Of a DNA stretch of 64,000 bases, positions 1-64,000 are shown one piece after another; the first letter of the stretch is position 1; each line of letters begins with the position of its first letter. The stretch is from an uncultured Gammaproteobacteria bacterium (GTDB taxonomy: Bacteria > Patescibacteriota > Microgenomatia > UBA8517). The notes beneath the pieces are model-generated. The model had not been told where the DNA came from. It made no database searches and worked only from the letters and a program-made list of their open reading frames with translations. Both the position numbers and the translations under genes were made by a program. The DNA is taken from the NCBI GenBank assembly GCA_964599625.1, contig CAZRGC010000003.1, positions 3,816 to 67,815 of the forward strand. The letters are read 5' to 3'.

Positions 1-539
1 TCGGGTGTATTCGCAGACAATGCTGCCTTAACAATGCCTTGAGGAATTTTTTCGTGGAAAAGTCTTGTAGCCAACAAAATTACATCACCTTCTTGTGGAT
101 ATCCAGATGCCGAAACAACTCCCGATACTGAACTTTTAAGGATTGTTCCCAAAACGCCTTGTCTGGAAACAGTAACCTCGGCACCTCCAAAGGCAGCCGA
201 ATAAACAACACCGTCTACAAACGAACAAGCGGCTATTTCCACTTCCCCCCAATTTTCAGTAAACTCTGCAACAACTTTTTCGACAGAGTTTTTTAAAGCG
301 TTGAAGGGTTTTAGAGTAAGGTCTCCAAAATACTCCTCATGGATTCTGGAAATGAGTTCTCGTCCGGCAGAAATGGTATCAATTCCACCAAGACCTTCAG
401 CTCTTTTTGTTGCAATTGCCACAAAAAGATGCCCCCTTAGGGAAAGTTTGCCGGGGTCTTCAGGCTTGAAGTCGTGAACTTGAGACCAACCCGAAGGTCC
501 CGGCATTGCCGTTATCTTTGCCGAAGTTGTATCAAGCAT
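1..539 (-). CDS. N-terminal part of a protein running off the window edge (ATG at 539). It has a weak PP2C-like C-terminal motif (GDVILLA) but lacks the canonical DGMGG motif. Hypothetical.
   Basis: Manual translation of the minus strand from 539 gives an open frame of more than 175 aa with no stop before position 1. It is absent from the ORF track because no stop lies inside the window. Confidence 0.3.
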   Translation of the reverse strand, partial: MLDTTSAKITAMPGPSGWSQVHDFKPEDPGKLSLRGHLFVAIATKRAEGLGGIDTISAGRELISRIHEEYFGDLTLKPFNALKNSVEKVVAEFTENWGEVEIAACSFVDGVVYSAAFGGAEVTVSRQGVLGTILKSSVSGVVSASGYPQEGDVILLATRLFHEKIPQGIVKAALSANTP

Positions 540-540
540 C

Positions 541-765
541 TTAAAGAATCGTCAGCGCTGCCAGAAACACAAGAATTGCAAAAGCCAAATGAACATAGCT
601 TAGAGTCCTCACCAAATTCTCCCAACCAAGCTGTAGGGTGCGAGTCATAAGACTCACTTGCTTAATAACAACCAATGAAAAAATTAGATACATGGCCAGA
701 AGTATCAAAGATAAAAACTTTATTATTATCCAGATATTAAAATTGGTAATTATTGATATATCCAT
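541..765 (-). CDS. Small hydrophobic membrane protein (2 TM), hypothetical
   Basis: 74-aa ORF with two long hydrophobic stretches. It is tightly packed between neighbouring minus-strand genes. Confidence 0.3.
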   Translation of the reverse strand: MDISIITNFNIWIIIKFLSLILLAMYLIFSLVVIKQVSLMTRTLQLGWENLVRTLSYVHLAFAILVFLAALTIL

Positions 766-788
766 TTATTAAATGTCGCTTCTTAGGT

Positions 789-1496
789 TTAAACTTTTTC
801 CATCAAATCGCTCAAAACTTTTGCTACTTTTTCGGGATTTGGGACAGCTTCAAACTCAAACTCAGTTACCTCAGACGCTGTTTGGATCAAAACGTCACCA
901 TAGTTAAACATTGTTCTTATTACACCACTTGTCACATAACTGGTATCTTGGATTTTATCAAGTTCGGCGTCTGAAACTTTTTTATCAATCAGGTTGTAAA
1001 AATCAACATCTACAACACGCTTTGTGGTTATAAAATAAACACTAAAGTACCAATCCAAAAAACTCTCTATTGCGTAGGCACTTGTGACAAGGTACCAGGC
1101 CAAAGAAATTACTAGCGGGAAACCTGTAGGCATCATTGAAAAAACTCCAAAAAAACCTAAAACTGTTGGTCCAGCCAAAAGAAACAAACTGGTCAATATC
1201 CACTTGAGGTTTGTTATCGGGTGTCTCCTTAAAAGTAAAACAACTTGCTCATCGGTATCTCTCGTTTCAAAATCTATATCCCCAGGATAAAGACAAAAAG
1301 CTGAGAGCTTGCTGTGTGATTGCCCTGCAAAAGAAGTTTTTGTCTGTGAATTTACTGTTTTCTCAATATTGGTTTTTTCACTTTTTTCTGAAGGCTTTTC
1401 TGGCTGTTGTTTTTCCTCTGGAGAAATGAATATATCAGGCATAATTCCGATTATAACAGATAAGGAGTGTGTTGGTAAAAACCGAGAGATTGGCAA
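789..1496 (-). CDS. Membrane protein with a bacterial PH (bPH_2, YdbT/YdbS-like) domain
   Basis: Two TM helices are followed by a YFITTKRVVDVDF...GDVLIQT pattern typical of bPH_2. There is an N-terminal low-complexity KP/E-rich segment. Confidence 0.45.
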   Translation of the reverse strand: MPISRFLPTHSLSVIIGIMPDIFISPEEKQQPEKPSEKSEKTNIEKTVNSQTKTSFAGQSHSKLSAFCLYPGDIDFETRDTDEQVVLLLRRHPITNLKWILTSLFLLAGPTVLGFFGVFSMMPTGFPLVISLAWYLVTSAYAIESFLDWYFSVYFITTKRVVDVDFYNLIDKKVSDAELDKIQDTSYVTSGVIRTMFNYGDVLIQTASEVTEFEFEAVPNPEKVAKVLSDLMEKV

Positions 1497-1499
1497 GAT

Positions 1500-3185
1500 T
1501 TACAATTTTTCTATATTGTACAAACTCGATTTTATACCAATGTACCCGGGGGCCCTAAGGTTAAAGGCTTCTTTGAACTTTGCTCCAGTGTAGTTCACGG
1601 AACCCTTGTTTGTTTGAAATGTCACCGACTGTGTAGACCCATCGTTTGAATAGACAACCGATACACCACTAACACTTGTAAATCCTCCTATCCCTGCAAG
1701 TTCAGCCTGGCTATAAGGGTTTCCTCCCCAACATGTCCCTACAGGCGAAACTCTTCCAACATCACCACCGTTACCATCCAAAACAAATCTTGCATTGAGT
1801 ATATCGGCCATTTCTTCTGATTTAAGCCAAGGACTACTTCTTCCACAAGAGACCCCACCCCTAGACTTATACCACCCTTTGTAAAACCAGGGTGACCCCG
1901 AGATTTTTTCGTAAGCCGTGTCTGGCCAAGAACCGGACGCATCTTTTATACCGGTCCAGCCCCACTGAGTGATAGTGTATCCACCTGTGCTTGCAGAAAA
2001 ATATGTTGTGGCAGCACTCCCACCCTTCGTCATCACCCAACCCCTTGTTGCTTTAACAGCTTCTTTCCATTTACCGCTTTTAAGTTGCGGTTTATATACC
2101 TGACACGACTCGGACGTACAAATAGGTTTCGATCCATTGTTGGTGTATGAAAGCGCATAGCTTCTGGCAGCAACAGCTTGGGCTTTCAATGCCTCAAAAC
2201 CGCCGGAATCACCCCAACTTTCGGGAACTTCGTAGATACCCAATAAATAATTGTCTTCGAATGAAATGCTGCCATATCCTGTTACTGTAATATTTGCAGG
2301 TTCCGAATAGTTCTTGTTTAAAGACGCGCCTTGATAGTATGCAGAGAGTATTGTTTCGGCAGATTGTCCCGACTTACTTCTTCCATAAGCACCGTACTGG
2401 CTCATTCCGGTCCTATGGGGAGCCCCAAACGAAAACGCAGCAAAAGCTGGCCTAAAACCTGGGTCACAAAAAGCAGAGGACCCTTGAGGACCACTGCATG
2501 GCTCAAGAGTTGGAGGTGTATCACCTATTGAAGTCTGAAATCCACCCGCCTTTGCAGCGGCCAGTTCGTTCTGTTTAGAAGAAAGTGTTGAAAGGTAACT
2601 GTCTACCTTGGCGACCTCCCCTGCCAAAAATTTCTGTTTTTCAGAAACCTGAGACTGCAACGAAGAAAGACTCGCTTTGTTTTTAACCAAGCTATCTTTG
2701 TCGTTTTTCAGAGAAATCAGATCGTTTCCGTATTTTTCCAACGTTTCTCTGTCACTATCTGCGGCTTTTTGTCTGAAACTGATCTCTCTAAACGCTACTG
2801 CCGCGTTATCGGAAAAAACAAACGGAGTGATAGGATCATAAAGGCGCAAGAATGTGTAATGGTTTCTGGCTTTTTCCTGGAATATCTCTTTTGTATAAGC
2901 CAAGTCTTCTTCTCTGCCGGTTATTTGGCTTTCAAGTTTTTTAAGGTCTGATGTGAGTTTTGAAATTTTGAAGTTAAGATCAGACAACTGCTTGTTTAGA
3001 CCTGCCAAATCTTTTTTATTTTTCTCCTGGGCCGGGGAAAGTGAATCAATTTCGTTTTGAATTTGCTTTATCTGACAATCATAGTCTGTTGAGGGACACT
3101 CCTGCGCCAAAACAACTGCAAATTTGATCCCAAAAAAGACAAGTAGTACCAAGGAAAATGAAGTAAAAATTTTAGCCTTAAACAT
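1500..3185 (-). CDS. Secreted coiled-coil protein with a C-terminal SpoIID/LytB domain (peptidoglycan remodelling)
   Basis: N-terminal signal/TM segment, then a long heptad-like region (LKKLESQITGREEDL...). The MSQYGAYG motif and surrounding sequence match the SpoIID/LytB family. Confidence 0.65.
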   Translation of the reverse strand: MFKAKIFTSFSLVLLVFFGIKFAVVLAQECPSTDYDCQIKQIQNEIDSLSPAQEKNKKDLAGLNKQLSDLNFKISKLTSDLKKLESQITGREEDLAYTKEIFQEKARNHYTFLRLYDPITPFVFSDNAAVAFREISFRQKAADSDRETLEKYGNDLISLKNDKDSLVKNKASLSSLQSQVSEKQKFLAGEVAKVDSYLSTLSSKQNELAAAKAGGFQTSIGDTPPTLEPCSGPQGSSAFCDPGFRPAFAAFSFGAPHRTGMSQYGAYGRSKSGQSAETILSAYYQGASLNKNYSEPANITVTGYGSISFEDNYLLGIYEVPESWGDSGGFEALKAQAVAARSYALSYTNNGSKPICTSESCQVYKPQLKSGKWKEAVKATRGWVMTKGGSAATTYFSASTGGYTITQWGWTGIKDASGSWPDTAYEKISGSPWFYKGWYKSRGGVSCGRSSPWLKSEEMADILNARFVLDGNGGDVGRVSPVGTCWGGNPYSQAELAGIGGFTSVSGVSVVYSNDGSTQSVTFQTNKGSVNYTGAKFKEAFNLRAPGYIGIKSSLYNIEKL

Positions 3186-3310
3186 TATTCAAATTATCAT
3201 TATATATTCATATCACAACAATGTCAGTTTCCAGGCTTTGTTTTTGGTGCAGTCTATTACCACACCTGTTTCCTGGCGTTTGCAGACAATATGCTCTAAA
3301 ATACAGGGTA

Positions 3311-3718
3311 ATGAAATACAAATTACTATTGGCAACTGTAGCCTTCACATTTTCTTTCATGTTCAAACTGGTAGTACCTACTACAGCCCTAGCTGTTAGC
3401 CAGGATGTTACCTGCAACGGAAATCAAGGTGTCGATACAGCAATCGGATGTTTGAACGTTCTGTCCACTCCCGAAGACTTTTTGGGGCAGCTTTTGGGTT
3501 GGGCTGTGGGAATTGGTGGAGGCCTTGCGTTTATCTTGATTGTATATGCAGGATTTATGATCATGACGGCCGCAGGAAATCCGGAAAGACTCAAGGCTGG
3601 TCAGGAGCTTTTGACTTCGGCAATTTCTGGTCTTATTCTTTTGATCTTCTCAATTTTTGTACTCAGATTCATTGGAATTGATATACTGGGACTTAACAAC
3701 TTTGGTTTTGGCGGATAA
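3311..3718 (+). CDS. T4SS pilin-like protein (VirB2/TrbC-like), paralog 1
   Basis: Start re-set to the ATG at 3311, preceded by AGGG. Signal peptide MKYKLLLATVAFTFSF...ALA, then two hydrophobic helices flanking GNPERLKAGQELLTSAISGL. This architecture is shared with 7 downstream paralogs. Confidence 0.6.
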   Translation: MKYKLLLATVAFTFSFMFKLVVPTTALAVSQDVTCNGNQGVDTAIGCLNVLSTPEDFLGQLLGWAVGIGGGLAFILIVYAGFMIMTAAGNPERLKAGQELLTSAISGLILLIFSIFVLRFIGIDILGLNNFGFGG

Positions 3719-3720
3719 AT

Positions 3721-4035
3721 ATGGCAGCACTAAATCTTGATTCAATTGAAAGCAGGGGTCTTGGCACATCCGTTCCCGGAACTCCCGGAGATATAATCAA
3801 TGCAATCCTTCCGTATGTATTTGCTTTTGCGGGAATTGGGCTTTTGGTGTTTTTAATGATTGGAGGGCTTCAAATGATGACGGCCAAGGGTGATCCCAAA
3901 GCAATAGAAGGTGCACAAGCAAAAATAACAAGCGCCCTTATTGGCTTTTTGATTATCATAATTTCATATGTTCTAGTCCAGCTGTTGACTAAAGTGCTTG
4001 GCCTTGGTTCTCTGGGAGGTGTTTTTGGTCCATAA
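3721..4035 (+). CDS. T4SS pilin-like protein, paralog 2
   Basis: 104 aa with a TM-loop-TM architecture and the loop motif KGDPKAIEGAQAKITSALIGF. Confidence 0.6.
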   Translation: MAALNLDSIESRGLGTSVPGTPGDIINAILPYVFAFAGIGLLVFLMIGGLQMMTAKGDPKAIEGAQAKITSALIGFLIIIISYVLVQLLTKVLGLGSLGGVFGP

Positions 4036-4039
4036 CAAT

Positions 4040-4363
4040 ATGAAAATTGATCAACTTTTTCTTGACGGGGTTCCCTCTAAAGCTACATATAGTAGTCTGA
4101 CTGGCATTTCCGGTCTGGTTACACTTTTTGTTAATATCATTTTTGCAATTGCTGGAATTGTCCTTTTGGTCTACTTTGTTGGCGGAGGTTTGGCCATGAT
4201 CAGCAGCGCCGGCAAAAACGATCCCCAAAAAGCAGAACAGGCAAAAAAAACATTAACAAGCGCCGTTATTGGTTTTGTTATAGTTTTTGTCTCCTATTGG
4301 GTAGTCTCACTTATTGGACAAATAATGGGTATCCAAATACTCCAAGGTCTTTTTGCTAGGTAA
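4040..4363 (+). CDS. T4SS pilin-like protein, paralog 3
   Basis: Start re-set to the ATG at 4040 (MKIDQLF...), 4 nt after the previous stop. Loop motif AGKNDPQKAEQAKKTLTSAVIGF. Confidence 0.55.
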   Translation: MKIDQLFLDGVPSKATYSSLTGISGLVTLFVNIIFAIAGIVLLVYFVGGGLAMISSAGKNDPQKAEQAKKTLTSAVIGFVIVFVSYWVVSLIGQIMGIQILQGLFAR

Positions 4364-4412
4364 CAAGCCTCGGACTTGTATTTTTGTCTGTGCGGGTTGT
4401 AAAATTAGCAAA

Positions 4413-4742
4413 ATGCCGAATTTTGGACAAATCAGACCCCCTACTACAGCATTTTCCGGATCGGATGCGGGTACATCAATCGGAAGATTAATTCAGCTTG
4501 GCTTATCGCTTCTGATTGTTGGCGCAGGGCTTTACGCCCTATTCAACTTTGTGATTGCTGGTTATTCTTTTTTGTCCGCAGGTGACGATTCCAAAAAGAT
4601 TTCTGCGGCTTGGGCCATGATCTGGCAAACAGCTCTTGGATTAGCTGTTGCTGCGGGTGCCTTTGTAATTGCTGCTATATTTGGCAAACTCTTGTTCAAT
4701 GATTTTGGATTCCTGTTGAACCCACAAATACCCAACTTATGA
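4413..4742 (+). CDS. T4SS pilin-like protein, paralog 4 (divergent)
   Basis: Start re-set to the ATG at 4413 (MPNFGQ...). Two hydrophobic helices with the loop motif AGDDSKKISAAWAMIWQTALG. Confidence 0.5.
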   Translation: MPNFGQIRPPTTAFSGSDAGTSIGRLIQLGLSLLIVGAGLYALFNFVIAGYSFLSAGDDSKKISAAWAMIWQTALGLAVAAGAFVIAAIFGKLLFNDFGFLLNPQIPNL

Positions 4743-5113
4743 CGCCAGACAATCACATTGCAGTAAGCCTTGCCCCAGCAGGTGGGTTTAAGGGTCTTGG
4801 TACAAGCTCACTTGCTAATCCGGGCAACGATGCCATAAATATCTTTGCAAACTTTCTTTCTTCCGTTATTGGCCTCATGACAATCATTGCATTTATTTGG
4901 TTTACGTTCAGATTTATTACCTCGGCGATTCAGCTCATGTATGCCGGAGGAGACAAGCAACGCTATGAAACAGCAAGAGAGCAAATGAAATATGCAATTA
5001 TCGGAGTTGTGGTCGTTGTGGCTGCAATATTTATTATCAACCTGGTTGGAACATTCATAGGCATTCCAAATATATTGGATGTCGCGGGTATGTTTGAACT
5101 TATAACTCAATAA
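4739..5113 (+). CDS. T4SS pilin-like protein, paralog 5
   Basis: ATGA start/stop overlap with the upstream gene. Loop motif AGGDKQRYETAREQMKYAIIGV. Confidence 0.6.
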   Translation: MTPDNHIAVSLAPAGGFKGLGTSSLANPGNDAINIFANFLSSVIGLMTIIAFIWFTFRFITSAIQLMYAGGDKQRYETAREQMKYAIIGVVVVVAAIFIINLVGTFIGIPNILDVAGMFELITQ

Positions 5114-5461
5114 ATGAACAACTTAATAGCGGCAGCATCTGGAGTAATCGGAAACCCTGCTTTGGGGGCACTCGAAAACAACACTGGCGAAAGCTTTTTC
5201 CAAAAGGCTATCCCCGCTTTTGCCAGTATGGCATTTTTGATTGCCTCGATCATATTCTTTTTTATGATAATTACCGGATCGATCCAATGGATCTGGTCAA
5301 ACGGCGACAAGCAGGCTTTGGAGACTGCAAGAGCCAGAATAACCAACGCTCTGATAGGTATGGTGCTTTTGTTTGCCGTATTTGCATTAATCAAAGTAAT
5401 AGAGACATTCTTCCACATACATATTCTGACTCTTGACATAGCGGCATTGAGGATTCGATAA
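5114..5461 (+). CDS. T4SS pilin-like protein, paralog 6
   Basis: Loop motif SNGDKQALETARARITNALIGM. The C-terminal TFFHIHILTLD is nearly identical to paralog 7. Confidence 0.6.
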   Translation: MNNLIAAASGVIGNPALGALENNTGESFFQKAIPAFASMAFLIASIIFFFMIITGSIQWIWSNGDKQALETARARITNALIGMVLLFAVFALIKVIETFFHIHILTLDIAALRIR

Positions 5462-5468
5462 TATACAT

Positions 5469-5798
5469 ATGAACAATCTTTTGGCACAGATTAATTTACA
5501 ACCGGGCGAAGGAACCCAGTTTGCTCCTTTGGCCAAACTCACCATTCCTGGACTTATTTCTGCACTCATCAGACTCACAGTAGTTGTTGCAGCCATAGTA
5601 TTTTTCTTTATCTTGGTAATTGGTGGTATTAAATGGATTGCTTCAGGTGGAGACAAAGCTCAAACAGAATCAGCCAGAAACCAAATCACAGCCGCTTTAG
5701 TAGGACTCGTAATAGTTTTCGCAGCTTGGGCTATCGTTGCACTTATCAACACATTCTTCCACATCGATATATTCTCGCTCGTTATCCCCTCAGTCTAA
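5469..5798 (+). CDS. T4SS pilin-like protein, paralog 7
   Basis: Loop motif SGGDKAQTESARNQITAALVGL and C-terminal TFFHIDIFSLV, pointing to a recent duplication of paralog 6. Confidence 0.6.
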   Translation: MNNLLAQINLQPGEGTQFAPLAKLTIPGLISALIRLTVVVAAIVFFFILVIGGIKWIASGGDKAQTESARNQITAALVGLVIVFAAWAIVALINTFFHIDIFSLVIPSV

Positions 5799-5835
5799 TT
5801 TCTACTCAAAATAGTCTTGGTATAGCTTAAATTCT

Positions 5836-6144
5836 TTGTTTGTAATAAAATTATTGGGTATGAACGGAATTGCAACCATTGCCGACTTGGGAACAATTTT
5901 TTCTAATATTGTTAAGTCGTTTTTGACATTTGCAGGTATAGTGCTTTTTGTTTTTCTTTTGGTTGGTGGGTTCAGATATATTACTTCTGGGGGTGATCCA
6001 AAAGCAGTTGACGCAGCGCAAAAGACAATTACTTACGCAATTGGCGGCCTTGTTGTTATACTTCTTTCCTTCCTGGTTCTGGTGCTTATTGGGAACATAA
6101 CAGGTGTCACATCAATCACCGAATTCAACATCATGCTTAGATAA
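5836..6144 (+). CDS. T4SS pilin-like protein, paralog 8
   Basis: Loop motif SGGDPKAVDAAQKTITYAIGGL with a TM-loop-TM architecture. The start may be the internal ATG at 5860. Confidence 0.55.
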   Translation: MFVIKLLGMNGIATIADLGTIFSNIVKSFLTFAGIVLFVFLLVGGFRYITSGGDPKAVDAAQKTITYAIGGLVVILLSFLVLVLIGNITGVTSITEFNIMLR

Positions 6145-6156
6145 ACACAATGACAG

Positions 6157-8832
6157 ATGCAAAAATCAAGGCCAAAATGCCTCAATATTCATACAGCAAG
6201 TAAAGCTTTCTACTCTTTACTGGTCCTAGTTTTGGGTGTGTTTGTTGTGGCTGTAATGCTTCAAATAAAAACAGTTATGGCAGAGGATGCTATTCCAAGG
6301 CCAGGAAACGTTCCTTGTGAGACTGAAAAAAACCCAGAATACAGCAGCGGCCGACCTTATCAGGCTTCTCCTTGTGGGGATGCGCCCAAAACTTATTGGT
6401 GCGGTAATGCAGTTGTTATATATCTAAACACAGTTAAGTGTCCCTATAACGGCAGTCCCACTTGCACACCGACGGTAACACATTACGAAAAGAAAATAGC
6501 TGTCGAAATGCTTGATGCAGAACTCCCAATCATGGGAAACACCGAATTAACATCTAATAGCGTTAATGGCACGGGTACAATGGATGACGGAACCAAACTA
6601 AACGAATATATGAGCTGGTACCTTAACGGGGTAAACGACAAGGCCGAGTACCCCGAAAGCAGCATAGATCAATCAGTTAATATGTCCGGACCCTTAAGAA
6701 GGCTTTTACCCGGTGTGATACAAGACGCAGCAAGAGTAGAAATCATCAAATCCCCCGACGGAGACACATCAAACGTTGACGATGAGACCGGCGAATCCAC
6801 TCCAGAAAAAATGAATCACAACAATATTGTGGTTTGTGCAAAAGAAGGTGGTGGTGGTCTTCTTGGTTGGATAGTGGATCTTTTTAATGTAGGGGCAACT
6901 ACTCCGCTTGAATGCTACAAGGGGGGCGGGTCGGGAGCACAAGGTGACGTTTATAGATTGAAGGACTGGAACGGCAATTTGACAATACTTAACGCTTTGT
7001 CGAATACAGTAGTACGCACAGCAGTAAACGCCTACCAAGTTTTGTTTCCGTTTGCCTCACTGGGTGAGATAGAAGCATCCATTGGAAACCATTGGAATCT
7101 CAGACGCCCTCCCCTTCCCTGGGACGACGGTACCGGTAAACCATTCGCAAGAAACGTTGACTATCAAAAAGCATACTACGAGTGGCGGGGGCAAACCTGT
7201 ATGATTATTCCGGTTATTGATAGACTTGCCTGTTTCGAAAACCTTCTAGTTCCAAATAAATATGCAGATTTGTTCCCATATATTCCTCTTGCAAACACCA
7301 GAGATATACCCGGAGCACACACTGTCCTTCTTGCTCATGTAAGTGCGGCAAAAGCAGAAATATTGGAGTCTGATTACCAAATAATCAAGCCGGCTTTTCG
7401 CTTGTGGATTCCACACGCGGCTGAAAATTTTGAACTCACAAGTCTTCTTAAAAAGACTTTTGTTCCCAAAGCTAAAGACGGTGCTAGCTCTACAGCCCCA
7501 GCAGCAAGCCTGAGCGATGTCGAAATAAACAACGCGCCATGCAAGATATTAAATTCGAGAAGTAATCCGGGCGACGATGTAAACTTTGAAAATCCAAAAA
7601 AATGGATTGAGGTGGATGTGCAATACGATGTTGGAGAAATTCAATGTAGTGAGCCGCATGAAGAGTGCAAGGAAGACACAAATCCCAGTAGCCCCACTTA
7701 CGGACAAACTATTTGCAAAATGGTCGCAACCTGTGAGTCAGAAGTTTATGCAACAATACCCACGGTAGGCAAGACTCCATACGCAGATGAGATTTGGAAT
7801 AACTCCGTGGCAGGCCCGGACTCCGTGTTTAGAAGAATTTACCCCAAAACAGGTGCCAACGCCCCTGTTTCGTGTATTGCCGACCTTCCGGCCGAATCCA
7901 AAGCAACATATAAAATCACAGATCCAAGCAGCGAAGGGATCAGACTTACACAAGTAATTCTTCCTGATGATAGCCGCATGGGATCGTTTGCCAACAAGAC
8001 GGAGTCTTTGGAAGCAAAAGTGTTTTATCCCCATTACGGAGGTGTATTGGAATACTTTTTAAACGGTATCCAAACAGCGCTTAGACCCCAAGGTTATAGC
8101 GATTCGCAACCAATGAGTGGTCAATCATGCAGCAACATTCAATGTGGCGAGCTTCCCGATCTTCCCAAAGCATCGGGTTCTTGCCAACTTGGCGGTGTCA
8201 GTTCCCGTGTGGGTAAAATTCCAAAAGCTTTAAGCGACATAATTTCTGCTGCCGCACAAACATACAAAGTCCCCCCCAACCTATTAATCGGGCAGATGTT
8301 TGGTGAAGGACTTTTTAATCCGGGAAGATACGAGTGGACCGAGGAAAATGTTAAAAACTGGGCAACGTGTACAAAAATTCCGGGATGTAATGAGACAGGA
8401 GATGATCACTTTATGGGATTCAACGGAACAGTTTTTGAACGAACAGTCCCTAAAATAAAAGCAGATTTACAAAAAATCGATCCCAGCAGGAAAACATTCA
8501 GTCAGTGTAATCTTCTGGATGCAATTTATGCTGCCGCTTATAATCTTCACGACAGTGCTGACGGCGGAGGCGGGCTTCCCGCGACATGTTTCGGAATAAA
8601 ACTTAGTGCACCAGTACCATCATCCTGCTCCTGGACTGATGAACAATACGAATCAGCAATCAAAGTTTACGAGAGTGGTTATACAAGTATGTGTATGACG
8701 GTTGAAAACGGTTGTGCAATAGGAGGCTTGGCAGCTGCCTGCCCAGCAGGCGATACCTGCGAAACAATAAGCAATAGATATTCAAGTCCAAGCCACAACG
8801 CCTGTGTTTGGGACGTGGCACACGGCAACTAA
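6157..8832 (+). CDS. Large Cys-rich secreted/membrane-anchored protein with a C-terminal lytic-transglycosylase (SLT family 1)-like domain; putative VirB1 analogue
   Basis: N-terminal signal-anchor helix. More than 40 Cys. The C-terminal region reads AAQTYKVPPNLLIGQMFGEGLFNP ... HFMGFNG ... AAAYNLHD, which parallels SLT motifs I-III (E-S/GxxNP, GLMQ, AYNxG). Confidence 0.5.
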   Translation: MQKSRPKCLNIHTASKAFYSLLVLVLGVFVVAVMLQIKTVMAEDAIPRPGNVPCETEKNPEYSSGRPYQASPCGDAPKTYWCGNAVVIYLNTVKCPYNGSPTCTPTVTHYEKKIAVEMLDAELPIMGNTELTSNSVNGTGTMDDGTKLNEYMSWYLNGVNDKAEYPESSIDQSVNMSGPLRRLLPGVIQDAARVEIIKSPDGDTSNVDDETGESTPEKMNHNNIVVCAKEGGGGLLGWIVDLFNVGATTPLECYKGGGSGAQGDVYRLKDWNGNLTILNALSNTVVRTAVNAYQVLFPFASLGEIEASIGNHWNLRRPPLPWDDGTGKPFARNVDYQKAYYEWRGQTCMIIPVIDRLACFENLLVPNKYADLFPYIPLANTRDIPGAHTVLLAHVSAAKAEILESDYQIIKPAFRLWIPHAAENFELTSLLKKTFVPKAKDGASSTAPAASLSDVEINNAPCKILNSRSNPGDDVNFENPKKWIEVDVQYDVGEIQCSEPHEECKEDTNPSSPTYGQTICKMVATCESEVYATIPTVGKTPYADEIWNNSVAGPDSVFRRIYPKTGANAPVSCIADLPAESKATYKITDPSSEGIRLTQVILPDDSRMGSFANKTESLEAKVFYPHYGGVLEYFLNGIQTALRPQGYSDSQPMSGQSCSNIQCGELPDLPKASGSCQLGGVSSRVGKIPKALSDIISAAAQTYKVPPNLLIGQMFGEGLFNPGRYEWTEENVKNWATCTKIPGCNETGDDHFMGFNGTVFERTVPKIKADLQKIDPSRKTFSQCNLLDAIYAAAYNLHDSADGGGGLPATCFGIKLSAPVPSSCSWTDEQYESAIKVYESGYTSMCMTVENGCAIGGLAAACPAGDTCETISNRYSSPSHNACVWDVAHGN

Positions 8833-8876
8833 ATCTCTTTTAAAAAAACAAATTTAGTTTTGGTATAATATCTTTA

Positions 8877-10676
8877 ATGCCTTTCTTTCATAAAACTCAC
8901 ATGTTTTTCAAAAAGTTTTTAGTTTCGTTTATGGCTGCCTGGATACTCGTTTTGTCCGTTGCGCCTTTTTCAATAGCAGCAGCTGCCACAGCCACCCCAG
9001 CCCCAACAGGAACATGGTATAACTCAAGTTTTCAGGATTGGTATTCCAAAGTCTACGACGACAGCAATCAAAGCGAAATTTTTGGCGAAAGATATACAGC
9101 CGCACAAGTACAGTGGGTTGTTTACGGACTTCTATCGTTCCTTGTAAACCAGACCAGCAACCAAAAACTTCTTAGTTGTTTGTTCAAGAATTCAGCAAAC
9201 CTGAACGCATGCGCAAGCTTACTTACCTATTCAGAAAAAGATCTTCAAGAACTCGCAAACAGACCCAAAGTAAAAGAGCCATCACTTGCCAGTCTTGTTT
9301 TTTCCAAAGAAAGGTCTTTTTCCGGAATTAACTATGTAAGGGAAAAGGTAGATAATTTTAGTCTTGTCCCCGAAGCTCATGCCCAAACAGTTGGTTTTGG
9401 CTTTAACGCCCTTAAGCCTGTTCAGGCAATGTGGCAAACTTCAAGAGACTTGGCATTTGGACTTTTTGTTTTGGCTGCGATCGTTTTTGCATTCATGATC
9501 ATGTTTAGAGTAAAAATATCTCCACAGGTGGTAATTTCGGTTCAAACGGCTCTTCCCAAGCTTATAGGTGCGTTGATATTGGTTACCTTCTCCTACGCCA
9601 TTGCAGGGTTTTTGGTTGATTTAATGTATGTAGTTTACGGATTGGTGGCGCTTTTGGGTAAAGGCTTTATTCCCTTTGGTGGCGCTGGTGTTTCTCCCGC
9701 AACAGTTTTTGAATTTATGACAGCAGGAAGAGTTGGTGGAGCAGGTGCAGGAATTGAATTAGGGCTCATGGGGCTTTTGTTTATATATCTTGTACTCCTC
9801 CCCATTTCGTTTGTAATAACACTGTTTTTGACGATTGGTGTTTTGGGAGCAGCTGTAATTGGACTTGTTGGAACAATTTTGGCACCTCTTTTTGCAGGCC
9901 TGGGAACAATAATGGCCTTGGTTGCAATTGTTTTGGTAATCATTTTGATCATAGTAATTATTTGGCAATTGGTAAAAATCATTTTCGGACTCCTTAAGGC
10001 ATACACAAACATTATTCTTTTGACAATTTTCGCGCCTGTGCAAATAGTTGCGGGTGTTTTTATTCCAAGTCTTGGTTTTGGTTCTTGGCTTAGAAGTTAT
10101 GTAACCAACTTGGGAATATTTGTATTAACAAGTGTTCTTATATTTTTCTCTTTTGTATTTTTGGAGCAAGGAGTGGCCCTCGCATGGGAAGGACTTGGTA
10201 GCAACATCGGCGCAGGGATACTTTCGTTTATTTTTGGTCAATCAACAATCGCAAATCTTGGAGGTTTCTTTGTAAACAATTCTGCATGGCCACCCCTTTT
10301 GAGTTCCACGGCCTCCACAGGCGGCGGCACAGGTCTTTTGATGCTTGGTGTTAGCTTTGTACTCTTTACGCTAATTCCTAAAGCCACAGAGGTGTTGCAA
10401 GGCCTTATGAGTGGCAGACCGTTTGCATACGGAACCGCAATCGGTGAGGCTTTTGGGCCGGTTGCACCATTTGCTGAGTATGGGAAGGGTGCTGCAATGA
10501 GAGCTGCCATCAGAAAGGGTGTTCAGATGGACAACGAAGGCAGATTGCCAAGCGGTGGTATGTGGACATATTTGAAAGAGGGTCTAAGAGATGCCGCAGA
10601 GCAACAAAGAATGTCTACTGTAAGAGGAAGAGACACAGACAATACTTCCGTCAGACCTCCAAGCGAGAGAAGATAA
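8877..10676 (+). CDS. Polytopic inner-membrane protein (at least 8 TM), VirB6/TrbL-like candidate
   Basis: 599 aa with a signal-like N-terminus, many long hydrophobic helices with Gly-rich packing, and a C-terminal charged tail. It sits between the lytic enzyme and the ATPase genes, the usual VirB6 position. Confidence 0.4.
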   Translation: MPFFHKTHMFFKKFLVSFMAAWILVLSVAPFSIAAAATATPAPTGTWYNSSFQDWYSKVYDDSNQSEIFGERYTAAQVQWVVYGLLSFLVNQTSNQKLLSCLFKNSANLNACASLLTYSEKDLQELANRPKVKEPSLASLVFSKERSFSGINYVREKVDNFSLVPEAHAQTVGFGFNALKPVQAMWQTSRDLAFGLFVLAAIVFAFMIMFRVKISPQVVISVQTALPKLIGALILVTFSYAIAGFLVDLMYVVYGLVALLGKGFIPFGGAGVSPATVFEFMTAGRVGGAGAGIELGLMGLLFIYLVLLPISFVITLFLTIGVLGAAVIGLVGTILAPLFAGLGTIMALVAIVLVIILIIVIIWQLVKIIFGLLKAYTNIILLTIFAPVQIVAGVFIPSLGFGSWLRSYVTNLGIFVLTSVLIFFSFVFLEQGVALAWEGLGSNIGAGILSFIFGQSTIANLGGFFVNNSAWPPLLSSTASTGGGTGLLMLGVSFVLFTLIPKATEVLQGLMSGRPFAYGTAIGEAFGPVAPFAEYGKGAAMRAAIRKGVQMDNEGRLPSGGMWTYLKEGLRDAAEQQRMSTVRGRDTDNTSVRPPSERR

Positions 10677-10743
10677 CACAACCTTTAGTGCCTCTGCTTT
10701 GTTTTTCCAACCAAACCCATATTGTCAGATTAAATTAATGAAG

Positions 10744-13700
10744 TTAAAAATTCTTCTTTACGTTGGTTATCGCCGCTGACACAGATTCCTGCTGATCTGT
10801 ACCATGCTTAATTACAGACCTAACAATTCTTTCACCTTGCATTACTGTGAGCAAGGCAACTTGAGCTGATGTGCCAGGATAATTGTGAACCTTCCTTACT
10901 TTTGTTGGCATGTCCAAAAGAACATTGATCCATTTGGTAACATCTTGCCTTTGGAAACTAGCAAACAACTTGTCAATTTCTGTTTCAGTTGGAGTTTTAC
11001 CCATGAGTCCAGCGCTTTTAATTGCTGCCAACATCTTGTTTTGTGCAAACGAAGATGCACGCAGCACGCCGTCTGACCAATTAAAAATTCTTCCACCAAG
11101 CCTACCTCTTTTACCCAACTCTTTATCAGCTGTTCCGGAAGGCTCGCCCAAGAAGTGTTTTTCGTACTCGGGTTGTGTAGATCTGTTGAATTCGTGTGGT
11201 GTAACAATTGGACCAAGCCATCTTTCCATTTGGTCATGAGAGACTCTAATGTAGCTGTATTTGTATCTGTCCATATTCTCCCAATTTAGCTTTGAATTTC
11301 TCTCTCCACGGAGCCTTCTGTGCCAAACACTCACGCTTCTACCGTCCACAGTTCTGGCTGATGGAGAATCCAAAGTCATACTTCTCCAAAAACCAAGAGG
11401 TAACGAGGTCGGCATGAACATAGGCATTGTCAAATAGTCACTCTTGGGATTTCCGGGTTCTGCCAAGAATGGTGTCATGTAAGACCACATGTTGTTGTAA
11501 ATAAAATCGCGGACTCTTGTGTCAAATTTTCCATAATATTGCTCTTGGATACCATTTTTTCCTTTCATATACACTTTTCTAGCTACCATCTTCTCTAAAG
11601 GATTGTCATCAGACAGGATCCCTCCACGTGCTGTAATTTTTCCATCTAGACCGATGCCCAACCTCCTCAAAAGATCAGGGTCGTTCTTTGCTATTACCTC
11701 AACTTTTGGCCTCCAATAAGGTGGTTGCTCGAGCCATTTGTCCCTATATTCACCTATTGTTGGAAACACCAAAACACCAGAGCCCCTGGTTTCTGCCATT
11801 ATGTCGTAGTCGATCATGTGTCTTGCCAGATAAACAACCGTTGTTACATCATGATTTTCATAGATACTCCCCATCTCCGATCTCCTTTTTACTCCAAGTT
11901 CGGCAGCAGTTTTACCCTCTCCTGTAATCTCTTTCCATTCACCTTCACTTACATTCTTTTTGTAAACTCGCTGCTCAACATACTCATCGCCATTTGAGAG
12001 ATCGACAACTACTTTGAAATTGGGGTTTGAAGCCAACGCCCTCCAAACAACTTCATCTGTTTTCTTTTTGTAAGTTTTTCCGCCACCCAGAATCACATAC
12101 TCTTCACCGGTTCCTGTTTCTGTAAGAATTGGTTTCTTTTTAACCTCTTCGTAATTCCAAGTCCAACCGAGATCTCCACCGGAAAGAACACCTTTTTCAA
12201 TATTTATTGTGCTTTTTATAACTTGTTCAGCAAGTCTTGCATATGGCGATTCTGTGTCGTCTAAGGCTTCCCATTGTTCTGATCTCTGAGCAGCTCTATC
12301 TTTTAGCTCGCCAGCCAAAGCTTTAATTCTTGCAAGTCTTACAGCAGGATTTCCTACAGCCATAATTTCCTCCATTTTTTGCTCATAATATGCAGCATTT
12401 AGAACCAGTTGCTGCATTCTTGATTCAAAAGCTCTTATAGCCAACTCGTCGTTACGGGGCATACAAAACGGATTTAATATTTTCTCTTTTACAGTAATCA
12501 TTGTTCCGTCCGCAGCTTTGTATTGGAATTCACCAACTTCACTCACTGTACCGTCAGCATTAACTGTTTCCATCGCCATGACTTCCTGTAAAAACATAAA
12601 TGTTTCAATGTTTTCTACTACCGCATACCTCTCACCCTCTTCTTTGTCTGCGTCGTTTTCGGTCCAACTACCACCATCGAGAAGATCCAAATTCTTCTGT
12701 CCCACAGCAACGGCTTTATATAGCCATTTTATTGACGCATCTTGTTGTTCAACTGCAACCTCTCGCATACCAAGTCTTTCTACTGGATTACCATTCTCAT
12801 CTCTTGATTGTCTGAGGAGTCTGTCAGGCCTTTTTGAAAGTGTCTTTTTGACAAGTTCGCGCTGTTCATCCGTAAGATCAGCCCCCCTAAGTTTGTCTTT
12901 ATAAAGCCTAATAAAATCTTGAGCCACAAGTTCTGTGTGCGGGCTTCTTATCCACTGAAGCATGAGTTCTCCGTCAAAGTACAGTTCAAAAGCTGGCCCC
13001 ATTCCTTCTACAACCCTGGCGTTGGCATTTGCCCACAACATATCTCTTTTGAGCATCTTAAGAAGTGCTGTGGTTTCAGGATTTTTTGCTCGATCGGTGT
13101 TTCTGAGCTTGTCAGTAACCTGTTCCAAAGCTTGTTCAAAATACTGCATCGCATACCTGGAGTCGTATGGGTATGGGTTTTTGAGATGCTCAAGATATCT
13201 GTTTAATCCTCCCAACTCGTCCATGGTTGTCTGGATGATGTTTTCGTAAGCCTCAGCTGCTCTTTCTCTTGCTCCTTCGAGCCTCTTTTCTCTCTCGTTC
13301 GGTTCCTCAATCAAATAATCTGCAACCTCGGCAGCAAATTTATCCCCACTTTCGACAGCGTCCCAATCATCTCCACCCTTGGAACCCTTGATCATAACCT
13401 TTTCGTTTTTAGCTTTTTTGTCATCAACTGCTTTTCTTAGTTCTTCTTGTTCGGTTTTGAGAGTGTCTCTCGCATCCTGAAGGCTAGGGCTTGCCTCAAC
13501 TTCAACCCAATCAGTACTCTGTTCAATCTTGTTCCTTAAAAGTCTTACTTTAAATATCATTTGATCCAAGTCTCTGGTGTCGTTTTCAATAAGCCCAATC
13601 TGCTCGGCTGCCATAAGGAATTTGGGCATATATGAATATTTTCCTTCCTCGTTCCTCCTCGCCAATCTCATTTCATGCTCCATTCTCTCTTTGTTGGGGT

Positions 13701-13941
13701 CTTTATCATCCTCTTTTCCATGCTGCATTCTTATATCGGGAAGGTTTGCTTTCATCATTGGCTGAGACTCGGCAAAATTCCTGGCTGCATCGACTTGAGA
13801 TTTACCCAAAGCAACAGCATTGCTGTCGATAGACGAAATTTGATTAGCCGCAAAGTCTTTGGCCTGGGTACCCCCCAGATTCATCATTGCCCTAACTGAG
13901 GGTGATATGTTTGGATCGTTTGGAACAGATTCTCTTGTCAT
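10744..13941 (-). CDS. Large (1065 aa) soluble hypothetical protein, no recognisable domain
   Basis: Long uninterrupted ORF with no signal peptide or TM helix and charged/acidic-rich composition. It is divergent to the T4SS operon and convergent with the VirB6-like gene. Confidence 0.5.
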   Translation of the reverse strand: MTRESVPNDPNISPSVRAMMNLGGTQAKDFAANQISSIDSNAVALGKSQVDAARNFAESQPMMKANLPDIRMQHGKEDDKDPNKERMEHEMRLARRNEEGKYSYMPKFLMAAEQIGLIENDTRDLDQMIFKVRLLRNKIEQSTDWVEVEASPSLQDARDTLKTEQEELRKAVDDKKAKNEKVMIKGSKGGDDWDAVESGDKFAAEVADYLIEEPNEREKRLEGARERAAEAYENIIQTTMDELGGLNRYLEHLKNPYPYDSRYAMQYFEQALEQVTDKLRNTDRAKNPETTALLKMLKRDMLWANANARVVEGMGPAFELYFDGELMLQWIRSPHTELVAQDFIRLYKDKLRGADLTDEQRELVKKTLSKRPDRLLRQSRDENGNPVERLGMREVAVEQQDASIKWLYKAVAVGQKNLDLLDGGSWTENDADKEEGERYAVVENIETFMFLQEVMAMETVNADGTVSEVGEFQYKAADGTMITVKEKILNPFCMPRNDELAIRAFESRMQQLVLNAAYYEQKMEEIMAVGNPAVRLARIKALAGELKDRAAQRSEQWEALDDTESPYARLAEQVIKSTINIEKGVLSGGDLGWTWNYEEVKKKPILTETGTGEEYVILGGGKTYKKKTDEVVWRALASNPNFKVVVDLSNGDEYVEQRVYKKNVSEGEWKEITGEGKTAAELGVKRRSEMGSIYENHDVTTVVYLARHMIDYDIMAETRGSGVLVFPTIGEYRDKWLEQPPYWRPKVEVIAKNDPDLLRRLGIGLDGKITARGGILSDDNPLEKMVARKVYMKGKNGIQEQYYGKFDTRVRDFIYNNMWSYMTPFLAEPGNPKSDYLTMPMFMPTSLPLGFWRSMTLDSPSARTVDGRSVSVWHRRLRGERNSKLNWENMDRYKYSYIRVSHDQMERWLGPIVTPHEFNRSTQPEYEKHFLGEPSGTADKELGKRGRLGGRIFNWSDGVLRASSFAQNKMLAAIKSAGLMGKTPTETEIDKLFASFQRQDVTKWINVLLDMPTKVRKVHNYPGTSAQVALLTVMQGERIVRSVIKHGTDQQESVSAAITNVKKNF

Positions 13942-14064
13942 CTTTGTGTAGCCTGCAAATTATATAACAATACCACCCCAACTTCAAAGCTGTCGGGTTT
14001 TGACCAAAAACCTATAATGTGAGATAATTGTGTCTGTTCAAATTTTGCACATTAGGAGTCTCAG

Positions 14065-14337
14065 ATGAGAGATTTTTTGAGTAAGTTCAAACCCTGGCAA
14101 TTGGTTGTGTTGGCCATCTTGGCAATACCAGTGCTTGTGGCGGTTCTTATCATACCGGGAGGACTGCTTTTCGCCGGACTTTTGCTTGCCGGGGTGGTTT
14201 CCTTTTTCCGAATGAAGTCGTCAGACGGCAGGTCAAAGGTTTTTTGGACTTTAATTTTTATCCTCAGCATAGTTTTTGGCATAATTTTGTGCTGTGGATC
14301 GGCTTATTACGTTGTCTACGCTTTTTTTGCCCAATAA
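14065..14337 (+). CDS. Small 3-TM membrane protein, hypothetical
   Basis: 90 aa, almost entirely hydrophobic helices. Followed by an intrinsic terminator. Confidence 0.4.
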   Translation: MRDFLSKFKPWQLVVLAILAIPVLVAVLIIPGGLLFAGLLLAGVVSFFRMKSSDGRSKVFWTLIFILSIVFGIILCCGSAYYVVYAFFAQ

Positions 14338-14358
14338 AACACAAACACTTTTGGTTCC

Positions 14359-14405
14359 GCCCTTGCGGTTACTTTTTTTGTAACACACCGCAAGGGCTTT
14401 TTTTG
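14359..14405 (+). terminator. Rho-independent terminator
   Basis: GCCCTTGCGGT (14359-14369), a 17-nt loop, then ACCGCAAGGGC (14387-14397) as a perfect 11-bp inverted repeat. It is followed by TTTTTTTG. Confidence 0.6.
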
Positions 14406-14434
14406 TGAAAAAGGCTTCATCTTGCACCGTACGC

Positions 14435-14464
14435 TTCACGCAGTAATCTAATCATAGGTATATT
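14435..14464 (+). promoter_or_regulatory. Candidate sigma70-like promoter for the PrgI-like/VirB4 operon
   Basis: TTCACG, an 18-nt spacer, then TATATT, 20 nt upstream of the ATG at 14485. It sits directly after a terminator. Confidence 0.25.
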
Positions 14465-14484
14465 TATTACCTTCTACTGCCAAC

Positions 14485-15618
14485 ATGGAACAACATCCAA
14501 TTCCACAACAAATAAGTTCCTATCAATTCCGTTTGGTGGGAGATATGACCCTCAAACAGTTTTTCCAACTTGCGGGTGGATTTTTGGTGGCACTTATTTT
14601 TTATTCTTCCCCACTTATTGGAATTATCAAATGGCCTTTTGTAATTGTATCCGCACTTCTTGGTGTCGGTCTTGCTTTTTTGCCTTTGGAAGAAAGGCCG
14701 TTGGAAAAATGGATTTTTGCTTTTTTCAAAGCAATATATGCACCAACCGAATTTTACTGGGAAGAAACAAAAACACCTGTTAAATTTTTTATGGATGAGC
14801 CCGCAAGCAGTGTGAATGCAAACACAGCAGCTCCACAAGAAAAAGCCTTGCAAGACTATCTTTCTGTTGCAAATCAAAGAACTGGCTCATCTGCAAAAAT
14901 GGAAATGGCTGAACAGGGATTTTTAGCAACGCTTACCGGAATATTTACAGGAGTGGTTTCGCCTGTAACAACTGGCATACCTCCAGCACCCGCACAGTCA
15001 GCGGCTCCAACCCCGGCAGTCACACCCTTAACCATGCCAAAAGAACCCATTAGCGCACCACAGGCACCCGTTGAACAAAAAGAAATACAAATACCCCAGA
15101 CTGCTCCTATAAAAGTTGTCTCCAATATACCTCATTTGGTAATCGAAGAAAGAAAAGCGGATCCACTAGCACCAGAACCACAAATAACAACACACCAAGT
15201 TGCACCAACTATGGCGGGTGAGGAAATGATTTCCACCAAACAAGCTTTGTTCTCAATCGACGCTGCCCCACCAAGCCCTCCAACAATTCCAAACGTTGTT
15301 GTTGGACAAGTGGTAGATGAAAATAGAAGAATAGTCGAAGGTGCGATTATGGAAATACGAGACTCTGGCGGCAGACCAATACGAGCACTAAGAAGTAACA
15401 AGGCTGGTCATTTTATAACCGTTACTCCACTTGAGATAGGTAAATACGACGTTTTAACAGAAAAAGATGGCTTCGATTTTACAGCAATATCTTTTGAAGC
15501 AACGGGAAACTTGATTCCTCCAATCCTTGTTCAAGGCAAACATAGTACTCAGCAGCCTGCGCAGGTTACCCAGGCTCCACCAATAGTTTCTGCAAACCCT
15601 GTAGCAACGACTAACTAA
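14485..15618 (+). CDS. PrgI/VirB3-like membrane protein fused to a Pro-rich linker and a C-terminal beta-sandwich (CarboxypepD_reg-like) domain
   Basis: N-terminal YQFRLVGDMTLKQFFQLAGGFLVALIF plus a second TM helix resembles PrgI-family (VirB3 analogue) proteins that precede VirB4. Middle region is PA/PQ-rich. C-terminal VVGQVVDENRRIVEGAIMEIRDSGGRPI...GHFITVT...GKYDV follows the transthyretin-like fold pattern. Confidence 0.45.
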   Translation: MEQHPIPQQISSYQFRLVGDMTLKQFFQLAGGFLVALIFYSSPLIGIIKWPFVIVSALLGVGLAFLPLEERPLEKWIFAFFKAIYAPTEFYWEETKTPVKFFMDEPASSVNANTAAPQEKALQDYLSVANQRTGSSAKMEMAEQGFLATLTGIFTGVVSPVTTGIPPAPAQSAAPTPAVTPLTMPKEPISAPQAPVEQKEIQIPQTAPIKVVSNIPHLVIEERKADPLAPEPQITTHQVAPTMAGEEMISTKQALFSIDAAPPSPPTIPNVVVGQVVDENRRIVEGAIMEIRDSGGRPIRALRSNKAGHFITVTPLEIGKYDVLTEKDGFDFTAISFEATGNLIPPILVQGKHSTQQPAQVTQAPPIVSANPVATTN

Positions 15619-15624
15619 CCAACT

Positions 15625-16332
15625 ATGGCATTAAACCCACCAAACTTATCAAAACTTCCCAAAATTCCATACCTTTCCATTCCGGATAAACCTATTACTG
15701 CAACCAGCCAAGACCATGTACCAATTGCAGACATTACAAATGATATTTTAATTTACAAAGACGGAGGCGCCGCACTTGTGATGGAGTCAACATCTCTCAA
15801 TTTCGGACTTTTAAGCGAAAAGGAGCAACAGGCCGTAATCGCAGCATATGCAGCAATGATTAATTCGCTTTCTTTCTCTGTTCAGATTGTTGTAAGAACA
15901 TCCAGAAAGGACATAAGCTCTTATTTGTCATTTTTGGATGAACAAGCCAAAAAACTTACACACCCCCTCTTGGTGAGGCTTATGGCCAACTACAGAGGTT
16001 TTATTACCGAGTCTGTTAAGAAGAAGAACGTTCTTGGGAAAAGATTTTTTGTGATTTTGTATCTTTCGCCATTAGAACTGGGGGTCGGCAAATCAGTACA
16101 AACACTTACTAAACGTGGCGGGCCACTTCCCTACACAAAATCTTATGTTATTAAAAAAGCTAAGATTACTTTGTATCCCAGGCGGGATCACTTGGTTCGC
16201 CAGGCAGGGCGTCTTGGTATAAAATTCAGGCAACTTACAACACCGGAGCTTGTCAATCTTTTTTATACTATCTACAACCCCGAAAGACCCGCAGTTAAAA
16301 AAGAACCCGAGGTTGTAATGGACAAAAAATAA
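15625..16332 (+). CDS. VirB4-family protein, N-terminal segment (split gene or frameshift)
   Basis: ADITNDILIYKDGGAALVMESTSLNFGLLSEKEQQAVIAAYAAMINSLSFSVQIVV matches the conserved N-terminal VirB4/TraC/PrgJ motif (D.I..KDG....LEV...NF.L.S..EQ). It ends at a poly-A tract 4 nt before the next ORF, which is in a different frame. Confidence 0.5.
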   Translation: MALNPPNLSKLPKIPYLSIPDKPITATSQDHVPIADITNDILIYKDGGAALVMESTSLNFGLLSEKEQQAVIAAYAAMINSLSFSVQIVVRTSRKDISSYLSFLDEQAKKLTHPLLVRLMANYRGFITESVKKKNVLGKRFFVILYLSPLELGVGKSVQTLTKRGGPLPYTKSYVIKKAKITLYPRRDHLVRQAGRLGIKFRQLTTPELVNLFYTIYNPERPAVKKEPEVVMDKK

Positions 16333-16336
16333 AAAA

Positions 16337-18376
16337 ATGAATATCAAACTACCATTCATGAAACAGCAGAATCCGGTACCAGCCTCTGCTTTGGGTGTTG
16401 ACCCTATGCAAAACACTCAACCACCAATGGTGCTACAAACACCACCCACAATCGTTCCACCTACTACAAACCCTCCCGTCGCGCCACAAACACCAACAAC
16501 TCCTCCACCTACAAATCCATCGTTACAAAACCCACAAACCTCATTTGCACCGACACCTGTGCAACAAACACCTCCAAACACACAAGTTCAACCAACCCCT
16601 ACTGCCGTAAAGACTGCTAAACAAAAATATACAAACCCGGGTTTGGCTGTAACCCAAGGAGCAAATGTGTTGGATGTTATTGCTCCGCAATTGGTTGAGG
16701 AGGACTTTGATTACATAAAAATAAACGATGTTTATTTTCGAACCATATTTGTTGGTGGCTATCCCAGATTTGTCGCCCCGGGTTGGCTTGAGCCTGTAGT
16801 TAATTTTGATTCAAGCCTTGATATTTCTTTTTATGTTTATCCGGTAGATGGAAAATCTGTTCTGGACGATCTAAGGAGAAAGATCGCAGAAATGGAAGCA
16901 GAAATATCAACAGACATCGAACGCGGAAAAATAGTTGATCCTTCTACCTCAGCCAAATTGGAAGATGCCAGAGCTCTTCAGGAACAACTTGTTAAAGGAA
17001 TAGAACGTTTTTACGAATTTTCTTTTTACATAACAATTCCGGCAAATACTGTCGATGAACTAAACCATGTTACAAAACAAATTGAATCACAGTTGGGATC
17101 GCTTTTGATTGTTTCCAAACACGCTCTTTTAGACCAAGAGTCAGGATTTTTGTCTACCGCACCCTTTGGAATGGACAGATTAAACATCACAAGGAATATG
17201 GATACGACTTCTGTAGCAACAACCTTCCCTCTTACCTCTACAGAACTTTCCAGCGACCGCGGAGTTTTGTACGGTATAAATTCTCAAAACGAGTCCTTCA
17301 TTATTTTTGACAGATTTAGTCTCCAAAACAGTAACATGGTTATCTTTGCAACCTCAGGTGCCGGAAAGTCATTTTTTGTTAAGTTGGAGGCTTTAAGATC
17401 TTTGATGACAGGAACCGAAGCAATAATTCTTGATCCTGAAAACGAATACAAACCACTCGCACAAGCGGTTGGTGGTGAATATATTTCTTTCTCCTATAAC
17501 TCCGATGCCAAAATCAATCCTTTTGATCTGGCCCAGATACGTGAAGAGGGCGAGAACCAGCTTGGGTTGAAAATTTTATCCTTACATTCACTTATGAAAG
17601 TTATCATGGGACAAATATCTCCCACCCAGGACGCACTTTTGGACAGAGCACTTGTTATGACCTACAGAAACAAAGGAATCACCATGGACCCTGATACCCA
17701 AGGAAAAGAACCCCCTCTTATGGAAGATCTATACAAAACCCTTATTGGAATGGAGGTTCCAGATGCACTTGATTTAGCAGCACGTATCGAGAAATTTGTA
17801 AGAGGAAGTTTTGTGGGAATTTTTGATAAACAAACCAACATCAATCTAAACAATCCTTTTACTGTTTTCTCAGTTAAAGACATGCAAGATGCAATACGCC
17901 CGATTGCAATGTTTATCATCCTTGATTACATTTGGACTCGCGTCAAAAAGGACATTAAAAAACGAGTCCTTTTAGTGGATGAGGCTTGGCACATGATGAG
18001 ATATCCCGACACCGCTCAATTCTTGTGGAGCGTTGTCAAAAGAGCACGTAAATATTATCTTGGGCTTACAACAATCACCCAAGACGTAGAGGACTTCTTG
18101 GCACAAGACATAGGCAAGGCAATTGTCACCAACAGCTCCATGCAGGTGCTTCTGAAACAATCACCTGCTGCAATTGATAAAATCGGGGAGGTGTTTTATT
18201 TGAGTCAGGGAGAAAAACAGCTCCTTCTTGCAGCCAATGTCGGAGAGGGAATATTCTTTGCAGGACCACACCATGCCCCAATAAGAGTGGTTGCCTCGGA
18301 AGAAGAAAATAGATTGATAACAACCAAGCCAGAAGAGGTTGCTAAATTTAACCCAGCCGCGTATAACACCAAATAA
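16337..18376 (+). CDS. virB4: VirB4/TraC/PrgJ-family T4SS ATPase (middle and ATPase domains) with an N-terminal Pro/Thr-rich linker
   Basis: YFRTIFVGGYPRFVAPGWLEPVV (conserved VirB4 N-domain motif), Walker A IFATSGAGKSFFV, Walker B RVLLVDEAWHMM, and a downstream TTITQDVEDF motif. Confidence 0.8.
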   Translation: MNIKLPFMKQQNPVPASALGVDPMQNTQPPMVLQTPPTIVPPTTNPPVAPQTPTTPPPTNPSLQNPQTSFAPTPVQQTPPNTQVQPTPTAVKTAKQKYTNPGLAVTQGANVLDVIAPQLVEEDFDYIKINDVYFRTIFVGGYPRFVAPGWLEPVVNFDSSLDISFYVYPVDGKSVLDDLRRKIAEMEAEISTDIERGKIVDPSTSAKLEDARALQEQLVKGIERFYEFSFYITIPANTVDELNHVTKQIESQLGSLLIVSKHALLDQESGFLSTAPFGMDRLNITRNMDTTSVATTFPLTSTELSSDRGVLYGINSQNESFIIFDRFSLQNSNMVIFATSGAGKSFFVKLEALRSLMTGTEAIILDPENEYKPLAQAVGGEYISFSYNSDAKINPFDLAQIREEGENQLGLKILSLHSLMKVIMGQISPTQDALLDRALVMTYRNKGITMDPDTQGKEPPLMEDLYKTLIGMEVPDALDLAARIEKFVRGSFVGIFDKQTNINLNNPFTVFSVKDMQDAIRPIAMFIILDYIWTRVKKDIKKRVLLVDEAWHMMRYPDTAQFLWSVVKRARKYYLGLTTITQDVEDFLAQDIGKAIVTNSSMQVLLKQSPAAIDKIGEVFYLSQGEKQLLLAANVGEGIFFAGPHHAPIRVVASEEENRLITTKPEEVAKFNPAAYNTK

Positions 18377-18378
18377 TT

Positions 18379-26908: not shown

Positions 26909-28119
26909 TTAAAAACAGTAAACTTCAGAATTTTTTTTTGGTTCTTTTTGTTTTTTTGCTCCCGACACAATTGGCTCTACATTTTTGGCCTAGCTTTGCT
27001 TTTGTTTACGGGATAAGGATAGACTATCTGGCTCCCACAATCTATTTAACTGACATATTATTTGCTTTATATGTTTACCTAGCAAAATCGAATCTTGTTT
27101 TAGTTTTTTCCAAATACAAGAAAACAATTTTAATCCTAACAACCTTTCTTGTTGTAAACTGTTTTTTTTCTACAGACAAAGCACTGTCAATAATCAAATC
27201 ACTAAAATATTTAGAAGTATTTTTTTTGTTTACTGTTATTCAAGTAAATAATGATAAAAACTTTAAAAAAAGAATTGTAACCACTTTAGTTTTTTCTGCA
27301 TGTTTTTTTTCTGCAATTGGAATTGCTCAAGTTTTGTTGGGAAAGACCACTGGTTTATTTTATTTACTGGGTGAAAGATCTTTTAATGTTTCTTCACCTG
27401 GTATAGCTCTTGTCTATGCTTTCGGAAACACCTTATTGAGGGCATATTCGACTTTTTCTCACCCCAACTCTCTTGCTGGGTATTTGGTAGTAGTTTTGCT
27501 TGTTTCGCACTTTGAAAATCTGCAAAAATATGGATTTTTTTATCGCTTCTCTTTGTTTATAGTGTGGGTTTGCTTATTGCTAACTTTTTCTTTTTCAGCC
27601 TTTGTTGGATTACTTTTTTCCTTTCTGGTTTTTTCGTTTTACACTAAAAATAAAAAAAATTGGTTAACCACTTTAAAATTGTTGTTTACGTTGTCACTTT
27701 TTACACCACTTTTTGTCAACAAGGTTTATTCATTATTTTCTACTTTTGGAACATCAGTAACAGAAAGACTTGACCTTGCTTTCATCTCTGGGCAAGTAGT
27801 CGCTAGCAACTACTTATTTGGTAGCGGACTAAATACATTTATACCAATGATTACCAAAAGTACAGGTGTACTAGGAAAATTCTGGTTACTTCAGCCTGTT
27901 CATAATATATTTTTATTAACTTTTGCTGAATTAGGTTTTTTGGGAACTATTTATTTTTACTTAGCTTTGTTTAAAAAGTTTGCAAATAGTAACAAGTTTA
28001 TTTTTACCTTAGTAAGTTTTGTTATGGTGACCGGACTTCTGGACCATTATTGGCTTACGTTACAGCAAAATCTATTAATTGCAGGTTTGGTTTTTGGTCT
28101 ATATCAAAGTAAAAACTGA
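26905..28119 (+). CDS. Polytopic membrane protein, O-antigen ligase/Wzy-like family candidate
   Basis: About 12 TM helices with one large periplasmic loop near the C-terminal third. Typical of Wzy_C/O-antigen-ligase-like proteins common in CPR. Confidence 0.4.
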   Translation: MIKNSKLQNFFLVLFVFLLPTQLALHFWPSFAFVYGIRIDYLAPTIYLTDILFALYVYLAKSNLVLVFSKYKKTILILTTFLVVNCFFSTDKALSIIKSLKYLEVFFLFTVIQVNNDKNFKKRIVTTLVFSACFFSAIGIAQVLLGKTTGLFYLLGERSFNVSSPGIALVYAFGNTLLRAYSTFSHPNSLAGYLVVVLLVSHFENLQKYGFFYRFSLFIVWVCLLLTFSFSAFVGLLFSFLVFSFYTKNKKNWLTTLKLLFTLSLFTPLFVNKVYSLFSTFGTSVTERLDLAFISGQVVASNYLFGSGLNTFIPMITKSTGVLGKFWLLQPVHNIFLLTFAELGFLGTIYFYLALFKKFANSNKFIFTLVSFVMVTGLLDHYWLTLQQNLLIAGLVFGLYQSKN

Positions 28120-28211
28120 AAATCTAAGATAAACTTCCACACAGAGCAAAATATTTTACAAAAATTAAACAATCAAAATGTTTAATTCGATGCTACACTA
28201 CTAATTGTCAT

Positions 28212-28622
28212 ATGAGTTTAACAATACACACAGACGGCGGCTCCAGAGGGAATCCCGGCCCTGCTGCATCGGCTTACGTAATCGAAGATGGACCCAAGTT
28301 GGTAAAAGAGGGTTCTGTTTTTTTAGGAATAACTACAAATAATGTTGCGGAGTATATGGGTGTAATAGCGGCCCTAGACTGGTTGCTTCAAAATAAAAGA
28401 AGTGATTGGAATGAAATTTTTTTTATACTTGACTCAGAATTGGTGGTTAAACAACTTAAAGGCGTTTACAAAGTGAAAGATGTAAATTTACAAAGCTTGC
28501 ACAAAAAAATTTTGGAAAAAATAATTTCTTTAAAAATTAATACCAACTTTAAAAATGTCCCAAGAAGTTTAAACAAGAGAGCTGACTTTTTAGTAAACCA
28601 AGAGTTGGACAAAAATATTTAG
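28212..28622 (+). CDS. rnhA: Ribonuclease HI
   Basis: TDGGSRGNPGPAASAYV...AEYMGVIAALDW...FILDSELVVKQL...KRADFLVNQ, i.e. the DEDD catalytic motifs of RNase H1. Confidence 0.85.
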   Translation: MSLTIHTDGGSRGNPGPAASAYVIEDGPKLVKEGSVFLGITTNNVAEYMGVIAALDWLLQNKRSDWNEIFFILDSELVVKQLKGVYKVKDVNLQSLHKKILEKIISLKINTNFKNVPRSLNKRADFLVNQELDKNI

Positions 28623-28772
28623 TTCGGTGAAATTTTGGTCAGAATTTCACGTTCTTGGAGTGAGTAAGAACAAATTTAAAACTTGCCCACTTGAAAACAA
28701 TCCTTGCGTTTTATAGCCGGGTGTATAAAAATTTTTAGTATTGCGTTAATTGCATAGCCAATGTGAATCTAT

Positions 28773-31433
28773 ATGGAAAATCGTGAATTCTACGCTTCAC
28801 AAAAACTTTTTGTCTGTTTTTACTCAGAGCCAAACTTTTTTTCACTTAGTGTTTTAGAAAATCTTCTGTCTAAAAATTGCATAGTAAACATAATTGCAAA
28901 AGATACGGATACTTGGAAGAAAAACACCTATCATCTGGACAAAACAAAATTCGGGATAACACCTGTTGGTAACAACTTTGTTAAACAAACATATAACTAC
29001 GCTATATATTTTGGTGGTTTTTTTGACAAGACAAAAGCTTATACCGGATTGGAAGATTTTTATGCGGACCAAGCAATCAATGGAGTTAAAACTTTAATAG
29101 CAATGCCGTTCGAGTCTTTTGAAGAAAAAAAACATCTTGAACTGCCAATAGGACACAATACCGCGGTTGTTTATATTGGTGATCTGATCGGACCAAGATT
29201 GGATTTGGATAGCAACCTTTTTGTTTCAAGAAACATTAGTGACATTTTATTTAAAAGAAAAATAACGGTGGAAATAGGGGAGTCAATTTTTCCAATATTT
29301 GTTTATGACGCATCCAAAATTGTATCCAAATGGTTGTTATCCTTTGGGCCATACGGAAAAACCACCTTTTGTTTGGGAAAGAAAGTAACAGCTACTACTT
29401 TTTGGAAAGAAAACCAGAAATTAATCCCAGAACTGTCACTTTCGTATGACAATACAATTCAACCCAGAGTTATTCCAAAGAACTTTGACGTAAAGTATTT
29501 CGACACCGACTTAAGATTTTGCCTACAGGAAACGTACAGGCATATAAGCAACTCTTGGGAAGAGCGTAATTTTAAGGCACCCAAAAAACAACCAAAACCA
29601 AAAATTGTCATTAAAAAGAAAAAAATAAAAATTGCAATTAAAATTCCAAGATTTGTTAAACCTTTAATACTGTTGATTGTACTAATTTTGATCACACCTT
29701 TAGTGACAACGGGTGTGGGGGCGGGAATCATGTATTCCAACTACAAGAATGTAGTATCCGGTAAAAACAAAAATAACGAAAACTCTTTATTGTTGGCAAA
29801 AACCCTTTTTAATATAAGTAAAAAAGAAAGCGCGCTTCTTATGTATGTTCCAATTGCTAATACTATTTATAGAGAAACATACTACATATCTTGGTTGGGA
29901 ATAAATGTTTCAGATTTGGCAGTTGAGCTTTTGCCAATATCCCAAAGTACAGGAGATTTTTTGGGTAAAGTTTTAGGTAATGAAATATACGACCCGTCTG
30001 AGTATTCGTCAAAAATTAAGACCGCTTTGGATATTTTTTACAAAAAGCTTTCCCTAATAGAAATTGAAACTTTAAATCAAGCGTTAGATGGGGGTAAGGT
30101 TGCTAAAGAAGTTGAAACAAAAGTGGATTTTGATCGTTTAAAAACTTTAACTTCAAAAGGTGGGGTACTTTCAGATAACTTGTCTGATATTTTGGGAAAA
30201 AGCAGCAAAAAATCTTACTTAGTTCTTTTTCAAAATAATATGGAACTGAGACCCACGGGTGGTTTTATCGGTTCTTTTGGCATAGTAAATTTTCAGGGCG
30301 GCAGGATGACAGAATTAAGCATAAACGATGTTTACTCTGCAGATGGTCAACTAAAAGGACATGTTGAGCCTCCGGCGCCAATCAAAAACTACTTAGGAGA
30401 GGCTAACTGGTGGTTAAGAGATTCAAATTGGGATCCCGATTTTTCAACTTCTGCACAAAGGGCTGAGTGGTTTCTTGATAAAGAACTTGACCAAACAGTT
30501 GATGGGGTTTTAGCGGTTGACCTGAATCTTGTTAAAGAAATTCTAAGGTACACGGGCCCAATTTTCTTGCCGGACTATAACTTGGACATATCCTACGAAA
30601 ATTTGTACGAAAAAACTCAAGCCGAAGTTCACGAGGATTTTTTTCCCGGAACACACAAAAAAGCTAGTTTTTTAACAGCACTTTCAAGAAGTCTTTTGTC
30701 TGAAGTAACTAAAATGGACAACAAGGGAAAGATCCGTGTGCTGAAGGCAATATTTGAAAATCTTGAAGGAAGACATATCCAAGCTTATCTTCATAACACC
30801 GAGTCGCAAAACGCTATTTCCGAAGTAGGTTGGGGAGGTGGTATAGCAGGAACTTCTTGTGGGAGCGACTGCGGGGTTGATTTTTTGGGGCTGGTTGAAG
30901 CTAATGTTGGCGTCAACAAATCAAACTATTTTATAAAAAGAGCGGTTGATCTAAACGTCATATTAAGGCCGGGAGAAAGTGAAAAAAACTTATCTTTAAA
31001 AATAGTAAATTCGGCAAACCCTGCCCTTGGTGTTACCGGTCGCTACAAAGTGTACTTGAGGCTTTTGGTTCCAGCAAACAGCAGTTTGGTGGGTGTTGAG
31101 AGAATTGTTGGGATCAACAGGGAATCCCTGACTACAGAGACATCTGAGCTTAAAGGACGTAAGGAAATAGGAATAATCACCGAGGTTTTGGCTGGAACCA
31201 CACAAACACTGTTGTTTAAATGGAGAACAGAACTCGATTACTCTAAACCAGATTATGGCCTTTTTGTACGTAAACAGGGCGGAGTCGGAGACGATCCTTG
31301 GGGTGTCAAAATTATCCCTGACGGGGTATTGGTTAGTACACCCGCACTTTTTGGCTTGACCAAAGAGGGGTACTACACGTATAATATGAACCTGAAACGG
31401 GATTTTGCGACTGTAATAAAAAAGCAAACATAA
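28773..31433 (+). CDS. Large membrane protein with a DUF4012-like extracellular domain (cell-envelope/polysaccharide associated)
   Basis: N-terminal cytoplasmic domain, a TM helix near aa 290-310, then YLVLFQNNMELRPTGGFIGSFGIV..., which matches the hallmark start of DUF4012. Confidence 0.5.
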   Translation: MENREFYASQKLFVCFYSEPNFFSLSVLENLLSKNCIVNIIAKDTDTWKKNTYHLDKTKFGITPVGNNFVKQTYNYAIYFGGFFDKTKAYTGLEDFYADQAINGVKTLIAMPFESFEEKKHLELPIGHNTAVVYIGDLIGPRLDLDSNLFVSRNISDILFKRKITVEIGESIFPIFVYDASKIVSKWLLSFGPYGKTTFCLGKKVTATTFWKENQKLIPELSLSYDNTIQPRVIPKNFDVKYFDTDLRFCLQETYRHISNSWEERNFKAPKKQPKPKIVIKKKKIKIAIKIPRFVKPLILLIVLILITPLVTTGVGAGIMYSNYKNVVSGKNKNNENSLLLAKTLFNISKKESALLMYVPIANTIYRETYYISWLGINVSDLAVELLPISQSTGDFLGKVLGNEIYDPSEYSSKIKTALDIFYKKLSLIEIETLNQALDGGKVAKEVETKVDFDRLKTLTSKGGVLSDNLSDILGKSSKKSYLVLFQNNMELRPTGGFIGSFGIVNFQGGRMTELSINDVYSADGQLKGHVEPPAPIKNYLGEANWWLRDSNWDPDFSTSAQRAEWFLDKELDQTVDGVLAVDLNLVKEILRYTGPIFLPDYNLDISYENLYEKTQAEVHEDFFPGTHKKASFLTALSRSLLSEVTKMDNKGKIRVLKAIFENLEGRHIQAYLHNTESQNAISEVGWGGGIAGTSCGSDCGVDFLGLVEANVGVNKSNYFIKRAVDLNVILRPGESEKNLSLKIVNSANPALGVTGRYKVYLRLLVPANSSLVGVERIVGINRESLTTETSELKGRKEIGIITEVLAGTTQTLLFKWRTELDYSKPDYGLFVRKQGGVGDDPWGVKIIPDGVLVSTPALFGLTKEGYYTYNMNLKRDFATVIKKQT

Positions 31434-31452
31434 CGCGTAAACATAACAACAA

Positions 31453-32124
31453 ATGAGCAAACAAACACTTAAAGCAGAAAAAAGAGAATTGGTGGGCAGG
31501 AAGGTTAAAAGCCTCAGAAAACAAGGCCTGGTTCCTGCAAACATATTTGGAAAGAAAATTGAGTCTTTGGCGGTTCAGGTGGATCTTAAAGCCTTTGATT
31601 TGGTTTACAAGGAGGCAGGGGAGACTGGTTTGGTAGAACTTTCAGTAGGCACTGATAAAAGACCTGTTTTGGTGCATGGTTTACAACTTAACCCAAAGAC
31701 CGACGAGGTTGTGCATATTGATTTTCTTCAGGTAGACCTTAAAGAGAAAGTTGAGGCACAAGTTCCTGTAGAGGTTTTTGGAGAATCACCTGCCGAAAAG
31801 CAGTCCATTGGTACAGTTGTTCAGCATATCAACGAGATAACTGTAGAGGCGCTTCCTGCAGACTTACCAGAGAAATTTGAAGTTGATAAATCGGTTTTGG
31901 AGACTGTAGACCAAGCGGTGTTTGTTAAGGATCTTAAGGTTGATAGTTCTAAGGTAACCATAATAAACAACCCCGACGATATAGTTGTTAAGGTTGAGCC
32001 ACCACAAAAAATAGTAGAGGAAATTGTAACACCCGCAGAAGGTGAAACCGGGGATACTTCAAACATTGAAGCGGCAACTGAAGCCGGGTCAGAAGACAAG
32101 CCCGCCGAAGAAGCTAAGGAATAA
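31453..32124 (+). CDS. rplY: 50S ribosomal protein L25 / general stress protein Ctc
   Basis: LKAEKRELVGRKVKSLRKQGLVPANIFG...VHIDFLQV plus a C-terminal acidic extension. Confidence 0.85.
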   Translation: MSKQTLKAEKRELVGRKVKSLRKQGLVPANIFGKKIESLAVQVDLKAFDLVYKEAGETGLVELSVGTDKRPVLVHGLQLNPKTDEVVHIDFLQVDLKEKVEAQVPVEVFGESPAEKQSIGTVVQHINEITVEALPADLPEKFEVDKSVLETVDQAVFVKDLKVDSSKVTIINNPDDIVVKVEPPQKIVEEIVTPAEGETGDTSNIEAATEAGSEDKPAEEAKE

Positions 32125-32389
32125 CGTAGTTTGGATCTATCTCCAAAGCCTCTCCTTTGTTGCCAACTTCTAAATGACCAGGTATATAATTTGGATGTTT
32201 TTGTAAAAAGTCCTTCCAAAAGTCTTCTTTACTCAATAGTGGGGAGTTTTCTGTGCTTAACCCAAGTACTTTGTTAGTTTTTGTATATATTGAAATATTG
32301 ATTGCGGAAAGAATGATTATGATCAATACAAAAGATGTTATAAAAAAATGCCATATATTTTTAGATACTTTGAATTTCCCTGTTTGCAT
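32114..32389 (-). CDS. Small single-TM protein, hypothetical
   Basis: 91-aa ORF with one strong TM helix, filling an otherwise 280-nt gap. Weak support. Confidence 0.25.
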   Translation of the reverse strand: MQTGKFKVSKNIWHFFITSFVLIIIILSAINISIYTKTNKVLGLSTENSPLLSKEDFWKDFLQKHPNYIPGHLEVGNKGEALEIDPNYVIP

Positions 32390-32403
32390 CGTTCTGAAAA
32401 AGA

Positions 32404-33291
32404 GTGCTAATATGGATTATGGATCCAAACAATCAAAATCCGCAAGTGGGAGACATAGCAAAACTTGAAGAAGACTTGCAGAAACTCAACTCTCAGGCCT
32501 TACCCACACAAGAAGCAGCGACAAGTACGGTTGTAAGTTCCGTAAATACAACAGCACCCGTATCGTTAACTAATACACAAACTCCAACCTCCCCTCCGTC
32601 AAATACCCAAGTTGACGCACCTGTGACACAGTCACCAACAGTTCCTCATGGTTTTCCTACAGCCATTCATAATGGACAAGTAGCAGAAACTGTTAATGCT
32701 ACTGCGCAAAATCCCGCTTTTTCAAATCCTGCTTTCAATCAAAGTCCTCCTCAACCAACAGAAGTAAAAACGAGTGAACCAGGCACCAACCCTCCCGGGA
32801 AAAAGAGTAATCTTGTTTTGACTATAGCCTTTGTCCTTATGGCAGTAGCTGTGTTAGCGGCGGCAGCTTATGCTATCGGAAACAGTAGCAAAAAAAGTGA
32901 TCAAATGAGCGAAGCTGCTCCCACAACAACTTCTGTAACAGCCACTCCCGTCTCCTCTACCGAAAGTGCAACCCCAGCAGCTTATGAAAGTTCTACATCA
33001 TCACCTTCAGCCTCAACTACTCAACCAAAAACAGTTGAAATAAAAAACTTTGCTTACTCACCCGCAACTTTAAATGTAAAAGCTGGTGAAACAGTAACCG
33101 TAAAAAACAGTGATTCGGTAGCACACAGCCTAACTGAAGACACAAGTTTGTTTGACACTGGACTTATTCAACCAGGTGAGTCAAAGACCTTTATCGCCCC
33201 GACAAAAGCAGGATCATACAAGGTACACTGTGTACCCCACCCAAGTATTACCGGAACTATAGTTGTTGAGGAGTCGGGAAATCCGAGCTAA
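32404..33291 (+). CDS. Membrane-anchored cupredoxin (plastocyanin/azurin-like) protein with long S/T/P-rich linkers
   Basis: C-terminal ~90 aa reads TVEIKNFAYSPATLNVKAGETVTVKNSDSVAHSLTED...GSYKVHCVPHPSITGTIVV, the cupredoxin fold with His/Cys/His ligands. A TM helix lies near aa 135-158. Confidence 0.6.
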   Translation: MLIWIMDPNNQNPQVGDIAKLEEDLQKLNSQALPTQEAATSTVVSSVNTTAPVSLTNTQTPTSPPSNTQVDAPVTQSPTVPHGFPTAIHNGQVAETVNATAQNPAFSNPAFNQSPPQPTEVKTSEPGTNPPGKKSNLVLTIAFVLMAVAVLAAAAYAIGNSSKKSDQMSEAAPTTTSVTATPVSSTESATPAAYESSTSSPSASTTQPKTVEIKNFAYSPATLNVKAGETVTVKNSDSVAHSLTEDTSLFDTGLIQPGESKTFIAPTKAGSYKVHCVPHPSITGTIVVEESGNPS

Positions 33292-35335
33292 TAATTAGTT
33301 CTTCGTGTCCAATCTCTTTCCAAACTGCTTCTGTTACAAAAGGCATAAATGGATGTAGAAGTTTAAGTGACGTCTCATAGACAGACAGTAGTTTGTTTAC
33401 TGCCTGGATGTTTCCTTCTTTATATTTTTGTTTGTTTTCTTCAATATACTTATTGGCAAGTTCATTCCATACAAAGTTATAGATTTTCTCAGCAGCTTCA
33501 TTCAACCTGAACTTTTCAAAATCATCGTTTATATTTTTAATCAACAAGTTGAGTCGCTCGTCTATCCAGTCGTGGTTCAGGGGACCTTTTGAACTTCCCA
33601 CCCCGTTCATCTTGATAAACCGTGCAATATTCCAAATTTTGTTAGCAAATTTCCTTTGACCGTTTATTTTTTCTTCTGAAAGCGAGATGTCGTTTTCAAC
33701 TAGACCTCCCCATATAAGGCCCATACGCAAAGCGTCTGCTCCGTATTTATTTGCCATTTCAATGGGGTTGATAACATTCCCTTTTGATTTACTGATTTTC
33801 TGTCCGTCTTTATCCCTGACCAAGCCATGCAAAAGAACATTCTCAAAAGGGGTACGGCCAGTGGCATAAATTCCCAGCATCATCATTCTGATTACCCAAA
33901 AAGGCAGAATATCATAGCCCGTTTCCATAACAGATGTTGGGTAATACTTTTGAAAATCGCCTTCTTTGGTAGTTTTTAGTGTTGCAAAAGGCCACTGGCC
34001 GGAAGAGAACCAAGTGTCAAAAGTGTCTATATCCTGTGTGAGATTAATCTTGCCGCAAGACCGACAATCGTCGGGTGTGTCTCCATCTGTTATGGTCCAT
34101 TCACCACAGTCACTACATAGGTAGGCAGGGATTCTTATACCCCAAACAATTTGTCGGCTAATATTCCAATCTTTAAGATTTTTTAACCAATGCTTGGCAA
34201 TTTTTTCGTATTTTTTGGCTGCAAATTTTGTTTCACCTTTTTTTATACTATCGAATGCCTTTTCTGCCAAAGGTTGGACTTTCACAAACCATTGGGTTGA
34301 AATCATGGGTTCTAATGTGCTGTGGTCCCTGTAACAAGTTCCCACCTGATGCGTAATTTTTTCAGTTTTCACTAATTTACCCTCTGTCTCCAAATCCTTT
34401 GCAACCTGTTCGCGCGCAGCTTCAGCCTTCATTCCCAAATATTTTTCTGGTGTGCCTGTCATGCGTCCCTTCTCGTCAATTACCGTAATTCGCGGTAATT
34501 TGTGCTTTTCACCAATTTCAAAATCTGTTGGGTCGTGAGCTGGTGTAACTTTCAACCCTCCCGTTCCAAAAGTTATATCTACCACATTATCAGCGATTAC
34601 GGGAATTTCGCGGTTAATTATTGGGATTAATGCTTTAGTTCCTATTAGTTTTTTGTATCTTTTATCATCGGGATGAACAGCGATTGCAGCATCGGCAAAA
34701 ATTGTTTCCGGTCTTGTTGTGGCAATGGTGATAGAACCATAATCCAAGTAAAAAATATTATCTTCCCTTTCGACATAATCTACTTCAAGCTGAGAATAAG
34801 CGGTTCCGCATTTTGTGCAAAAATTAACAATACGTTCGCCTCTGTACAACAAGTTGTCGTCGGAAAGTTTTTTGAAAGTGGAATAAACAACTTTGACTAT
34901 TTCGGGGTCTAAAGTAAATTTAAATCTTGACCAGTCACAAGAGGCCCCTAAGCGTTTAAGTTGTTCCTCCATAACACCTGTATTGTCTTGGACATAGTCC
35001 CAGATTTTTTTGTAAAGGGTGTCGCGGTCAAAATCGAACCTGCTTTTGCCTTCTTTCCCAAGTTTTTTCTCAAAAACATATTGTGTTTCAATTCCTGCAT
35101 GATCAGACCCGGGCAGCCAAAGTGTAGAATCTCCTTTCATTCTGTGGTATCTCACCAGGGCGTCTTCTATAGCCACAAACCTAGCGTGCCCAATATGCAA
35201 AGGATCGTTGGCGTTTGGTGGAGGCATAATGATGGTGAAAGGTTTCCCTGTTTGGGAAGGAGCAAATGAGTCCGTTTTTTCCCAGGTGTCATAAATTTCA
35301 CTCTCGTATTTTTTATGGTCGTATTGTGGATCCAT
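33257..35335 (-). CDS. valS: Valine--tRNA ligase (compact form)
   Basis: HIGH-region PPPNANDPLHIGHA (ValRS-type), KMSKS as KISKSKGNVINP, and the anticodon-domain motif LHPFMPFVTEAVW. Start re-set to the ATG at 35335 (MDPQYDHK...); the track's 35374 start is a GTG inside a leader hairpin. Confidence 0.8.
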   Translation of the reverse strand: MDPQYDHKKYESEIYDTWEKTDSFAPSQTGKPFTIIMPPPNANDPLHIGHARFVAIEDALVRYHRMKGDSTLWLPGSDHAGIETQYVFEKKLGKEGKSRFDFDRDTLYKKIWDYVQDNTGVMEEQLKRLGASCDWSRFKFTLDPEIVKVVYSTFKKLSDDNLLYRGERIVNFCTKCGTAYSQLEVDYVEREDNIFYLDYGSITIATTRPETIFADAAIAVHPDDKRYKKLIGTKALIPIINREIPVIADNVVDITFGTGGLKVTPAHDPTDFEIGEKHKLPRITVIDEKGRMTGTPEKYLGMKAEAAREQVAKDLETEGKLVKTEKITHQVGTCYRDHSTLEPMISTQWFVKVQPLAEKAFDSIKKGETKFAAKKYEKIAKHWLKNLKDWNISRQIVWGIRIPAYLCSDCGEWTITDGDTPDDCRSCGKINLTQDIDTFDTWFSSGQWPFATLKTTKEGDFQKYYPTSVMETGYDILPFWVIRMMMLGIYATGRTPFENVLLHGLVRDKDGQKISKSKGNVINPIEMANKYGADALRMGLIWGGLVENDISLSEEKINGQRKFANKIWNIARFIKMNGVGSSKGPLNHDWIDERLNLLIKNINDDFEKFRLNEAAEKIYNFVWNELANKYIEENKQKYKEGNIQAVNKLLSVYETSLKLLHPFMPFVTEAVWKEIGHEELIISSDFPTPQQL

Positions 35336-35499
35336 ATACAAAACCAGGTATTGAAGGGTGAGCCTGGGGCTCACGGTACCACCTTGCAGTTACTCATTTA
35401 ATCCGCTTAAGTTTCTTTTCGGCGGTAAGCTCCTTTGGGGACTGGCCAAAGTCAAGCGCTTAAGGGCTATTATATCCTTTTTGAAAATATCCGACAAGT
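35336..35499 (-). promoter_or_regulatory. valS leader with a T-box-like motif and terminator/sequestrator hairpin (candidate T-box riboswitch)
   Basis: The minus-strand RNA contains AAGGUGGUACCGUGAGCC (12/14 match to the T-box core AGGGUGGNACCGCG). It overlaps the 5' arm of a 7-bp hairpin GUGAGCC-CCA-GGCUCAC (plus-strand 35358-35374). It lies upstream of an aminoacyl-tRNA synthetase gene. Confidence 0.35.
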
Positions 35500-36060
35500 T
35501 TAGTCTTCGTATGTATATTTCACCCATGGAGTGTTTTTAACAAAGCCACATCTTCTTAAGATATCAATAGATGCCTCGCGGTGTTTGCCATTGACCACCT
35601 CGCCATTTCTTATTTGGATTTCGTCATTCTCGAACAATGATTCATAAACAGGTTGTGAGGAAATCACCATTCCAAGCCCGTAAAGATAGCCTTCCAAATC
35701 GTGAGTGTGGTAAGCAAGATCTAATACTTTAGGGTTTTCATTGGCATAATCACGGAATCTATCGGTGAATGAACTAAAAGATGGGTAGTCGGTAGGCTTC
35801 ACAGGTGTGGTTTTTCTGTCAGCAAGTGAAGTAACAAAGCCAAGCCATGATTTAAGATCTATGGTGCCATCCTCATTCAAAACATTAAGCTTTTTGAGGT
35901 GTTGAGTTAGGGTTTTACGAATTTGTTTAGCGGTTGTTTTATCTTCGGCTCCTTTTTCAATTAACCAAGCCCACATGGCATCAATCTGATCTTTGAGAGT
36001 TTCCTGCTCTTTGTAACTTAAACTTTTATCACCACCTTCGCCAAATCCTTCGTAACTCAT
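35500..36060 (-). CDS. Hypothetical soluble protein (186 aa)
   Basis: Clean ORF with conserved operon-like spacing upstream of the valS leader. No recognisable motif. Confidence 0.4.
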   Translation of the reverse strand: MSYEGFGEGGDKSLSYKEQETLKDQIDAMWAWLIEKGAEDKTTAKQIRKTLTQHLKKLNVLNEDGTIDLKSWLGFVTSLADRKTTPVKPTDYPSFSSFTDRFRDYANENPKVLDLAYHTHDLEGYLYGLGMVISSQPVYESLFENDEIQIRNGEVVNGKHREASIDILRRCGFVKNTPWVKYTYED

Positions 36061-36062
36061 TG

Positions 36063-37118
36063 TTATGCTATTTTAGCCCTGGGATCTCTGTCAATTTTTG
36101 AGATATCCAAAAAGTCAGACAAATTTGTATCTTTGTGTTTTAAGTAGGCACACACACCAATCATAGCAGCATTATCACCGTAAAGTTTTTTGGAGTAAGG
36201 TGTAACCAATTTGAATTTATATTTTTTTCCAACTTTTCTTAAAAGATTTCTTATCAAAGCGTTGTTTCCCACACCCCCGCCCAAAAACATTTGGCTGTAG
36301 TTTAAGCCTTTATCCTCAATTATGTGGCTTATGGTACGGATTAAATGTTTAAAAGCAGAATTTTGGAATTCTGCAGAAAGATTGTAAATTTCCTCCTTGG
36401 AAGGGAAGTTGGAGTCGTGAATTTTTTGAGAACTAATATAGCGCATGAGGGACGTTTTAAGTCCCGAATAGCTAAACATCATGCGTTTTTCCTGTCCCAG
36501 TAGGGGTACGGGAAGTGTAAAAGTATGAGGTGTTTGTAACTTTGCCATCTTTTCCATAACCGATGCTCCCGGATACCCAAGCCCTAACATTCTGGCAGCT
36601 TTATCTAGGGCTTCACCCAGCGCATCGTCTTGTGTTTGTGCCAAAATTTTATATTCACCCAGATTAACAATTTCAACAAAGAGAGTGTTTCCTCCGGAAA
36701 TAGCCAAGCCATAGGCGGGGAAAAGGGTGTCTTTCTGTTTGGTTTGGTCCTGAGATGTGGCCAGTGGACTCAATAAATGCGCTTCTATGTGGTTTATTGG
36801 GAGCAAGGGGAGGTTGTGAATCTTGGCAATTAACTTGGCTTTGGATATTCCGACACCCAGAGCAATTGACAAACCTGGGCCAAAAGTTACAGCAATTGCG
36901 GTTAGATCTTTATATTTGGTTTTTGCAGTTTTTAAAGCTTTTTCGACAACAAAATCAATTCGTTCTTCGTGCATTCTTTGCGCCAAACTGGGCATGACGC
37001 CACCAAATTCAGCATGGGAAGCTGCTTGTGACCATATAATATTGCTCAACACTTTTTGATTGTCCGTTACAGCAGCTGCTGTTTCGTCGCACGAAGTGTC
37101 AATTGCAAGTATTTTCAT
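36063..37118 (-). CDS. tsaD: tRNA N6-adenosine threonylcarbamoyltransferase TsaD (Kae1/Gcp)
   Basis: MKILAIDTSCDETAAAV..., HAEFGGVMPSLAQRMHEE (metal-binding His pair), VTFGPGLSIALGVG. Start taken at the ATG at 37118. Confidence 0.85.
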   Translation of the reverse strand: MKILAIDTSCDETAAAVTDNQKVLSNIIWSQAASHAEFGGVMPSLAQRMHEERIDFVVEKALKTAKTKYKDLTAIAVTFGPGLSIALGVGISKAKLIAKIHNLPLLPINHIEAHLLSPLATSQDQTKQKDTLFPAYGLAISGGNTLFVEIVNLGEYKILAQTQDDALGEALDKAARMLGLGYPGASVMEKMAKLQTPHTFTLPVPLLGQEKRMMFSYSGLKTSLMRYISSQKIHDSNFPSKEEIYNLSAEFQNSAFKHLIRTISHIIEDKGLNYSQMFLGGGVGNNALIRNLLRKVGKKYKFKLVTPYSKKLYGDNAAMIGVCAYLKHKDTNLSDFLDISKIDRDPRAKIA

Positions 37119-37192
37119 ACCCGATTTTACCATTTTAGATTCGAAGCCGGCAAAACCCTGTAATTTCGACAGAAAAGTGCTAATCTTGCAAA

Positions 37193-37453
37193 ATGAAAGA
37201 AAAACTTTACGCTTCGGTTGAAAAACTGTTTAAAGAACAAGCACCCGACCTCTTGGAGTTTTTGGAGTCTGACGATCCTTTTTGGAAGCAAGTTAAGGAT
37301 AATTCAATAACAGATGCTGAGCTAGACGGCCATCAGATGCTTATGGAAGAACTTGGAATGTTTGATCAGAAATCTGCAGTGGCTAAGGCTGTCCAGGTAA
37401 TCAAGGAAGCAAGAAAGAAAAATCTCCCTACTCCTTTGAGTTACACTTTTTGA
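37193..37453 (+). CDS. Small acidic hypothetical protein (86 aa)
   Basis: ORF with plausible spacing. No recognisable motif. Confidence 0.35.
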   Translation: MKEKLYASVEKLFKEQAPDLLEFLESDDPFWKQVKDNSITDAELDGHQMLMEELGMFDQKSAVAKAVQVIKEARKKNLPTPLSYTF

Positions 37454-37950
37454 GTGTAAAGCAGAGCCGTCGCCTCGTCGACCTTATAGTAAACACCAAC
37501 GCTTGTTGGAGAATAATTTAGGACACTTTGGTTAATTTCTCCGGCCATATCAAAGTTAGACTTAACATCTTTTGATCTACGTACAGTTATGTGTGGAACA
37601 AAAGGCAGGTTGATGTTGTTAAATTTATATAGCTCACTTTCAAAATTGGTTCGAAGTTGTTCCATTCCTGGTTTTGATTTAACTTTAGCAACAAAAGTAT
37701 TTCCATTTGGTCCAATAAAATCAAGCTTGTATGGTTCAAGAATTGTGTTTTTAAGGATATTGGGATCACTTTTCATTACAGCCTTTATGTTTTCTAGATC
37801 TTCTTCTGAAATTTCTCCCAGAAAATACATCGTCATATGGTAGAACTTTCTGTGTTTATTAAGAGATTTGAGCCAATTAAGAAGAGGGCTTTCTTTTATT
37901 GGTATGGCTATGTATGCGTCTCTGAATGTTTCTTTCATATTACAAAACAC
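37441..37950 (-). CDS. 2H phosphoesterase family protein (LigT/ThpR-like RNA 2',3'-cyclic phosphodiesterase)
   Basis: Two H-x-T/S motifs (YHMTMYFLG and VPHITVRR) at the spacing typical of the 2H superfamily. Confidence 0.55.
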   Translation of the reverse strand: MFCNMKETFRDAYIAIPIKESPLLNWLKSLNKHRKFYHMTMYFLGEISEEDLENIKAVMKSDPNILKNTILEPYKLDFIGPNGNTFVAKVKSKPGMEQLRTNFESELYKFNNINLPFVPHITVRRSKDVKSNFDMAGEINQSVLNYSPTSVGVYYKVDEATALLYTQKV

Positions 37951-38995
37951 CCCAACTTATCAATCTGTCGTTATTATTTTTTCCGGATTTGATATTAATC
38001 CATATAACAACTGCCTCCTCATCATACTTTTTTATCTCGTCATTGACTCTGTCGGCCCATTCAATTGATATCACAGATTTGTTTTTTATCAAGTCTGAGA
38101 AGCCTAAGTCTGTAAGCTGGTTGCTGTTTTCAAGCCGCCAGGCGTCAAAGTGAAAAAGTTTTATTGCACCCACTACATATTCGTTTTCAACTGCATAGGT
38201 TGGGGAAGTTACTAACTCACTTATTCCCATGGCTTTTGCCAAACCTTTTGTAAATTGTGTTTTTCCTGCACCCATTTCTCCTGTAAGCGCAAAAACGACA
38301 GCCCTTTTTCCTTGATATGATTCATACTTCTGCCAAATTTCCTTTCCTGCATTTTGAGTATTTTCTTCGCTTCTGCTTAATACTTCATTTTTGTCAGATA
38401 ATCTGAAATCCCCTTGCCTTAAAACTATTGTATCGTCTGCTGTTGTGTCTATAACGGTTGATGGCTCATTTTTGGGAAGATCACCAGCGTCTATTACCAG
38501 TCCTATTAAGTTTTTTTGTTTCCGGCTTATGTTGTTGAAAATATCTGATATTTTGTAGGGGCGTTTTTGATACGAAGCGTTTGCGCTTGTGGCGACTATG
38601 GGCCGCCCAAAACTTTTTATAAGCTCAATCATGAAGGGAAAGTCGGGAATTCTTACCCCCAAAGTTCCTGCTTCAGACTGGACTCCGGGTGCAACTTTGT
38701 TTTTGCCTTTCGAAACAACAGTAATGGGACCGGGTAAAAATTTATCGTAGAGGTTGTTTGCCGCTTCGTTGATGTGCACATATTGCGAGGCCATTTCCTT
38801 ACTATCACACATAATTGCATACGGTTTACCAAACGGTCTTTTTTTATATTCATTAAGCTTTTTGACTGCTTCCGGGTTTTGGGAATCAACAGCTACTCCA
38901 TAAACTGTTTCGCAAGGGAATATCACAATCGAACCGAGGGACAGCTCAGAGACTGCCTTTTCCAGACCTTGTTTATTTGGGACAACTGTGACCAT
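37940..38995 (-). CDS. Fusion protein: N-terminal TsaC/YrdC/Sua5 (threonylcarbamoyl-AMP synthase) plus C-terminal TsaE (YjeE P-loop ATPase)
   Basis: N-terminal half IVIFPCETVYGVAVDSQN...RPFGKPYAIMC...GPITVVSK...IVATSANASY is the YrdC fold. C-terminal half VVFALTGEMGAGKTQFTKGLAKAMG...VTSPTYAVENEY is the TsaE Walker A plus SPTY motif. Confidence 0.65.
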   Translation of the reverse strand: MVTVVPNKQGLEKAVSELSLGSIVIFPCETVYGVAVDSQNPEAVKKLNEYKKRPFGKPYAIMCDSKEMASQYVHINEAANNLYDKFLPGPITVVSKGKNKVAPGVQSEAGTLGVRIPDFPFMIELIKSFGRPIVATSANASYQKRPYKISDIFNNISRKQKNLIGLVIDAGDLPKNEPSTVIDTTADDTIVLRQGDFRLSDKNEVLSRSEENTQNAGKEIWQKYESYQGKRAVVFALTGEMGAGKTQFTKGLAKAMGISELVTSPTYAVENEYVVGAIKLFHFDAWRLENSNQLTDLGFSDLIKNKSVISIEWADRVNDEIKKYDEEAVVIWINIKSGKNNNDRLISWGVL

Positions 38996-39037
38996 GAGGC
39001 TATTTTACACCACAAGCTTCCAATTCTTAAGTTTTGT

Positions 39038-40798
39038 TCATCTGGCTGGGCCGGTTCCACGAAGATATACTGCTTGCCATGGTCTGTAGTTAGAAATAAA
39101 TGTTTTTTTGAAAATCTCTTCACCGTTTTTTGAAACAGAATAATCAAAAACTACCCTTGCCCCAGCAGCTTTGAAATCAATCTGTTTTACAACACCAACA
39201 GGAAGACTTGGGTCGTCTTGGTACCTATCTTCTGGTGCTGGTACAACCCTGGATATTATTGGTTTTGAAACCTTTGCAATCCTCCCGTCTTTGGTCCCGT
39301 ATAGCTCAAACGTAAGACTATATCGTTTGGTGTCGGTTTTTGTCTGGATAAGGATGTAGTTCCCTGTGTCGTTGGTAAATTTCAAATCTGGTGTTGGGCC
39401 GTATACAGTCGCATCAAGACCCGGAGGTGAGTTTTGTTCGTAGTAGCCCACTCTATAAGCATGGGGCGATCTTTCTACGATTGGCAAACCTGCGTTTAAA
39501 AGTGCTCTGAATAGTGTTGTTGAAACCTGACAAACTCCACCACCGTCACCGAGTATGGTTTTACCGCCGCTTATTATGTAAGCCTGTTGGTAACCGGTAA
39601 ATTGTGAAACATCACCAAGCGCTTCATTAAAGGAAAATGTTTCACCTGGGGCAACCAATATCCCGTTAATCCTGGATGCCGCAAGCGCAACATTGTGGAC
39701 ACGCGAAGGTATCGAGTGAAAATAAGTTGTAGTTGCCTCTGAGATAAGTTCTTTTATGCCAAGGTTGTTCACTTTATCTGTAGAGATTTCTGGAGGTGTT
39801 TTTTCAACAGGAATTTCTATAACCACATCTTTGACACCGCTTGTTTCAAGTTCCAATAAATTATTGGTGAGTGTCGCCAACAATTTGTCTTTTTGGACTT
39901 TTATCCCCGGAAGCGCGGGTTGAAATTCTGTTACCCTACCGTCTACGAATACAAATTTTGGATTTTGAGGATCACTTTCCAAACCTTTTGACACTTTCTC
40001 AATAATTTGAAGCAATTTATCCAAATCAAGTCCGTTTTTTGTATCTAAAGCTTTAACAATGTCTAGATCCTTCAATTGATAATTGAATTTTTCGAATTTT
40101 AATTCTACAGACCTTCCGAGGTATTTTTCTGCTCTGGACTTTAACTCCTGAGCCTCCGATTCTGAAAGCTGGTTGTTAATAAGATCAGAAGGTACAAGTA
40201 TGTCGTCTGATTGTGCAAAAGCGACTGCCCAACCTATGGCCGCGCGTAACCTCACCTGATCAACTTCGTTTCCGGATTGGCCTTTGTTGACAATAATCTT
40301 TCCGTTAATAACATTAACCGAAGGATCAATTGGTTCTTGTGAGTTTTGTCCAGAAATAACAGAAATAACTTTTTCAATATTTGTTTCGTTAAAGGTAACT
40401 ATTAGACCTATGTTTTTGTCGGATTTGGTAATAGCAAGCCTGGTTCGAATATCTTCTAAAATACTTCCACTTCGTCCGATATGCATAGCTCTTGAAACAC
40501 TTTTGGGCAAATCATATTTAGCTTCGATGTCTTTAGTGTTTAGGGAGTATATTTGTGTTTGGCCTACGATTTTAATCTTCTCTGGCATGTGGATATTTTC
40601 TTTAAGTCTGTCTTGAGCAGATTGGCTATCCAAACCTCCCAGATCTACCCCCGCAACTTTGATGTTTGGATAAATCTTGTTTTCGTATTTCCAGAAATAT
40701 GAAGCCAGGCAGGATCCTGCAACAACAACTGCAAATAAAATAAAGTGTAAAGGGCGAAGAGGTGTCTTTTTAAACAAAGGGAGTATTAATCTTCCCAT
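39038..40798 (-). CDS. VanW-family membrane-anchored protein
   Basis: N-terminal TM helix. C-terminal region ...SGGKTILGDGGGVCQVSTTLFRALLNAGLPIVER is characteristic of the VanW domain. Confidence 0.65.
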   Translation of the reverse strand: MGRLILPLFKKTPLRPLHFILFAVVVAGSCLASYFWKYENKIYPNIKVAGVDLGGLDSQSAQDRLKENIHMPEKIKIVGQTQIYSLNTKDIEAKYDLPKSVSRAMHIGRSGSILEDIRTRLAITKSDKNIGLIVTFNETNIEKVISVISGQNSQEPIDPSVNVINGKIIVNKGQSGNEVDQVRLRAAIGWAVAFAQSDDILVPSDLINNQLSESEAQELKSRAEKYLGRSVELKFEKFNYQLKDLDIVKALDTKNGLDLDKLLQIIEKVSKGLESDPQNPKFVFVDGRVTEFQPALPGIKVQKDKLLATLTNNLLELETSGVKDVVIEIPVEKTPPEISTDKVNNLGIKELISEATTTYFHSIPSRVHNVALAASRINGILVAPGETFSFNEALGDVSQFTGYQQAYIISGGKTILGDGGGVCQVSTTLFRALLNAGLPIVERSPHAYRVGYYEQNSPPGLDATVYGPTPDLKFTNDTGNYILIQTKTDTKRYSLTFELYGTKDGRIAKVSKPIISRVVPAPEDRYQDDPSLPVGVVKQIDFKAAGARVVFDYSVSKNGEEIFKKTFISNYRPWQAVYLRGTGPAR

Positions 40799-40843
40799 GT
40801 CGATATGATAACATTTGTATAGGGCTTACGGCCAAATATTTAT

Positions 40844-42250
40844 ATGCCACCAGAAAACTTTCAGGCACAACCTCAAATTGCTACCCAGGGGGTGAGCCCG
40901 CAACAACCCCCGGTTGGGTCAGTGGCTCCACCACCGCCCAAAAAAGAGTTTCCCAAAATGGCTATTTTTGCAATAGTTGGCATAGTAGTTTTGATAATAA
41001 TTTTTTTGGTAGTTAAACTTTTTACTTCAAAGGGAAAATCATCAACAGTTAGCCTTACTTGGTGGGGTTTGTGGGAGGATGAATCGACAGTGTCCTCGCT
41101 TATATCTGGGTACGAGTCTCAACATCCCAACGTTAAGATCTCATATGTTAGACAGTCCCCGCAGGACTACAGAGAGAGACTTACAAGCGCAATGGCCAAA
41201 GGTAGCGGGCCGGACCTTTTTAGATTCCACAACACTTGGGTTCCAATGTTCAGAAACGACTTGGACACCTTGCCTTCAGGAGTAATGAATGCTGCTGATT
41301 TTGCCAAAAATTTTTACCCTATTTCTTCTGCAGACTTGACTAGCGGCACCGGGATTGTAGGAATACCCTTGGAATATGATGCTTTGACACTTTATATAAA
41401 CGAAGACATATTTAATAAATCCGGAAAAACACCGCCCCAAACTTGGGATGAACTTAGGCTCTTGGCACGTGAACTTACCGTCAAAGACGATCAGAACAAT
41501 ATTACACAGGCCGGCGTTGCATTGGGTAGGACCGAGAACGTTGATCATTGGCCGGAAATAGTTGCACTTTTAATGCTTCAAAACGGTGTTGATTTATCAA
41601 ATCCAATTGGAAAAAACGCAGAAGATGCCCTAACATTTTTTACTGTTTTTTCTACACTGGATGGTGTTTGGGATGCTACACTCCCAACCTCAACTCAAAC
41701 ATTTGCAGCTGGCAAACTGGCCATGTATATTGGACCGTCGTGGAGGTCGTTTGAAATATCCCTTCAAAACCCGACACTCAAGTACAAAACAGTACCGATA
41801 CCCCAGCTTCCAAAAGATAGTCCAAACCAGCCAGATATAACCTACGCAACCTATTGGGCAGAAGGTGTTTGGTCAAAAAGCAAAAACAAATCGGCTGCCT
41901 GGGACTTTCTTAAGTTTATGACTACTCAGGAAAATTTGCAGAAGTTTTATACCAACGCAACCAAACTTAGAACCTTTGGTGAGCCATACCCCAGACCGGA
42001 CATGAACGGTCTTTTAATAGATCACCCGATTTTGGGATCCATTATTCAACAAGCACCTGGCGCTCAGAGTTGGTATCTGGCCTCAAGAACCTTTGATGGT
42101 CCTACAGGGATAAATACGCAGCTGGCCAACTATTTCGGCGATGCCGTCAATACACTTGTTGACAACAAAGACACTGTTGATAAAGCCATGGAGACTGTTG
42201 CTGCAGGTGTCCAACAAGTCCTTACCCAATACCGCCTTATTGCCAAATAA
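40844..42250 (+). CDS. Extracellular solute-binding protein (ABC sugar-binding, SBP family 1), membrane-anchored
   Basis: N-terminal TM anchor, then WWGLWEDES...ESQHPNVKISYVRQSPQDY...GSGPDLFRFHNTWVPMF, typical of SBP_bac_1. No permease or ATPase genes are adjacent. Confidence 0.6.
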   Translation: MPPENFQAQPQIATQGVSPQQPPVGSVAPPPPKKEFPKMAIFAIVGIVVLIIIFLVVKLFTSKGKSSTVSLTWWGLWEDESTVSSLISGYESQHPNVKISYVRQSPQDYRERLTSAMAKGSGPDLFRFHNTWVPMFRNDLDTLPSGVMNAADFAKNFYPISSADLTSGTGIVGIPLEYDALTLYINEDIFNKSGKTPPQTWDELRLLARELTVKDDQNNITQAGVALGRTENVDHWPEIVALLMLQNGVDLSNPIGKNAEDALTFFTVFSTLDGVWDATLPTSTQTFAAGKLAMYIGPSWRSFEISLQNPTLKYKTVPIPQLPKDSPNQPDITYATYWAEGVWSKSKNKSAAWDFLKFMTTQENLQKFYTNATKLRTFGEPYPRPDMNGLLIDHPILGSIIQQAPGAQSWYLASRTFDGPTGINTQLANYFGDAVNTLVDNKDTVDKAMETVAAGVQQVLTQYRLIAK

Positions 42251-43104
42251 TGTTCAATCCGCAGCCTATCGTTGTTAAAAGTATCACCGGAAAAGAAAAG
42301 TTGACAAACGGGGAGAAGTTCTCTGTTATCTATCACGACATCTTCGATTATCCATTGGATTTTGCGGACCTGGTGCGTTGGAAAGCATCTGAAAATTCAC
42401 CGAAGTTAAAGAAACTGACATCAATTAAAGATTCTCACCTGTTTGTTCAAGGAAGATCGGGTCTTGTTTACAAGAAACAACTTAGAAAAAGAATTTCAGC
42501 AAAAAAAATGTTGATTGCCAGAAAAGCATCTGTTGTGCTTTCTAAAATACCATTTGTTAAGCTGGTGGGTTTGACCGGGTCGCTTTCTATGAACAACGCA
42601 ACTGAAGATGGTGACATAGACTTGTTGATTGTTACCTCAAAAGATTTATTGTGGACGACAAGAATTTTAGGACATTTGGCTTTGGTTTTGTGTGGCCTAA
42701 AAATTAGGCGGTCGGGAAGTTTTGAACAAAAAAATCGACTATGTTTGAATATGTGGATATCCGAAGACAATCTTGCTTGGAAATATAAACGAAATTATTA
42801 CACCTCCCACGAGCTTGCTCAGATTGTTCCACTCTATAGCAAAGGTAAAATTTTTGAAAAGATGCTTTGGGATAATAGATGGATACTTAAGTATTGGCCT
42901 AACTCAGTAAAAATTAACCCCCCAAGGCACGCAAAAATCAACCAAAGACCAAATACACTTTGGTTATTTGTTGAAAAATTGGCTTTTAAAATACAATACA
43001 ACCACATGAAGAATAAAATTAGTCGTGAAGTAGTAAAAAGTAATATTGCTCTTTTTCATCCTCACGATTGGGGATTGTTTGTTGAAGCCCGACTTTCCTC
43101 TTGA
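42250..43104 (+). CDS. Putative nucleotidyltransferase-fold protein
   Basis: VGLTGSLSMNNATEDGDIDLLIV resembles the GS...DxD signature of the Pol-beta-like nucleotidyltransferase superfamily. Confidence 0.35.
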   Translation: MFNPQPIVVKSITGKEKLTNGEKFSVIYHDIFDYPLDFADLVRWKASENSPKLKKLTSIKDSHLFVQGRSGLVYKKQLRKRISAKKMLIARKASVVLSKIPFVKLVGLTGSLSMNNATEDGDIDLLIVTSKDLLWTTRILGHLALVLCGLKIRRSGSFEQKNRLCLNMWISEDNLAWKYKRNYYTSHELAQIVPLYSKGKIFEKMLWDNRWILKYWPNSVKINPPRHAKINQRPNTLWLFVEKLAFKIQYNHMKNKISREVVKSNIALFHPHDWGLFVEARLSS

Positions 43105-43182
43105 CAGTTAAATTTTCAATTAATAAAATAGCACTCAGTTAGTTTGAATGCTAGAAAGGTCTGAGTTAAAAACAAACTTAAA

Positions 43183-43476
43183 ATGGCAAAGCTAAATCTT
43201 AAACCAACAGCAGGGTATTTGTTAATTGAGCCGGTTGAGGCAGCAACAAAAACTGCATCTGGCATCTATCTACCCGACACTTCAACAGAAAAACCGCAAA
43301 AAGGTAAGGTGTTGTCAGCTGGACCAGCATCCTACCAAGATGGACAGAAAATCGACGCCCCTGCAAAAGAAGGTGAAGTGGTTTTTTACAAAAAATGGGG
43401 AGGAAACGAGGTTAAGATTGAAGGCAAGGAATATTTGTTCGTTAAGTTCGAGGATGTTATGGCGGTAGAAAACTAA
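43183..43476 (+). CDS. groES: Co-chaperonin GroES
   Basis: 97 aa. [28 protein letters not shown]...GKVLSAG...[12 protein letters not shown]. Confidence 0.9.
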
Positions 43477-43483
43477 TAAAAAA

Positions 43484-45112
43484 ATGGCAAAACAACTTAA
43501 ATTTGGTAAGGATGCAAGAGAGGCCTTGATGGTTGGTATCGACACTGTTGCAAAAGCAGTCGTAACAACACTGGGGCCTAAAGGAAGAAATATTGCTTTG
43601 GACAAAAAATGGGGAGCTCCAAGTATTGTTCACGACGGTGTTTCGGTAGCTAAAGAGATTGATCTACCGGATCCGTTTCAAAACATGGGTGCCCAGCTAG
43701 TTAAAGAAGCAGCCAACAAAACAAACGACAATGCCGGTGACGGAACCACAACATCAACTTTACTTGCAAAGGAACTAACCTCAAAAGGTATGAAGAAGGT
43801 TGATTCTGGTTCAAATCCGATGATTATCAAAAAAGGTATGGAGAAAGCTGTAGAGGCTGTTGTTGTTGAACTTAAGAAAATGGCTAAGCCGATAAAACGT
43901 GAGGATGAAATAACTCAAGTCGCGACAATATCAGCAGGTGATTCGGTAATTGGAGAGAAAATTGCCGAGGCGCTTAACAAAGTTGGACGTGATGGTGTGG
44001 TAACTGTAGAAGAAGGTAAAGGGTTAACAATTGACATTGAATACAAGGAGGGTATGGAGTTTGATAGGGGTTATGCGTCTGCTTATATGGTTACCAACGC
44101 AGACAAAATGGAATCAGAGATTGAAAATCCGTATATTTTGATTACAGACAAGAAAATTACTTCGATTCAAGACCTTTTACCGTTTTTGGAAAAGTTTGTA
44201 AAAGTAAGCAAAAGCTTGGTTATATTGGCAGACGAAATTGAGGGTGAAGCTTTGGCCACTTTGGTTTTGAACAAGCTTAGGGGCACCTTTAACGTCTTGG
44301 CGATCAAAGCACCAGGGTTTGGAGATAGAAGAAAAGAAATGTTGGAAGACATAGCAGCACTTACCGGTGGGACGGTAATATCCGAAGACACAGGAAGAAA
44401 TTTTGAATCTATCGAAGTGACAGATCTTGGTAGAGCGGATAAGGTTTGGGCAGACAAAGATAATACCAGAATAATTGGTGGTAAGGGTGACAAAGGGGTT
44501 ATAGATGCAAGGATTGCCTCAATCAAAAAGCAAATCTCTGCAGTTGATTCAGATTTTGATCGCGAAAAACTTGAAGAAAGATTGGCGAAGCTTTCCGGGG
44601 GTGTGGCTCAAATAAATGTAGGTGCTGCTACCGAAGTGGAACTTAATGATAAAAAAGAGAGAGTCAAAGATGCAGTGGGTGCCACCAAGGCCGCTGTGGA
44701 AGAGGGTATTGTACCAGGAGGTGAAACAGCACTTCTCAGAGCCAGAGCTGCACTTAAAGCTTTGAAGGTGGAAAAAGGAGATGAGCAGGTAGGTGTCGAT
44801 ATAGTTTATGAAGCTTTGGAAGAGCCTATTAAATGGCTCTCTAAAAACGCAGGCGATAACGAAGAAGATGTCCTTAAGAAAGTTTCTGAATCAAAAGATG
44901 CTGACTTTGGTTACAACGCACTTACAGGTGAGTTTGGATCTATGACCAAATTTGGAATAATTGACCCCGTTAAGGTAACGAGAAGCGCCCTACAAAACGC
45001 TGCAAGTGTTGCTATGATGGTACTTACGACCGAAGGGCTTGTTACAGATATACCTGAAGAAAAGAAAGAGCCTGTAATGCCTCCCGGCGGAATGGGTGGA
45101 ATGGATTATTAA
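43484..45112 (+). CDS. groEL: Chaperonin GroEL
   Basis: [36 protein letters not shown]...[11 protein letters not shown], and a C-terminal GGM repeat ([10 protein letters not shown]). Confidence 0.95.
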
Positions 45113-45137
45113 GTAGCCTTTCTATTACAATTGCCTA

Positions 45138-45725
45138 ATGTGGCAGGAAGCCGAAAATTTTCTCCAAAAAGATAAATATATATCACCACTTATCAAAAAA
45201 TGGGGTCATTGTACTGTTAAGATCAGCAAACATAACGACTACTTCGAGGATATATGCTCAAATATTGTAGGCCAACAATTGTCAGGAAAGGCTGCTGATA
45301 CGATTTTTGCCAGATTCAAAGCCGCTGTGGGTGGAAAAGTGACACCCGAATCTGTTCTGGGCACAGATGGACAGTTGCTAAGAGATGCAGGTATGAGTTG
45401 GGGCAAAGTTTCCTTCGTGAAGGATTTGGCTCAGAAGACAAAATCCGGGGAACTTCAAACTAAAAAGCTTTATGATTTACCAGATGATGAGGTTATCAAG
45501 GAAATGGTTGCAGTTAAAGGAATCGGGCTTTGGACTGCACAGATGTTTTTGATGTTTTCTTTGGGTAGAGCAGATGTTTTTCCCACAGACGACTTGGGCA
45601 TTAGAAAAGGCTTTGAAAAGATAACGGGGCAGAGTCTGTCAGGAAAAGAAATGTTAGCTTTTTCTGAGAGATGGAGACCTTATAGAACTGTAGCCTCTTG
45701 GTATATTTGGCGAAGCCTGGATTAG
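45138..45725 (+). CDS. HhH-GPD family DNA glycosylase (AlkA/3-methyladenine glycosylase II-like)
   Basis: NIVGQQLSGKAADTIFARF...MVAVKGIGLWTAQMFLMFSLGRADVFPTDDLGIRKG, i.e. the helix-hairpin-helix plus Gly/Pro-Asp loop. Confidence 0.7.
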   Translation: MWQEAENFLQKDKYISPLIKKWGHCTVKISKHNDYFEDICSNIVGQQLSGKAADTIFARFKAAVGGKVTPESVLGTDGQLLRDAGMSWGKVSFVKDLAQKTKSGELQTKKLYDLPDDEVIKEMVAVKGIGLWTAQMFLMFSLGRADVFPTDDLGIRKGFEKITGQSLSGKEMLAFSERWRPYRTVASWYIWRSLD

Positions 45726-46405
45726 CGAGTTATAAATGAAAGCGGGTTGAGTGCTGCTCCGTTTGAGCGAATTTCAATATGCAAGTGTGGGCCTGTAGCG
45801 TGCCCGGTGCGCCCAAGTTGTCCGACCTGTGTGTCCATGGTTATTTCCTGACCTTCTTTAACTTCAATCTTGGATAAATGTGCATAAAGCGAAGTCAACC
45901 CGTCACCATGGTCGACTACAACATTATTGCCGTATCCGTCGGTTGAATAACCTGCGAATACCACGCGACCGGGCTTCACTGATTTGACCGGAAGTCCGAT
46001 AGGCCCACCTAAATCAAGGCCAGGATGAAAATAGCTGTAGCTTTGGTTTACTTTAATGTAGGCAAGTGGATTTTGAAGGCTTTTTTCCGTTACGAGGCTG
46101 GTTTGTGGCTGAACCACTACCTGATCTTCCGGCTCCTGGGCGACTACCGCCCCCTGGGGAATAAAAGAAGATCCCAAAATAAACATCGCAAGACTGCCGC
46201 CAAATATCTTTTGAATGTTTTTATGTTCAAAAACGTGCCTAAAGTATCTTCCAACAATGCTGCCCGATTTGTACTTTTTCTTTACTTTTTCGAGGCTGGG
46301 AAGAATAGGCTCATCCACAAGAGGTTTACGCCTTCTTACTAACTTAAGGTGTACCTGAAGGCGGTACTTTGGCAGTTCTAGGCTCAATTTTTTCATCTTC
46401 GGCAC
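45722..46405 (-). CDS. M23 family metallopeptidase (LytM-like)
   Basis: HPGLDLGG...GYGNNVVVDHGDGLTSLYAHLS...GRTGHATGPHLHIEI, the HxxxD and HxH motifs of M23. Confidence 0.8.
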   Translation of the reverse strand: MPKMKKLSLELPKYRLQVHLKLVRRRKPLVDEPILPSLEKVKKKYKSGSIVGRYFRHVFEHKNIQKIFGGSLAMFILGSSFIPQGAVVAQEPEDQVVVQPQTSLVTEKSLQNPLAYIKVNQSYSYFHPGLDLGGPIGLPVKSVKPGRVVFAGYSTDGYGNNVVVDHGDGLTSLYAHLSKIEVKEGQEITMDTQVGQLGRTGHATGPHLHIEIRSNGAALNPLSFITR

Positions 46406-46428
46406 TTAAAAGCCTGTGCCTGGCTCAC

Positions 46429-46451
46429 AAAAAAACCCGCCTTTTCGCGGG
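46429..46451 (-). terminator. Rho-independent terminator (minus strand)
   Basis: Minus-strand CCCGCGAAAAGGCGGG (plus-strand 46436-46451), a 5-bp GC stem with a 6-nt loop, followed by UUUUUUU (plus-strand A-run 46429-46435). Lies downstream of the 46505 gene. Confidence 0.5.
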
Positions 46452-46504
46452 AAGACGCAATTTTAAAGTATGAAAAGGGCCAAAGTCAAGTTTTGGTGAG
46501 ATTT

Positions 46505-46957
46505 CTAAAACTTGATATCAAAGTTGAAAGGAGGTGGTTTTAGATGGCTTTGTTTAATGTCCAAGGAATTTATCTTGTCTTTTAGTGCTGAAAGCTCTAT
46601 TTGGGTTTGTTGTAGAACATTGACGCTTGGTGTTGAGCTGGGAAGGGTTATCGAGTTTGGTGTTGGTTTGGTTGTTTTTACCGGTGCGGGCGTGTTTCCT
46701 GCTGACCCAAATAAAAGACCCAAAACAATGATAAGAAACATCAAACCGAACAGTGTTGTTATTGTCCAAAAGATTAATTTATTAGAATAAAATTTGTTAA
46801 TCAGGTCTTGCAATGGGGGAGGTAATTTTGCGATTAACTTCAATAAAGCCTCTTTCCCCGGAATATTCAACGGTTTTTTTGTGTTGTTTTTGGGCACTGG
46901 AGGCACGGGGGGTGTCTGAATTGGGACTTGTTGCTGATTGTTTTGTTCAGGGTTCAT
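46505..46957 (-). CDS. Pro-rich single-TM membrane protein, hypothetical
   Basis: 150 aa with an N-terminal P/Q-rich region, one TM helix, and a C-terminal T/P/S-rich tail. Confidence 0.4.
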   Translation of the reverse strand: MNPEQNNQQQVPIQTPPVPPVPKNNTKKPLNIPGKEALLKLIAKLPPPLQDLINKFYSNKLIFWTITTLFGLMFLIIVLGLLFGSAGNTPAPVKTTKPTPNSITLPSSTPSVNVLQQTQIELSALKDKINSLDIKQSHLKPPPFNFDIKF

Positions 46958-47760
46958 TGTTGGTTTTGTATGTAGGCCGATATTTCTGTCAAAAACTGAT
47001 TGAACTGGGAAAGCGGCTTAACAGATTGTGACAGAGTTTGCAAAGCAGTATCAAAATCGCTTTCCGGTGAATACGATTGGCTGTATATGACTTGAATTTG
47101 TGTCAGTCCTTTTTCTTCATTGGCTTTAAGAGTGGCAATCGTCGTATCGATGTCTGTAAGCCAGTGGTTGAATGGGTTGAGTGTCAATTTGCCCGCTGCC
47201 ACACCTTGGTCAATAAGACCCCTTAAAGTTGCATATAGTTGTTCGTGTCTTTGTCTCAAAGTTTTTTCTTGTCCCAAAGTAATATCAAAAAGCGACTCGT
47301 CGATTATCAAAATAGTTTTTGAATTATATCTTGCCTTAACCTCGTCACTTTTTGCAAAAAGACTTTCAATCGAATCGTCGTCTTTGTAGTTGGTTTTGTG
47401 ATTTGAGTACCAAGCTACTTCCTGGTCGATTTTGGTGTAAATATTATCCCTGACCGGTCCTTCAAGTCCAGGCTGCTCAGAGAGGTTTGCTCGTAGTGCT
47501 GTAAGATAGACAACTGTGAGCTGATCACGGTTTCTAAGCATATTTAGAGCTTTTAGCTTGGCTTCTTCTTTTAGTCTTAAGGTTTGGTTGGCTGTATATG
47601 CGTTTTTCGCATCTTGAAACTCTGTGAAAGACTGGTCATAAATGGTCCGATTGTACTGATAATCTTGATAGGCCCTTTCGTAAGTTAATGATTGGGCACT
47701 TATGTTGGTAACAAATATAAACGTAAGTAGAATCGATGTGAATACTGTAATCTTTTTCAT
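46954..47760 (-). CDS. Secreted hypothetical protein (signal peptide)
   Basis: MKKITVFTSILLTFIFVTNISAQS signal peptide. Rest is helical/charged-rich. No known motif. Confidence 0.4.
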   Translation of the reverse strand: MKKITVFTSILLTFIFVTNISAQSLTYERAYQDYQYNRTIYDQSFTEFQDAKNAYTANQTLRLKEEAKLKALNMLRNRDQLTVVYLTALRANLSEQPGLEGPVRDNIYTKIDQEVAWYSNHKTNYKDDDSIESLFAKSDEVKARYNSKTILIIDESLFDITLGQEKTLRQRHEQLYATLRGLIDQGVAAGKLTLNPFNHWLTDIDTTIATLKANEEKGLTQIQVIYSQSYSPESDFDTALQTLSQSVKPLSQFNQFLTEISAYIQNQQ

Positions 47761-47792
47761 TAGAAGTGTTAAAAATTATTGTATCATTTTTT

Positions 47793-47811
47793 GAGGCCAG
47801 AGCGGGAATCG
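47793..47811. repeat. 19-nt direct repeat of the tRNA-Cys 3' end (GAGGCCAGAGCGGGAATCG)
   Basis: Exact 19/19 copy of plus-strand 47873-47891 (the tRNA-Cys 3' acceptor/T-arm), lying 62 bp beyond the tRNA 3' end. Confidence 0.6.
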
Positions 47812-47873
47812 TATACAAAATACGACCTTGATATCCGCATTATCGATTGACAATATGGGCTCGAATTCATGAG

Positions 47874-47945
47874 AGGCCAGAGCGGGAATCGAACCCGCGC
47901 ATGGCGGTTTTGCAGACCGCAGCGTTTCCACTTCGCCATCTGGCC
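47874..47945 (-). tRNA. tRNA-Cys (GCA)
   Basis: Minus-strand GGCCAGATGGCGAAGTGGAAACGCTGCGGTCTGCAAAACCGCCATGCGCGGGTTCGATTCCCGCTCTGGCCT. 7-bp acceptor stem, D-arm, anticodon loop CUGCAAA, T-arm GGTTCGATTCC. No encoded CCA. Confidence 0.85.
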
Positions 47946-48015
47946 AGAAACACTATTTTAACTTATTAGCTTTGGGTTTCAAAGCTTTACTGTTAACAAT
48001 CATGCGCGGATTTTT

Positions 48016-48417
48016 TTATTTCCCAACTGCTCTAACTGTAACCTTTTTGGGTTTTGCCGCTTCTGCTTTTGGAATGGTCACGAAAACTACGCCGTGTTTT
48101 ACCTCAGCATCGGTATTTTGCCATTCCCCTCCGCTTAGTGCTGTTGTATAGTAATACTGGTAACTTGAAGATTTCACATCTTCTTTGGTTTTTTCTTCCT
48201 TGACGGATTCTGCTTTGATCGTCAAAACTCCGTCTTCGATGTTTACTTCAACGTTTTCAGCAGGAACACCCGCCACAACAGCCTCCACGATCAGATTTTT
48301 GTCAGTTTCGTGGATTTTTAGACCCCTTTGGATGTTTGGAAAGCCGTCATCAAAATCATCCATCCACCTGGGTAAAGAAAAAATGCTTCTAGTTGGATCG
48401 TATCTAACTATATTCAT
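48016..48417 (-). CDS. Hsp20/alpha-crystallin family small heat-shock protein
   Basis: 133 aa. ...DKNLIVEAVVAGVPAENVEVNIEDGVLTIKAE... is the alpha-crystallin domain pattern. Confidence 0.75.
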   Translation of the reverse strand: MNIVRYDPTRSIFSLPRWMDDFDDGFPNIQRGLKIHETDKNLIVEAVVAGVPAENVEVNIEDGVLTIKAESVKEEKTKEDVKSSSYQYYYTTALSGGEWQNTDAEVKHGVVFVTIPKAEAAKPKKVTVRAVGK

Positions 48418-48522
48418 GTATATTCACCTCCTTTCTGGCACTCTATAGATCTGAGTGCTAAACAATATTATTTAATATTTTTTTTGTTGTCAAGACCTCT
48501 GTGCTTTGATAAACTCGGCTGA

Positions 48523-49413
48523 ATGAAAAACCTCAAAACGGCTACAATTTTTATATTTTCCTTACTTCTACTGTTGGGTACTATTTTTTTTGTTTTAGGT
48601 TTCACAAAACCAAAACCTGCTGGAGTTAGTGTCAAAACAAGCCCTGAATCCAATGTTTATTTAGACGGAGTTCTTGTAGGAAAAACTCCATTTAAAACTA
48701 CCCATGCTCCTGGAGAAGTTTCTATAAAACTTGTACCAGAGTCAGGCGAGAAAAAGCTCCTTACCTTTGAAACAAAAATAAGCCTGGTTGCAGGTGTTGA
48801 AACCTTGGTTAGGAGGGAATTTGGTGAGACAGAGGATGGCTCTGCCGGTGATATTATTTCTTATGACAAAACGTCCTCTGGTGAAACTAGCCTGGTTGTA
48901 GTGACAACTCCCGCAGACGCTCAAATATCACTTGATGGCGTTCCAAGGGGATTCTCTCCCTACAAGACATCGGTTATTTCACCGGTAACTCACCTGGTGA
49001 GTATAAAGTCGCCTGGTTATAACGAACGATCTATCACCTTGGTGGTGGCTCAAGGTTTAAGGCTCACTGTTTTTGCAAAACTTTCAAAAGCAAAAGAAAT
49101 GGTTTTGGAACCGACACCAACACCTAGTCCGGAAAAGGTTGTCTATGTTGAAATTTTGAACACCCCGACAGGGTTTTTAAGAGTGCGTACACAGCCTGGA
49201 TCAAGTGGTGACGAAATAGCTGAAGTTAAGCCTGGAAGTAAATACTTGTTTTTGCAAAAGGACGAAGCGAGTGGGTGGTACCAAATTCAATATGGAGAAG
49301 CCAAACCGGGACTACCAAACGGAATTACAGGTTGGGTGGCCGGACAATATGCAAAACTGGTTAATGGCAACGGGGATGCGGTAGATCTGCCTTCGGAGAC
49401 ATCAGATCCCTGA
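48523..49413 (+). CDS. PEGA-domain (x2) protein with a C-terminal bacterial SH3 (SH3b) domain, membrane-anchored
   Basis: Signal anchor. Two segments (VSVKTSPESNVYLDGVLVGKTPF... and VVVTTPADAQISLDGVPRGFSPY...) fit PEGA. C-terminal GFLRVRTQPGSSGDEIAEVKPGSKYLFLQKDEASGWYQIQY fits SH3_3. Confidence 0.6.
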   Translation: MKNLKTATIFIFSLLLLLGTIFFVLGFTKPKPAGVSVKTSPESNVYLDGVLVGKTPFKTTHAPGEVSIKLVPESGEKKLLTFETKISLVAGVETLVRREFGETEDGSAGDIISYDKTSSGETSLVVVTTPADAQISLDGVPRGFSPYKTSVISPVTHLVSIKSPGYNERSITLVVAQGLRLTVFAKLSKAKEMVLEPTPTPSPEKVVYVEILNTPTGFLRVRTQPGSSGDEIAEVKPGSKYLFLQKDEASGWYQIQYGEAKPGLPNGITGWVAGQYAKLVNGNGDAVDLPSETSDP

Positions 49414-50373
49414 AATAGAGACCCCGCTATATAAAACCCAGTAAACAACGAAAATCCAAACACCTATTGCTGCTATCAATGCCTTGTCGGTCAATAGCAA
49501 TCTTTCTGGTGTTTCGCTTTTGCCTTCGAAAATCAGAAATTCGTATCGCATTATCCCGAAAATTGTAATTGGGATTGTTATCATTAGTAGTTTGTCTATA
49601 GTTGTTGTGCGGCTAAGCTCGGCAAGAACCAACCAAAACGGGAGAGTTGCTTTTGGGCTCTCAAAAAAAGTAAAAAGAGCCCAACTCATCCAAGAGGCGT
49701 TGCCAAACATTGTGACGTACGAGTTGAGTAGTTCTTTTTTGTAGTTGTCTAAGCTTTTACGTGTAAGAGACGTCTGTGTTTGAGGAAGGTTGAGTTCGGC
49801 CCTCCTTTTTCCGGACGCCAGGAATAAAGCGGTTGATATTACACAAAGCAAAAACCATACCGAAAGATGTGCGTTTATGGCAAATGCTCCTGCGTAAACC
49901 CGTATAATAAAACCTGTTGCGATAATAAGAATGTCTAAAATTGCGATGTTTTTAAGAAACATGCTGTAAAAAAGTTGCAATATAAGATATCCAATCACCA
50001 GCAAAAAGAAGATAGAGTTGAATGTAGCTGCCATAAAAAGCGCCACAGATGCCATCATAAGACCCTCTAAAAGCGCCAGAGGCACGGGCAACCTGCCAGA
50101 TGCTACTGGTCTAAAACGTTTAGTTGGGTGAAGTCTGTCGTTTTTTACGTCAAATATGTCGTTAATTATGTAAGTTGCAGATGTGGCAAAGCAGAAGGCG
50201 ACGAATCCCCAAAATACGTTTATAAAATGACCTTTATCAAAAATCTCACCGGTAAGAAGGATAGCCGCAAAAAGCGAAAGGTTTTTGACCCAATGAATAG
50301 GGCGCATAACTGCTATAGCAGCGCCAATCAACGATTTGCTTCCGATTGTTTTTTCGGTCGATATGTTAACCAC
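49402..50373 (-). CDS. UbiA-family prenyltransferase, decaprenyl-phosphate phosphoribosyltransferase (DPPRS/Rv3806c)-like
   Basis: YIINDIFDVKNDRLHPTKRFRPVASGRL contains the NDxxDxxxD motif and the KRPxASG segment typical of DPPR synthases. About 8 TM helices. Confidence 0.6.
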   Translation of the reverse strand: MVNISTEKTIGSKSLIGAAIAVMRPIHWVKNLSLFAAILLTGEIFDKGHFINVFWGFVAFCFATSATYIINDIFDVKNDRLHPTKRFRPVASGRLPVPLALLEGLMMASVALFMAATFNSIFFLLVIGYLILQLFYSMFLKNIAILDILIIATGFIIRVYAGAFAINAHLSVWFLLCVISTALFLASGKRRAELNLPQTQTSLTRKSLDNYKKELLNSYVTMFGNASWMSWALFTFFESPKATLPFWLVLAELSRTTTIDKLLMITIPITIFGIMRYEFLIFEGKSETPERLLLTDKALIAAIGVWIFVVYWVLYSGVSISGI

Positions 50374-51416
50374 AGAATCAGCCCTCCAATTATGGCGGCT
50401 ACACCGATCATTGTATATATCTTAGTGGTTGTATTCAAATTCAGCGCCATAAAACCCAAAAGAGAAGTCAGCACCCAATAAAAAATCGCTACTTGTTGTT
50501 TGGTCATTCCAAAATCCAAAAGCCTGTGGTGGAGGTGTCCACGGTCTCCCCAGACAGGAGACTTTCCGGAAACAATTCTTCTTACCACAGTATATCCAGT
50601 ATCAATAAGTGGAACACCAAGTACAACCATGAGTGCACCAACCTTTGTAGTGGAGAGGATCGATAAAACAGCCAGCAAATAACCCGCCAAAGTACTACCG
50701 CCATAACCGGGCATAATTTTTTGGGGGAACACATGCCATGGTAAAAAACCCAAGTATGCCCCTGAAGTTATTGCTGCAAGGATGATAACGGGCCATTGTG
50801 TGATATCTGCTGAGTATCTAAGTGAAAGAAAGGCTATTGTAAGGGCTGCGATAACCGTGACTCCGCTCATTTGGCCATCAACGCCCTTCGCGCCCATGTT
50901 TACAATGTTCATTAAGAAGGTGACCCATATAACCGCAAGAATGTTGCTTAAAAAAGAAAAAGTGTAGCTGTTCCCAAAAAACTGAAACGACATCTGGGGT
51001 CCAGTCAAATCGATGACACCACCCAAAGGGTTGCTTATAAAGGAAATACCAATTCCACAGGCAACGGGAATGCTGGCAGATATGATTCCAATTATAAGTC
51101 TTAGATATGGATTCAGGTCGTATTTATCGTCCAGAAAGCCCATCAATACAAGCCCCAACGCTCCAAAAATAATACCTATTGTTTGTTTGTCGGTTGGTAA
51201 AAATATTAATACTGAAGTCAAAAGTGACAAAAAAATTGGAATTCCACCTCCTCGTGGGATCGGGTAAGTATGGATAACTTTAGGGTGTTTGTTTTTGGAT
51301 GGATCATCAACAATTCCAAGTCTTTTAGCTAAGCGTATAACAACAGGAGTAACAAAAAAAGAAACAGCCGTTGAAACCAGCCATGGAATAATGAAAATAT
51401 ATCTAAGTTGTTCCAT
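50328..51416 (-). CDS. Glycosyltransferase family 4 polyprenyl-phosphate sugar-1-phosphate transferase (WecA/MraY-like)
   Basis: 10-11 TM helices. GFLDDKYDLNPYLRLIIG (DDxxD-like Mg site), a cytoplasmic HHRLLDFG segment, and overall MraY/WecA topology. Confidence 0.65.
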   Translation of the reverse strand: MEQLRYIFIIPWLVSTAVSFFVTPVVIRLAKRLGIVDDPSKNKHPKVIHTYPIPRGGGIPIFLSLLTSVLIFLPTDKQTIGIIFGALGLVLMGFLDDKYDLNPYLRLIIGIISASIPVACGIGISFISNPLGGVIDLTGPQMSFQFFGNSYTFSFLSNILAVIWVTFLMNIVNMGAKGVDGQMSGVTVIAALTIAFLSLRYSADITQWPVIILAAITSGAYLGFLPWHVFPQKIMPGYGGSTLAGYLLAVLSILSTTKVGALMVVLGVPLIDTGYTVVRRIVSGKSPVWGDRGHLHHRLLDFGMTKQQVAIFYWVLTSLLGFMALNLNTTTKIYTMIGVAAIIGGLILWLTYRPKKQSEANR

Positions 51417-51841
51417 TAAAAAAACCCGACCAATATAACCACTTTTACAAACGTAATTAGCATTAGAAGAGTAAACAAAAACGAACCAAAAACCAAAGCC
51501 TGTTTCACAAATTTGTCGCTCGTTTTGTATGTGATAAACAAGTTAACTAAAGTTACGCTCAGCGAAAGCCCTGGGACCAAAAGAAGGCCGATTTGAGAAA
51601 TAATTTGTTTCTCCCCCGAGGGGTTGCCATACAGAAATGGCACCACAGGTGGAAGAAAACTACCCAGAAGAATGTATATTACAAGAGTGAGTAGGGCGCC
51701 AAAAAGAGATGTGTAGATATACTCTTTAAACGGGACACCTTCCAATGAAGTGAGTTTAGACTTGTTTGCCATCAGGCTGATTTTACTACAATAGCGACTA
51801 CCTAACCAAATCCAACCTGGAGTAAATATTCGCGTTACCAA
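51416..51841 (-). CDS. Small multi-TM membrane protein, hypothetical
   Basis: 141 aa with 4 predicted TM helices, in an operon with glycosyltransferases. Confidence 0.35.
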   Translation of the reverse strand: MVTRIFTPGWIWLGSRYCSKISLMANKSKLTSLEGVPFKEYIYTSLFGALLTLVIYILLGSFLPPVVPFLYGNPSGEKQIISQIGLLLVPGLSLSVTLVNLFITYKTSDKFVKQALVFGSFLFTLLMLITFVKVVILVGFF

Positions 51842-53336
51842 TTTGATTTATAAGCAGGTAGCGTTTTCTGAGAAAATTTTCAATTTCTGGTAACGGATGC
51901 CCTGATACCATAACTATAAACTTAGGAGGATTTTCCATAACTGCATTGGCAGTATCTGACCTATTGGAAAAGTCTGCAACGTGATAGGGCACAGTATATT
52001 TAATGGGAGGCAATCTTTTAGACAGCGCGTATACAGCCGCAGAGTCCGGATCCCACATAAATACTTTATCTTTGGGGTGGCTGGAGTTTGCTATAAACTC
52101 TGCAATTTCATAGTTCCGGTTTGTGGATGCAGAAAAACTTTGGAAATACTGTGTTTTGGTTATTTTGTCGGCTGCGAAGTCAACAAATCTCAAGTAATAG
52201 CTTGAAGTCGGGTAAAAATAGAACCTGTAATAAACAGGTACCAAGAAAGACAGAACAAGTGGGATAATCACCAAAACTTGATCAAAAGTTTCTTCTGTAA
52301 AAAACATAGCCATAAGGATAGCCATGGGAGCGACGTTTTGAATCAAATAATGCGGGTAGGGACGTTCCGACAACGTGACTGCAAAAAGTGCAAAAATAAC
52401 CCACAAACAAAGGAATATAAATCTTTTTGAAAGTTTGGCTCTTTTTATGAACAAGATTAACGAACCCAAAACCACAATCATCGCTCTTGTAATCAAGGGA
52501 GCGTTTTTGGCAAAAAAAGATTTCTGAGCATCGTCAGGTCTGAAACTGCTTAAGTAGCCAACGTTTTGCAAAAAGGCTGCTTTGACATATTCGGGTCCCG
52601 CGCCGGCCAAAAGATAATAGATTATAGATACAGCAATGGGAGCCAAAACTCCAAGTCCAAGCACAAAAACGTTTTTTATTGTCTTTCTCCAGTTTTTCAG
52701 GTCTGTTGTAAGCCAATAAATCACAATAACAGGCACCTCAAAGACAGCCGGGACTTTAAAAAGCGTTGCGATTCCAAAAAGAAATCCTGCCCAAAAAACT
52801 TTGGATATCTTGAGGTTTTCATCAAGAAGTATCAGAAAAGCGATTATTGAAGGCCCGATCATAAAAAGTTCTGCGTTAACTGTATTTCCTTCGAGAAGGG
52901 GAATTGTTGTGAGTACTGCAAAAACAAGTGTGGATATTTTTACTGGTTTGTCTTTGCCTTTAAATATTTTTTCGGACAGCCTATAAAAGTAATATACTGT
53001 CACCAAACTCCAGAAGGCTAAAATAGCCTTAAACCAAAAAAGATTTGAAGCAATTGCCGCTGTCAAGTAAAGGAGAGGTGGTTTATTGTCATGCAAATCT
53101 TTATATAAAGTCACTCCTTGTTGCACCCCTTGACCCATAGTTAAATAAATCATCTCGTCACCGTAATAGTATGGTTCGAAAAAGCTTGGTATTCTAAGAA
53201 GCATTATAAAAACCATGCCAAAAAGTAACCAATTAGGCATGTCAGGCAAATGAAGGATGTCTCCCAGTTTATGAAGCTTATTCCACAACAATCTCATACA
53301 AATCAGTTTATCATATGGGTATAAAAAAATACGCAA
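51798..53336 (-). CDS. GT-C fold glycosyltransferase (family 39/83, ArnT/PMT-like)
   Basis: N-terminal ...PSFFEPYYYGDEMIYLTMGQGVQQG...HDNKPPLLYL... has the DE motif and loop typical of ArnT/PMT GT-C enzymes. 11 or more TM helices. The true start may be the ATG at 53297. Confidence 0.6.
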   Translation of the reverse strand: MRIFLYPYDKLICMRLLWNKLHKLGDILHLPDMPNWLLFGMVFIMLLRIPSFFEPYYYGDEMIYLTMGQGVQQGVTLYKDLHDNKPPLLYLTAAIASNLFWFKAILAFWSLVTVYYFYRLSEKIFKGKDKPVKISTLVFAVLTTIPLLEGNTVNAELFMIGPSIIAFLILLDENLKISKVFWAGFLFGIATLFKVPAVFEVPVIVIYWLTTDLKNWRKTIKNVFVLGLGVLAPIAVSIIYYLLAGAGPEYVKAAFLQNVGYLSSFRPDDAQKSFFAKNAPLITRAMIVVLGSLILFIKRAKLSKRFIFLCLWVIFALFAVTLSERPYPHYLIQNVAPMAILMAMFFTEETFDQVLVIIPLVLSFLVPVYYRFYFYPTSSYYLRFVDFAADKITKTQYFQSFSASTNRNYEIAEFIANSSHPKDKVFMWDPDSAAVYALSKRLPPIKYTVPYHVADFSNRSDTANAVMENPPKFIVMVSGHPLPEIENFLRKRYLLINQIGNANIYSRLDLVR

Positions 53337-53383
53337 TCTAAAAAAAGATCCAATCAGCCTCTGATGCGGTATAATAATAAACT

Positions 53384-54322
53384 ATGAAAAGAGTGGTTGT
53401 GACAGGTGGCGCAGGGTTTATTGGCTCGCACTTGTGTGAGAGATTGGTGGGTGAAGGATTTTTTGTGACATGTGTAGATAACCTTATTACAGGTTCCGAG
53501 AAAAATATTGAAGCTCTTAAAGGCAGTGATAACTTCAGATTTGAAAAACTCGATATAACTTGGGAGTGGAAAAATTTGGGCGACATAGATTATATCTTTC
53601 ATTTGGCGTCGCCGGCTTCTCCGATTGATTATCAAAAACACCCAGAAGAAACAGCGGAGGTGAACAGTATGGGCACAATTGGTTTACTTAAACAAGCAAG
53701 ATCTCACTCGGCCAAATATCTTTTAGCTTCTACGTCAGAAGTTTATGGTGACCCGAACGTTTCGCCGCAAAAGGAAGACTATTGGGGCAACGTCAACAGT
53801 TTTGGTCCCAGAAGTTGCTATGACGAAAGCAAAAGGTTTGCAGAAACAATGACTTATATTTACATACAAAAATACGAAGTAGATGCCAGAATAGTGCGCA
53901 TTTTTAATACGTATGGCCCAAAAATGCAGAAAGACGACGGTAGGGTAGTTAGCAACTTTATTAACCAAGCAATCAACGGAGAGGATATCACTGTTTACGG
54001 CGATGGCCTTCAAACGAGATCCTTTTGCTATATAAGCGATATGGTTGAAGGAATTTATAAAGCGATGTTTGCAGACAACACAAAAAGTGAGGTAATAAAT
54101 CTTGGAAATCCAGATGAATTCACCATGCTTGATCTTGCACAAAAGATAAAGACCATGACGGATTCACAATCTAAAATCGTTTTTAAAGATCTCCCACAGG
54201 ACGACCCTAAGCAAAGAAGGCCAGATATTTCAAAGGCCGGAAGTTTACTAGATTGGAAACCGGTCGTCTCTGTTGAAATGGGTTTAGAAAAGACAATTAG
54301 CTACTACAAGAGTATTCAATAA
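53384..54322 (+). CDS. UDP-glucuronate decarboxylase / UDP-xylose synthase-like NAD-dependent epimerase/dehydratase
   Basis: VTGGAGFIGSHLC (Rossmann), ...STSEVYGDP..., YDESKR (YxxxK catalytic). Overall UXS-like. Confidence 0.75.
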   Translation: MKRVVVTGGAGFIGSHLCERLVGEGFFVTCVDNLITGSEKNIEALKGSDNFRFEKLDITWEWKNLGDIDYIFHLASPASPIDYQKHPEETAEVNSMGTIGLLKQARSHSAKYLLASTSEVYGDPNVSPQKEDYWGNVNSFGPRSCYDESKRFAETMTYIYIQKYEVDARIVRIFNTYGPKMQKDDGRVVSNFINQAINGEDITVYGDGLQTRSFCYISDMVEGIYKAMFADNTKSEVINLGNPDEFTMLDLAQKIKTMTDSQSKIVFKDLPQDDPKQRRPDISKAGSLLDWKPVVSVEMGLEKTISYYKSIQ

Positions 54323-54329
54323 GCTGCCC

Positions 54330-55277
54330 ATGGGTGAAAGCAAATTTGCAGATGAAGTCAAAAGGTTCGCTTCAAAAGATTTGAGTTTAGCCGACTGGAA
54401 AAGTGAAGTGACAAGGCTTACCAGAAGAGAAGAAATCTATCGACAATTGGGTACAGGTATGTCTGTCTCTGAGGTGGTGGAGACGGTAAGAGAATACGAA
54501 GGGAAAATTGAGCTTCCAAAGTTGTTGAACGCTTTAGTCGAAAACGAATTCGTAGTGGTTCCGGAGATGATTGCAATTGCCGAAGATGTAGGTAAAAACC
54601 TTCGCAAAGAGTTTCGGTTTTTTGAGGCGTTTGTCCTCGCTGGTGGCTCTGTTCATGGTGGGTCTTCTTTAAAAAAAACAATAACAGGATATGGTCCTCA
54701 CGATATTGATTGGGGGTTTATTTACAAAGGCGGGGAACCGGAAATGTCAGAAAGACAAAAAGTATTGGACAAAACCAGGAAAATTCTTCCCGACATCTCT
54801 AAAAAACATGGTTTCTCTAAAGGAGTTTCAAGTGATGGGTTTTTAAATGGGGTAATATTTAATAGACCCATACTAAATTCCGACTCGGCCCGTAAATTAA
54901 TAGTTGGAATGTCAGCTGAGAGTGGTGTTGACGTTTGGCAAACAGGTTTGTATTTTGAACCATCTTTCCCATCAAGCGTCAATGAAGAAAACAGGAGATA
55001 TATTTTGGAATCGTTAAGGGATTTGTATAAAAAAGATAAAAATTTAGGATTGGAAGTTTTTAATAAAATCATGCGAGGTTGGAGACACTTGCACAAAATG
55101 GAAACAAAACATTTGGGTCGAACTGGTGACAGTGCAAACAAAAATATGGATTTACAATCAAAGCTCTCAGAAGAAAGTGCGGGAGTGATGGAGATTGCTA
55201 TGTGGGTGTTACTTAAGTCTGCAATGGCCGGAAACATTTATGCTAAACCATTAGTGTATAATCCCAACCATGGTTGA
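54330..55277 (+). CDS. Hypothetical protein (315 aa), possible nucleotidyltransferase-like core
   Basis: AGGSVHGGSS...GPHDIDWGFIY weakly resembles a GS...DxD nucleotidyltransferase motif. Otherwise unrecognised. Confidence 0.3.
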   Translation: MGESKFADEVKRFASKDLSLADWKSEVTRLTRREEIYRQLGTGMSVSEVVETVREYEGKIELPKLLNALVENEFVVVPEMIAIAEDVGKNLRKEFRFFEAFVLAGGSVHGGSSLKKTITGYGPHDIDWGFIYKGGEPEMSERQKVLDKTRKILPDISKKHGFSKGVSSDGFLNGVIFNRPILNSDSARKLIVGMSAESGVDVWQTGLYFEPSFPSSVNEENRRYILESLRDLYKKDKNLGLEVFNKIMRGWRHLHKMETKHLGRTGDSANKNMDLQSKLSEESAGVMEIAMWVLLKSAMAGNIYAKPLVYNPNHG

Positions 55278-55641
55278 CCGAAAAAACGATAGCGAAAGTG
55301 GTGAAGAGGTGAAAATGCAACCTTGGCCTTCAAGGGTTGTGGTAAGTCCTTTGGAAAACGCACTCCATCACTGGCTTGACTGGGGAGATATTTCAAGACT
55401 TCGCGGGGAATACGATTTTCCTTATCAGGTGGCCCAATTGGATGCAGAAGAGCTGGCAAAAAAATTTTCAAGAGAGTCTGATTTGGAAAAGTTTAAAGAG
55501 GCTCAATCTGTGATCAAAATTTGGAACAGTGACCCCGAAGGTTTCAAAAACCCATATGACGGGGGTGAAAGCATCCCTCAACGTGTCAAGCCAAATGTTC
55601 AGGTAAAAAGAGAGGTTTTAGTTGAAGTAAAAGAAAGGTAA
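55270..55641 (+). CDS. Hypothetical protein (123 aa)
   Basis: ORF overlapping the upstream stop by 8 nt (likely co-translated). No recognisable motif. Confidence 0.3.
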   Translation: MVDRKNDSESGEEVKMQPWPSRVVVSPLENALHHWLDWGDISRLRGEYDFPYQVAQLDAEELAKKFSRESDLEKFKEAQSVIKIWNSDPEGFKNPYDGGESIPQRVKPNVQVKREVLVEVKER

Positions 55642-55678
55642 ACTGTGGAGGGTTCACGCGGGTTGGTTTTTTTGAAAC

Positions 55679-64000: not shown

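Follow-up and report, generated by a model that had tools for sequence, protein, structure and literature searches.

The window analyzed here, a single 64-kb stretch of DNA, carries eight tandem genes whose products are old subunits, each conserved in its own right, and not the outcome of recent duplication or a stock of exchangeable copies. The favored account, which has a somewhat better than even chance of being right, is that they make up a fixed, ancient set of differentiated PF18895 subunits of a T4SS, of which one major and seven minor kinds would build a heteromeric pilus or stalk. To our knowledge, a filament has not been seen for any patescibacterial T4SS. The host appears to be an ultra-small, Woesebacteria-like patescibacterium (CPR) of the Microgenomatia. 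Among named genomes, MAGs of Candidatus Woesebacteria and Microgenomates are its nearest relatives, and the label "uncultured Gammaproteobacteria" carried by two relatives is probably a mislabel.

Layout, paralogy and family assignment

A first-pass annotation of this DNA had placed eight tandem pilin-like genes at 3311-6144, and all eight are present there as consecutive, co-oriented plus-strand ORFs of 94-135 aa. Their start codons were refined by ortholog alignment, and the array and its candidate promoters are as follows:

3297..3302, + strand: TAAAAT, a -10-like hexamer 8 nt ahead of the p1 start codon; candidate promoter P1 of the array
3311..3718, + strand: p1, pilin paralog type 1, 135 aa; PF18895 38.2 bits
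3721..4035, + strand: p2, pilin paralog type 2, 104 aa; PF18895 30.4 bits; monophyletic ortholog group
4040..4363, + strand: p3, pilin paralog type 3, 107 aa; PF18895 42.8 bits
4413..4742, + strand: p4, pilin paralog type 4, 109 aa; no Pfam match, paralog HMM 23.0 bits
4739..5113, + strand: p5, pilin paralog type 5, 124 aa; PF18895 41.2 bits
5114..5461, + strand: p6, pilin paralog type 6, 115 aa; PF18895 21.0 bits, E 3.5e-4, sub-threshold
5433..5462, + strand: P7, candidate promoter TTGACA-N18-GATAAT; sigma-70-type consensus match
5469..5798, + strand: p7, pilin paralog type 7, 109 aa; PF18895 33.9 bits
5860..6144, + strand: p8, pilin paralog type 8, 94 aa; PF18895 36.2 bits

Ortholog alignment favored ATG 4040 over TTG 3998 for p3 and ATG 5860 over TTG 5836 for p8, and ATG 4413 was preferred to TTG 4353 for p4. 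From p1 to p8, the junctions measure +2, +4, +49, -4, 0, +7 and +61 nt, with the start of p5 overlapping the stop codon of p4 (ATGA). Five of the seven junctions thus show the tight or overlapping spacing described earlier, the +49 and +61 nt gaps being the exceptions. The next downstream gene begins +12 nt after p8, and the paralog HMM found no ninth pilin copy across the whole 64-kb window.

The eight genes are true paralogs, and their similarity far exceeds hydrophobic composition. BLASTP matches 19 of the 28 paralog pairs at 23-41% identity; the best pairs are p6/p7 (38.7% identity over 119 aa, E 3e-20) and p2/p3 (E 2e-16). In global alignment, p1 is 16-26% identical to the other paralogs. 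A loop motif, (S/A)GGD(P/K)...A...IT.A.(I/V)G, is conserved across the paralogs, along with an invariant Gly. With an HMM built from the other seven, p4, which diverges most, reaches 23.0 bits, compared with a maximum of 9.7 bits for 1000 shuffles and -0.6 bits for the reversed sequence. By the BLASTP pairs, the motif and these controls, the paralogs align with one another well beyond hydrophobicity.

Hydropathy profiles have two TM-like peaks in each paralog, and p1 has a signal peptide in addition. In p2-p8, a hydrophilic N-tail of 16-34 aa precedes the two TM helices, and throughout the array a polar hairpin loop of 23-32 residues lies between the predicted TM windows. The AF2 model of p7 is a helical hairpin (H26-58 and H63-97, pLDDT 78.6); together with the charge bias of the paralogs, it speaks for the topology proposed below. 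The shared signal/TM-loop-TM architecture claimed for all eight is thus borne out in the two TM segments and the loop motif, whereas a cleavable signal is found only in p1.

The claim that p6 and p7 are recent duplicates did not hold up. They are mutual closest paralogs with only 39% amino-acid identity and share no identical stretch of DNA longer than 14 nt, and their duplication is ancient; the ortholog groups described below point the same way. No recent duplicates or gene-conversion tracts were found within the array, nor any near-identical DNA between paralogs.

Assignment to the T4SS-pilin family, also proposed earlier, rests on Pfam PF18895 (T4SS_pilin), which has a gathering threshold of 26.6 bits. 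Matches occur in seven of the eight paralogs, p4 being the exception, and six (p1, p2, p3, p5, p7 and p8) pass the threshold and can be taken as formal members. The other two, p4 and p6, are divergent but clear members, tied to the family by their paralog-HMM scores; for p6, the HMM built from all eight paralogs (p6 itself included) gives 111.9 bits. Furthermore, PF18895 is present in the precomputed annotation of 120 of 120 homologs among the matches listed.

The PF18895 paralogs are VirB2-like in architecture. At the sequence level, a Pfam scan listed PF04956 (TrbC/VirB2) for none of them at E<=1, and hhalign gave probabilities of 0.5-0.65% for A1 and A2 against seven genuine VirB2/TrbC proteins, in alignments that place a 7-residue gap in VirB2 opposite the polar loop of the paralogs. 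A PDB profile search returned no pilin and no PDB homolog, and PDB sequence and fold searches returned generic hairpins only. The Mycoplasma ICE pilin-like family NF045849 is matched by p7 (E 4.6e-5, 23 bits) and p1 (E 2.6e-4, 20.6 bits), both under its cutoff of 40.

Conservation of the octet and its secretion locus

The first-pass annotation had suggested a search of relatives for variation in paralog count. The count is fixed: of the 42 related arrays holding the complete set of types, 41 consist of exactly eight genes, arranged 1-8. Seven loci (L001, L002, L003, L009, L010, L012 and L014) gave eight HMM matches each, and 33 further metagenome arrays also hold all eight types. L013 gave nine matches and has one extra type-1 copy, and the L068 contig carries an extra type-7-like copy with its own promoter. 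In the phylogeny called for by the first-pass annotation, a neighbor-joining tree of six genomes, all eight positions form monophyletic ortholog groups; in arrays outside the tree, the best match of each gene is the type expected at its position. Positional orthologs in L002 and L003, the most distant tree genomes where compared, are 45-75% identical, while the 891-aa protein encoded next to the array is 38-44% identical in these genomes. Identity among p4 orthologs is 57-92%.

Selection was estimated against the closest relative. Synonymous sites are saturated in three of the eight genes, and dN/dS is 0.02-0.12 in the five with estimable dS. The genes tested are under strong purifying selection and are therefore non-redundant.

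The array is embedded in a T4SS locus, of which the following components lie downstream:

6157..8832, + strand: 891-aa protein, no recognised domain; N-terminal membrane anchor or signal, 29 Cys, one TM-like segment
8877..10676, + strand: VirB6/DotA-like polytopic membrane protein, 599 aa; fold match; candidate pilin assembly platform
14485..15618, + strand: PrgI (VirB3)-like membrane protein; PF12666 24.1 bits, cutoff 27; two TM segments
15625..16332, + strand: TrsD/TraC-like protein, kin of the VirB4 N-terminal domain; NF041427 TrsD E 5e-7, below cutoff
16337..18376, + strand: VirB4-family ATPase, T4SS signature protein; NF045971 CD1110-family 372.6 bits, cutoff 325; PF19044 102.9 bits

The 891-aa protein has no match in Pfam, NCBIfam or PDB sequences, and its gene always directly follows the array in relatives. 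Genes at the PrgI-like position in relatives also match PrgI, TrsD-like orthologs match PF26593 TraC-like, and the VirB4 and TrsD-like proteins of the window additionally match the Mbov_0397 model. About 10 kb separates the array from the VirB4 gene downstream of it, both within a single block of conserved synteny, with dnaN and dnaA 4-5 kb beyond virB4, and the same layout recurs in every related genome whose locus reaches far enough to show the neighbors. The genes are thus not generic membrane proteins unlinked to a T4SS but neighbors of VirB4, TrsD-like, PrgI-like and VirB6/DotA-like genes. The locus is a chromosomal, dnaA-proximal, Gram-positive-type (MPF-FATA-like) T4SS. A Pfam scan of 48 proteins in the 64-kb window, including all 46 ORFs of at least 150 aa, gave no relaxase or T4CP family match. 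The cargo of the machine is probably not conjugative DNA, because no relaxase or coupling protein is encoded nearby.

Type 7 and type 1

Two members of the octet stand apart. The candidate promoter P7 sits at the 3' end of p6, and its -10 element ends 6 nt ahead of the p7 start codon. No other exact consensus match exists in the 64-kb window, where 0.10 would be expected by chance; other near-consensus promoters in the window precede only groES, L25, the rpmH side and the SpoIID operon. Each of 13 related loci has exactly one such element. More broadly, the P7-type element TTGACA-N18-RATAAT has 88 instances, always directly upstream of type 7, with the -10 element 0-13 nt from the type-7 ATG in 77 of them. 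In most genomes, the -35/-10 element overlaps the C-terminal codons and stop codon of p6, so part of its conservation may be coding; it is kept in 17 loci where it is wholly non-coding. Because this invariant promoter directly precedes the gene, P7 suggests that type 7 is a highly expressed major subunit translated from a leaderless or short-leader mRNA, both strength and leaderless start being deduced from the E. coli-type consensus. No terminator was found after p7, and P7 would therefore raise expression of p8 and the downstream genes as well, which weakens the inference that it serves type 7 only.

The type 7 protein is itself well conserved. It is 100% identical to that of L001 despite 14% nucleotide differences, and p7 is 72-89% identical to 44 of 45 aligned database cluster representatives and 67% identical to the remaining one. 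Type 7 is the most conserved type (73% mean identity), a figure inflated because the survey loci were picked by their similarity to type 7.

Type 1 is the only one of the eight with a Sec signal peptide, which is always present in its orthologs. The p1 protein has three hydrophobic segments: its Sec-type signal peptide, with cleavage between MKYKLLLATVAFTFSFMFKLVVPTTALA and VS, is followed by a short two-Cys ectodomain and then by the two-TM hairpin. Type-1 orthologs range from 130 to 282 aa in length, the variation coming from a Cys-rich insert. Upstream of type 1, all seven aligned genomes have a TAAAAT hexamer 7-11 nt ahead of the start codon, and 17 of 28 metagenome loci have TA(A/T)AAT at a distance of 4-14 nt. 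We infer that this hexamer, P1, is a candidate array promoter that would give a short leader.

Assembly models and known systems

In the favored account, each paralog would insert as a helical hairpin with both termini outside and its conserved polar loop facing the cytoplasm, and a VirB4/VirB6-like machine would extract the paralogs and build a single heteromeric pilus or stalk from them. VirB6 serves as the platform for pilin assembly in the R388 system. Type 7, expressed from its own invariant promoter as a leaderless or very short-leader mRNA, would be the major, most abundant subunit, and types 1-6 and 8 would be minor subunits for initiation, base or tip. Type 1 may be the surface-exposed, lineage-variable subunit, since it alone combines a Sec signal peptide with a variable Cys-rich ectodomain. 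A heteromeric filament is compatible with the data, and co-assembly of the eight proteins is putative. More tentatively, and probably not correct in full, the structure could be a type-IV-pilus-like T4SS appendage in which type 7 is the major subunit (leaderless mRNA), the seven others are obligatory minors that replace the missing VirB5 and VirB7-10, and type 1 is a Sec-exported, Cys-rich and lineage-variable tip or adhesin. Such an appendage would be a heteromeric conjugative-type pilus, and we know of no characterized T4SS with that architecture.

Unlikely, though with several observations behind it, is a machine that makes no filament. Its hairpins would never leave the cytoplasmic membrane but would line the translocon there as a hetero-oligomeric ring or stalk, partly replacing the missing VirB8/9/10-type scaffold. 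Homology to the filament-forming VirB2/TrbC proteins is undetectable, fold searches brought up generic hairpins without a specific match to solved conjugative pilins, and the polar loop of 23-32 residues is longer than that of VirB2. Eight different small subunits kept as a fixed, stoichiometric set also resemble a membrane complex, and Gram-positive-type T4SSs are generally without pili (PMC10633639). However, the paralogs have conjugative-pilin architecture and adjoin a protein with a VirB6-like fold, and type 1, with its Sec signal peptide and Cys-rich ectodomain, suggests that some of the structure is exposed. Moreover, a candidate strong promoter for a single subunit suits a polymer better than a ring of fixed stoichiometry.

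The antigenic or host-range repertoire that had first been proposed, with interchangeable pilins expressed differentially or swapped, is improbable. Variation of this sort has been put forward for the trwL arrays of Bartonella and the virB2 arrays of Anaplasma and, as a speculation, for Patescibacteria. The low within-array identity of 23-41% is as in the published arrays (PMC12102498). P7, as an internal candidate promoter, would permit differential expression; the type-1 ectodomain varies in length, type 1 is duplicated in one genome, and L068 has its additional type-7-like copy with a promoter. Against this stand one gene per type in the same order in 41 of 42 full arrays, dN/dS of 0.02-0.12 in the five genes estimated, a type 7 protein identical to that of the closest relative and the lack of recent duplicates or gene-conversion tracts. 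The array thus does not show lineage-specific amplification with variable copy number, the hallmark of the Bartonella Trw and Anaplasma arrays. In addition, the S. epibionticum pilin array is described as essential at the array level, which fits non-redundancy (PMC10633639, PMC12857230).

That these are generic small membrane proteins or TRAP permease subunits, unrelated to secretion and alike only by hydrophobic composition, is effectively refuted, even though JGI names several homologs [quoted passage not shown] and no PDB homolog was found, by motif-level similarity far above the shuffle and reversal controls, by the PF18895 domains in all 120 homologs among the matches listed, by synteny with VirB4, TrsD-like and VirB6-like genes wherever the locus reaches far enough, and by the weak match to NF045849.

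The favored heteromeric pilus or stalk can be set beside several known systems. Like VirB2/TrbC (PF04956; T-pilus, R388 TrwL), the paralogs have an N-terminal leader or tail, two hydrophobic helices and a polar loop, and are encoded with VirB3, VirB4 and VirB6 homologs; unlike VirB2/TrbC, they have a loop about 7 residues longer with its own GGD(P/K) motif, no signal peptide in seven of eight, and no significant sequence or profile similarity to that family. The Mbov_0395 family (NF045849) likewise consists of small two-TM proteins encoded with a monoderm VirB4, although p7 and p1 score below its curated cutoff. In the Mycoplasma ICE, the Mbov_0395-family gene is single-copy and mobile, not a chromosomal octet. 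Type IV pili and T2SS pseudopili pair one strongly expressed major subunit with several conserved minors that are non-redundant and encoded alongside it, analogous to the putative division between type 7 and the other types; however, their class III signal peptide, prepilin peptidase, fold and assembly ATPases are unrelated, and there is no homology.

Tandem arrays also occur in other host-dependent bacteria. Bartonella Trw (virB2/trwL) and Anaplasma/Ehrlichia have up to about 8 tandem VirB2-type genes per T4SS locus (as cited in the pilin passages of PMC12102498), and in this they resemble the array of the window. Those arrays consist of genuine TrbC/VirB2 in diderms and arose by lineage-specific amplification tied to antigenic or host-cell variation, whereas here copy number and order are fixed and VirB2 sequence homology is undetectable. 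Epibiotic growth of Southlakia epibionticum ML1 requires a Gram-positive-type T4SS cluster that lacks a relaxase and contains pilin-like genes (Wang et al. 2023 Cell, PMC10633639; PMC12857230). As in the window, these genes form a run and are divergent in sequence but similar in structure; the cluster differs in having six of them and in belonging to a cultured member of the class Saccharimonadia with Tn-seq data (PMC10633639).

Patescibacteria themselves have published VirB2 arrays, which the first-pass annotation overlooked in implying novelty from the single VirB2 gene of most T4SS loci (PMC12102498, PMC10633639, PMC12857230). As described in the pilin and chromosomal-context passages of Quinonero-Coronel et al. 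(2025, Microb Genom, PMC12102498), these arrays comprise 2-11 pilins near a patescibacterial MPF-FATA-like virB4, are enriched in Microgenomatia and Saccharimonadia, have a mean within-array identity of about 25% (maximum 54%), and belong to T4SS loci that often lie near dnaA without a relaxase. The array of the window agrees with them in its tandem PF18895 genes, gene number, low identity, dnaA proximity and lack of a relaxase. The "non-pilin genes" that interrupt the HMM-defined arrays of that study correspond here to the divergent types 4 and 6. However, those passages portray the arrays as highly variable and suggest adaptation to host strains, whereas the Woesebacteria-type octet is fixed, its members being orthologous one to one. 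P7 and the type-1 features are absent from the passages on pilins and chromosomal context and from the supplementary figure legends (PMC12102498). Measured against these parts of the paper, pilin arrays of this kind are already known for Patescibacteria, and the fixed, apparently ancient octet, P7 and the details of type 1 are new.

Eight related pilin-like genes

The first-pass annotation, made from the sequence alone, described eight consecutive small pilin-like genes at 3311-6144 on the forward strand. All eight are confirmed as open reading frames, here with starts refined against orthologs:

3311-3718 (+), p1, 135 aa
3721-4035 (+), p2, 104 aa
4040-4363 (+), p3, 107 aa
4413-4742 (+), p4, 109 aa
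4739-5113 (+), p5, 124 aa
5114-5461 (+), p6, 115 aa
5469-5798 (+), p7, 109 aa
5860-6144 (+), p8, 94 aa

The tight spacing claimed for these genes holds at five of the seven junctions (+2, +4, an ATGA overlap, 0 and +7 nt) and fails at the remaining two, which have spacers of 49 and 61 nt. In every one of the proteins, two strongly hydrophobic segments flank a polar loop with a conserved motif, (S/A)GGD(P/K)...A...IT.A.(I/V)G, plus one invariant Gly. Among the eight, only p1 has a classical Sec signal peptide. Types 2-7 (a type being the ortholog group of the window gene of that number) have no signal peptide and instead begin M-x(1-3)-L-L-A-(Q/D/E), then I-x-L-x-P, as at 5469-5490 of the window. 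This L-L-A-(Q/D/E) motif resembles the signal-peptidase site of VirB2, which lies between A and Q, and could be a processing or recognition site.

The paralogs align beyond their hydrophobic composition. BLASTP gives alignments for 19 of the 28 pairs at 23-41 % identity, the best being p6/p7 (E 3e-20) and p2/p3 (E 2e-16). The gathering score of the Pfam T4SS_pilin family PF18895 is exceeded by p1, p2, p3, p5, p7 and p8, while p6 stays under the threshold (21 bits, E 3.5e-4) and p4 has no match to this family. Against an HMM of the other seven paralogs, p4 nevertheless scores 23.0 bits, compared with a maximum of 9.7 bits for 1000 residue shuffles and -0.6 bits for reversed p4 with its hydrophobic blocks kept. 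The eight proteins are thus PF18895 members, two of them divergent, and this membership and the T4SS gene neighbours support the earlier reading of the genes as T4SS pilins. A six-frame HMM scan of the 64-kb window found no ninth copy. The recent duplication proposed for p6 and p7 is contradicted by their 39 % residue identity and by identical DNA runs that never exceed 14 nt. A DNA-level check of the paralogs for recent duplicates or converted genes likewise rejected both.

A fixed octet within a conserved locus

Directly 3' of the array lie two large genes on the same strand:

6157-8832 (+), 891-aa protein, N-terminally anchored, 29 Cys
8877-10676 (+), 599-aa polytopic membrane protein

Profile searches and PDB sequences revealed no known domain in the 891-aa protein, and an exact-sequence lookup recorded no identical entry; it could be a partner at the surface or one that acts on the cell wall. 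In relatives it always sits immediately 3' of the array. The AlphaFold model of the 599-aa protein, built on a 59-sequence alignment (pLDDT 74.6), predicts a VirB6-like fold encoded two genes downstream of the array; an identical protein is carried by one 5-kb Logan contig only. Further 3' follow PrgI/VirB3-like and TrsD/TraC-like genes, a CD1110-family VirB4 (372.6 bits against a cutoff of 325), and then dnaN and dnaA, and the remainder of the window consists of housekeeping genes. No relaxase or coupling-protein family matched among the window proteins scanned. Two other large proteins have no convincing domain match: a 1065-aa protein (10744-13941, minus strand) without TM segments, and a 942-aa protein (18379-21207, plus strand) with three TM segments and 12 Cys. 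The sole match for either is a faint zinc-metallopeptidase motif in the latter (E 0.0016, 18 bits against a cutoff of 250). Where the window has the 1065-aa gene, the T4SS block of relatives has a large gene of 759-976 aa on the minus strand.

Related loci were gathered through the 891-aa neighbour, exact-protein look-ups and a metagenome scan with a type-7 profile. Among named relatives, Woesebacteria and Microgenomates MAGs are the closest. The closest relative, L001 (CAZRJH010000002.1), and the most distant genome compared, L002 (CAZSXP010000002.1), carry a Woesebacteria-type locus, yet bear the title 'uncultured Gammaproteobacteria'. Database names of the pilin homologs include 'TRAP-type C4-dicarboxylate transport system permease small subunit' for several and 'magnesium-transporting ATPase' for others. 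These public labels, of the two MAGs and of the homologs alike, look wrong.

All loci share one layout, with SmpB, a protein of about 625 aa, DUF5657, a bPH-like protein and SpoIID (minus strand) 5' of the array, and proteins of about 890 aa, about 590 aa and (minus strand) about 900 aa, then PrgI-like, TraC-like and VirB4, on its 3' side. An HMM scan found exactly eight pilin genes in each of seven relatives (L001, L002, L003, L009, L010, L012 and L014) and nine in L013. In the phylogeny that the first-pass annotation had suggested as a check, built by neighbour joining from 48 proteins of six genomes, each array position is monophyletic. Bit-score matrices are strongly diagonal, and when genes are typed by their best hit, all genomes show the order 1-2-3-4-5-6-7-8. 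All eight types are present in 33 metagenome loci. Not every array counted here represents an independent lineage. Types 4 and 5 seemed to be swapped in L051 and L054, an artefact of the way stop-to-stop segments had been sorted. In L002 and L003, identity to the window is 45-75 % for positional orthologs and only 38-44 % for the adjacent 891-aa protein.

Paralog number, whose variation the first-pass annotation had proposed to check in related genomes, is nearly constant at eight. Only two departures were seen: L013 (6853-8143) has a second type-1 gene, no other type being duplicated in a full array, and L068 (901-1633) has an additional type-7-like gene with its own copy of the promoter that precedes type 7. 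Foreign genes are inserted within otherwise intact arrays in L012 (7785-8141), L014 (7759-8124 and 10362-11244) and L008 (1837-2310). They include a 23S_rRNA_IVP-family gene between types 1 and 2 and minus-strand genes between types 7 and 8, and insertions were seen only at these two junctions, those with promoters or long spacers before or after.

Between L001 and the window, synonymous sites are saturated; five genes allowed an estimate of dN/dS, with values of 0.02-0.12. For p7 the nucleotide sequences differ by 14 %, yet the proteins are 100 % identical. The fixed octet and this purifying selection disfavour the earlier suggestion of antigenic variation. Rather than pooling variants, the Woesebacteria-type array encodes a fixed set of eight distinct subunits.

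Type 7, type 1 and the elements before them

A candidate promoter, P7, lies directly before p7:

5433-5462 (+), P7, TTGACA-N18-GATAAT, ending 6 nt before the p7 ATG, within the 3' end of p6

P7 is the only exact match in the window to TTGACA-N17/18-RATAAT (0.10 expected). Each of 13 related loci has the element exactly once, and 78 of 80 metagenome loci have it; the other two are cut off at a contig end. TTGACA-N18-RATAAT is present in every related locus (L001-L094) that possesses the upstream DNA. The spacer is 18 nt in 85 of 88 instances; 65 instances have AATAAT as the -10 element and 23 have GATAAT. In 77 of the 88, the type-7 start codon lies 0-13 nt past the -10 element. Since this distance is mostly 6-13 nt, a leaderless or near-leaderless type-7 mRNA is implied. 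No Shine-Dalgarno sequence is visible before type 7 in the sequences shown, and AGGA is present in six loci with a 28-nt leader. In most genomes P7 runs across the final codons of p6 and its stop codon. Where p6 stops before the -35 element, as it does in 17 loci, P7 is still intact, so the constraint acts on the DNA. A terminator was sought after p7 and not found.

Besides P7, window sites within one mismatch of the full promoter consensus lie before groES, before the gene for ribosomal protein L25, on the rpmH side of dnaA and before the SpoIID operon. At 43101-43184 (+), just upstream of groES (start 43184) and groEL, a near-consensus TTGACA-N17-TAAAAT precedes a CIRCE-like inverted repeat, AGCACTC-N9-GAATGCT. 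The SpoIID-facing element, CTGACA-N17-TATAAT at 3199-3227 (-), has the conserved form TGGTATAAT in relatives. It is divergent to a TAAAAT hexamer 8 nt before the p1 ATG (3297-3302, +), which is kept in all seven genomes aligned and occurs as TA(A/T)AAT before type 1 in 17 of 28 metagenome loci.

Conservation, too, is highest in type 7, with a mean pairwise identity of 73 % against 48-67 % for the others, in a survey that is biased because its loci were chosen by type-7 similarity. Type 7 is likewise the most conserved in unbiased comparisons with L001 and L003, and in L002 type 1 is marginally above it (61.1 % vs 60.6 %). Type-1 orthologs always have a Sec signal peptide, and a Cys-rich insert between this peptide and the hairpin accounts for their range of lengths, 130-282 aa. 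The insert is very variable in length (L003 4900-5454, L009 7480-8178, L010 7395-8141, L017-L093), and p1 has a short form with two Cys.

A proposed assembly and its place among known systems

The p7 model is a helical hairpin (residues 26-58 and 63-97, pLDDT 78.6). Net charges in p1-p8 are -4 to +1 for the N-terminal tails and 0 to +2 for the loops. The p1 signal peptide would place the p1 N-terminus outside the cell, and an N-out, loop-in, C-out topology, the same as that of VirB2, fits the charge distribution. Because all eight types are kept in order, they may have eight non-redundant roles in one assembly. Judged from the sequences, type 7 would be the bulk subunit, given its dedicated, putatively strong promoter and extreme conservation, and type 1 the exposed one, given its exported, variable ectodomain. 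VirB6 is the platform for pilin polymerisation in the R388 system, and the VirB6-like protein encoded two genes 3' of the array is a candidate assembly platform here. A serious rival is that p1-p8 form a membrane-embedded hetero-oligomer and no filament. The predictions for the array can be tested by metatranscriptomics, proteomics, complex structure prediction and cryo-ET.

p1-p8 are not demonstrably TrbC/VirB2 family members: PF04956 did not match the paralogs at E<=1, and when seven genuine VirB2/TrbC proteins taken from MPF_T plasmids were compared with them profile to profile by hhalign, probabilities stayed below 1 %. A PDB sequence search with the pilin profile returned nothing meaningful, PDB fold searches were uninformative, and tblastn of p7 against 72,556 plasmids gave no match. 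Outside the CPR, the nearest relative found by sequence is the 'pilin-like' family NF045849 of Mycoplasma ICEs, with scores below threshold.

The window's array belongs to the system that Quinonero-Coronel et al. described in 2025 (PMC12102498). That T4SS is Patescibacteria-specific and MPF-FATA-related, frequently found beside dnaA/dnaN and mostly without relaxase, and its arrays have a mean within-array identity of 25 %. Wang et al. (PMC10633639) described divergent pilin-like genes within the T4SS cluster of Southlakia epibionticum, where a 2025 review counts six divergent VirB2-like pilins (PMC12857230). With such matching arrays in print for Patescibacteria, p1-p8 are members of a published pilin-array class, and the window brings no new kind of system. 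Few machines have been shown to be essential to the epibiotic life of Patescibacteria, and the T4SS with its pilin cluster is one of them (PMC11665869, PMC12857230); the fixed octet, the promoter and the VirB6-like protein offer a testable structure for the question of what this machine is. In the Woesebacteria-type lineage, the array has an obvious candidate major subunit in type 7, a candidate exposed variable subunit in type 1 and a putative VirB6-like platform, a kind of protein of which profile searches had found few in this class of bacteria.

Follow-up and report, generated by a model that had tools for sequence, protein, structure and literature searches.

The window analysed here is a stretch of 64,000 nucleotides from a member of the Microgenomatia (Patescibacteriota), covering positions 3,816-67,815 of contig CAZRGC010000003.1 in assembly GCA_964599625.1. 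It contains a type IV secretion system (T4SS) cluster that adjoins dnaN/dnaA, and the genes given below with coordinates are read from the forward strand. Eight tandem small ORFs (3221-6144) form a pilin array, six of them with significant matches to the T4SS pilin family PF18895, one below threshold and one without a match. Directly downstream lies the gene considered here (6157-8832), a single ORF with homologues elsewhere, which encodes an 891-residue secreted or surface protein. After a gap of 45 bp comes a 599-residue polytopic membrane protein (8877-10676), conserved in synteny and VirB6-like by position only, and the T4SS context continues with a PrgI/VirB3-like gene (14485-15618), a TrsD/TraD-like gene (15625-16332) and a VirB4-type ATPase (16337-18376). 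The order of pilin array, tail-domain gene, polytopic membrane protein, PrgI and VirB4 is kept in four other genomes (L001-L004), and in a fifth (L007) the equivalent slot is filled by a 333-residue protein that is hardly more than the tail domain. A SpoIID-domain protein is conserved right next to the pilin array; SpoIID is a lytic transglycosylase. The 891-residue protein has no second paralogue in the window by tblastn and belongs to a family of at least 171 Patescibacteria proteins (Microgenomatia/Woesebacteria), whose members are carried in the sources solely as hypothetical proteins of Woesebacteria or Microgenomates.

The protein starts with a hydrophobic segment (residues ~17-43; 6205-6285), the sole Kyte-Doolittle window above 1.6. 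This segment fits a Sec signal peptide or membrane anchor that would leave the remainder outside the cell, with VMA|ED as a possible cleavage site. There follow a conserved N-terminal module (residues 44-644; 6286-8088), delimited by alignments and AF2, and a linker with a Cys-containing lead-in (645-681; 8089-8199), in which C676 is invariant and the first 12 residues are predicted to be disordered (AF2 pLDDT <50, tail residues 1-12). A predicted catalytic domain (about 682-850; 8200-8706) comes next, and alignments delimit a Cys-rich C-terminal extension (851-891; 8707-8829) ending in CPAGDTCETISNRYSSPSHNACVWDVAHGN. The extension is confined to tail type A; type A2 lacks it, as do most of the distant family members, whose profile matches stop at about profile position 180-190. 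The preliminary description had stressed the cysteines of the N-terminal part. The enrichment is real, with 29 Cys in 891 residues (3.25%) against 0.58% in the 19 other large ORFs of the window (binomial p ~2e-13), but the emphasis has to be reversed: the tail holds 13 Cys in 241 residues (5.4%) and the N-terminal 650 residues hold 16 (2.5%).

The N-terminal part had also been described as lacking a recognisable fold, and its ~600 residues indeed match neither a known family (none in Pfam, NCBIfam or PHROGs) nor a solved structure, the best Foldseek match in the PDB being papillomavirus L1 at a meaningless TM of ~0.06. AF2 models the module as a mixed alpha/beta structure (pLDDT 90.7, pTM 0.90). 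It is highly conserved, more so than the tail, with many invariant Cys and polar residues, the latter including R66, K338, Y340, E342, D383, H420, N470 and D473, and it terminates in a GIQTALRP anchor.

Is the C-terminal tail an SLT-like domain, as first proposed? Curated HMMs run on the whole protein and on the tail gave no Pfam match even at E<=10 and none in NCBIfam or PHROGs, and a phmmer search of the protein against the PDB returned noise only. No library HMM matches the protein itself, but homology to SLT enzymes is recovered by profile-profile comparison and through intermediate sequences. Using hhalign, the tail profile of the subfamily (A6) aligned at 92.0% (E 6.6e-7) with a set of nine SLT/SLT_2 proteins (A10), whose own matches to the Pfam models lie at 6e-16 to 7e-17 for SLT_2 and at 1e-10 for SLT, and the profile of the broad family (A8) aligned with the same set at 97.3% (E 2.6e-11). 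Both alignments place E717 over the catalytic Glu, FMGF over WMQF, and CNLLDAIYAAAYNL over YNPVDAICAAARYL.

Distant members of the family supply the intermediate step. Five of them, with E-values of 1e-19 to 1e-30 against the tail profile, were tested, and all five match models of the SLT clan only (SLT_2 at 7.8e-5, SLT at 9.5e-4, SLT_4 at 1e-3), SLT_2 is the sole Pfam family matched among the 69 distant members, and the canonical GAxGPWQF motif is retained in this group. A phmmer search from another family member, P0250, reaches SLT-annotated proteins at E-values of 7e-6 to 4e-4. Three profile searches of the PDB brought up MltC as the only lytic enzyme, aligned at motif I with non-significant E-values (1.9 for the full-length type-A profile, 1.3 for the C/D-type profile, 0.87 and 1.3 for the broad profile); Nmd2, which ranked above MltC in the broad-profile search, was rejected as spurious. 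As far as sequence comparison can tell, the tail belongs, in highly divergent form, to the SLT/goose-lysozyme-like (GH23-type) superfamily and escapes standard annotation, and the proposal of an SLT-like C-terminal domain is borne out in this divergent form. The domain is present in 292 representative clusters at 50% identity.

The AF2 model of the tail (pLDDT 91.7) is mostly alpha-helical, and Foldseek ranks Tse3, SagB, MltF, the phi6 lysin and MltE at the top in the PDB, and a GEWL-like protein, a tail lysin (probability 0.90), SLT-domain proteins and the PRD1 transglycosylase at the top among the viral models of BFVD. The best matches from both libraries are lysozyme-like enzymes, but none of these matches is statistically significant.

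The motifs on which the proposal rested are all present between 8200 and 8600, and they fared unequally. The first, YKVPPNLLIGQMFGEGLFNP (residues 703-722; 8263-8322), includes E717 (codon 8305-8307), the predicted general acid, which is tail residue 73 and stands immediately after a tail helix (63-72) by DSSP on the AF2 model. E717 pairs with the Glu of 'TESSFNP' in MltC and of 'INKIET' in SLT proteins. Its conservation goes beyond chance: it is invariant in every homologue aligned, that is, in 69 of 69 subfamily members, in the 24-sequence broad alignment and in the 69 distant members of other architectures. Of the two outcomes named beforehand as speaking against the proposal, a tail with no predicted lysozyme-like fold and a Glu that varies among orthologues, neither was obtained outright. 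The residue after it, classically Ser, is Gly in this protein, and 2 of the 24 subfamily sequences have Ser there. The second motif, HFMGFNG (residues 751-757; 8407-8427), begins 34 residues past E717 and, through the hhalign match of FMGF to WMQF, is the positional counterpart of SLT motif II (G-L-M-Q). The position claimed for it is confirmed, but the Gln is replaced by Gly, and it is missing in 24 of 24 aligned A/A2 sequences; 5 of 24 broad-family sequences keep it as GPWQF or TFQW. The third claim, that AAAYNLHD (792-799; 8530-8553) corresponds to AYNxG, has to be dropped. AAAYNLHD differs from AYNxG, its 'AYN' (794-796) is unconserved in orthologues, and it aligns to the 'DPxNPxDAIxAAARYL' helix that precedes AYNxG (AYNHADWY) in bona fide SLT proteins. 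The start of this helix is marked here by C784-N785-L-L-D788 (8506-8520), where C, N and D are invariant and where hhalign pairs C784-N785-x-x-D788 with the N-P-x-D-A helix of the SLT enzymes.

Compared with the SLT clan (SLT PF01464, SLT_2 PF13406; GH23; Slt70, MltC, MltE), the tail shares a helix that ends in Glu and follows a 'YxVP..LL.aim' helix, the position of motif II, the next 'N-x-x-D-A...A..L' helix and a fold predicted to be mostly alpha-helical; around motif I, the profile aligned to MltC reads diveaAaetYkvPpnlilgvmygEglfn. It differs from the clan in having Glu-Gly in place of Glu-Ser, no Gln in the GLMQ position and no AYNxG, in its seven invariant Cys (subfamily A/A2) and its Cys-rich C-terminal extension, and in the score of the protein, which lies below every curated HMM threshold. 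In the hhalign alignments to bona fide SLT proteins, an insertion of ~16-18 residues that the SLT proteins lack, containing a helix and the conserved Cys744, separates the Glu of the tail from motif II.

Unrelated tails are found on N-terminal modules that are 82-91% identical (P0097/P0117, 0.91; P0066/P0068, 0.90; P0006/P0068, 0.85; P0084/P0090, 0.82), and tail types are scattered over the N-terminal tree. The syntenic loci L003 and L004 illustrate this: their flanking DNA is 93% identical and their N-terminal modules 79%, but beginning at the domain boundary, no similarity between them is detectable across the tail or the next small gene. The pilins of the same loci are fast-evolving too, at 74-85%. 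In one relative, P0105, the tail is substituted by a bona fide Pfam SLT_3 domain (1.4e-11), which has the ES and GLFQ motifs. Comparisons between tail types by hhalign were inflated by a common KGYGEP linker, which was trimmed for the final values; after trimming, type A aligned with type D at 74.6% and with types B or F at less than 1%, and hhalign gave no link between type A and types B, F or SLT_3. Types A, A2, C, D and SLT_3 are linked to lysozyme-like folds, B and F are not, and the type B profile found no match in the PDB. The next gene after the tail is a hypervariable PF05635 gene in L001, L003 and L004, but neither in the window nor in L002. A diversity-generating retroelement, considered on account of this Avd-like gene, was rejected: the gene lists of those loci contain no reverse transcriptase and the window contains no PF05635 gene. 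The replacement of tails fits diversifying selection, and the tail possibly acts on a host wall.

We consider it probable that the protein is a Sec-exported surface component of the T4SS/pilus whose SLT-like glycosidase tail makes it a counterpart of VirB1/PrgK/TraG-type proteins, opening a wall locally. The exported protein, probably stabilised by disulfides, would sit on the surface of a Microgenomatia-type T4SS/pilus apparatus, held there by its 600-residue N-terminal module, for which the pilus, the polytopic membrane protein or the wall are candidate docking partners. In the last ~210 residues, E717 at the end of its helix would serve as general acid in cleaving the MurNAc-GlcNAc bond of peptidoglycan, by lytic transglycosylase or hydrolase chemistry, and the apparatus would thereby obtain a local breach in a cell wall, be it the cell's own or the host's. 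The protein would then be the functional counterpart of VirB1/PrgK/TraG-type hydrolases, which are mostly missing from such loci in HMM surveys. A survey of T4SS in Patescibacteria from 2025 (PMC12102498) found that most genomes with VirB2-like pilins have no recognisable VirB1, that linkage of such VirB1 homologues as can be recognised to virB4 is rare in most classes of Patescibacteria, and that VirB1/TrsG/CD419-type matches near virB4 are few outside Paceibacteria. It concluded that VirB1 may be dispensable for pilus biogenesis, while allowing that other glycosidases might take its place. Of the earlier suggestion of a VirB1 equivalent, the location of the gene inside a T4SS locus stands, but the role is drawn from context.

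Like VirB1, PrgK (pCF10), TraG (pIP501), TcpG and CD419 (PMC12102498), the protein belongs to a monoderm (MPF-FATA-related) T4SS locus, is likewise predicted to be exported, and has a lysozyme-like glycosidase domain. Unlike the monoderm T4SS hydrolases, it has no CHAP, NlpC/P60 or LytM partner domain, the candidate peptidase being on a separate protein of ~940 residues; it also has a 600-residue module of no known fold, lies where a VirB2-like pilin array ends, and varies in its tail by strain. Two observations count against a VirB1-like assembly role. Tail replacement on near-identical N-terminal modules would be unusual for a housekeeping assembly factor, which argues that a purely housekeeping role in the cell's own wall is not the whole story, and the conserved SpoIID protein could provide that role instead.

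How much of the resemblance to SLT enzymes might be illusory? That the motifs match by chance, in an unrelated Cys-rich helical domain, would agree with the want of any direct significant database match and with the coincidental likeness of motif III. We regard this as extremely improbable, given that hhalign aligns the tail with verified SLT proteins at 92-97% and keeps the catalytic Glu in register, that intermediate sequences connect the families and that lysozyme-like enzymes rank first in two independent fold libraries. Loss of catalysis deserves somewhat more weight. Since the Gln and AYNxG are missing and Gly follows the Glu, a pseudo-enzyme that only binds, or an altered mechanism, is conceivable; the tail might then be a catalytically dead anchor for peptidoglycan or another glycan, with an enzymatic or adhesive activity in the N-terminal 600 residues. 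The loss of the motif II Gln and of motif III in all A/A2 members and Glu-Gly for Glu-Ser speak for such an anchor, as does the N-terminal module, which outdoes the tail in conservation and has many invariant polar residues. An invariant Glu across the subfamilies and architectures of a 292-cluster family is hard to explain without catalysis, however, and the alternative tails include a standard SLT_3 domain that has both ES and GLFQ, so that we hold a dead anchor to be unlikely.

A more serious competitor, to which we would give roughly half the credence of the VirB1-like role, is a polymorphic muramidase directed at the host: an N-terminal delivery or attachment module, at the pilus tip or on the surface, would carry a lysozyme-like warhead against the peptidoglycan of the bacterium on which the epibiont lives, and recombination would exchange warheads so as to match host wall chemistry or escape host inhibitors. 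The T4SS/pilus would here present a weapon in place of a housekeeping VirB1, with which an epibiotic ultrasmall bacterium may breach the host wall; strains would swap these parts, some of them together with a PF05635 gene, in an arms race with the host, a scenario we find plausible although not the leading one. The unrelated tails on closely similar N-terminal modules and the scatter of tail types over the N-terminal tree count in favour of this reading, as do the lack of detectable similarity between L003 and L004 from the domain boundary on, despite 93% flank identity, and the fast-evolving pilins. The high Cys content would suit extracellular life, the SpoIID protein could handle remodelling of the self wall, and the best solved-structure match, non-significant as it is, is the antibacterial T6SS muramidase Tse3. 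Polymorphic toxins (Rhs, CdiA, Tse3/Tge) likewise combine a conserved N-terminus, a sharp junction (here GIQTALRP) and alternative C-terminal domains. They differ from the present protein in that the window has no immunity gene (directly downstream, the 45-bp gap leads straight to the conserved gene for the polytopic membrane protein) and the protein no known delivery motif, and in that the assignable alternative tails are all of one class, lysozyme-like, where such toxins are diverse. Moreover, there is no sign of release or translocation, tail types B and F have no link to lysozyme-like folds, and pressure from phages or immune-like systems on any exposed protein could also diversify tails.

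Whichever wall is the target, the analysis defines an unannotated family of lysozyme-like domains, comprising 292 clusters at 50% identity, as well as a 600-residue module whose fold is predicted with confidence and has no solved relative. Tail replacement at strain level offers a way to test how these uncultured epibionts engage the walls of their hosts. At least for Microgenomatia-type loci, our results suggest that a cryptic SLT-like glycosidase regularly follows the pilin array and precedes the polytopic membrane protein. The ~940-residue protein encoded after virB4 carries HEVSHH in the window and a Peptidase_M23 domain in L007; together with the glycosidase, this putative peptidase would give both of the wall-degrading activities that monoderm T4SS hydrolases join on one chain.

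The 891-aa protein is the product of a single ORF (6157..8832, +), and the three strings quoted in the preliminary description are all present in it, at aa 703-722, 751-757 and 792-799 (nt 8263-8553). It contains 29 Cys (3.25%, vs 0.58% in 19 other large ORFs of the window; p ~2e-13). Cys-richness was correctly noted, but the emphasis on the N-terminal ~650 aa was misplaced: the tail, the C-terminal part of the protein, is denser (13 Cys in 241 aa) than the first 650 aa (16). The sole hydrophobic segment of the whole protein lies at aa ~17-43; the protein would therefore be Sec-exported or N-terminally anchored, with the remainder outside the cytoplasm. Tails of the same type (type A) share a Cys/His-rich motif at their C-terminal end, C..GD.CE......SHNACVWDVAHGN (window 8707-8829, +; aa 851-891). 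It is absent from type A2 and distant members; it could form a small knot held by disulfides or metal, or serve in sorting.

Is the tail lysozyme-like, as the preliminary description proposed? Direct searches fail: neither protein nor tail matched Pfam, NCBIfam or PHROGs, SLT/lysozyme-like models gave no hit to the protein, and PDB sequence searches returned nothing significant. Four indirect lines nevertheless speak for it. Since conservation, intermediate sequences, profile-profile comparison and structure agree, we consider it highly likely that aa ~682-850 form a very divergent SLT/GH23-like domain.

The predicted catalytic Glu, E717, is invariant in 69/69 proteins with type A or A2 tails, in a 24-sequence alignment of the wider family and in 69 distant members of different architecture; A699, P706, C784, N785, D788, A794, C824 and W826 are also invariant family-wide. 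MltC came up in each of three PDB profile searches, aligned exactly at 'ESSFNP' (E about 1-2). A tail-only profile run against 1.84 billion representatives retrieved 292 clusters (E<=1e-3), many consisting of ~600-aa or shorter proteins with a match limited to a ~165-residue core. Among 69 distant members, SLT_2 is the sole Pfam family matched. Five distant members scanned singly hit SLT-clan models only, just below threshold (SLT_2 7.8e-5, 22.5 bits for a cut-off of 24.3; SLT 9.5e-4; SLT_4 1e-3); four carry a canonical motif II, 'SxxGAxGPWQF', and the fifth (P0216) has GARGTFQW. One distant member, P0250 (E 1.5e-20 to the tail profile), used as a phmmer query against 5.8 billion proteins, found nine (E 7e-6 to 4e-4), all previously annotated as SLT_2 and eight also as SLT; the five that we rechecked scored 6e-16 to 7e-17 on SLT_2. 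With hhalign, the wider-family alignment matched these nine SLT proteins at 97.3% probability (E 2.6e-11), and an A/A2-only alignment, which leaves out the bridging sequences entirely, at 92.0% (E 6.6e-7). Both comparisons span ~90 columns, with the pairings GE(717)G-IET, FMGF-WMQF and DPSRKTFSQCNLLDAIYAAAYNL-DGRKDPYNPVDAICAAARYL. Type C/D tails (ES + GxAQI) matched the family at 93.7%.

The AF2 model of the tail (69-row alignment; pLDDT 91.7, pTM 0.89) consists mainly of helices, one of which ends immediately before E717. Foldseek found no significant match for it in PDB or BFVD. Among the non-significant ones, the nine best in PDB are all peptidoglycan glycosidases of the lysozyme-like superfamily (Tse3, SagB, MltF), followed lower down by phi6 lysin, MltE, FlgJ and SltB1; the best in BFVD are a GEWL-like protein, podovirus internal virion proteins, SLT-domain proteins and the PRD1 transglycosylase, and a Bacillus phage tail lysin reached probability 0.90 (3.5 A over 118 columns).

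The individual motifs depart from the SLT pattern. Motif I is supported by position and conservation, but reads Glu-Gly, not Glu-Ser. HFMGFNG does occupy the position of motif II (GLMQ), but the Gln, a defining SLT feature, is replaced in every A/A2 member aligned. AAAYNLHD, read earlier as motif III (AYNxG), has to be rejected: its 'AYN' varies among orthologues, and it matches the N-P-x-D-A...YL helix upstream of AYNHADWY in genuine SLT proteins. In the hhalign comparison the latter lack any counterpart to the ~16-18 residues between Glu and motif II, a stretch that the model and alignments suggest to be an inserted helix, also holding a conserved Cys.

Homologue searches gave at least 171 relatives, none of them annotated, the closest named ones belonging to Candidatus Woesebacteria and the Microgenomates group. 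Their N-terminal ~600 aa are strongly conserved up to the closing GIQTALRP (aa 637-644); dozens of positions, 11 Cys among them, are invariant or nearly so. AF2 folds aa 44-644 into a compact, mixed alpha/beta module with several long beta-hairpins (pLDDT 90.7, pTM 0.90). Foldseek against PDB gave only noise (TM ~0.06), and no sequence library searched recognised the module. The N-terminus was described as lacking a recognisable fold; this stands as regards detectable relatives, but it is a conserved, confidently modelled domain rather than a loose scaffold, and probably functional. One 1178-aa homologue (P0076) bears another glycan-active add-on, a NAGPA phosphodiester glycosidase domain (PF09992, 3.5e-25), N-terminal to this module.

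C-terminal tails are of at least six sequence types: A (59/120), the related A2 ('...HEG...'), B ('..WLNES..'), C ('ET...CGPAQI'), D ('EIES...GVAQI') and F. In one protein, P0105, Pfam recognises the tail as a genuine SLT_3 lysozyme-like domain (1.4e-11). Tail types are scattered over the tree built by N-terminal-module clustering: for 47 of 108 proteins the closest N-terminal neighbour bears another type, including pairs with N-terminal identities of 91%, 90%, 85%, 83% and 82%. Two closely related contigs carry P0084 (type A2) and P0090 (type B), respectively, at corresponding positions. At the DNA level their flank is 93% identical, the pilin array 74-85% and the N-terminal module 79%; beyond the domain junction, across the tail and a small PF05635 gene, no identity is detectable, and it reappears in the polytopic gene (72%). 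The pattern amounts to replacement of an allelic cassette, with a sharp junction, and is typical of exposed, fast-evolving determinants and polymorphic effectors. The PF05635 gene (23S_rRNA_IVP, four-helix-bundle, Avd-like) follows the tail in three T4SS loci of other genomes (L001, 12819-13175; L003, 10617-10847; L004, 10567-10932); its copies are only ~36% identical even with 93% identical flanks, so it lies within the hypervariable stretch. It is missing from the window, where 8832 and 8877 are 45 bp apart, and the gene lists of the loci bearing it contain no reverse transcriptase. An immunity-like or accessory role would be pure speculation.

Upstream of the target gene are eight tandem small pilin-like ORFs (3221-6144, +), six with significant matches to Pfam T4SS_pilin (PF18895), one sub-threshold (5114-5461, E 3.5e-4) and one without a Pfam match (4353-4742); the first encodes 165 aa, among them 5 Cys, and is extended by a long stretch at its N-terminus. 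Eight agrees with the 2-11 pilin genes of Microgenomatia VirB2 arrays (PMC12102498). Downstream come a 599-aa polytopic membrane protein (from 8877), a 1065-aa ORF on the opposite strand (10744-13941, -), a PrgI/VirB3-like ORF, a 235-aa TrsD/TraD-like ORF (15625-16332, +), a VirB4-type ATPase (P-loop_TraG, 2e-29), a 942-aa ORF, dnaN and dnaA. The 1065-aa product has only one Cys and no family or PDB match; large (-) ORFs of 639-836 aa hold its position in L001-L003 and a further locus, L007 (L004 stops short of it). The 235-aa ORF scores against the TrsD/TraD family (5e-7) and against the N-terminal portion of a VirB4 model from mycoplasma (9e-6), and looks like a split-off N-terminal VirB4 domain; its counterparts show weak TraC-like matches in L001 and L007 and no Pfam match in L002. 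As dnaN and dnaA (21852-24625, -) directly adjoin it, the cluster is origin-proximal, and the locus is the origin-proximal Patescibacteria T4SS described for Microgenomatia (PMC12102498).

Four other genomes (L001-L004) repeat this arrangement: SpoIID (-), pilin array, target homologue, ~560-590-aa polytopic protein and large (-) gene; the longer L001 and L002 continue with PrgI, a ~225-aa TraC/TrsD-like ORF and VirB4, and L002 with a ~900-aa ORF as well. In L007, which belongs to another lineage, the target's position is taken by a 333-aa protein with scarcely anything beyond the SLT-like domain. What stays constant at this locus is thus the glycosidase, and the 600-aa module is a lineage-specific addition.

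The SpoIID-domain gene (window 1500-3185, -; PF08486, 2.7e-14; N-terminal coiled-coil-like stretch) is conserved beside the pilin array, in divergent orientation, in 5/5 loci (L001 5321-7141, L002 5359-7077, L003 3093-4871, L004 3197-4975). Because SpoIID itself is a lytic transglycosylase, another enzyme that cuts the wall may be encoded here.

What would the target protein do? On the best-supported reading, which we think reasonably probable, it is an SLT-like glycosidase that is exported, stabilised by disulfides and held at the T4SS/pilus by its N-terminal module, and that would open peptidoglycan locally as a functional counterpart of VirB1/PrgK/TraG. Surveys find VirB1 mostly unlinked or missing in this class (PMC12102498). 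The main rival takes the host's wall as the target and the tails as exchangeable warheads; tail replacement speaks for it and the conserved SpoIID-domain neighbour could do the self-wall work, but the window has no immunity gene, and we regard this as possible though rather unlikely. That the tail is a binding-only pseudo-enzyme fits poorly with the invariant Glu and seems very improbable. Loci of this type have been published before, and T4SS hydrolases with a lysozyme-like domain are familiar. What is new is that a family of lysozyme-like domains which curated HMMs miss has a fixed position in the T4SS locus, that it is fused to a large module without known relative, and that the tail is swapped between close relatives.

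The proposed glycosidase may have a peptidase partner. Immediately following VirB4, the 942-aa ORF (18379-21207, +) encodes a protein that begins with a charged, coiled-coil-like region, continues with a long hydrophobic stretch rich in Gly and Ala, and ends in a Cys-containing part with HEVSHH and a weak neutral zinc-metallopeptidase match (NF050010, E 0.0016); in L007, the 979-aa protein at the syntenic position has Peptidase_M23. Whereas monoderm VirB1 homologues combine glycosidase and peptidase on one chain, these matches lead us to propose that the two activities may here be divided between the target and the 942-aa protein. A VanW + PG_binding_4 protein elsewhere in the window (39038-40798, -) is cell-wall-associated and unrelated to this finding.

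Follow-up and report, generated by a model that had tools for sequence, protein, structure and literature searches.

Gene content of the locus

We analyzed a 64,000-nt window, by which we mean the whole stretch of DNA under study, from contig CAZRGC010000003.1 of an uncultured member of the Patescibacteria, which are ultrasmall parasitic bacteria. The window includes a T4SS locus (Table 1) in which one gene, encoding a 1065-aa soluble protein, lies on the strand opposite to the machine genes. Here, we call this the slot protein, and we describe the locus before turning to the family, the predicted structure, and the possible roles of this protein.

Table 1. Features of the T4SS locus, with positions in the window
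Feature	Position	Strand	Evidence or remarks
Array of eight small VirB2-type pilin-like genes	3221-6144	plus	PF18895 in 7/8
891-aa protein, pilin operon	6157-8832	plus	one N-terminal hydrophobic segment, 29 cysteines
599-aa polytopic membrane protein, VirB6 position, convergent neighbor	8877-10676	plus	8-10 hydrophobic segments
Slot protein CDS, 1065 aa	10744-13941	minus	ATG start, stop codon 10744-10746; ORF list, translation, alignments A1-A5
C-terminal conserved core, codons 676-1065	10747-11916	minus	alpha/beta then helical bundle; profile and model
Near-invariant helix K944-R945-x-x-L948-x-x-R951	11089-11112	minus	in C-terminal core
Beta-rich insertion, codons 601-675	11917-12141	minus	long-form clade only; alignment occupancy 0.17-0.38
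N-terminal conserved core, codons 226-600	12142-13266	minus	mostly helical, pI 4.8; occupancy/conservation, DSSP of model
NPYPYDSR, codons 255-262	13156-13179	minus	in N-terminal core
N-terminal tail, codons 1-80	13702-13941	minus	predicted disordered, short linear motifs; pLDDT, motifs shared by distant members
PDIRMQ motif, codons 68-73	13723-13740	minus	QPMMKANL just before; 20/68 full-length members
Sigma-70-like promoter match TTGAAG-17-TATAAT, 5' of ATG	13959-13987	minus	consensus scan, 10/12; pattern match only
Palindrome between two divergent promoter-like sites	13996-14012		kept in window, L017, L002
Divergent operon	14065-21855	plus	next six genes
90-aa two-TM protein	14065-14337	plus	
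PrgI/VirB3-like	14485-15618	plus	PF12666 E 5e-5, below Pfam cut-off
TrsD-like	15625-16332	plus	NF041427 E 5e-7, below curated cut-off
VirB4 ATPase	16337-18376	plus	TraG P-loop/AAA_10 domain, PF19044 E 2e-29, PF12846 E 5e-10
942-aa membrane protein	18379-21207	plus	orthologues carry Peptidase_M23
213-aa single-TM protein	21214-21855	plus	
dnaN	21852-22970	minus	Pfam
dnaA	23261-24625	minus	Pfam

The preliminary description, made from the sequence alone, placed the slot gene between a convergent VirB6-like gene and a divergent PrgI-like/VirB4 operon. This layout stands, but the VirB6-like label is one of position and topology only, as neither Pfam nor a PDB profile supports VirB6 homology of the 599-aa neighbor, and the PrgI-like match falls below the Pfam cut-off. 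Orthologues of the 599-aa protein hold the same place in every related locus that reaches that far. In related loci, the TrsD/PrgI orthologues carry PF26593 TraC-like and weak PrgI matches, and orthologous pilin arrays are present as well. The 891-aa protein is probably extracytoplasmic. The presence of dnaN and dnaA beside the locus, as also in L003, L004, L005, L006, L018, and L019, indicates that it is chromosomal and next to the replication origin. None of the large ORFs in the window has a relaxase or coupling-protein (T4CP) domain. Leaving ATPases aside, the slot protein is the sole large protein of the locus that lacks a membrane segment.

This gene content resembles the MPF-FATA-like locus of Southlakia epibionticum ML1 [SEML1_0006-0019; Wang et al. 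2023, PMC10633639] and other T4SS loci surveyed in Patescibacteria [Quinonero-Coronel et al. 2025, PMC12102498]. Common to these loci are VirB4, putative TrsD-like and PrgI/VirB3-like proteins, an array of VirB2-type pilins, a polytopic protein in the VirB6 position, and a large membrane protein that bears a peptidase; they also share the lack of a nearby relaxase or coupling protein and adjacency to dnaA/dnaN. However, neither study names a soluble protein of ~750-1100 aa that is divergently encoded between the PrgI operon and the VirB6 gene. By annotation, that position in ML1 is occupied by SEML1_0011 (998 aa, same strand, permease KO, ARM-like domain) and SEML1_0012.

The position and strand of the slot ORF, and its status as the largest of the cluster, had been described correctly, as borne out by the ORF list and translation: its 1065 aa are followed by ORFs of 942, 891, and 679 aa. 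With a GC content of ~42%, a random codon is a stop ~6% of the time, and a run of 1065 open codons therefore has a calculated P of ~1e-29 per start. Comparison with strain L017 (97% identical) yields 33 amino-acid changes, with dN 0.016, dS 0.32, and dN/dS 0.049. Together, these values rule out a chance ORF; the slot ORF is a genuine gene under purifying selection, and it has no paralogue within the window. The promoter-like site 5' of its ATG is kept in L017 and L002, with the -10 element also in L007, which suggests that the gene forms its own transcription unit. The palindrome GGTTTTTGGTCAAAACC upstream may be an operator. No terminator was found in the convergent gap (10677-10743).

An undescribed family in a fixed slot

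Although the slot protein had been called an orphan, it has relatives. Exhaustive HMM search of 1.84 billion representative proteins recovered ~80 family clusters (at 50% identity), while a word-indexed search gave six homologues, two further alignment-based runs gave the same six, and a metagenome scan with alignment A2 gave six loci. The orphan label holds to the extent that the family has no name: it is hitherto undescribed and has no entry in published component lists of Patescibacteria T4SS.

The slot protein sequence has zero matches in Pfam, PHROG, NCBIfam, and the PDB; the family profile against the PDB gives only noise (E ≥0.66), and a Pfam scan of 57 family members returned no match. 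Thus, there is no housekeeping domain by Pfam or NCBIfam in the slot protein, or by Pfam in those 57 members. Similarity to T4SS subunits is lacking in both sequence and fold, as are relaxase features (HUH/His-triad, Rep_trans, or other domain) in Pfam, NCBIfam, PDB sequence, and fold comparisons. The protein was described as soluble, with no TM helix, signal peptide, Walker motif, or other recognized motif, and this agrees with the empty domain searches and with its hydropathy, which peaks at 0.92 and nowhere exceeds 1.6 (Kyte-Doolittle, 19-residue windows); likewise, Walker A, HExxH, CxxC, and HxH motifs are absent from the sequence. Some distant members have a more hydrophobic helix (hydropathy up to 2.2, aligned to slot protein residues 957-977). 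We rejected a TM reading and consider this helix buried because it has ~13-15 hydrophobic residues and lies inside a helical bundle. Cysteine depletion was also considered as a mark of export but dropped as uninformative, since VirB4, TrsD, DnaN, and GroEL are likewise cysteine-free.

Flanking sequence was available for 13 distinct related loci. In each of them a homologue occupies this slot in the same orientation: PrgI-like/TrsD/VirB4 lie divergent to it, the polytopic VirB6-position gene lies convergent, and dnaN/dnaA adjoin the locus wherever the contig extends far enough. Among homologues with flanking DNA, every one lies inside this T4SS locus type, and the family was not found outside it. 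Yet synteny alone is no proof of function, because gene order is kept all the way from bPH/SpoIID to dnaN/dnaA, also for genes that do not belong to the T4SS.

The family is also highly variable. Identity between slot proteins ranges from 53% down to 24% across loci, compared to 72-88% for VirB4 and 65-81% for TrsD, so by sequence identity the slot protein is the fastest-diverging protein of its locus. Whole subdomains have been gained or lost between members. At the same time, its dN/dS (0.05) is low and not above the values of neighboring genes, and thus there is no sign of an arms race. The residues conserved in the family are P, G, W, Q415, R393, K944, R945, L948, and R951, which, judging from the alignments, do not form a catalytic set. 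The earlier suggestion of a toxin has no support, as conserved residues of a catalytic type were not found.

Predicted architecture and a tail on an unrecognizable body

AlphaFold gave confident models for both the long form (pTM 0.83) and the short form (pTM 0.91). The slot protein is predicted to have a disordered, motif-bearing N-terminal tail followed by a large compact alpha/beta body without a detectable fold relative. In the slot protein, pLDDT is <50 at residues 1-8, 22-38, 43-45, and 60-77. The tail includes short conserved motifs (MPDxMxPE, AAKNFxQP, and PDIRMQ) that are common to distant family members, although only ~30% of the family has tail motifs and many 750-800-aa forms are without them. 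PDIRMQ occurs in no other ORF across the window or the related loci fetched. In the body, the N-terminal core also includes the invariant Q415 and WxWxY (593-597), the insertion at 601-675 is missing from the 749- and 774-aa homologues, and the C-terminal core of the slot protein is basic (pI 9.3-9.8). We considered whether a basic C-terminal half typifies the family but dropped the idea, as the pI of the C-terminal core is >7.5 in only 26 of 57 members. Foldseek searches covered PDB and BFVD for the 1065-aa model and PDB for the 749-aa model, and gave no match at E ≤0.001; the best hits (E 0.04-0.1, TM <0.2) were generic helical proteins.

T4SS signals are usually C-terminal, and the preliminary description had proposed looking for a positively charged signal at that end. 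No such signal is seen: the C-terminus of the slot protein is an ordered 44-residue helix (pLDDT 86-91), and the charge is inconsistent across the family (net charge of the last 30 residues +2 in the slot protein, with a family median of +2, but ≤0 in 16 of 57 members). The conserved linear motifs are at the N-terminus rather than the C-terminus.

Locus L019 stands apart in its slot protein. Its machine is close to that of the window (83% identity for VirB4, 77% for TrsD, and 58% for PrgI), and its slot protein, P0082, keeps the tail motifs, with the PDIRMQ region as the only retained part. Residues 131-860 of P0082 have no similarity to the family (hhalign aligns the motif alone; phmmer E >0.06), and this body has no match in Pfam or PDB. 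The body of P0082 has apparently been exchanged for another, though it is a single case and could instead reflect extreme divergence.

Possible roles of the slot protein at the T4SS

The T4SS of Patescibacteria has no relaxase or nearby coupling protein and no known substrate, and it is essential to the epibiotic growth of S. epibionticum, the one species tested (PMC10633639, PMC12102498). Neither the transported material nor the direction of transport is known (PMC10633639, PMC12102498, PMC12857230). Because the slot protein is soluble and confined to one fixed slot of such a locus, it is a candidate for T4SS cargo or a cytoplasmic partner. The preliminary description had proposed a translocated effector or a component of the system. 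This idea survives, as every homologue with flanking DNA lies in T4SS context and no housekeeping domain match was found, and it is strengthened by the strict synteny, but its specifics of a toxin or a VirD4-related ATPase do not. A replacement for VirD4 is conceivable since the locus has no recognizable T4CP, and both a VirD4-type T4CP and the slot protein would act at the cytoplasmic entrance of the T4SS. However, a related ATPase is not supported: the slot protein has no N-terminal TM anchor, Walker A/B, RecA-like or all-alpha T4CP domain, or Pfam match, and there were no P-loop structures among the Foldseek matches to the two confident models.

Altogether, we consider it very probable that the slot protein works with the T4SS in some way. 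Our preferred reading, held tentatively and at somewhat less than even chances, is that it is a client or substrate recruited via its tail. The gene is a fixed and probably separately transcribed part of an oriC-proximal chromosomal T4SS locus in one Patescibacteria (CPR) lineage. The tail would dock the protein at the conserved cytoplasmic entrance formed by the VirB4, TrsD, VirB3-like, and VirB6-position proteins, an entrance that at this locus would operate without a coupling protein. The body may then be exported or translocated as a pilot, a host-acting factor, or a part of an extracellular apparatus. The slot protein, alone among the large non-ATPase proteins here, has no membrane segment; if it acts outside the cell, it must exit by the T4SS. 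The client reading draws on the strict synteny (13/13), the separate transcription unit, the fast divergence, the motifs in a low-pLDDT tail, the modularity of P0082, the lack of a catalytic set among conserved residues, and the published T4SS context. Against it, tail motifs are found in only ~30% of members, dN/dS is low, a C-terminal signal is not seen, the tail on another body is one example, and a gene that is present once per locus, always in the same place, would be just as typical of a machine subunit.

Nearly as likely is a cytoplasmic, non-ATPase adaptor or scaffold beneath the VirB4/TrsD/VirB3-like/VirB6-position complex, a possibility to which we give about one chance in three. Such a protein would control the opening of the channel or bring substrates to it, standing in for the missing coupling protein by function and not by homology. 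One copy in strict synteny at 13 of 13 loci, a soluble and compact fold predicted with confidence, and strong purifying selection are all consistent with this role, and the other large ORFs of the window are annotated, with none a coupling protein or relaxase. The basic, near-invariant KRxxLxxR helix may serve as a binding surface. In a variant of the scaffold reading, the slot protein supplies in trans the hydrophilic domains borne by "extended VirB6" proteins in other Patescibacteria: the VirB6-position neighbor, whose gene lies directly beside the slot gene, is short (599 aa) compared to SEML1_0011 and SEML1_0013 of S. epibionticum, which are ~1000 aa with ARM-like soluble domains. By description, the extended VirB6 domains (PMC12857230) are, like the slot protein, large, soluble, without known role, and associated with the T4SS channel, but the slot protein is a separate polypeptide encoded on the opposite strand. 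Against a scaffold, the slot protein diverges several times as fast as the cytoplasmic partners that it would touch, appears to be transcribed separately from all machine genes, and resembles no T4SS subunit; and the unrecognizable body in L019, despite a 77-83% identical machine, is hard to square with a precise fit. We consider it unlikely that the slot protein binds nucleic acids or phospholipids in connection with T4SS-mediated uptake, with the basic C-terminal half receiving or escorting host RNA/DNA, or binding the membrane, at the cytoplasmic mouth of an import channel. The contrast between the C-terminal (pI 9.3-9.8) and N-terminal (pI 4.8) halves and the invariant or near-invariant K944, R945, and R951 fit such a role, but the basic character is not conserved (26/57), and neither Pfam nor Foldseek revealed a known domain or fold that binds nucleic acids. 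Host RNA uptake by a cultured Patescibacterium has been described in a 2026 preprint, along with tubular structures that are possibly T4SS pili, but the link from the T4SS to RNA uptake is there a proposal (10.64898/2026.06.21.733656). Least probable, and very unlikely in our view, is a gene whose function has nothing to do with the T4SS (e.g., structural or cell-cycle) that is trapped in the oriC-proximal gene order. The synteny of non-T4SS genes in this region would be in keeping with such trapping, but the slot gene sits amid the T4SS genes and not at the edge, its family is found nowhere beyond this locus type, and ~80 clusters are few, whereas the housekeeping genes of these genomes are widespread.

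For the client reading, known effector systems offer analogies. CagA of the Helicobacter pylori cag T4SS is, like the slot protein, large, locus-encoded, and separately transcribed, and both combine a fold restricted to one lineage with a disordered region that bears short linear motifs. This is an analogy only, as the two have no sequence or fold similarity, and the motif-bearing region of CagA is C-terminal and active in eukaryotic cells. The X-Tfe/XVIPCD logic of Xanthomonas, a recognition module on a variable body, resembles the tail on the unrelated body of P0082. However, XVIPCD folds into a C-terminal, VirD4-binding domain of ~120 aa, while the slot protein has N-terminal linear motifs, no VirD4 at its locus, and one known alternative body.

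In its strongest form, which we regard as rather unlikely, the client reading would make the slot protein the missing T4SS cargo, a tail-recognized pilot or host-acting protein delivered into the host bacterium. If this were true, an N-terminal tail of linear motifs would be a new T4SS targeting signal that needs no coupling protein, the protein would establish or hold open a conduit for host material such as RNA, and its body could be exchanged from one lineage to another, as in P0082. More broadly, the analysis adds a ~80-cluster family that has two confident structure models and lacks a structural relative. With its fixed mid-locus slot, conserved disordered tail, and one apparently replaceable body, the slot protein offers a concrete candidate, open to testing, for the cargo of the Patescibacteria T4SS or for its substrate-recognition step.

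Locus and genomic surroundings

The window comes from the chromosome of a Patescibacterium (CPR). Genes for yidC, leuS, groEL, metG, tsaD and an AddA-like helicase follow downstream of dnaN/dnaA, and related contigs carry Patescibacteria MAG labels. The locus is a T4SS of the MPF-FATA-like type described for Patescibacteria. These systems are reported to be essential by Tn-seq in Southlakia epibionticum, to have neither a relaxase nor a linked coupling protein, to contain pilin arrays and often to have dnaA nearby (PMC10633639, PMC12102498, PMC12857230). The 1065-aa protein is absent from the component lists in PMC10633639 and PMC12102498.

Features of the T4SS locus, with identities across orthologous loci, and regions of the 1065-aa protein in its predicted model
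Feature	Position	Strand	Identity	Remarks
bPH and SpoIID		-		start of locus order, ahead of pilin-like genes
Eight VirB2-type pilin-like genes		+		PF18895; between bPH/SpoIID and 891-aa gene
891-aa protein	6157-8832	+	28-50%	single N-terminal hydrophobic segment; in pilin operon
599-aa polytopic membrane protein		+	33-54%	between 891-aa and 1065-aa genes
1065-aa protein	10744..13941	-	53% to 24%	between 599-aa and 90-aa genes
Predicted promoter of 1065-aa gene	13987-13959			sigma-70-like, TTGAAG-17-TATAAT
Palindrome GGTTTTTGGTCAAAACC	13996-14012			between two divergent promoter-like sites
90-aa two-TM protein	14065-14337	+		between 1065-aa and PrgI-like genes
PrgI/VirB3-like		+	46-66% (L012 partial match, 70%)	after 90-aa gene
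TrsD-like		+	65-81%	after PrgI/VirB3-like
VirB4		+	72-88%	after TrsD-like
942-aa membrane protein	18379-21207	+	26-35%	after VirB4
213-aa single-TM protein		+		after 942-aa gene
dnaN, dnaA	21852-24625	-		after 213-aa gene
Disordered tail	residues 1-80
Long helices	residues 82-251			126-225, clade-specific insertion
Conserved acidic core, mostly helical	residues 226-600			NPYPYDSR (255-262), invariant Q415, WxWxY (593-597)
Beta-rich insertion	residues 601-675			clade-specific
Conserved alpha/beta-plus-helical core	residues 676-1065			WENMD (887-891), near-invariant helix K944-R945-x-x-L948-x-x-R951

Several neighbours have features of their own. The 599-aa protein owes the name VirB6-like to position and topology only. 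The 891-aa protein contains 29 cysteines (3.25%), far above any other protein checked, and has no match in Pfam, PHROG or NCBIfam; one possibility is an extracellular T4SS component or adhesin rich in disulfides. The 942-aa protein has no Pfam match, unlike its Peptidase_M23-bearing orthologues in the related loci L001 and L019, and shows only a weak match of the HExGHH metallopeptidase type near residue 857-883. The 90-aa gene is confined to the closest relatives (L002, L017 and L018), and its dN/dS of 0.35, based on 7 changes, is the highest in the locus. In L007/L008, PF05635 genes (23S_rRNA_IVP, four-helix-bundle proteins) at 2407-2820 and 3911-4297 flank the PrgI-like gene; the window holds no counterpart. 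The contigs of L004 (CAYMZX010000003.1) and L002 (CAZQCI010000143.1) are probably mis-binned, since both carry the Patescibacteria-type locus inside MAGs named Gammaproteobacteria and Nitrospiraceae, and L004 dnaA and dnaN resemble those of the window (65% and 49% identity).

L017 and L002 share the predicted promoter of the 1065-aa gene, and L007 retains its -10. The palindrome, likewise conserved in the window, L017 and L002, may be an operator for both the T4SS operon and this gene. No terminator hairpin was found in the 67-nt convergent gap between it and the 599-aa gene.

The 1065-aa gene and its family

The longest ORF of the cluster starts with an ATG that agrees with the family N-terminus (M-P/T-D/E-x-M/V-x-P-E/N). 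This is a real gene, because an open frame of its length has a calculated chance of ~1e-29 per start at ~42% GC and its comparison with the 97% identical L017 protein gives a dN/dS of 0.049 (dN 0.016, dS 0.32). Hydrophobic segments are absent from the product, whose 19-residue Kyte-Doolittle hydropathy peaks at 0.92. It also lacks Walker A, HExxH and CxxC motifs and has no sequence match in Pfam, PHROG, NCBIfam or PDB. This bears out the preliminary description of a large soluble protein without TM helix or Walker motif. Its designation there as an orphan does not hold. A word-indexed search returned six homologues (38-97% identity), and an exhaustive HMM search of 1.84 billion representatives returned 80 clusters with E <= 1e-3, 30 of them with E <= 1e-30. 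Distant members are usually 750-900 aa.

When window proteins were mapped onto all fetched loci, the homologue kept the same position and orientation in 13/13 distinct loci with any flank (L001-L007, L009-L012, L016 and L017), always divergent from PrgI-like/TrsD/VirB4 and convergent with the 599-aa orthologue. On longer contigs, the pilin array and SpoIID lie to one side and dnaN/dnaA to the other. No homologue was found outside the T4SS locus context, and the window contains no paralogue. Thus, neither orthologs away from a T4SS nor a housekeeping domain, which the preliminary description had named as evidence against its proposal, came to light.

Across orthologous loci, the 1065-aa protein is the fastest-diverging product, falling from 1.01 to 0.11 BLAST bits per residue. 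At short range it is under strong purifying selection, with a dN/dS comparable to that of its neighbours (0.02-0.06). Compared with the near-identical strain (window 6157-21207 against L017/L018), dS is a mosaic: ~0 in PrgI, the 213-aa gene, dnaN and virB4, 0.13-0.32 in the 942-aa, 599-aa, 891-aa and 1065-aa genes, and 0.05-0.98 among 100-codon windows within the last. Given this mosaic between and within genes, part of the T4SS locus looks like the product of recent homologous recombination between strains.

Predicted structure and the N-terminal tail

The AlphaFold2 model of the 1065-aa protein (61-sequence alignment) is confident (mean pLDDT 88.6, pTM 0.83). A separate model of a 749-aa short form that is 24% identical (P0032; pLDDT 91.4, pTM 0.91) has the same order of secondary-structure elements. 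Residues conserved in >=75% of 57 members are chiefly P, G, W, R and K, with no enzyme-type Asp/Glu/His/Cys/Ser constellation among them. With pI 4.8 in its N-terminal half and 9.3-9.8 in its C-terminal half, the 1065-aa protein runs from acidic to basic, a polarity shared by just 26/57 members. As far as could be tested, the family is undescribed and its fold novel.

The disordered tail carries three motifs: MP(D/E)xM(S/T)PE at the extreme N-terminus, one or two copies of AA(K/R)NFxQP, and (P)EW(K/R)SxxPDIRMQ (here 60-QPMMKANLPDIRMQ-73). PDIRMQ is present in 20/68 full-length members and MP[DE] in 21/68; both are missing from many short forms. PDIRMQ was found in no further ORF, either in the window or in the fetched loci. 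In L019, a locus of the same type (VirB4 83%, TrsD 77%, PrgI 58%, 599-aa protein 48% and SpoIID 65% identical to the window), the position is occupied by the 860-aa protein P0082 (10001-12583). P0082 retains all three motifs, but over its residues 131-860 no similarity to the family could be detected (the motif alone is aligned by hhalign; phmmer E above 0.06), nor any match in Pfam or PDB. In L004 and L005, where VirB4 is just 72-76% identical, the corresponding proteins are still recognisable (E 1e-17 to 1e-25). The P0082 body was either replaced or has diverged past recognition; the tail is thus a module able to outlive the body. As MPEDM begins at residue 31, the true start of P0082 probably lies 30 codons downstream of the called one.

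Candidate roles in secretion

The preliminary description proposed a translocated effector or toxin, or a new cytoplasmic scaffold such as a VirD4 substitute. The link to the T4SS stands, and we consider it highly probable because the gene lies inside the locus, the family was found only there, and this is the sole large non-ATPase product of the locus without a membrane segment. It is very improbable that an unrelated gene has been caught in conserved gene order, as the family occurs nowhere else. The relation to VirD4 does not stand: an identity as a VirD4/T4CP is ruled out by the lack of a TM anchor, a P-loop and a matching fold. A relaxase was also rejected.

We tentatively favour the view that the protein is a client of the machine: its tail would dock at the conserved cytoplasmic entrance, after which the body would be exported or translocated. 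In favour are its separate transcription, a divergence that is the fastest in the locus and includes subdomains gained and lost, conserved linear motifs within a disordered tail, a second body on the same tail in P0082, the lack of enzyme-like conservation and of an alternative exit route from the cell, and a machine with no known cargo. CagA is likewise large and locus-encoded, with a lineage-restricted fold and a motif-bearing disordered region, and XVIPCD-type effectors join a recognition module to a variable body; both likenesses are functional analogies, not homology. Against a client role, the tail occurs in just ~30% of family members, there is no positive selection, P0082 has the single alternative body known, and the C-terminal signal of canonical T4SS substrates, which the preliminary description had considered, is missing.

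A close rival, possible but somewhat doubtful, is a cytoplasmic adaptor or scaffold, which might supply in trans what the extended-VirB6 proteins of S. epibionticum carry in cis (SEML1_0011 and SEML1_0013, each of ~1000 aa and with ARM-like domains). Single-copy synteny and purifying selection fit such a role, whereas extreme divergence and the L019 case fit it poorly. The invariant basic helix, together with a preprint on host-RNA uptake by a Patescibacterium (10.64898/2026.06.21.733656), would agree with nucleic-acid or membrane binding coupled to import, which we regard as unlikely. The CPR T4SS, in which the family has a fixed place, is a known secretion system that is still poorly understood; the 1065-aa protein is a testable candidate for its cargo or for its substrate-recognition step.

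Follow-up and report, generated by a model that had tools for sequence, protein, structure and literature searches.

The arrangement of TrsD with VirB4 is already known in Patescibacteria and was published in 2025 (PMC12102498). TrsD, a remote homolog of the VirB4 N-terminus (PMC12102498), is found in 2,221 Patescibacteria assemblies and adjoins virB4 1,664 times (PMC12102498, Quinonero-Coronel et al. 2025). It is essential in Ca. Southlakia epibionticum (PMC12102498; Wang et al. 2023, PMC10633639), as are peptidase and lysozyme genes downstream of virB4 (PMC12102498); the T4SS-like system to which the pair belongs is biologically important, since the only Patescibacterium tested cannot grow epibiotically without it (PMC10633639, PMC12102498). 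The T4SS cluster of Patescibacteria typically lies near dnaA, and PrgI/VirB3 has been reported beside virB4 (PMC12102498). A term search of PMC12102498 returned no mention of a low-complexity spacer or of fused variants. In the pGO1/pSK41-type plasmids of S. aureus, trsD (227 aa) is followed by trsE (672 aa), which encodes VirB4; before trsD stands a small hypothetical gene in the trsC position, which has a VirB3-type profile (PMC12102498), and before that a CagC-family gene. A third point of comparison is the single-chain VirB4/TraC ATPases (CD1110; TrwK of R388, PDB 7O42/7O43/8RTB), in which the N-terminal domain is part of one chain.

We examined a window of 64,000 nucleotides in which two neighbouring genes on the forward strand encode these parts separately: ORF1 (15625..16332, 235 aa), a TrsD-like protein corresponding to the VirB4 N-terminal domain as a separate polypeptide, and ORF2 (16337..18376, 679 aa), a CD1110-family VirB4 ATPase without that domain. 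We regard this, with high confidence, as a naturally split VirB4 in a chromosomal T4SS-like operon of a Woesebacteria/Microgenomates-type Patescibacterium. Nothing essential differs from the described Patescibacteria systems, which are likewise chromosomal, carry PrgI-like, TrsD-like and CD1110/MPF-FATA-related VirB4 genes in this order and lie near dnaN/dnaA; where PMC12102498 speaks of a remote homolog, however, the present analysis sees in TrsD the missing domain of VirB4. The split point is the same as in pGO1, but the conjugative plasmid pGO1 also encodes a relaxase and a coupling protein, whereas the locus in the window is chromosomal and at the origin; moreover, pGO1 TrsE has about 30 aa before its conserved core and ORF2 about 94 aa, including a Pro/Thr/Gln-rich spacer. 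The single-chain proteins have the same domain order as ORF1 and ORF2 joined, share Walker A and B with ORF2, and differ from the window in that their N-terminal domain is not a separate polypeptide; sequence similarity between ORF1 and TrwK is undetectable by profile search.

Two complementary parts of VirB4

The homology of ORF1 to the VirB4 N-terminal domain is real, if remote. The initial annotation had credited ORF1 with a conserved VirB4 N-terminal motif, and although it named no specific motif, the homology itself held up: ORF1 matches VirB4_plasma at model positions 103-234 (E=9e-6). It also matches the NCBIfam TrsD/TraD model (NF041427; E=5.1e-7, 29.7 bits), below the curated cut-off of 200 bits; pGO1 TrsD scores 227.6 bits. 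Profile-profile alignment of the ORF1 family with this prototype TrsD (hhalign; probability 95.6%, E=1.1e-8, 180 columns) pairs ORF1 residues 26-220 with pGO1 TrsD residues 32-218, and the homology thus extends over the full length. The 1575 homologs found for ORF1 are consistent in size among the best 120, all of which have 225-256 aa. A scan of ORF1 against a local copy of Pfam-A, in which PF26593 (TraC-like) is presumably missing, returned no family; a precomputed match to PF26593, marked weak, is present on a protein identical to ORF1 and on almost all close homologs. The AF2 model of ORF1 (pLDDT 85.4) had TrwK/VirB4 chains as all of its 13 best Foldseek matches in the PDB, with weak E-values (0.03-0.27) and with the aligned target region not given in the output, and the ORF1 family profile matched no PDB sequence even at E up to 10. 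As in the TrsD/TraD context, ORF1 lies immediately upstream (4-nt gap) of a VirB4 without N-terminal domain, and its name should be TrsD-like VirB4 N-terminal-domain protein.

ORF2 exceeds the curated cut-off of the CD1110-family VirB4 model (NF045971; E=3.8e-111, 372.6 bits against 325) and also matches Pfam P-loop_TraG (E=2e-29). It covers only positions 181-735 of the 752 in NF045971, so that the full-length single-chain architecture is incomplete in ORF2 and the missing part is supplied by ORF1. The ATPase core (16619..18376, forward strand, ORF2 aa 95-679) comprises the middle domain and both Walker motifs. All three motifs that had been assigned to the 679-aa ORF were located there: the YPxxVxxGWL motif as YPRFVAPGWL (aa 142-151), Walker A as TSGAGKSF (aa 339-346, 17351-17374) and Walker B as VLLVDEAW (aa 544-551, 17966-17989). 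All of 49 homologs keep residues G341, G343, K344, S345 and E549, and lengths among the best 120 ORF2 homologs are 569-673 aa, except for one of 1188 aa with an intein. The AF2 model of ORF2, built from a shallow alignment of 49 sequences, most of them at least 80% identical to ORF2, was poor (mean pLDDT 47.5); as the whole model is of low confidence, we rejected it both as a fold-search query and as evidence of disorder.

We show here by alignment that ORF1 and ORF2 are complementary and collinear with fused VirB4. ORF1 joined to the ORF2 core aligns with VirB4_plasma at positions 104-892 of 894 in one stretch. Fused forms occur at the locus L028 and in the Patescibacterial protein P0262 (787 aa, present in five independent assemblies). 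Fused relatives match full-length VirB4 models over their whole length, P0262 covering positions 3-735 of CD1110 in one stretch. The same model is matched at positions 183-730 by pGO1 TrsE, to which ORF2 is 26% identical (E=1e-43) from its aa 112 onwards.

These alignments bear on the proposal that ORF1 acts independently, as an accessory T4SS component (TrsD) derived from the VirB4 N-domain and no longer part of VirB4, which would make 'split VirB4' a misnomer. In the literature TrsD counts as a component of its own, with no function assigned, and Gracilibacteria TrsD homologs are mostly found away from virB4 (both PMC12102498); in addition, TrsD-like proteins of other lineages have long tails and a conserved C-terminal motif of their own. 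Against this, ORF2 and pGO1 TrsE start at model positions 181 and 183, exactly where homology to ORF1 and TrsD stops, fused and collinear forms occur within the same clade, and distant loci keep the order PrgI-like, TrsD-like, ATPase without exception. We therefore consider an independent accessory role of ORF1 quite improbable and retain the reading of a naturally split VirB4. A single operon mRNA probably serves for the translation of both genes, with no more than 2-6 nt between neighbouring operon genes. At the membrane, the two products would probably come together non-covalently with the PrgI/VirB3-like protein to form a functional VirB4 unit, like the two domains in single-chain VirB4; any role of the spacer is something we only infer.

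The junction and its conservation

The two ORFs had been described as lying in different frames, 4 nt apart, and their coordinates agree: the ORF1 stop is TAA (16330-16332), the gap after it is 4 nt, and the frame of ORF2 is +1 relative to ORF1. The junction string CAAAAAATAAAAAAATG is present as first described, but spans 16323..16339 (forward strand) and not 16325-16341; it consists of Lys-Lys codons, the TAA stop, a 4-nt A spacer and the ATG of ORF2. This is an ordinary tight operon junction, the remaining gaps between operon genes being 6, 2 and 6 nt. Inspection of the sequence revealed no obvious Shine-Dalgarno before the ATG at 16337; in some relatives AAGGAGG occurs just upstream of the ATPase ATG. 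Promoter and terminator scans of 13900-21900 gave no more matches than expected by chance and none between ORF1 and ORF2, and the only match in an Rfam scan of the whole window was a tRNA at 47874-47945.

Whether the orthologs are fused or split had been proposed as a check, and they are overwhelmingly split. Separate genes, each part with its own stop and ATG, were found in 35 of 36 Woesebacteria/Microgenomates loci. The relative frame is 0, +1 and +2 in 4, 14 and 17 of the split loci, respectively, and the spacing varies as well: the commonest junction is an ATGA overlap (13 loci), and TAATG overlaps also occur. The 'first ATG' rule of the junction script probably misplaces the start in a few loci (for example L025), although the counts of split loci and of frames are independent of the choice of start; odd junction values in three loci (L007, L010 and L032) were traced to inteins. 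Within Woesebacteria/Microgenomates genomes, amino-acid identity to the window is 64-91% for ORF1 and 74-97% for the ORF2 core, and in the most distant locus it is 55% and 76%. Standalone homologs number more than 100 for each half. In the closest relative, L001, which is 91% (ORF1) and 97% (ORF2) identical to the window at the amino-acid level, the two genes are in the same frame with TAA and 9 nt between them.

The initial annotation put forward three explanations for the split, namely a genuine two-polypeptide VirB4, programmed slippage on the A-run, and a homopolymer sequencing or assembly error. With orthologs split and the A-run lengths reproducible, which is the criterion that the initial annotation itself had set, the first is strongly supported and the other two are effectively refuted. 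In the second, a programmed ribosomal frameshift or slippage of transcription at the A-run would yield a single VirB4 of about 915 aa, as the major or as a regulated minor product. The local sequence is compatible with this, in that the A6 run (16324-16329), if one A shorter or two A longer, would give …VVMDKNKKMNIKLPF… in frame with ORF2, whose frame is open from 16319, and a fused chain would probably work, given the fused VirB4 of L028 and P0262. Both the tract and the frame offset are, however, unconserved: most loci lack the A-run, the 35 split loci include all three frame relations, and in L001 neither loss of one A nor gain of one or two fuses the genes. Tracts known to slip efficiently have about nine or more A; the A6 and A7 runs are shorter than this, and such runs are abundant in the window (40.4% GC), which has 110 A-runs of at least six and 39 of at least seven. 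There is no Rfam element and no terminator-like hairpin at the junction. Recoded genes such as dnaX, prfB and IS3 transposases would be expected to have a conserved slippery site and offset and a downstream ORF without an initiation site of its own, whereas ORF2 starts at an ATG of its own with a conserved N-terminal peptide. Programmed slippage is thus effectively refuted, and we give the single-chain product a very small probability; as far as sequence alone can tell, a rare slipped, fused product might still be made in the window.

A sequencing or assembly error in one gene of about 915 aa would likewise fit the position of the junction within A6/A7 homopolymers, where a change of 1 nt would fuse the frames. 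Yet six assemblies, made independently from six SRA runs, share the 110-nt junction region, including A6-T-A7, base for base; their overall nucleotide identities to the window are 92.7-100%, two of them being only 92.7% and 94.7% identical elsewhere. Orthologs without any A-run are split as well, and hundreds of standalone homologs exist for each half. These observations effectively dispose of the error explanation, to which we assign a negligible probability. The emphasis placed on the poly-A tract was accordingly misplaced: the tract is incidental and not kept in relatives, and it amounts to a pair of Lys codons followed by a stop and by an A-rich spacer. Run counts in the window and simulated gains and losses of A also led us to reject any meaning of the A-run. 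For annotation, the two genes of the naturally split VirB4 should be neither merged nor labelled as a pseudogene or a frameshift; the finding has little weight as a discovery, its value being a correct annotation call.

ORF2 start and the Pro/Thr/Gln-rich spacer

ORF2 opens with the conserved peptide MNIKLPFMKQQ (16337..16369, forward strand), which is followed by a low-complexity spacer (16370..16618, forward strand; ORF2 aa 12-94, 83 aa; P 29%, T 19%, Q 12%) and then by the conserved core, beginning with KQKYTNPGLAV. L001 keeps MNIKLPF with four synonymous and no non-synonymous changes and has no second Met in this peptide, and for these reasons the true start of ORF2 is probably 16337 and not the ATG at 16358 chosen by gene callers. 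An xLPFxKK-like start occurs in other lineages too; only 16 of 120 ORF2 homologs as called have LPF in their first 16 aa, a figure that depends partly on start-site calls. The spacer has diverged in sequence from that of L001, but its frame is kept and the indels are of 15 and 18 nt. Together with the synonymous changes in MNIKLPF, these indels indicate that the start of ORF2 and the spacer are coding.

The Pro/Thr/Gln-rich segment had been described as a linker of about 90 aa within a single chain. The segment is there, at 83 aa, but it extends the ATPase polypeptide at its N-terminus and is not internal. Spacer length in 119 homologs runs from about 0 to 87 aa, with a median of 26, which places the window at the long end of its clade's range. 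Tandem Repeats Finder detected no tandem repeat in the spacer DNA. The AF2 model of ORF2 has no secondary structure in the spacer region (pLDDT 30-40); because the whole model is poor, the low pLDDT over residues 1-96 does not discriminate for disorder. The spacer is a translated and fast-evolving N-terminal segment of the ATPase piece and is probably disordered.

The position of the low-complexity spacer is always at the break between N-domain and ATPase, while the side on which it falls varies by lineage. In Woesebacteria, including the window, it precedes the conserved core of the ATPase; in other lineages it forms a C-terminal tail of the TrsD-like protein, mostly of 100-400 aa and up to about 500 aa, ending in a conserved motif, LPP(I/L)(A/P)EI. 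We found no published description of the hypervariability of the spacer or of its presence on the TrsD-like protein in other lineages. That the spacer is a functional flexible tether specific to the Patescibacteria split VirB4 is a tentative suggestion, compatible with these observations, that we consider rather doubtful; the short conserved peptides that flank it, xLPFxKK on the ATPase and LPP(I/L)(A/P)EI on the TrsD tail, could be docking motifs holding the two halves or membrane partners together. For modelling of the T4SS machine, useful details are that the TrsD-like protein and the ATPase complement each other exactly, that fused forms turn up occasionally and that the probably disordered spacer is mobile.

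The operon and its chromosomal setting

Six nucleotides before ORF1 ends a gene for a PrgI/VirB3-like membrane protein (14485..15618, forward strand, 377 aa), which has a Pro/Ala/Gln-rich region of its own and matches Pfam PrgI with E=5.2e-5 and 24.1 bits, below the 27-bit cut-off. An equivalent PrgI-like gene lies upstream of the TrsD-like gene in the locus L044. The next gene downstream (18379..21207, forward strand) starts 2 nt after ORF2 and encodes a protein of 942 aa with a Gly/Ala-rich hydrophobic middle and a C-terminal HExxH-like sequence, THEVSHH. Its only match, to a zinc metallopeptidase, is weak (E=0.0016); the protein may serve the cluster as an envelope component or a peptidase. 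NCBIfam and Pfam gave essentially no matches for the other operon neighbours, and the neighbours scanned included no relaxase. The gene context is in line with the published clusters.

About 0.6-2 kb downstream of the T4SS operon, on the reverse strand, are dnaN (21852-22970; Pfam DNA_pol3_beta, three domains) and dnaA (23261-24625; Bac_DnaA, E=8e-63). These genes place the operon beside the replication origin region, and the neighbourhoods of L044 and L045 are alike in this respect.

The two genes and their shared VirB4 identity

The operon carries a TrsD-like gene with a VirB4 N-terminal domain (ORF1; 15625..16332, + strand, 235 aa), followed by a VirB4 ATPase gene (ORF2; 16337..18376, + strand, 679 aa) whose reading frame is +1 with respect to ORF1. 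ORF1 ends with the codons GAC AAA AAA TAA, and four A's separate its stop from the ORF2 ATG at 16337. The initial annotation had described two such ORFs, of 235 and 679 aa, in different frames and 4 nt apart, and the sequence agrees; the junction string it quoted, CAAAAAATAAAAAAATG, is present, but its true coordinates, 16323-16339, are two bases lower than those it had been given. The YPxxVxxGWL motif (YPRFVAPGWL, aa 142-151), Walker A (TSGAGKSF, aa 339-346) and Walker B (VLLVDEAW, aa 544-551) are all located in ORF2 as had been proposed, and the expected low-complexity opening was found at its residues 12-94 (83 aa; 29% Pro, 19% Thr and 12% Gln). The poly-A tract at the junction comprises two Lys codons, the stop codon and an A-rich spacer, and is unremarkable; the window, at 40.4% GC, contains 110 A-runs of six or more, and the remaining gene junctions of the operon are likewise tight (6, 2 and 6 nt).

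ORF2 matches the NCBIfam CD1110-family VirB4 model above its curated threshold of 325 bits (372.6 bits, E = 3.8e-111), as well as the Pfam families P-loop_TraG, AAA_10 and DUF87. The CD1110 match covers only positions 181-735 of 752; thus, the N-terminal domain is missing from ORF2. For ORF1 no family was found in the local Pfam copy, and a precomputed Pfam match to PF26593 ('TraC-like') exists for an identical protein and for homologs. ORF1 also has hits to TrsD/TraD of NCBIfam (E = 5e-7) and to a mycoplasma VirB4 model, the latter over positions 103-234 (E = 9e-6). With 71 homologs as input, AlphaFold2 gave a confident model of it (mean pLDDT 85.4). [quoted passage not shown] The strongest evidence tying ORF1 to the VirB4 N-terminal domain is collinearity with full-length VirB4: a chain made of ORF1 and the ORF2 core aligns as one continuous match to positions 104-892 of 894 in VirB4_plasma, a naturally fused Patescibacterial protein of 787 aa (P0262) aligns in one stretch to CD1110 positions 3-735, and a fused relative of 860 aa (locus L028) aligns to positions 7-724 of TIGR00929 VirB4_CagE. 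Collinearity, profile matches and fold together indicate that ORF1 plus ORF2 constitute one VirB4, which bears out the earlier placement of the VirB4 N-terminal part in the 235-aa ORF.

A natural split, with error and slippage as alternatives

Three origins had been proposed for this arrangement: a genuine two-polypeptide VirB4, programmed slippage on the A-run, or a homopolymer error of sequencing or assembly. Contigs that were independently assembled from six different SRA runs, and are 92.7-100% identical overall to the window, encode the ORF1 protein, and all six agree at every one of the 110 bases around the junction; sequencing or assembly error was therefore rejected. Slippage has in its favour that a simulated change of -1 A or +2 A in the A6 run of the window fuses the two frames. 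However, in L001, the closest relative (amino-acid identity 91% and 97% for the two parts), both genes lie in the same frame with TAA plus 9 nt between them, and no simulated slip of -1, +1 or +2 A fuses them. The frame offset of the ATPase gene relative to the N-domain gene also varies among loci (0, +1 and +2 in 4, 14 and 17), and slippage was rejected on these grounds. Scans with Rfam and for terminators found no Rfam element or terminator-like site at the junction.

The ortholog comparison that had been suggested supports the remaining option. Of 36 informative genome loci (Woesebacteria, Microgenomates and other Patescibacteria), 35 close the N-domain gene with a stop codon and start the ATPase gene at its own ATG, L028 being the sole fused locus. 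The genes overlap as ATGA in 13 loci and meet as TAATG in two, and AAGGAGG lies directly 5' of the junction in several relatives. ORF1 has 1575 detected homologs, the best 120 of which are all 225-256 aa, and the best 120 ORF2 homologs span 569-673 aa, except for one of 1188 aa with an intein. ORF1 and ORF2 are a genuine two-gene VirB4, split naturally.

This arrangement is already known, and the window is an instance of it. Staphylococcus aureus plasmid pGO1 encodes trsD (227 aa), then after 14 nt trsE (672 aa, VirB4). The CD1110 match of TrsE begins at 183, the same truncation point as in ORF2, to which TrsE is 26% identical (E = 1e-43) in an alignment starting at ORF2 residue 112; TrsD aligns nearly end to end with the ORF1 family (hhalign probability 95.6%, E = 1e-8). 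Among the T4SS components of Patescibacteria, TrsD is the most abundant, with 2,272 homologs of which 1,664 adjoin virB4, and is essential for Ca. Southlakia epibionticum; the T4SS clusters are often near dnaA (Quinonero-Coronel et al. 2025, PMC12102498).

Single-chain versions occur within the split clade (L028:2628-5210 and P0262). The fused L028 gene is known from one MAG, its former stop region reading …GEIKKAHEILEK…, and P0262, almost without a spacer, clusters with four more sequences of nearly full length (772-787 aa) that come from other assemblies.

The spacer and the start of ORF2

Public gene calls place the ORF2 start at the second ATG, 16358, giving 672 aa. Over MNIKLPF, L001 differs from the window by four synonymous and no non-synonymous changes, and the second Met is replaced by Ser; for these reasons 16337 (679 aa) is the better-supported start. 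From the end of this conserved peptide to the conserved core (KQKYTNPGLAVTQGANVLDVIAP), the two sequences can hardly be aligned, yet the frame is maintained (the indels are of 15 and 18 nt) and so is the richness in Pro and Gln. This pattern fits a spacer that is translated, fast-evolving and probably disordered. No DNA tandem repeat was found in it. N-terminal extensions in 119 homologs range from about 0 to 87 aa (median 26), which puts the spacer of the window near the upper limit. Residues 1-96 have low confidence in the AlphaFold2 model of ORF2, which is hardly informative as the whole model is poor (pLDDT 47.5).

In more-distant lineages the low-complexity segment lies on the opposite side of the break, as a Gln/Pro/Thr/Ser/Asn-rich C-terminal tail (median about 190 aa, longest about 500 aa) of TrsD-like proteins that are 300-715 aa long. 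Such tails frequently end in a conserved peptide, LPP(I/L)(A/P)EI(K/T/E), and an xLPFxKK-like peptide often opens the ATPase downstream. Tails of 100-500 aa are seen in proteins P0283, P0293, P0299, P0383 and others, and at L044:4001-5125 and L045:725-2842. In fused forms the spacer is short or absent. Speculatively, the spacer may work as a tether together with the peptides that flank it. We did not find this change of side described in the literature searched, and a term search of PMC12102498 returned no mention of 'disordered', 'low complexity' or 'split'.

Genomic neighbourhood

Beyond the T4SS operon, dnaN (21852-22970, - strand), dnaA (23261-24625, - strand) and yidC occupy 21852-26358; the window thus covers the origin region of the chromosome. 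L044 and L045, two distant loci, share the order PrgI-like, TrsD-like, ATPase, then dnaN and/or dnaA, with the PrgI-like gene annotated in L044 only; in the window the gene upstream of ORF1 is PrgI/VirB3-like by a match below threshold.

Starting 2 nt after the ATPase gene, 18379-21207 encodes a 942-aa protein. Its middle is a long hydrophobic stretch rich in Gly and Ala, its C-terminal part has the HExxH-like motif THEVSHH, and its only family match is a weak one to a zinc metallopeptidase (E = 0.0016). Three large ORFs (891, 599 and 1065 aa; 6157-13941) and a 90-aa hydrophobic ORF (14065-14337) flank the operon, all four without a Pfam or NCBIfam match; the last lies two genes 5' of the TrsD-like gene, the position held in pGO1 by a CagC-family (pilin-like) gene relative to trsD.

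Some Woesebacteria VirB4 ATPase genes are interrupted in frame, roughly where Walker A is encoded, by an insertion of about 1.6-1.7 kb (L007:5568-7252, L010:5572-7256, L032:5477-7053). The 1188-aa homolog P0183 has Pfam intein-splicing and LAGLIDADG homing-endonuclease domains, which identifies the insertion as an intein in the P-loop; the window lacks it.

Both halves show a conservation unusual for Patescibacteria: in most of the Woesebacteria/Microgenomates loci (L001-L022), identity to the window is about 75-91% for ORF1 and 85-97% for the ATPase core. The spacer between the two halves is unalignable. The Patescibacteria-type operon also occurs in several MAG records titled 'uncultured Gammaproteobacteria bacterium' or 'Nitrospiraceae' (L001, L007, L009, L012 and others), which are probably mislabelled bins.
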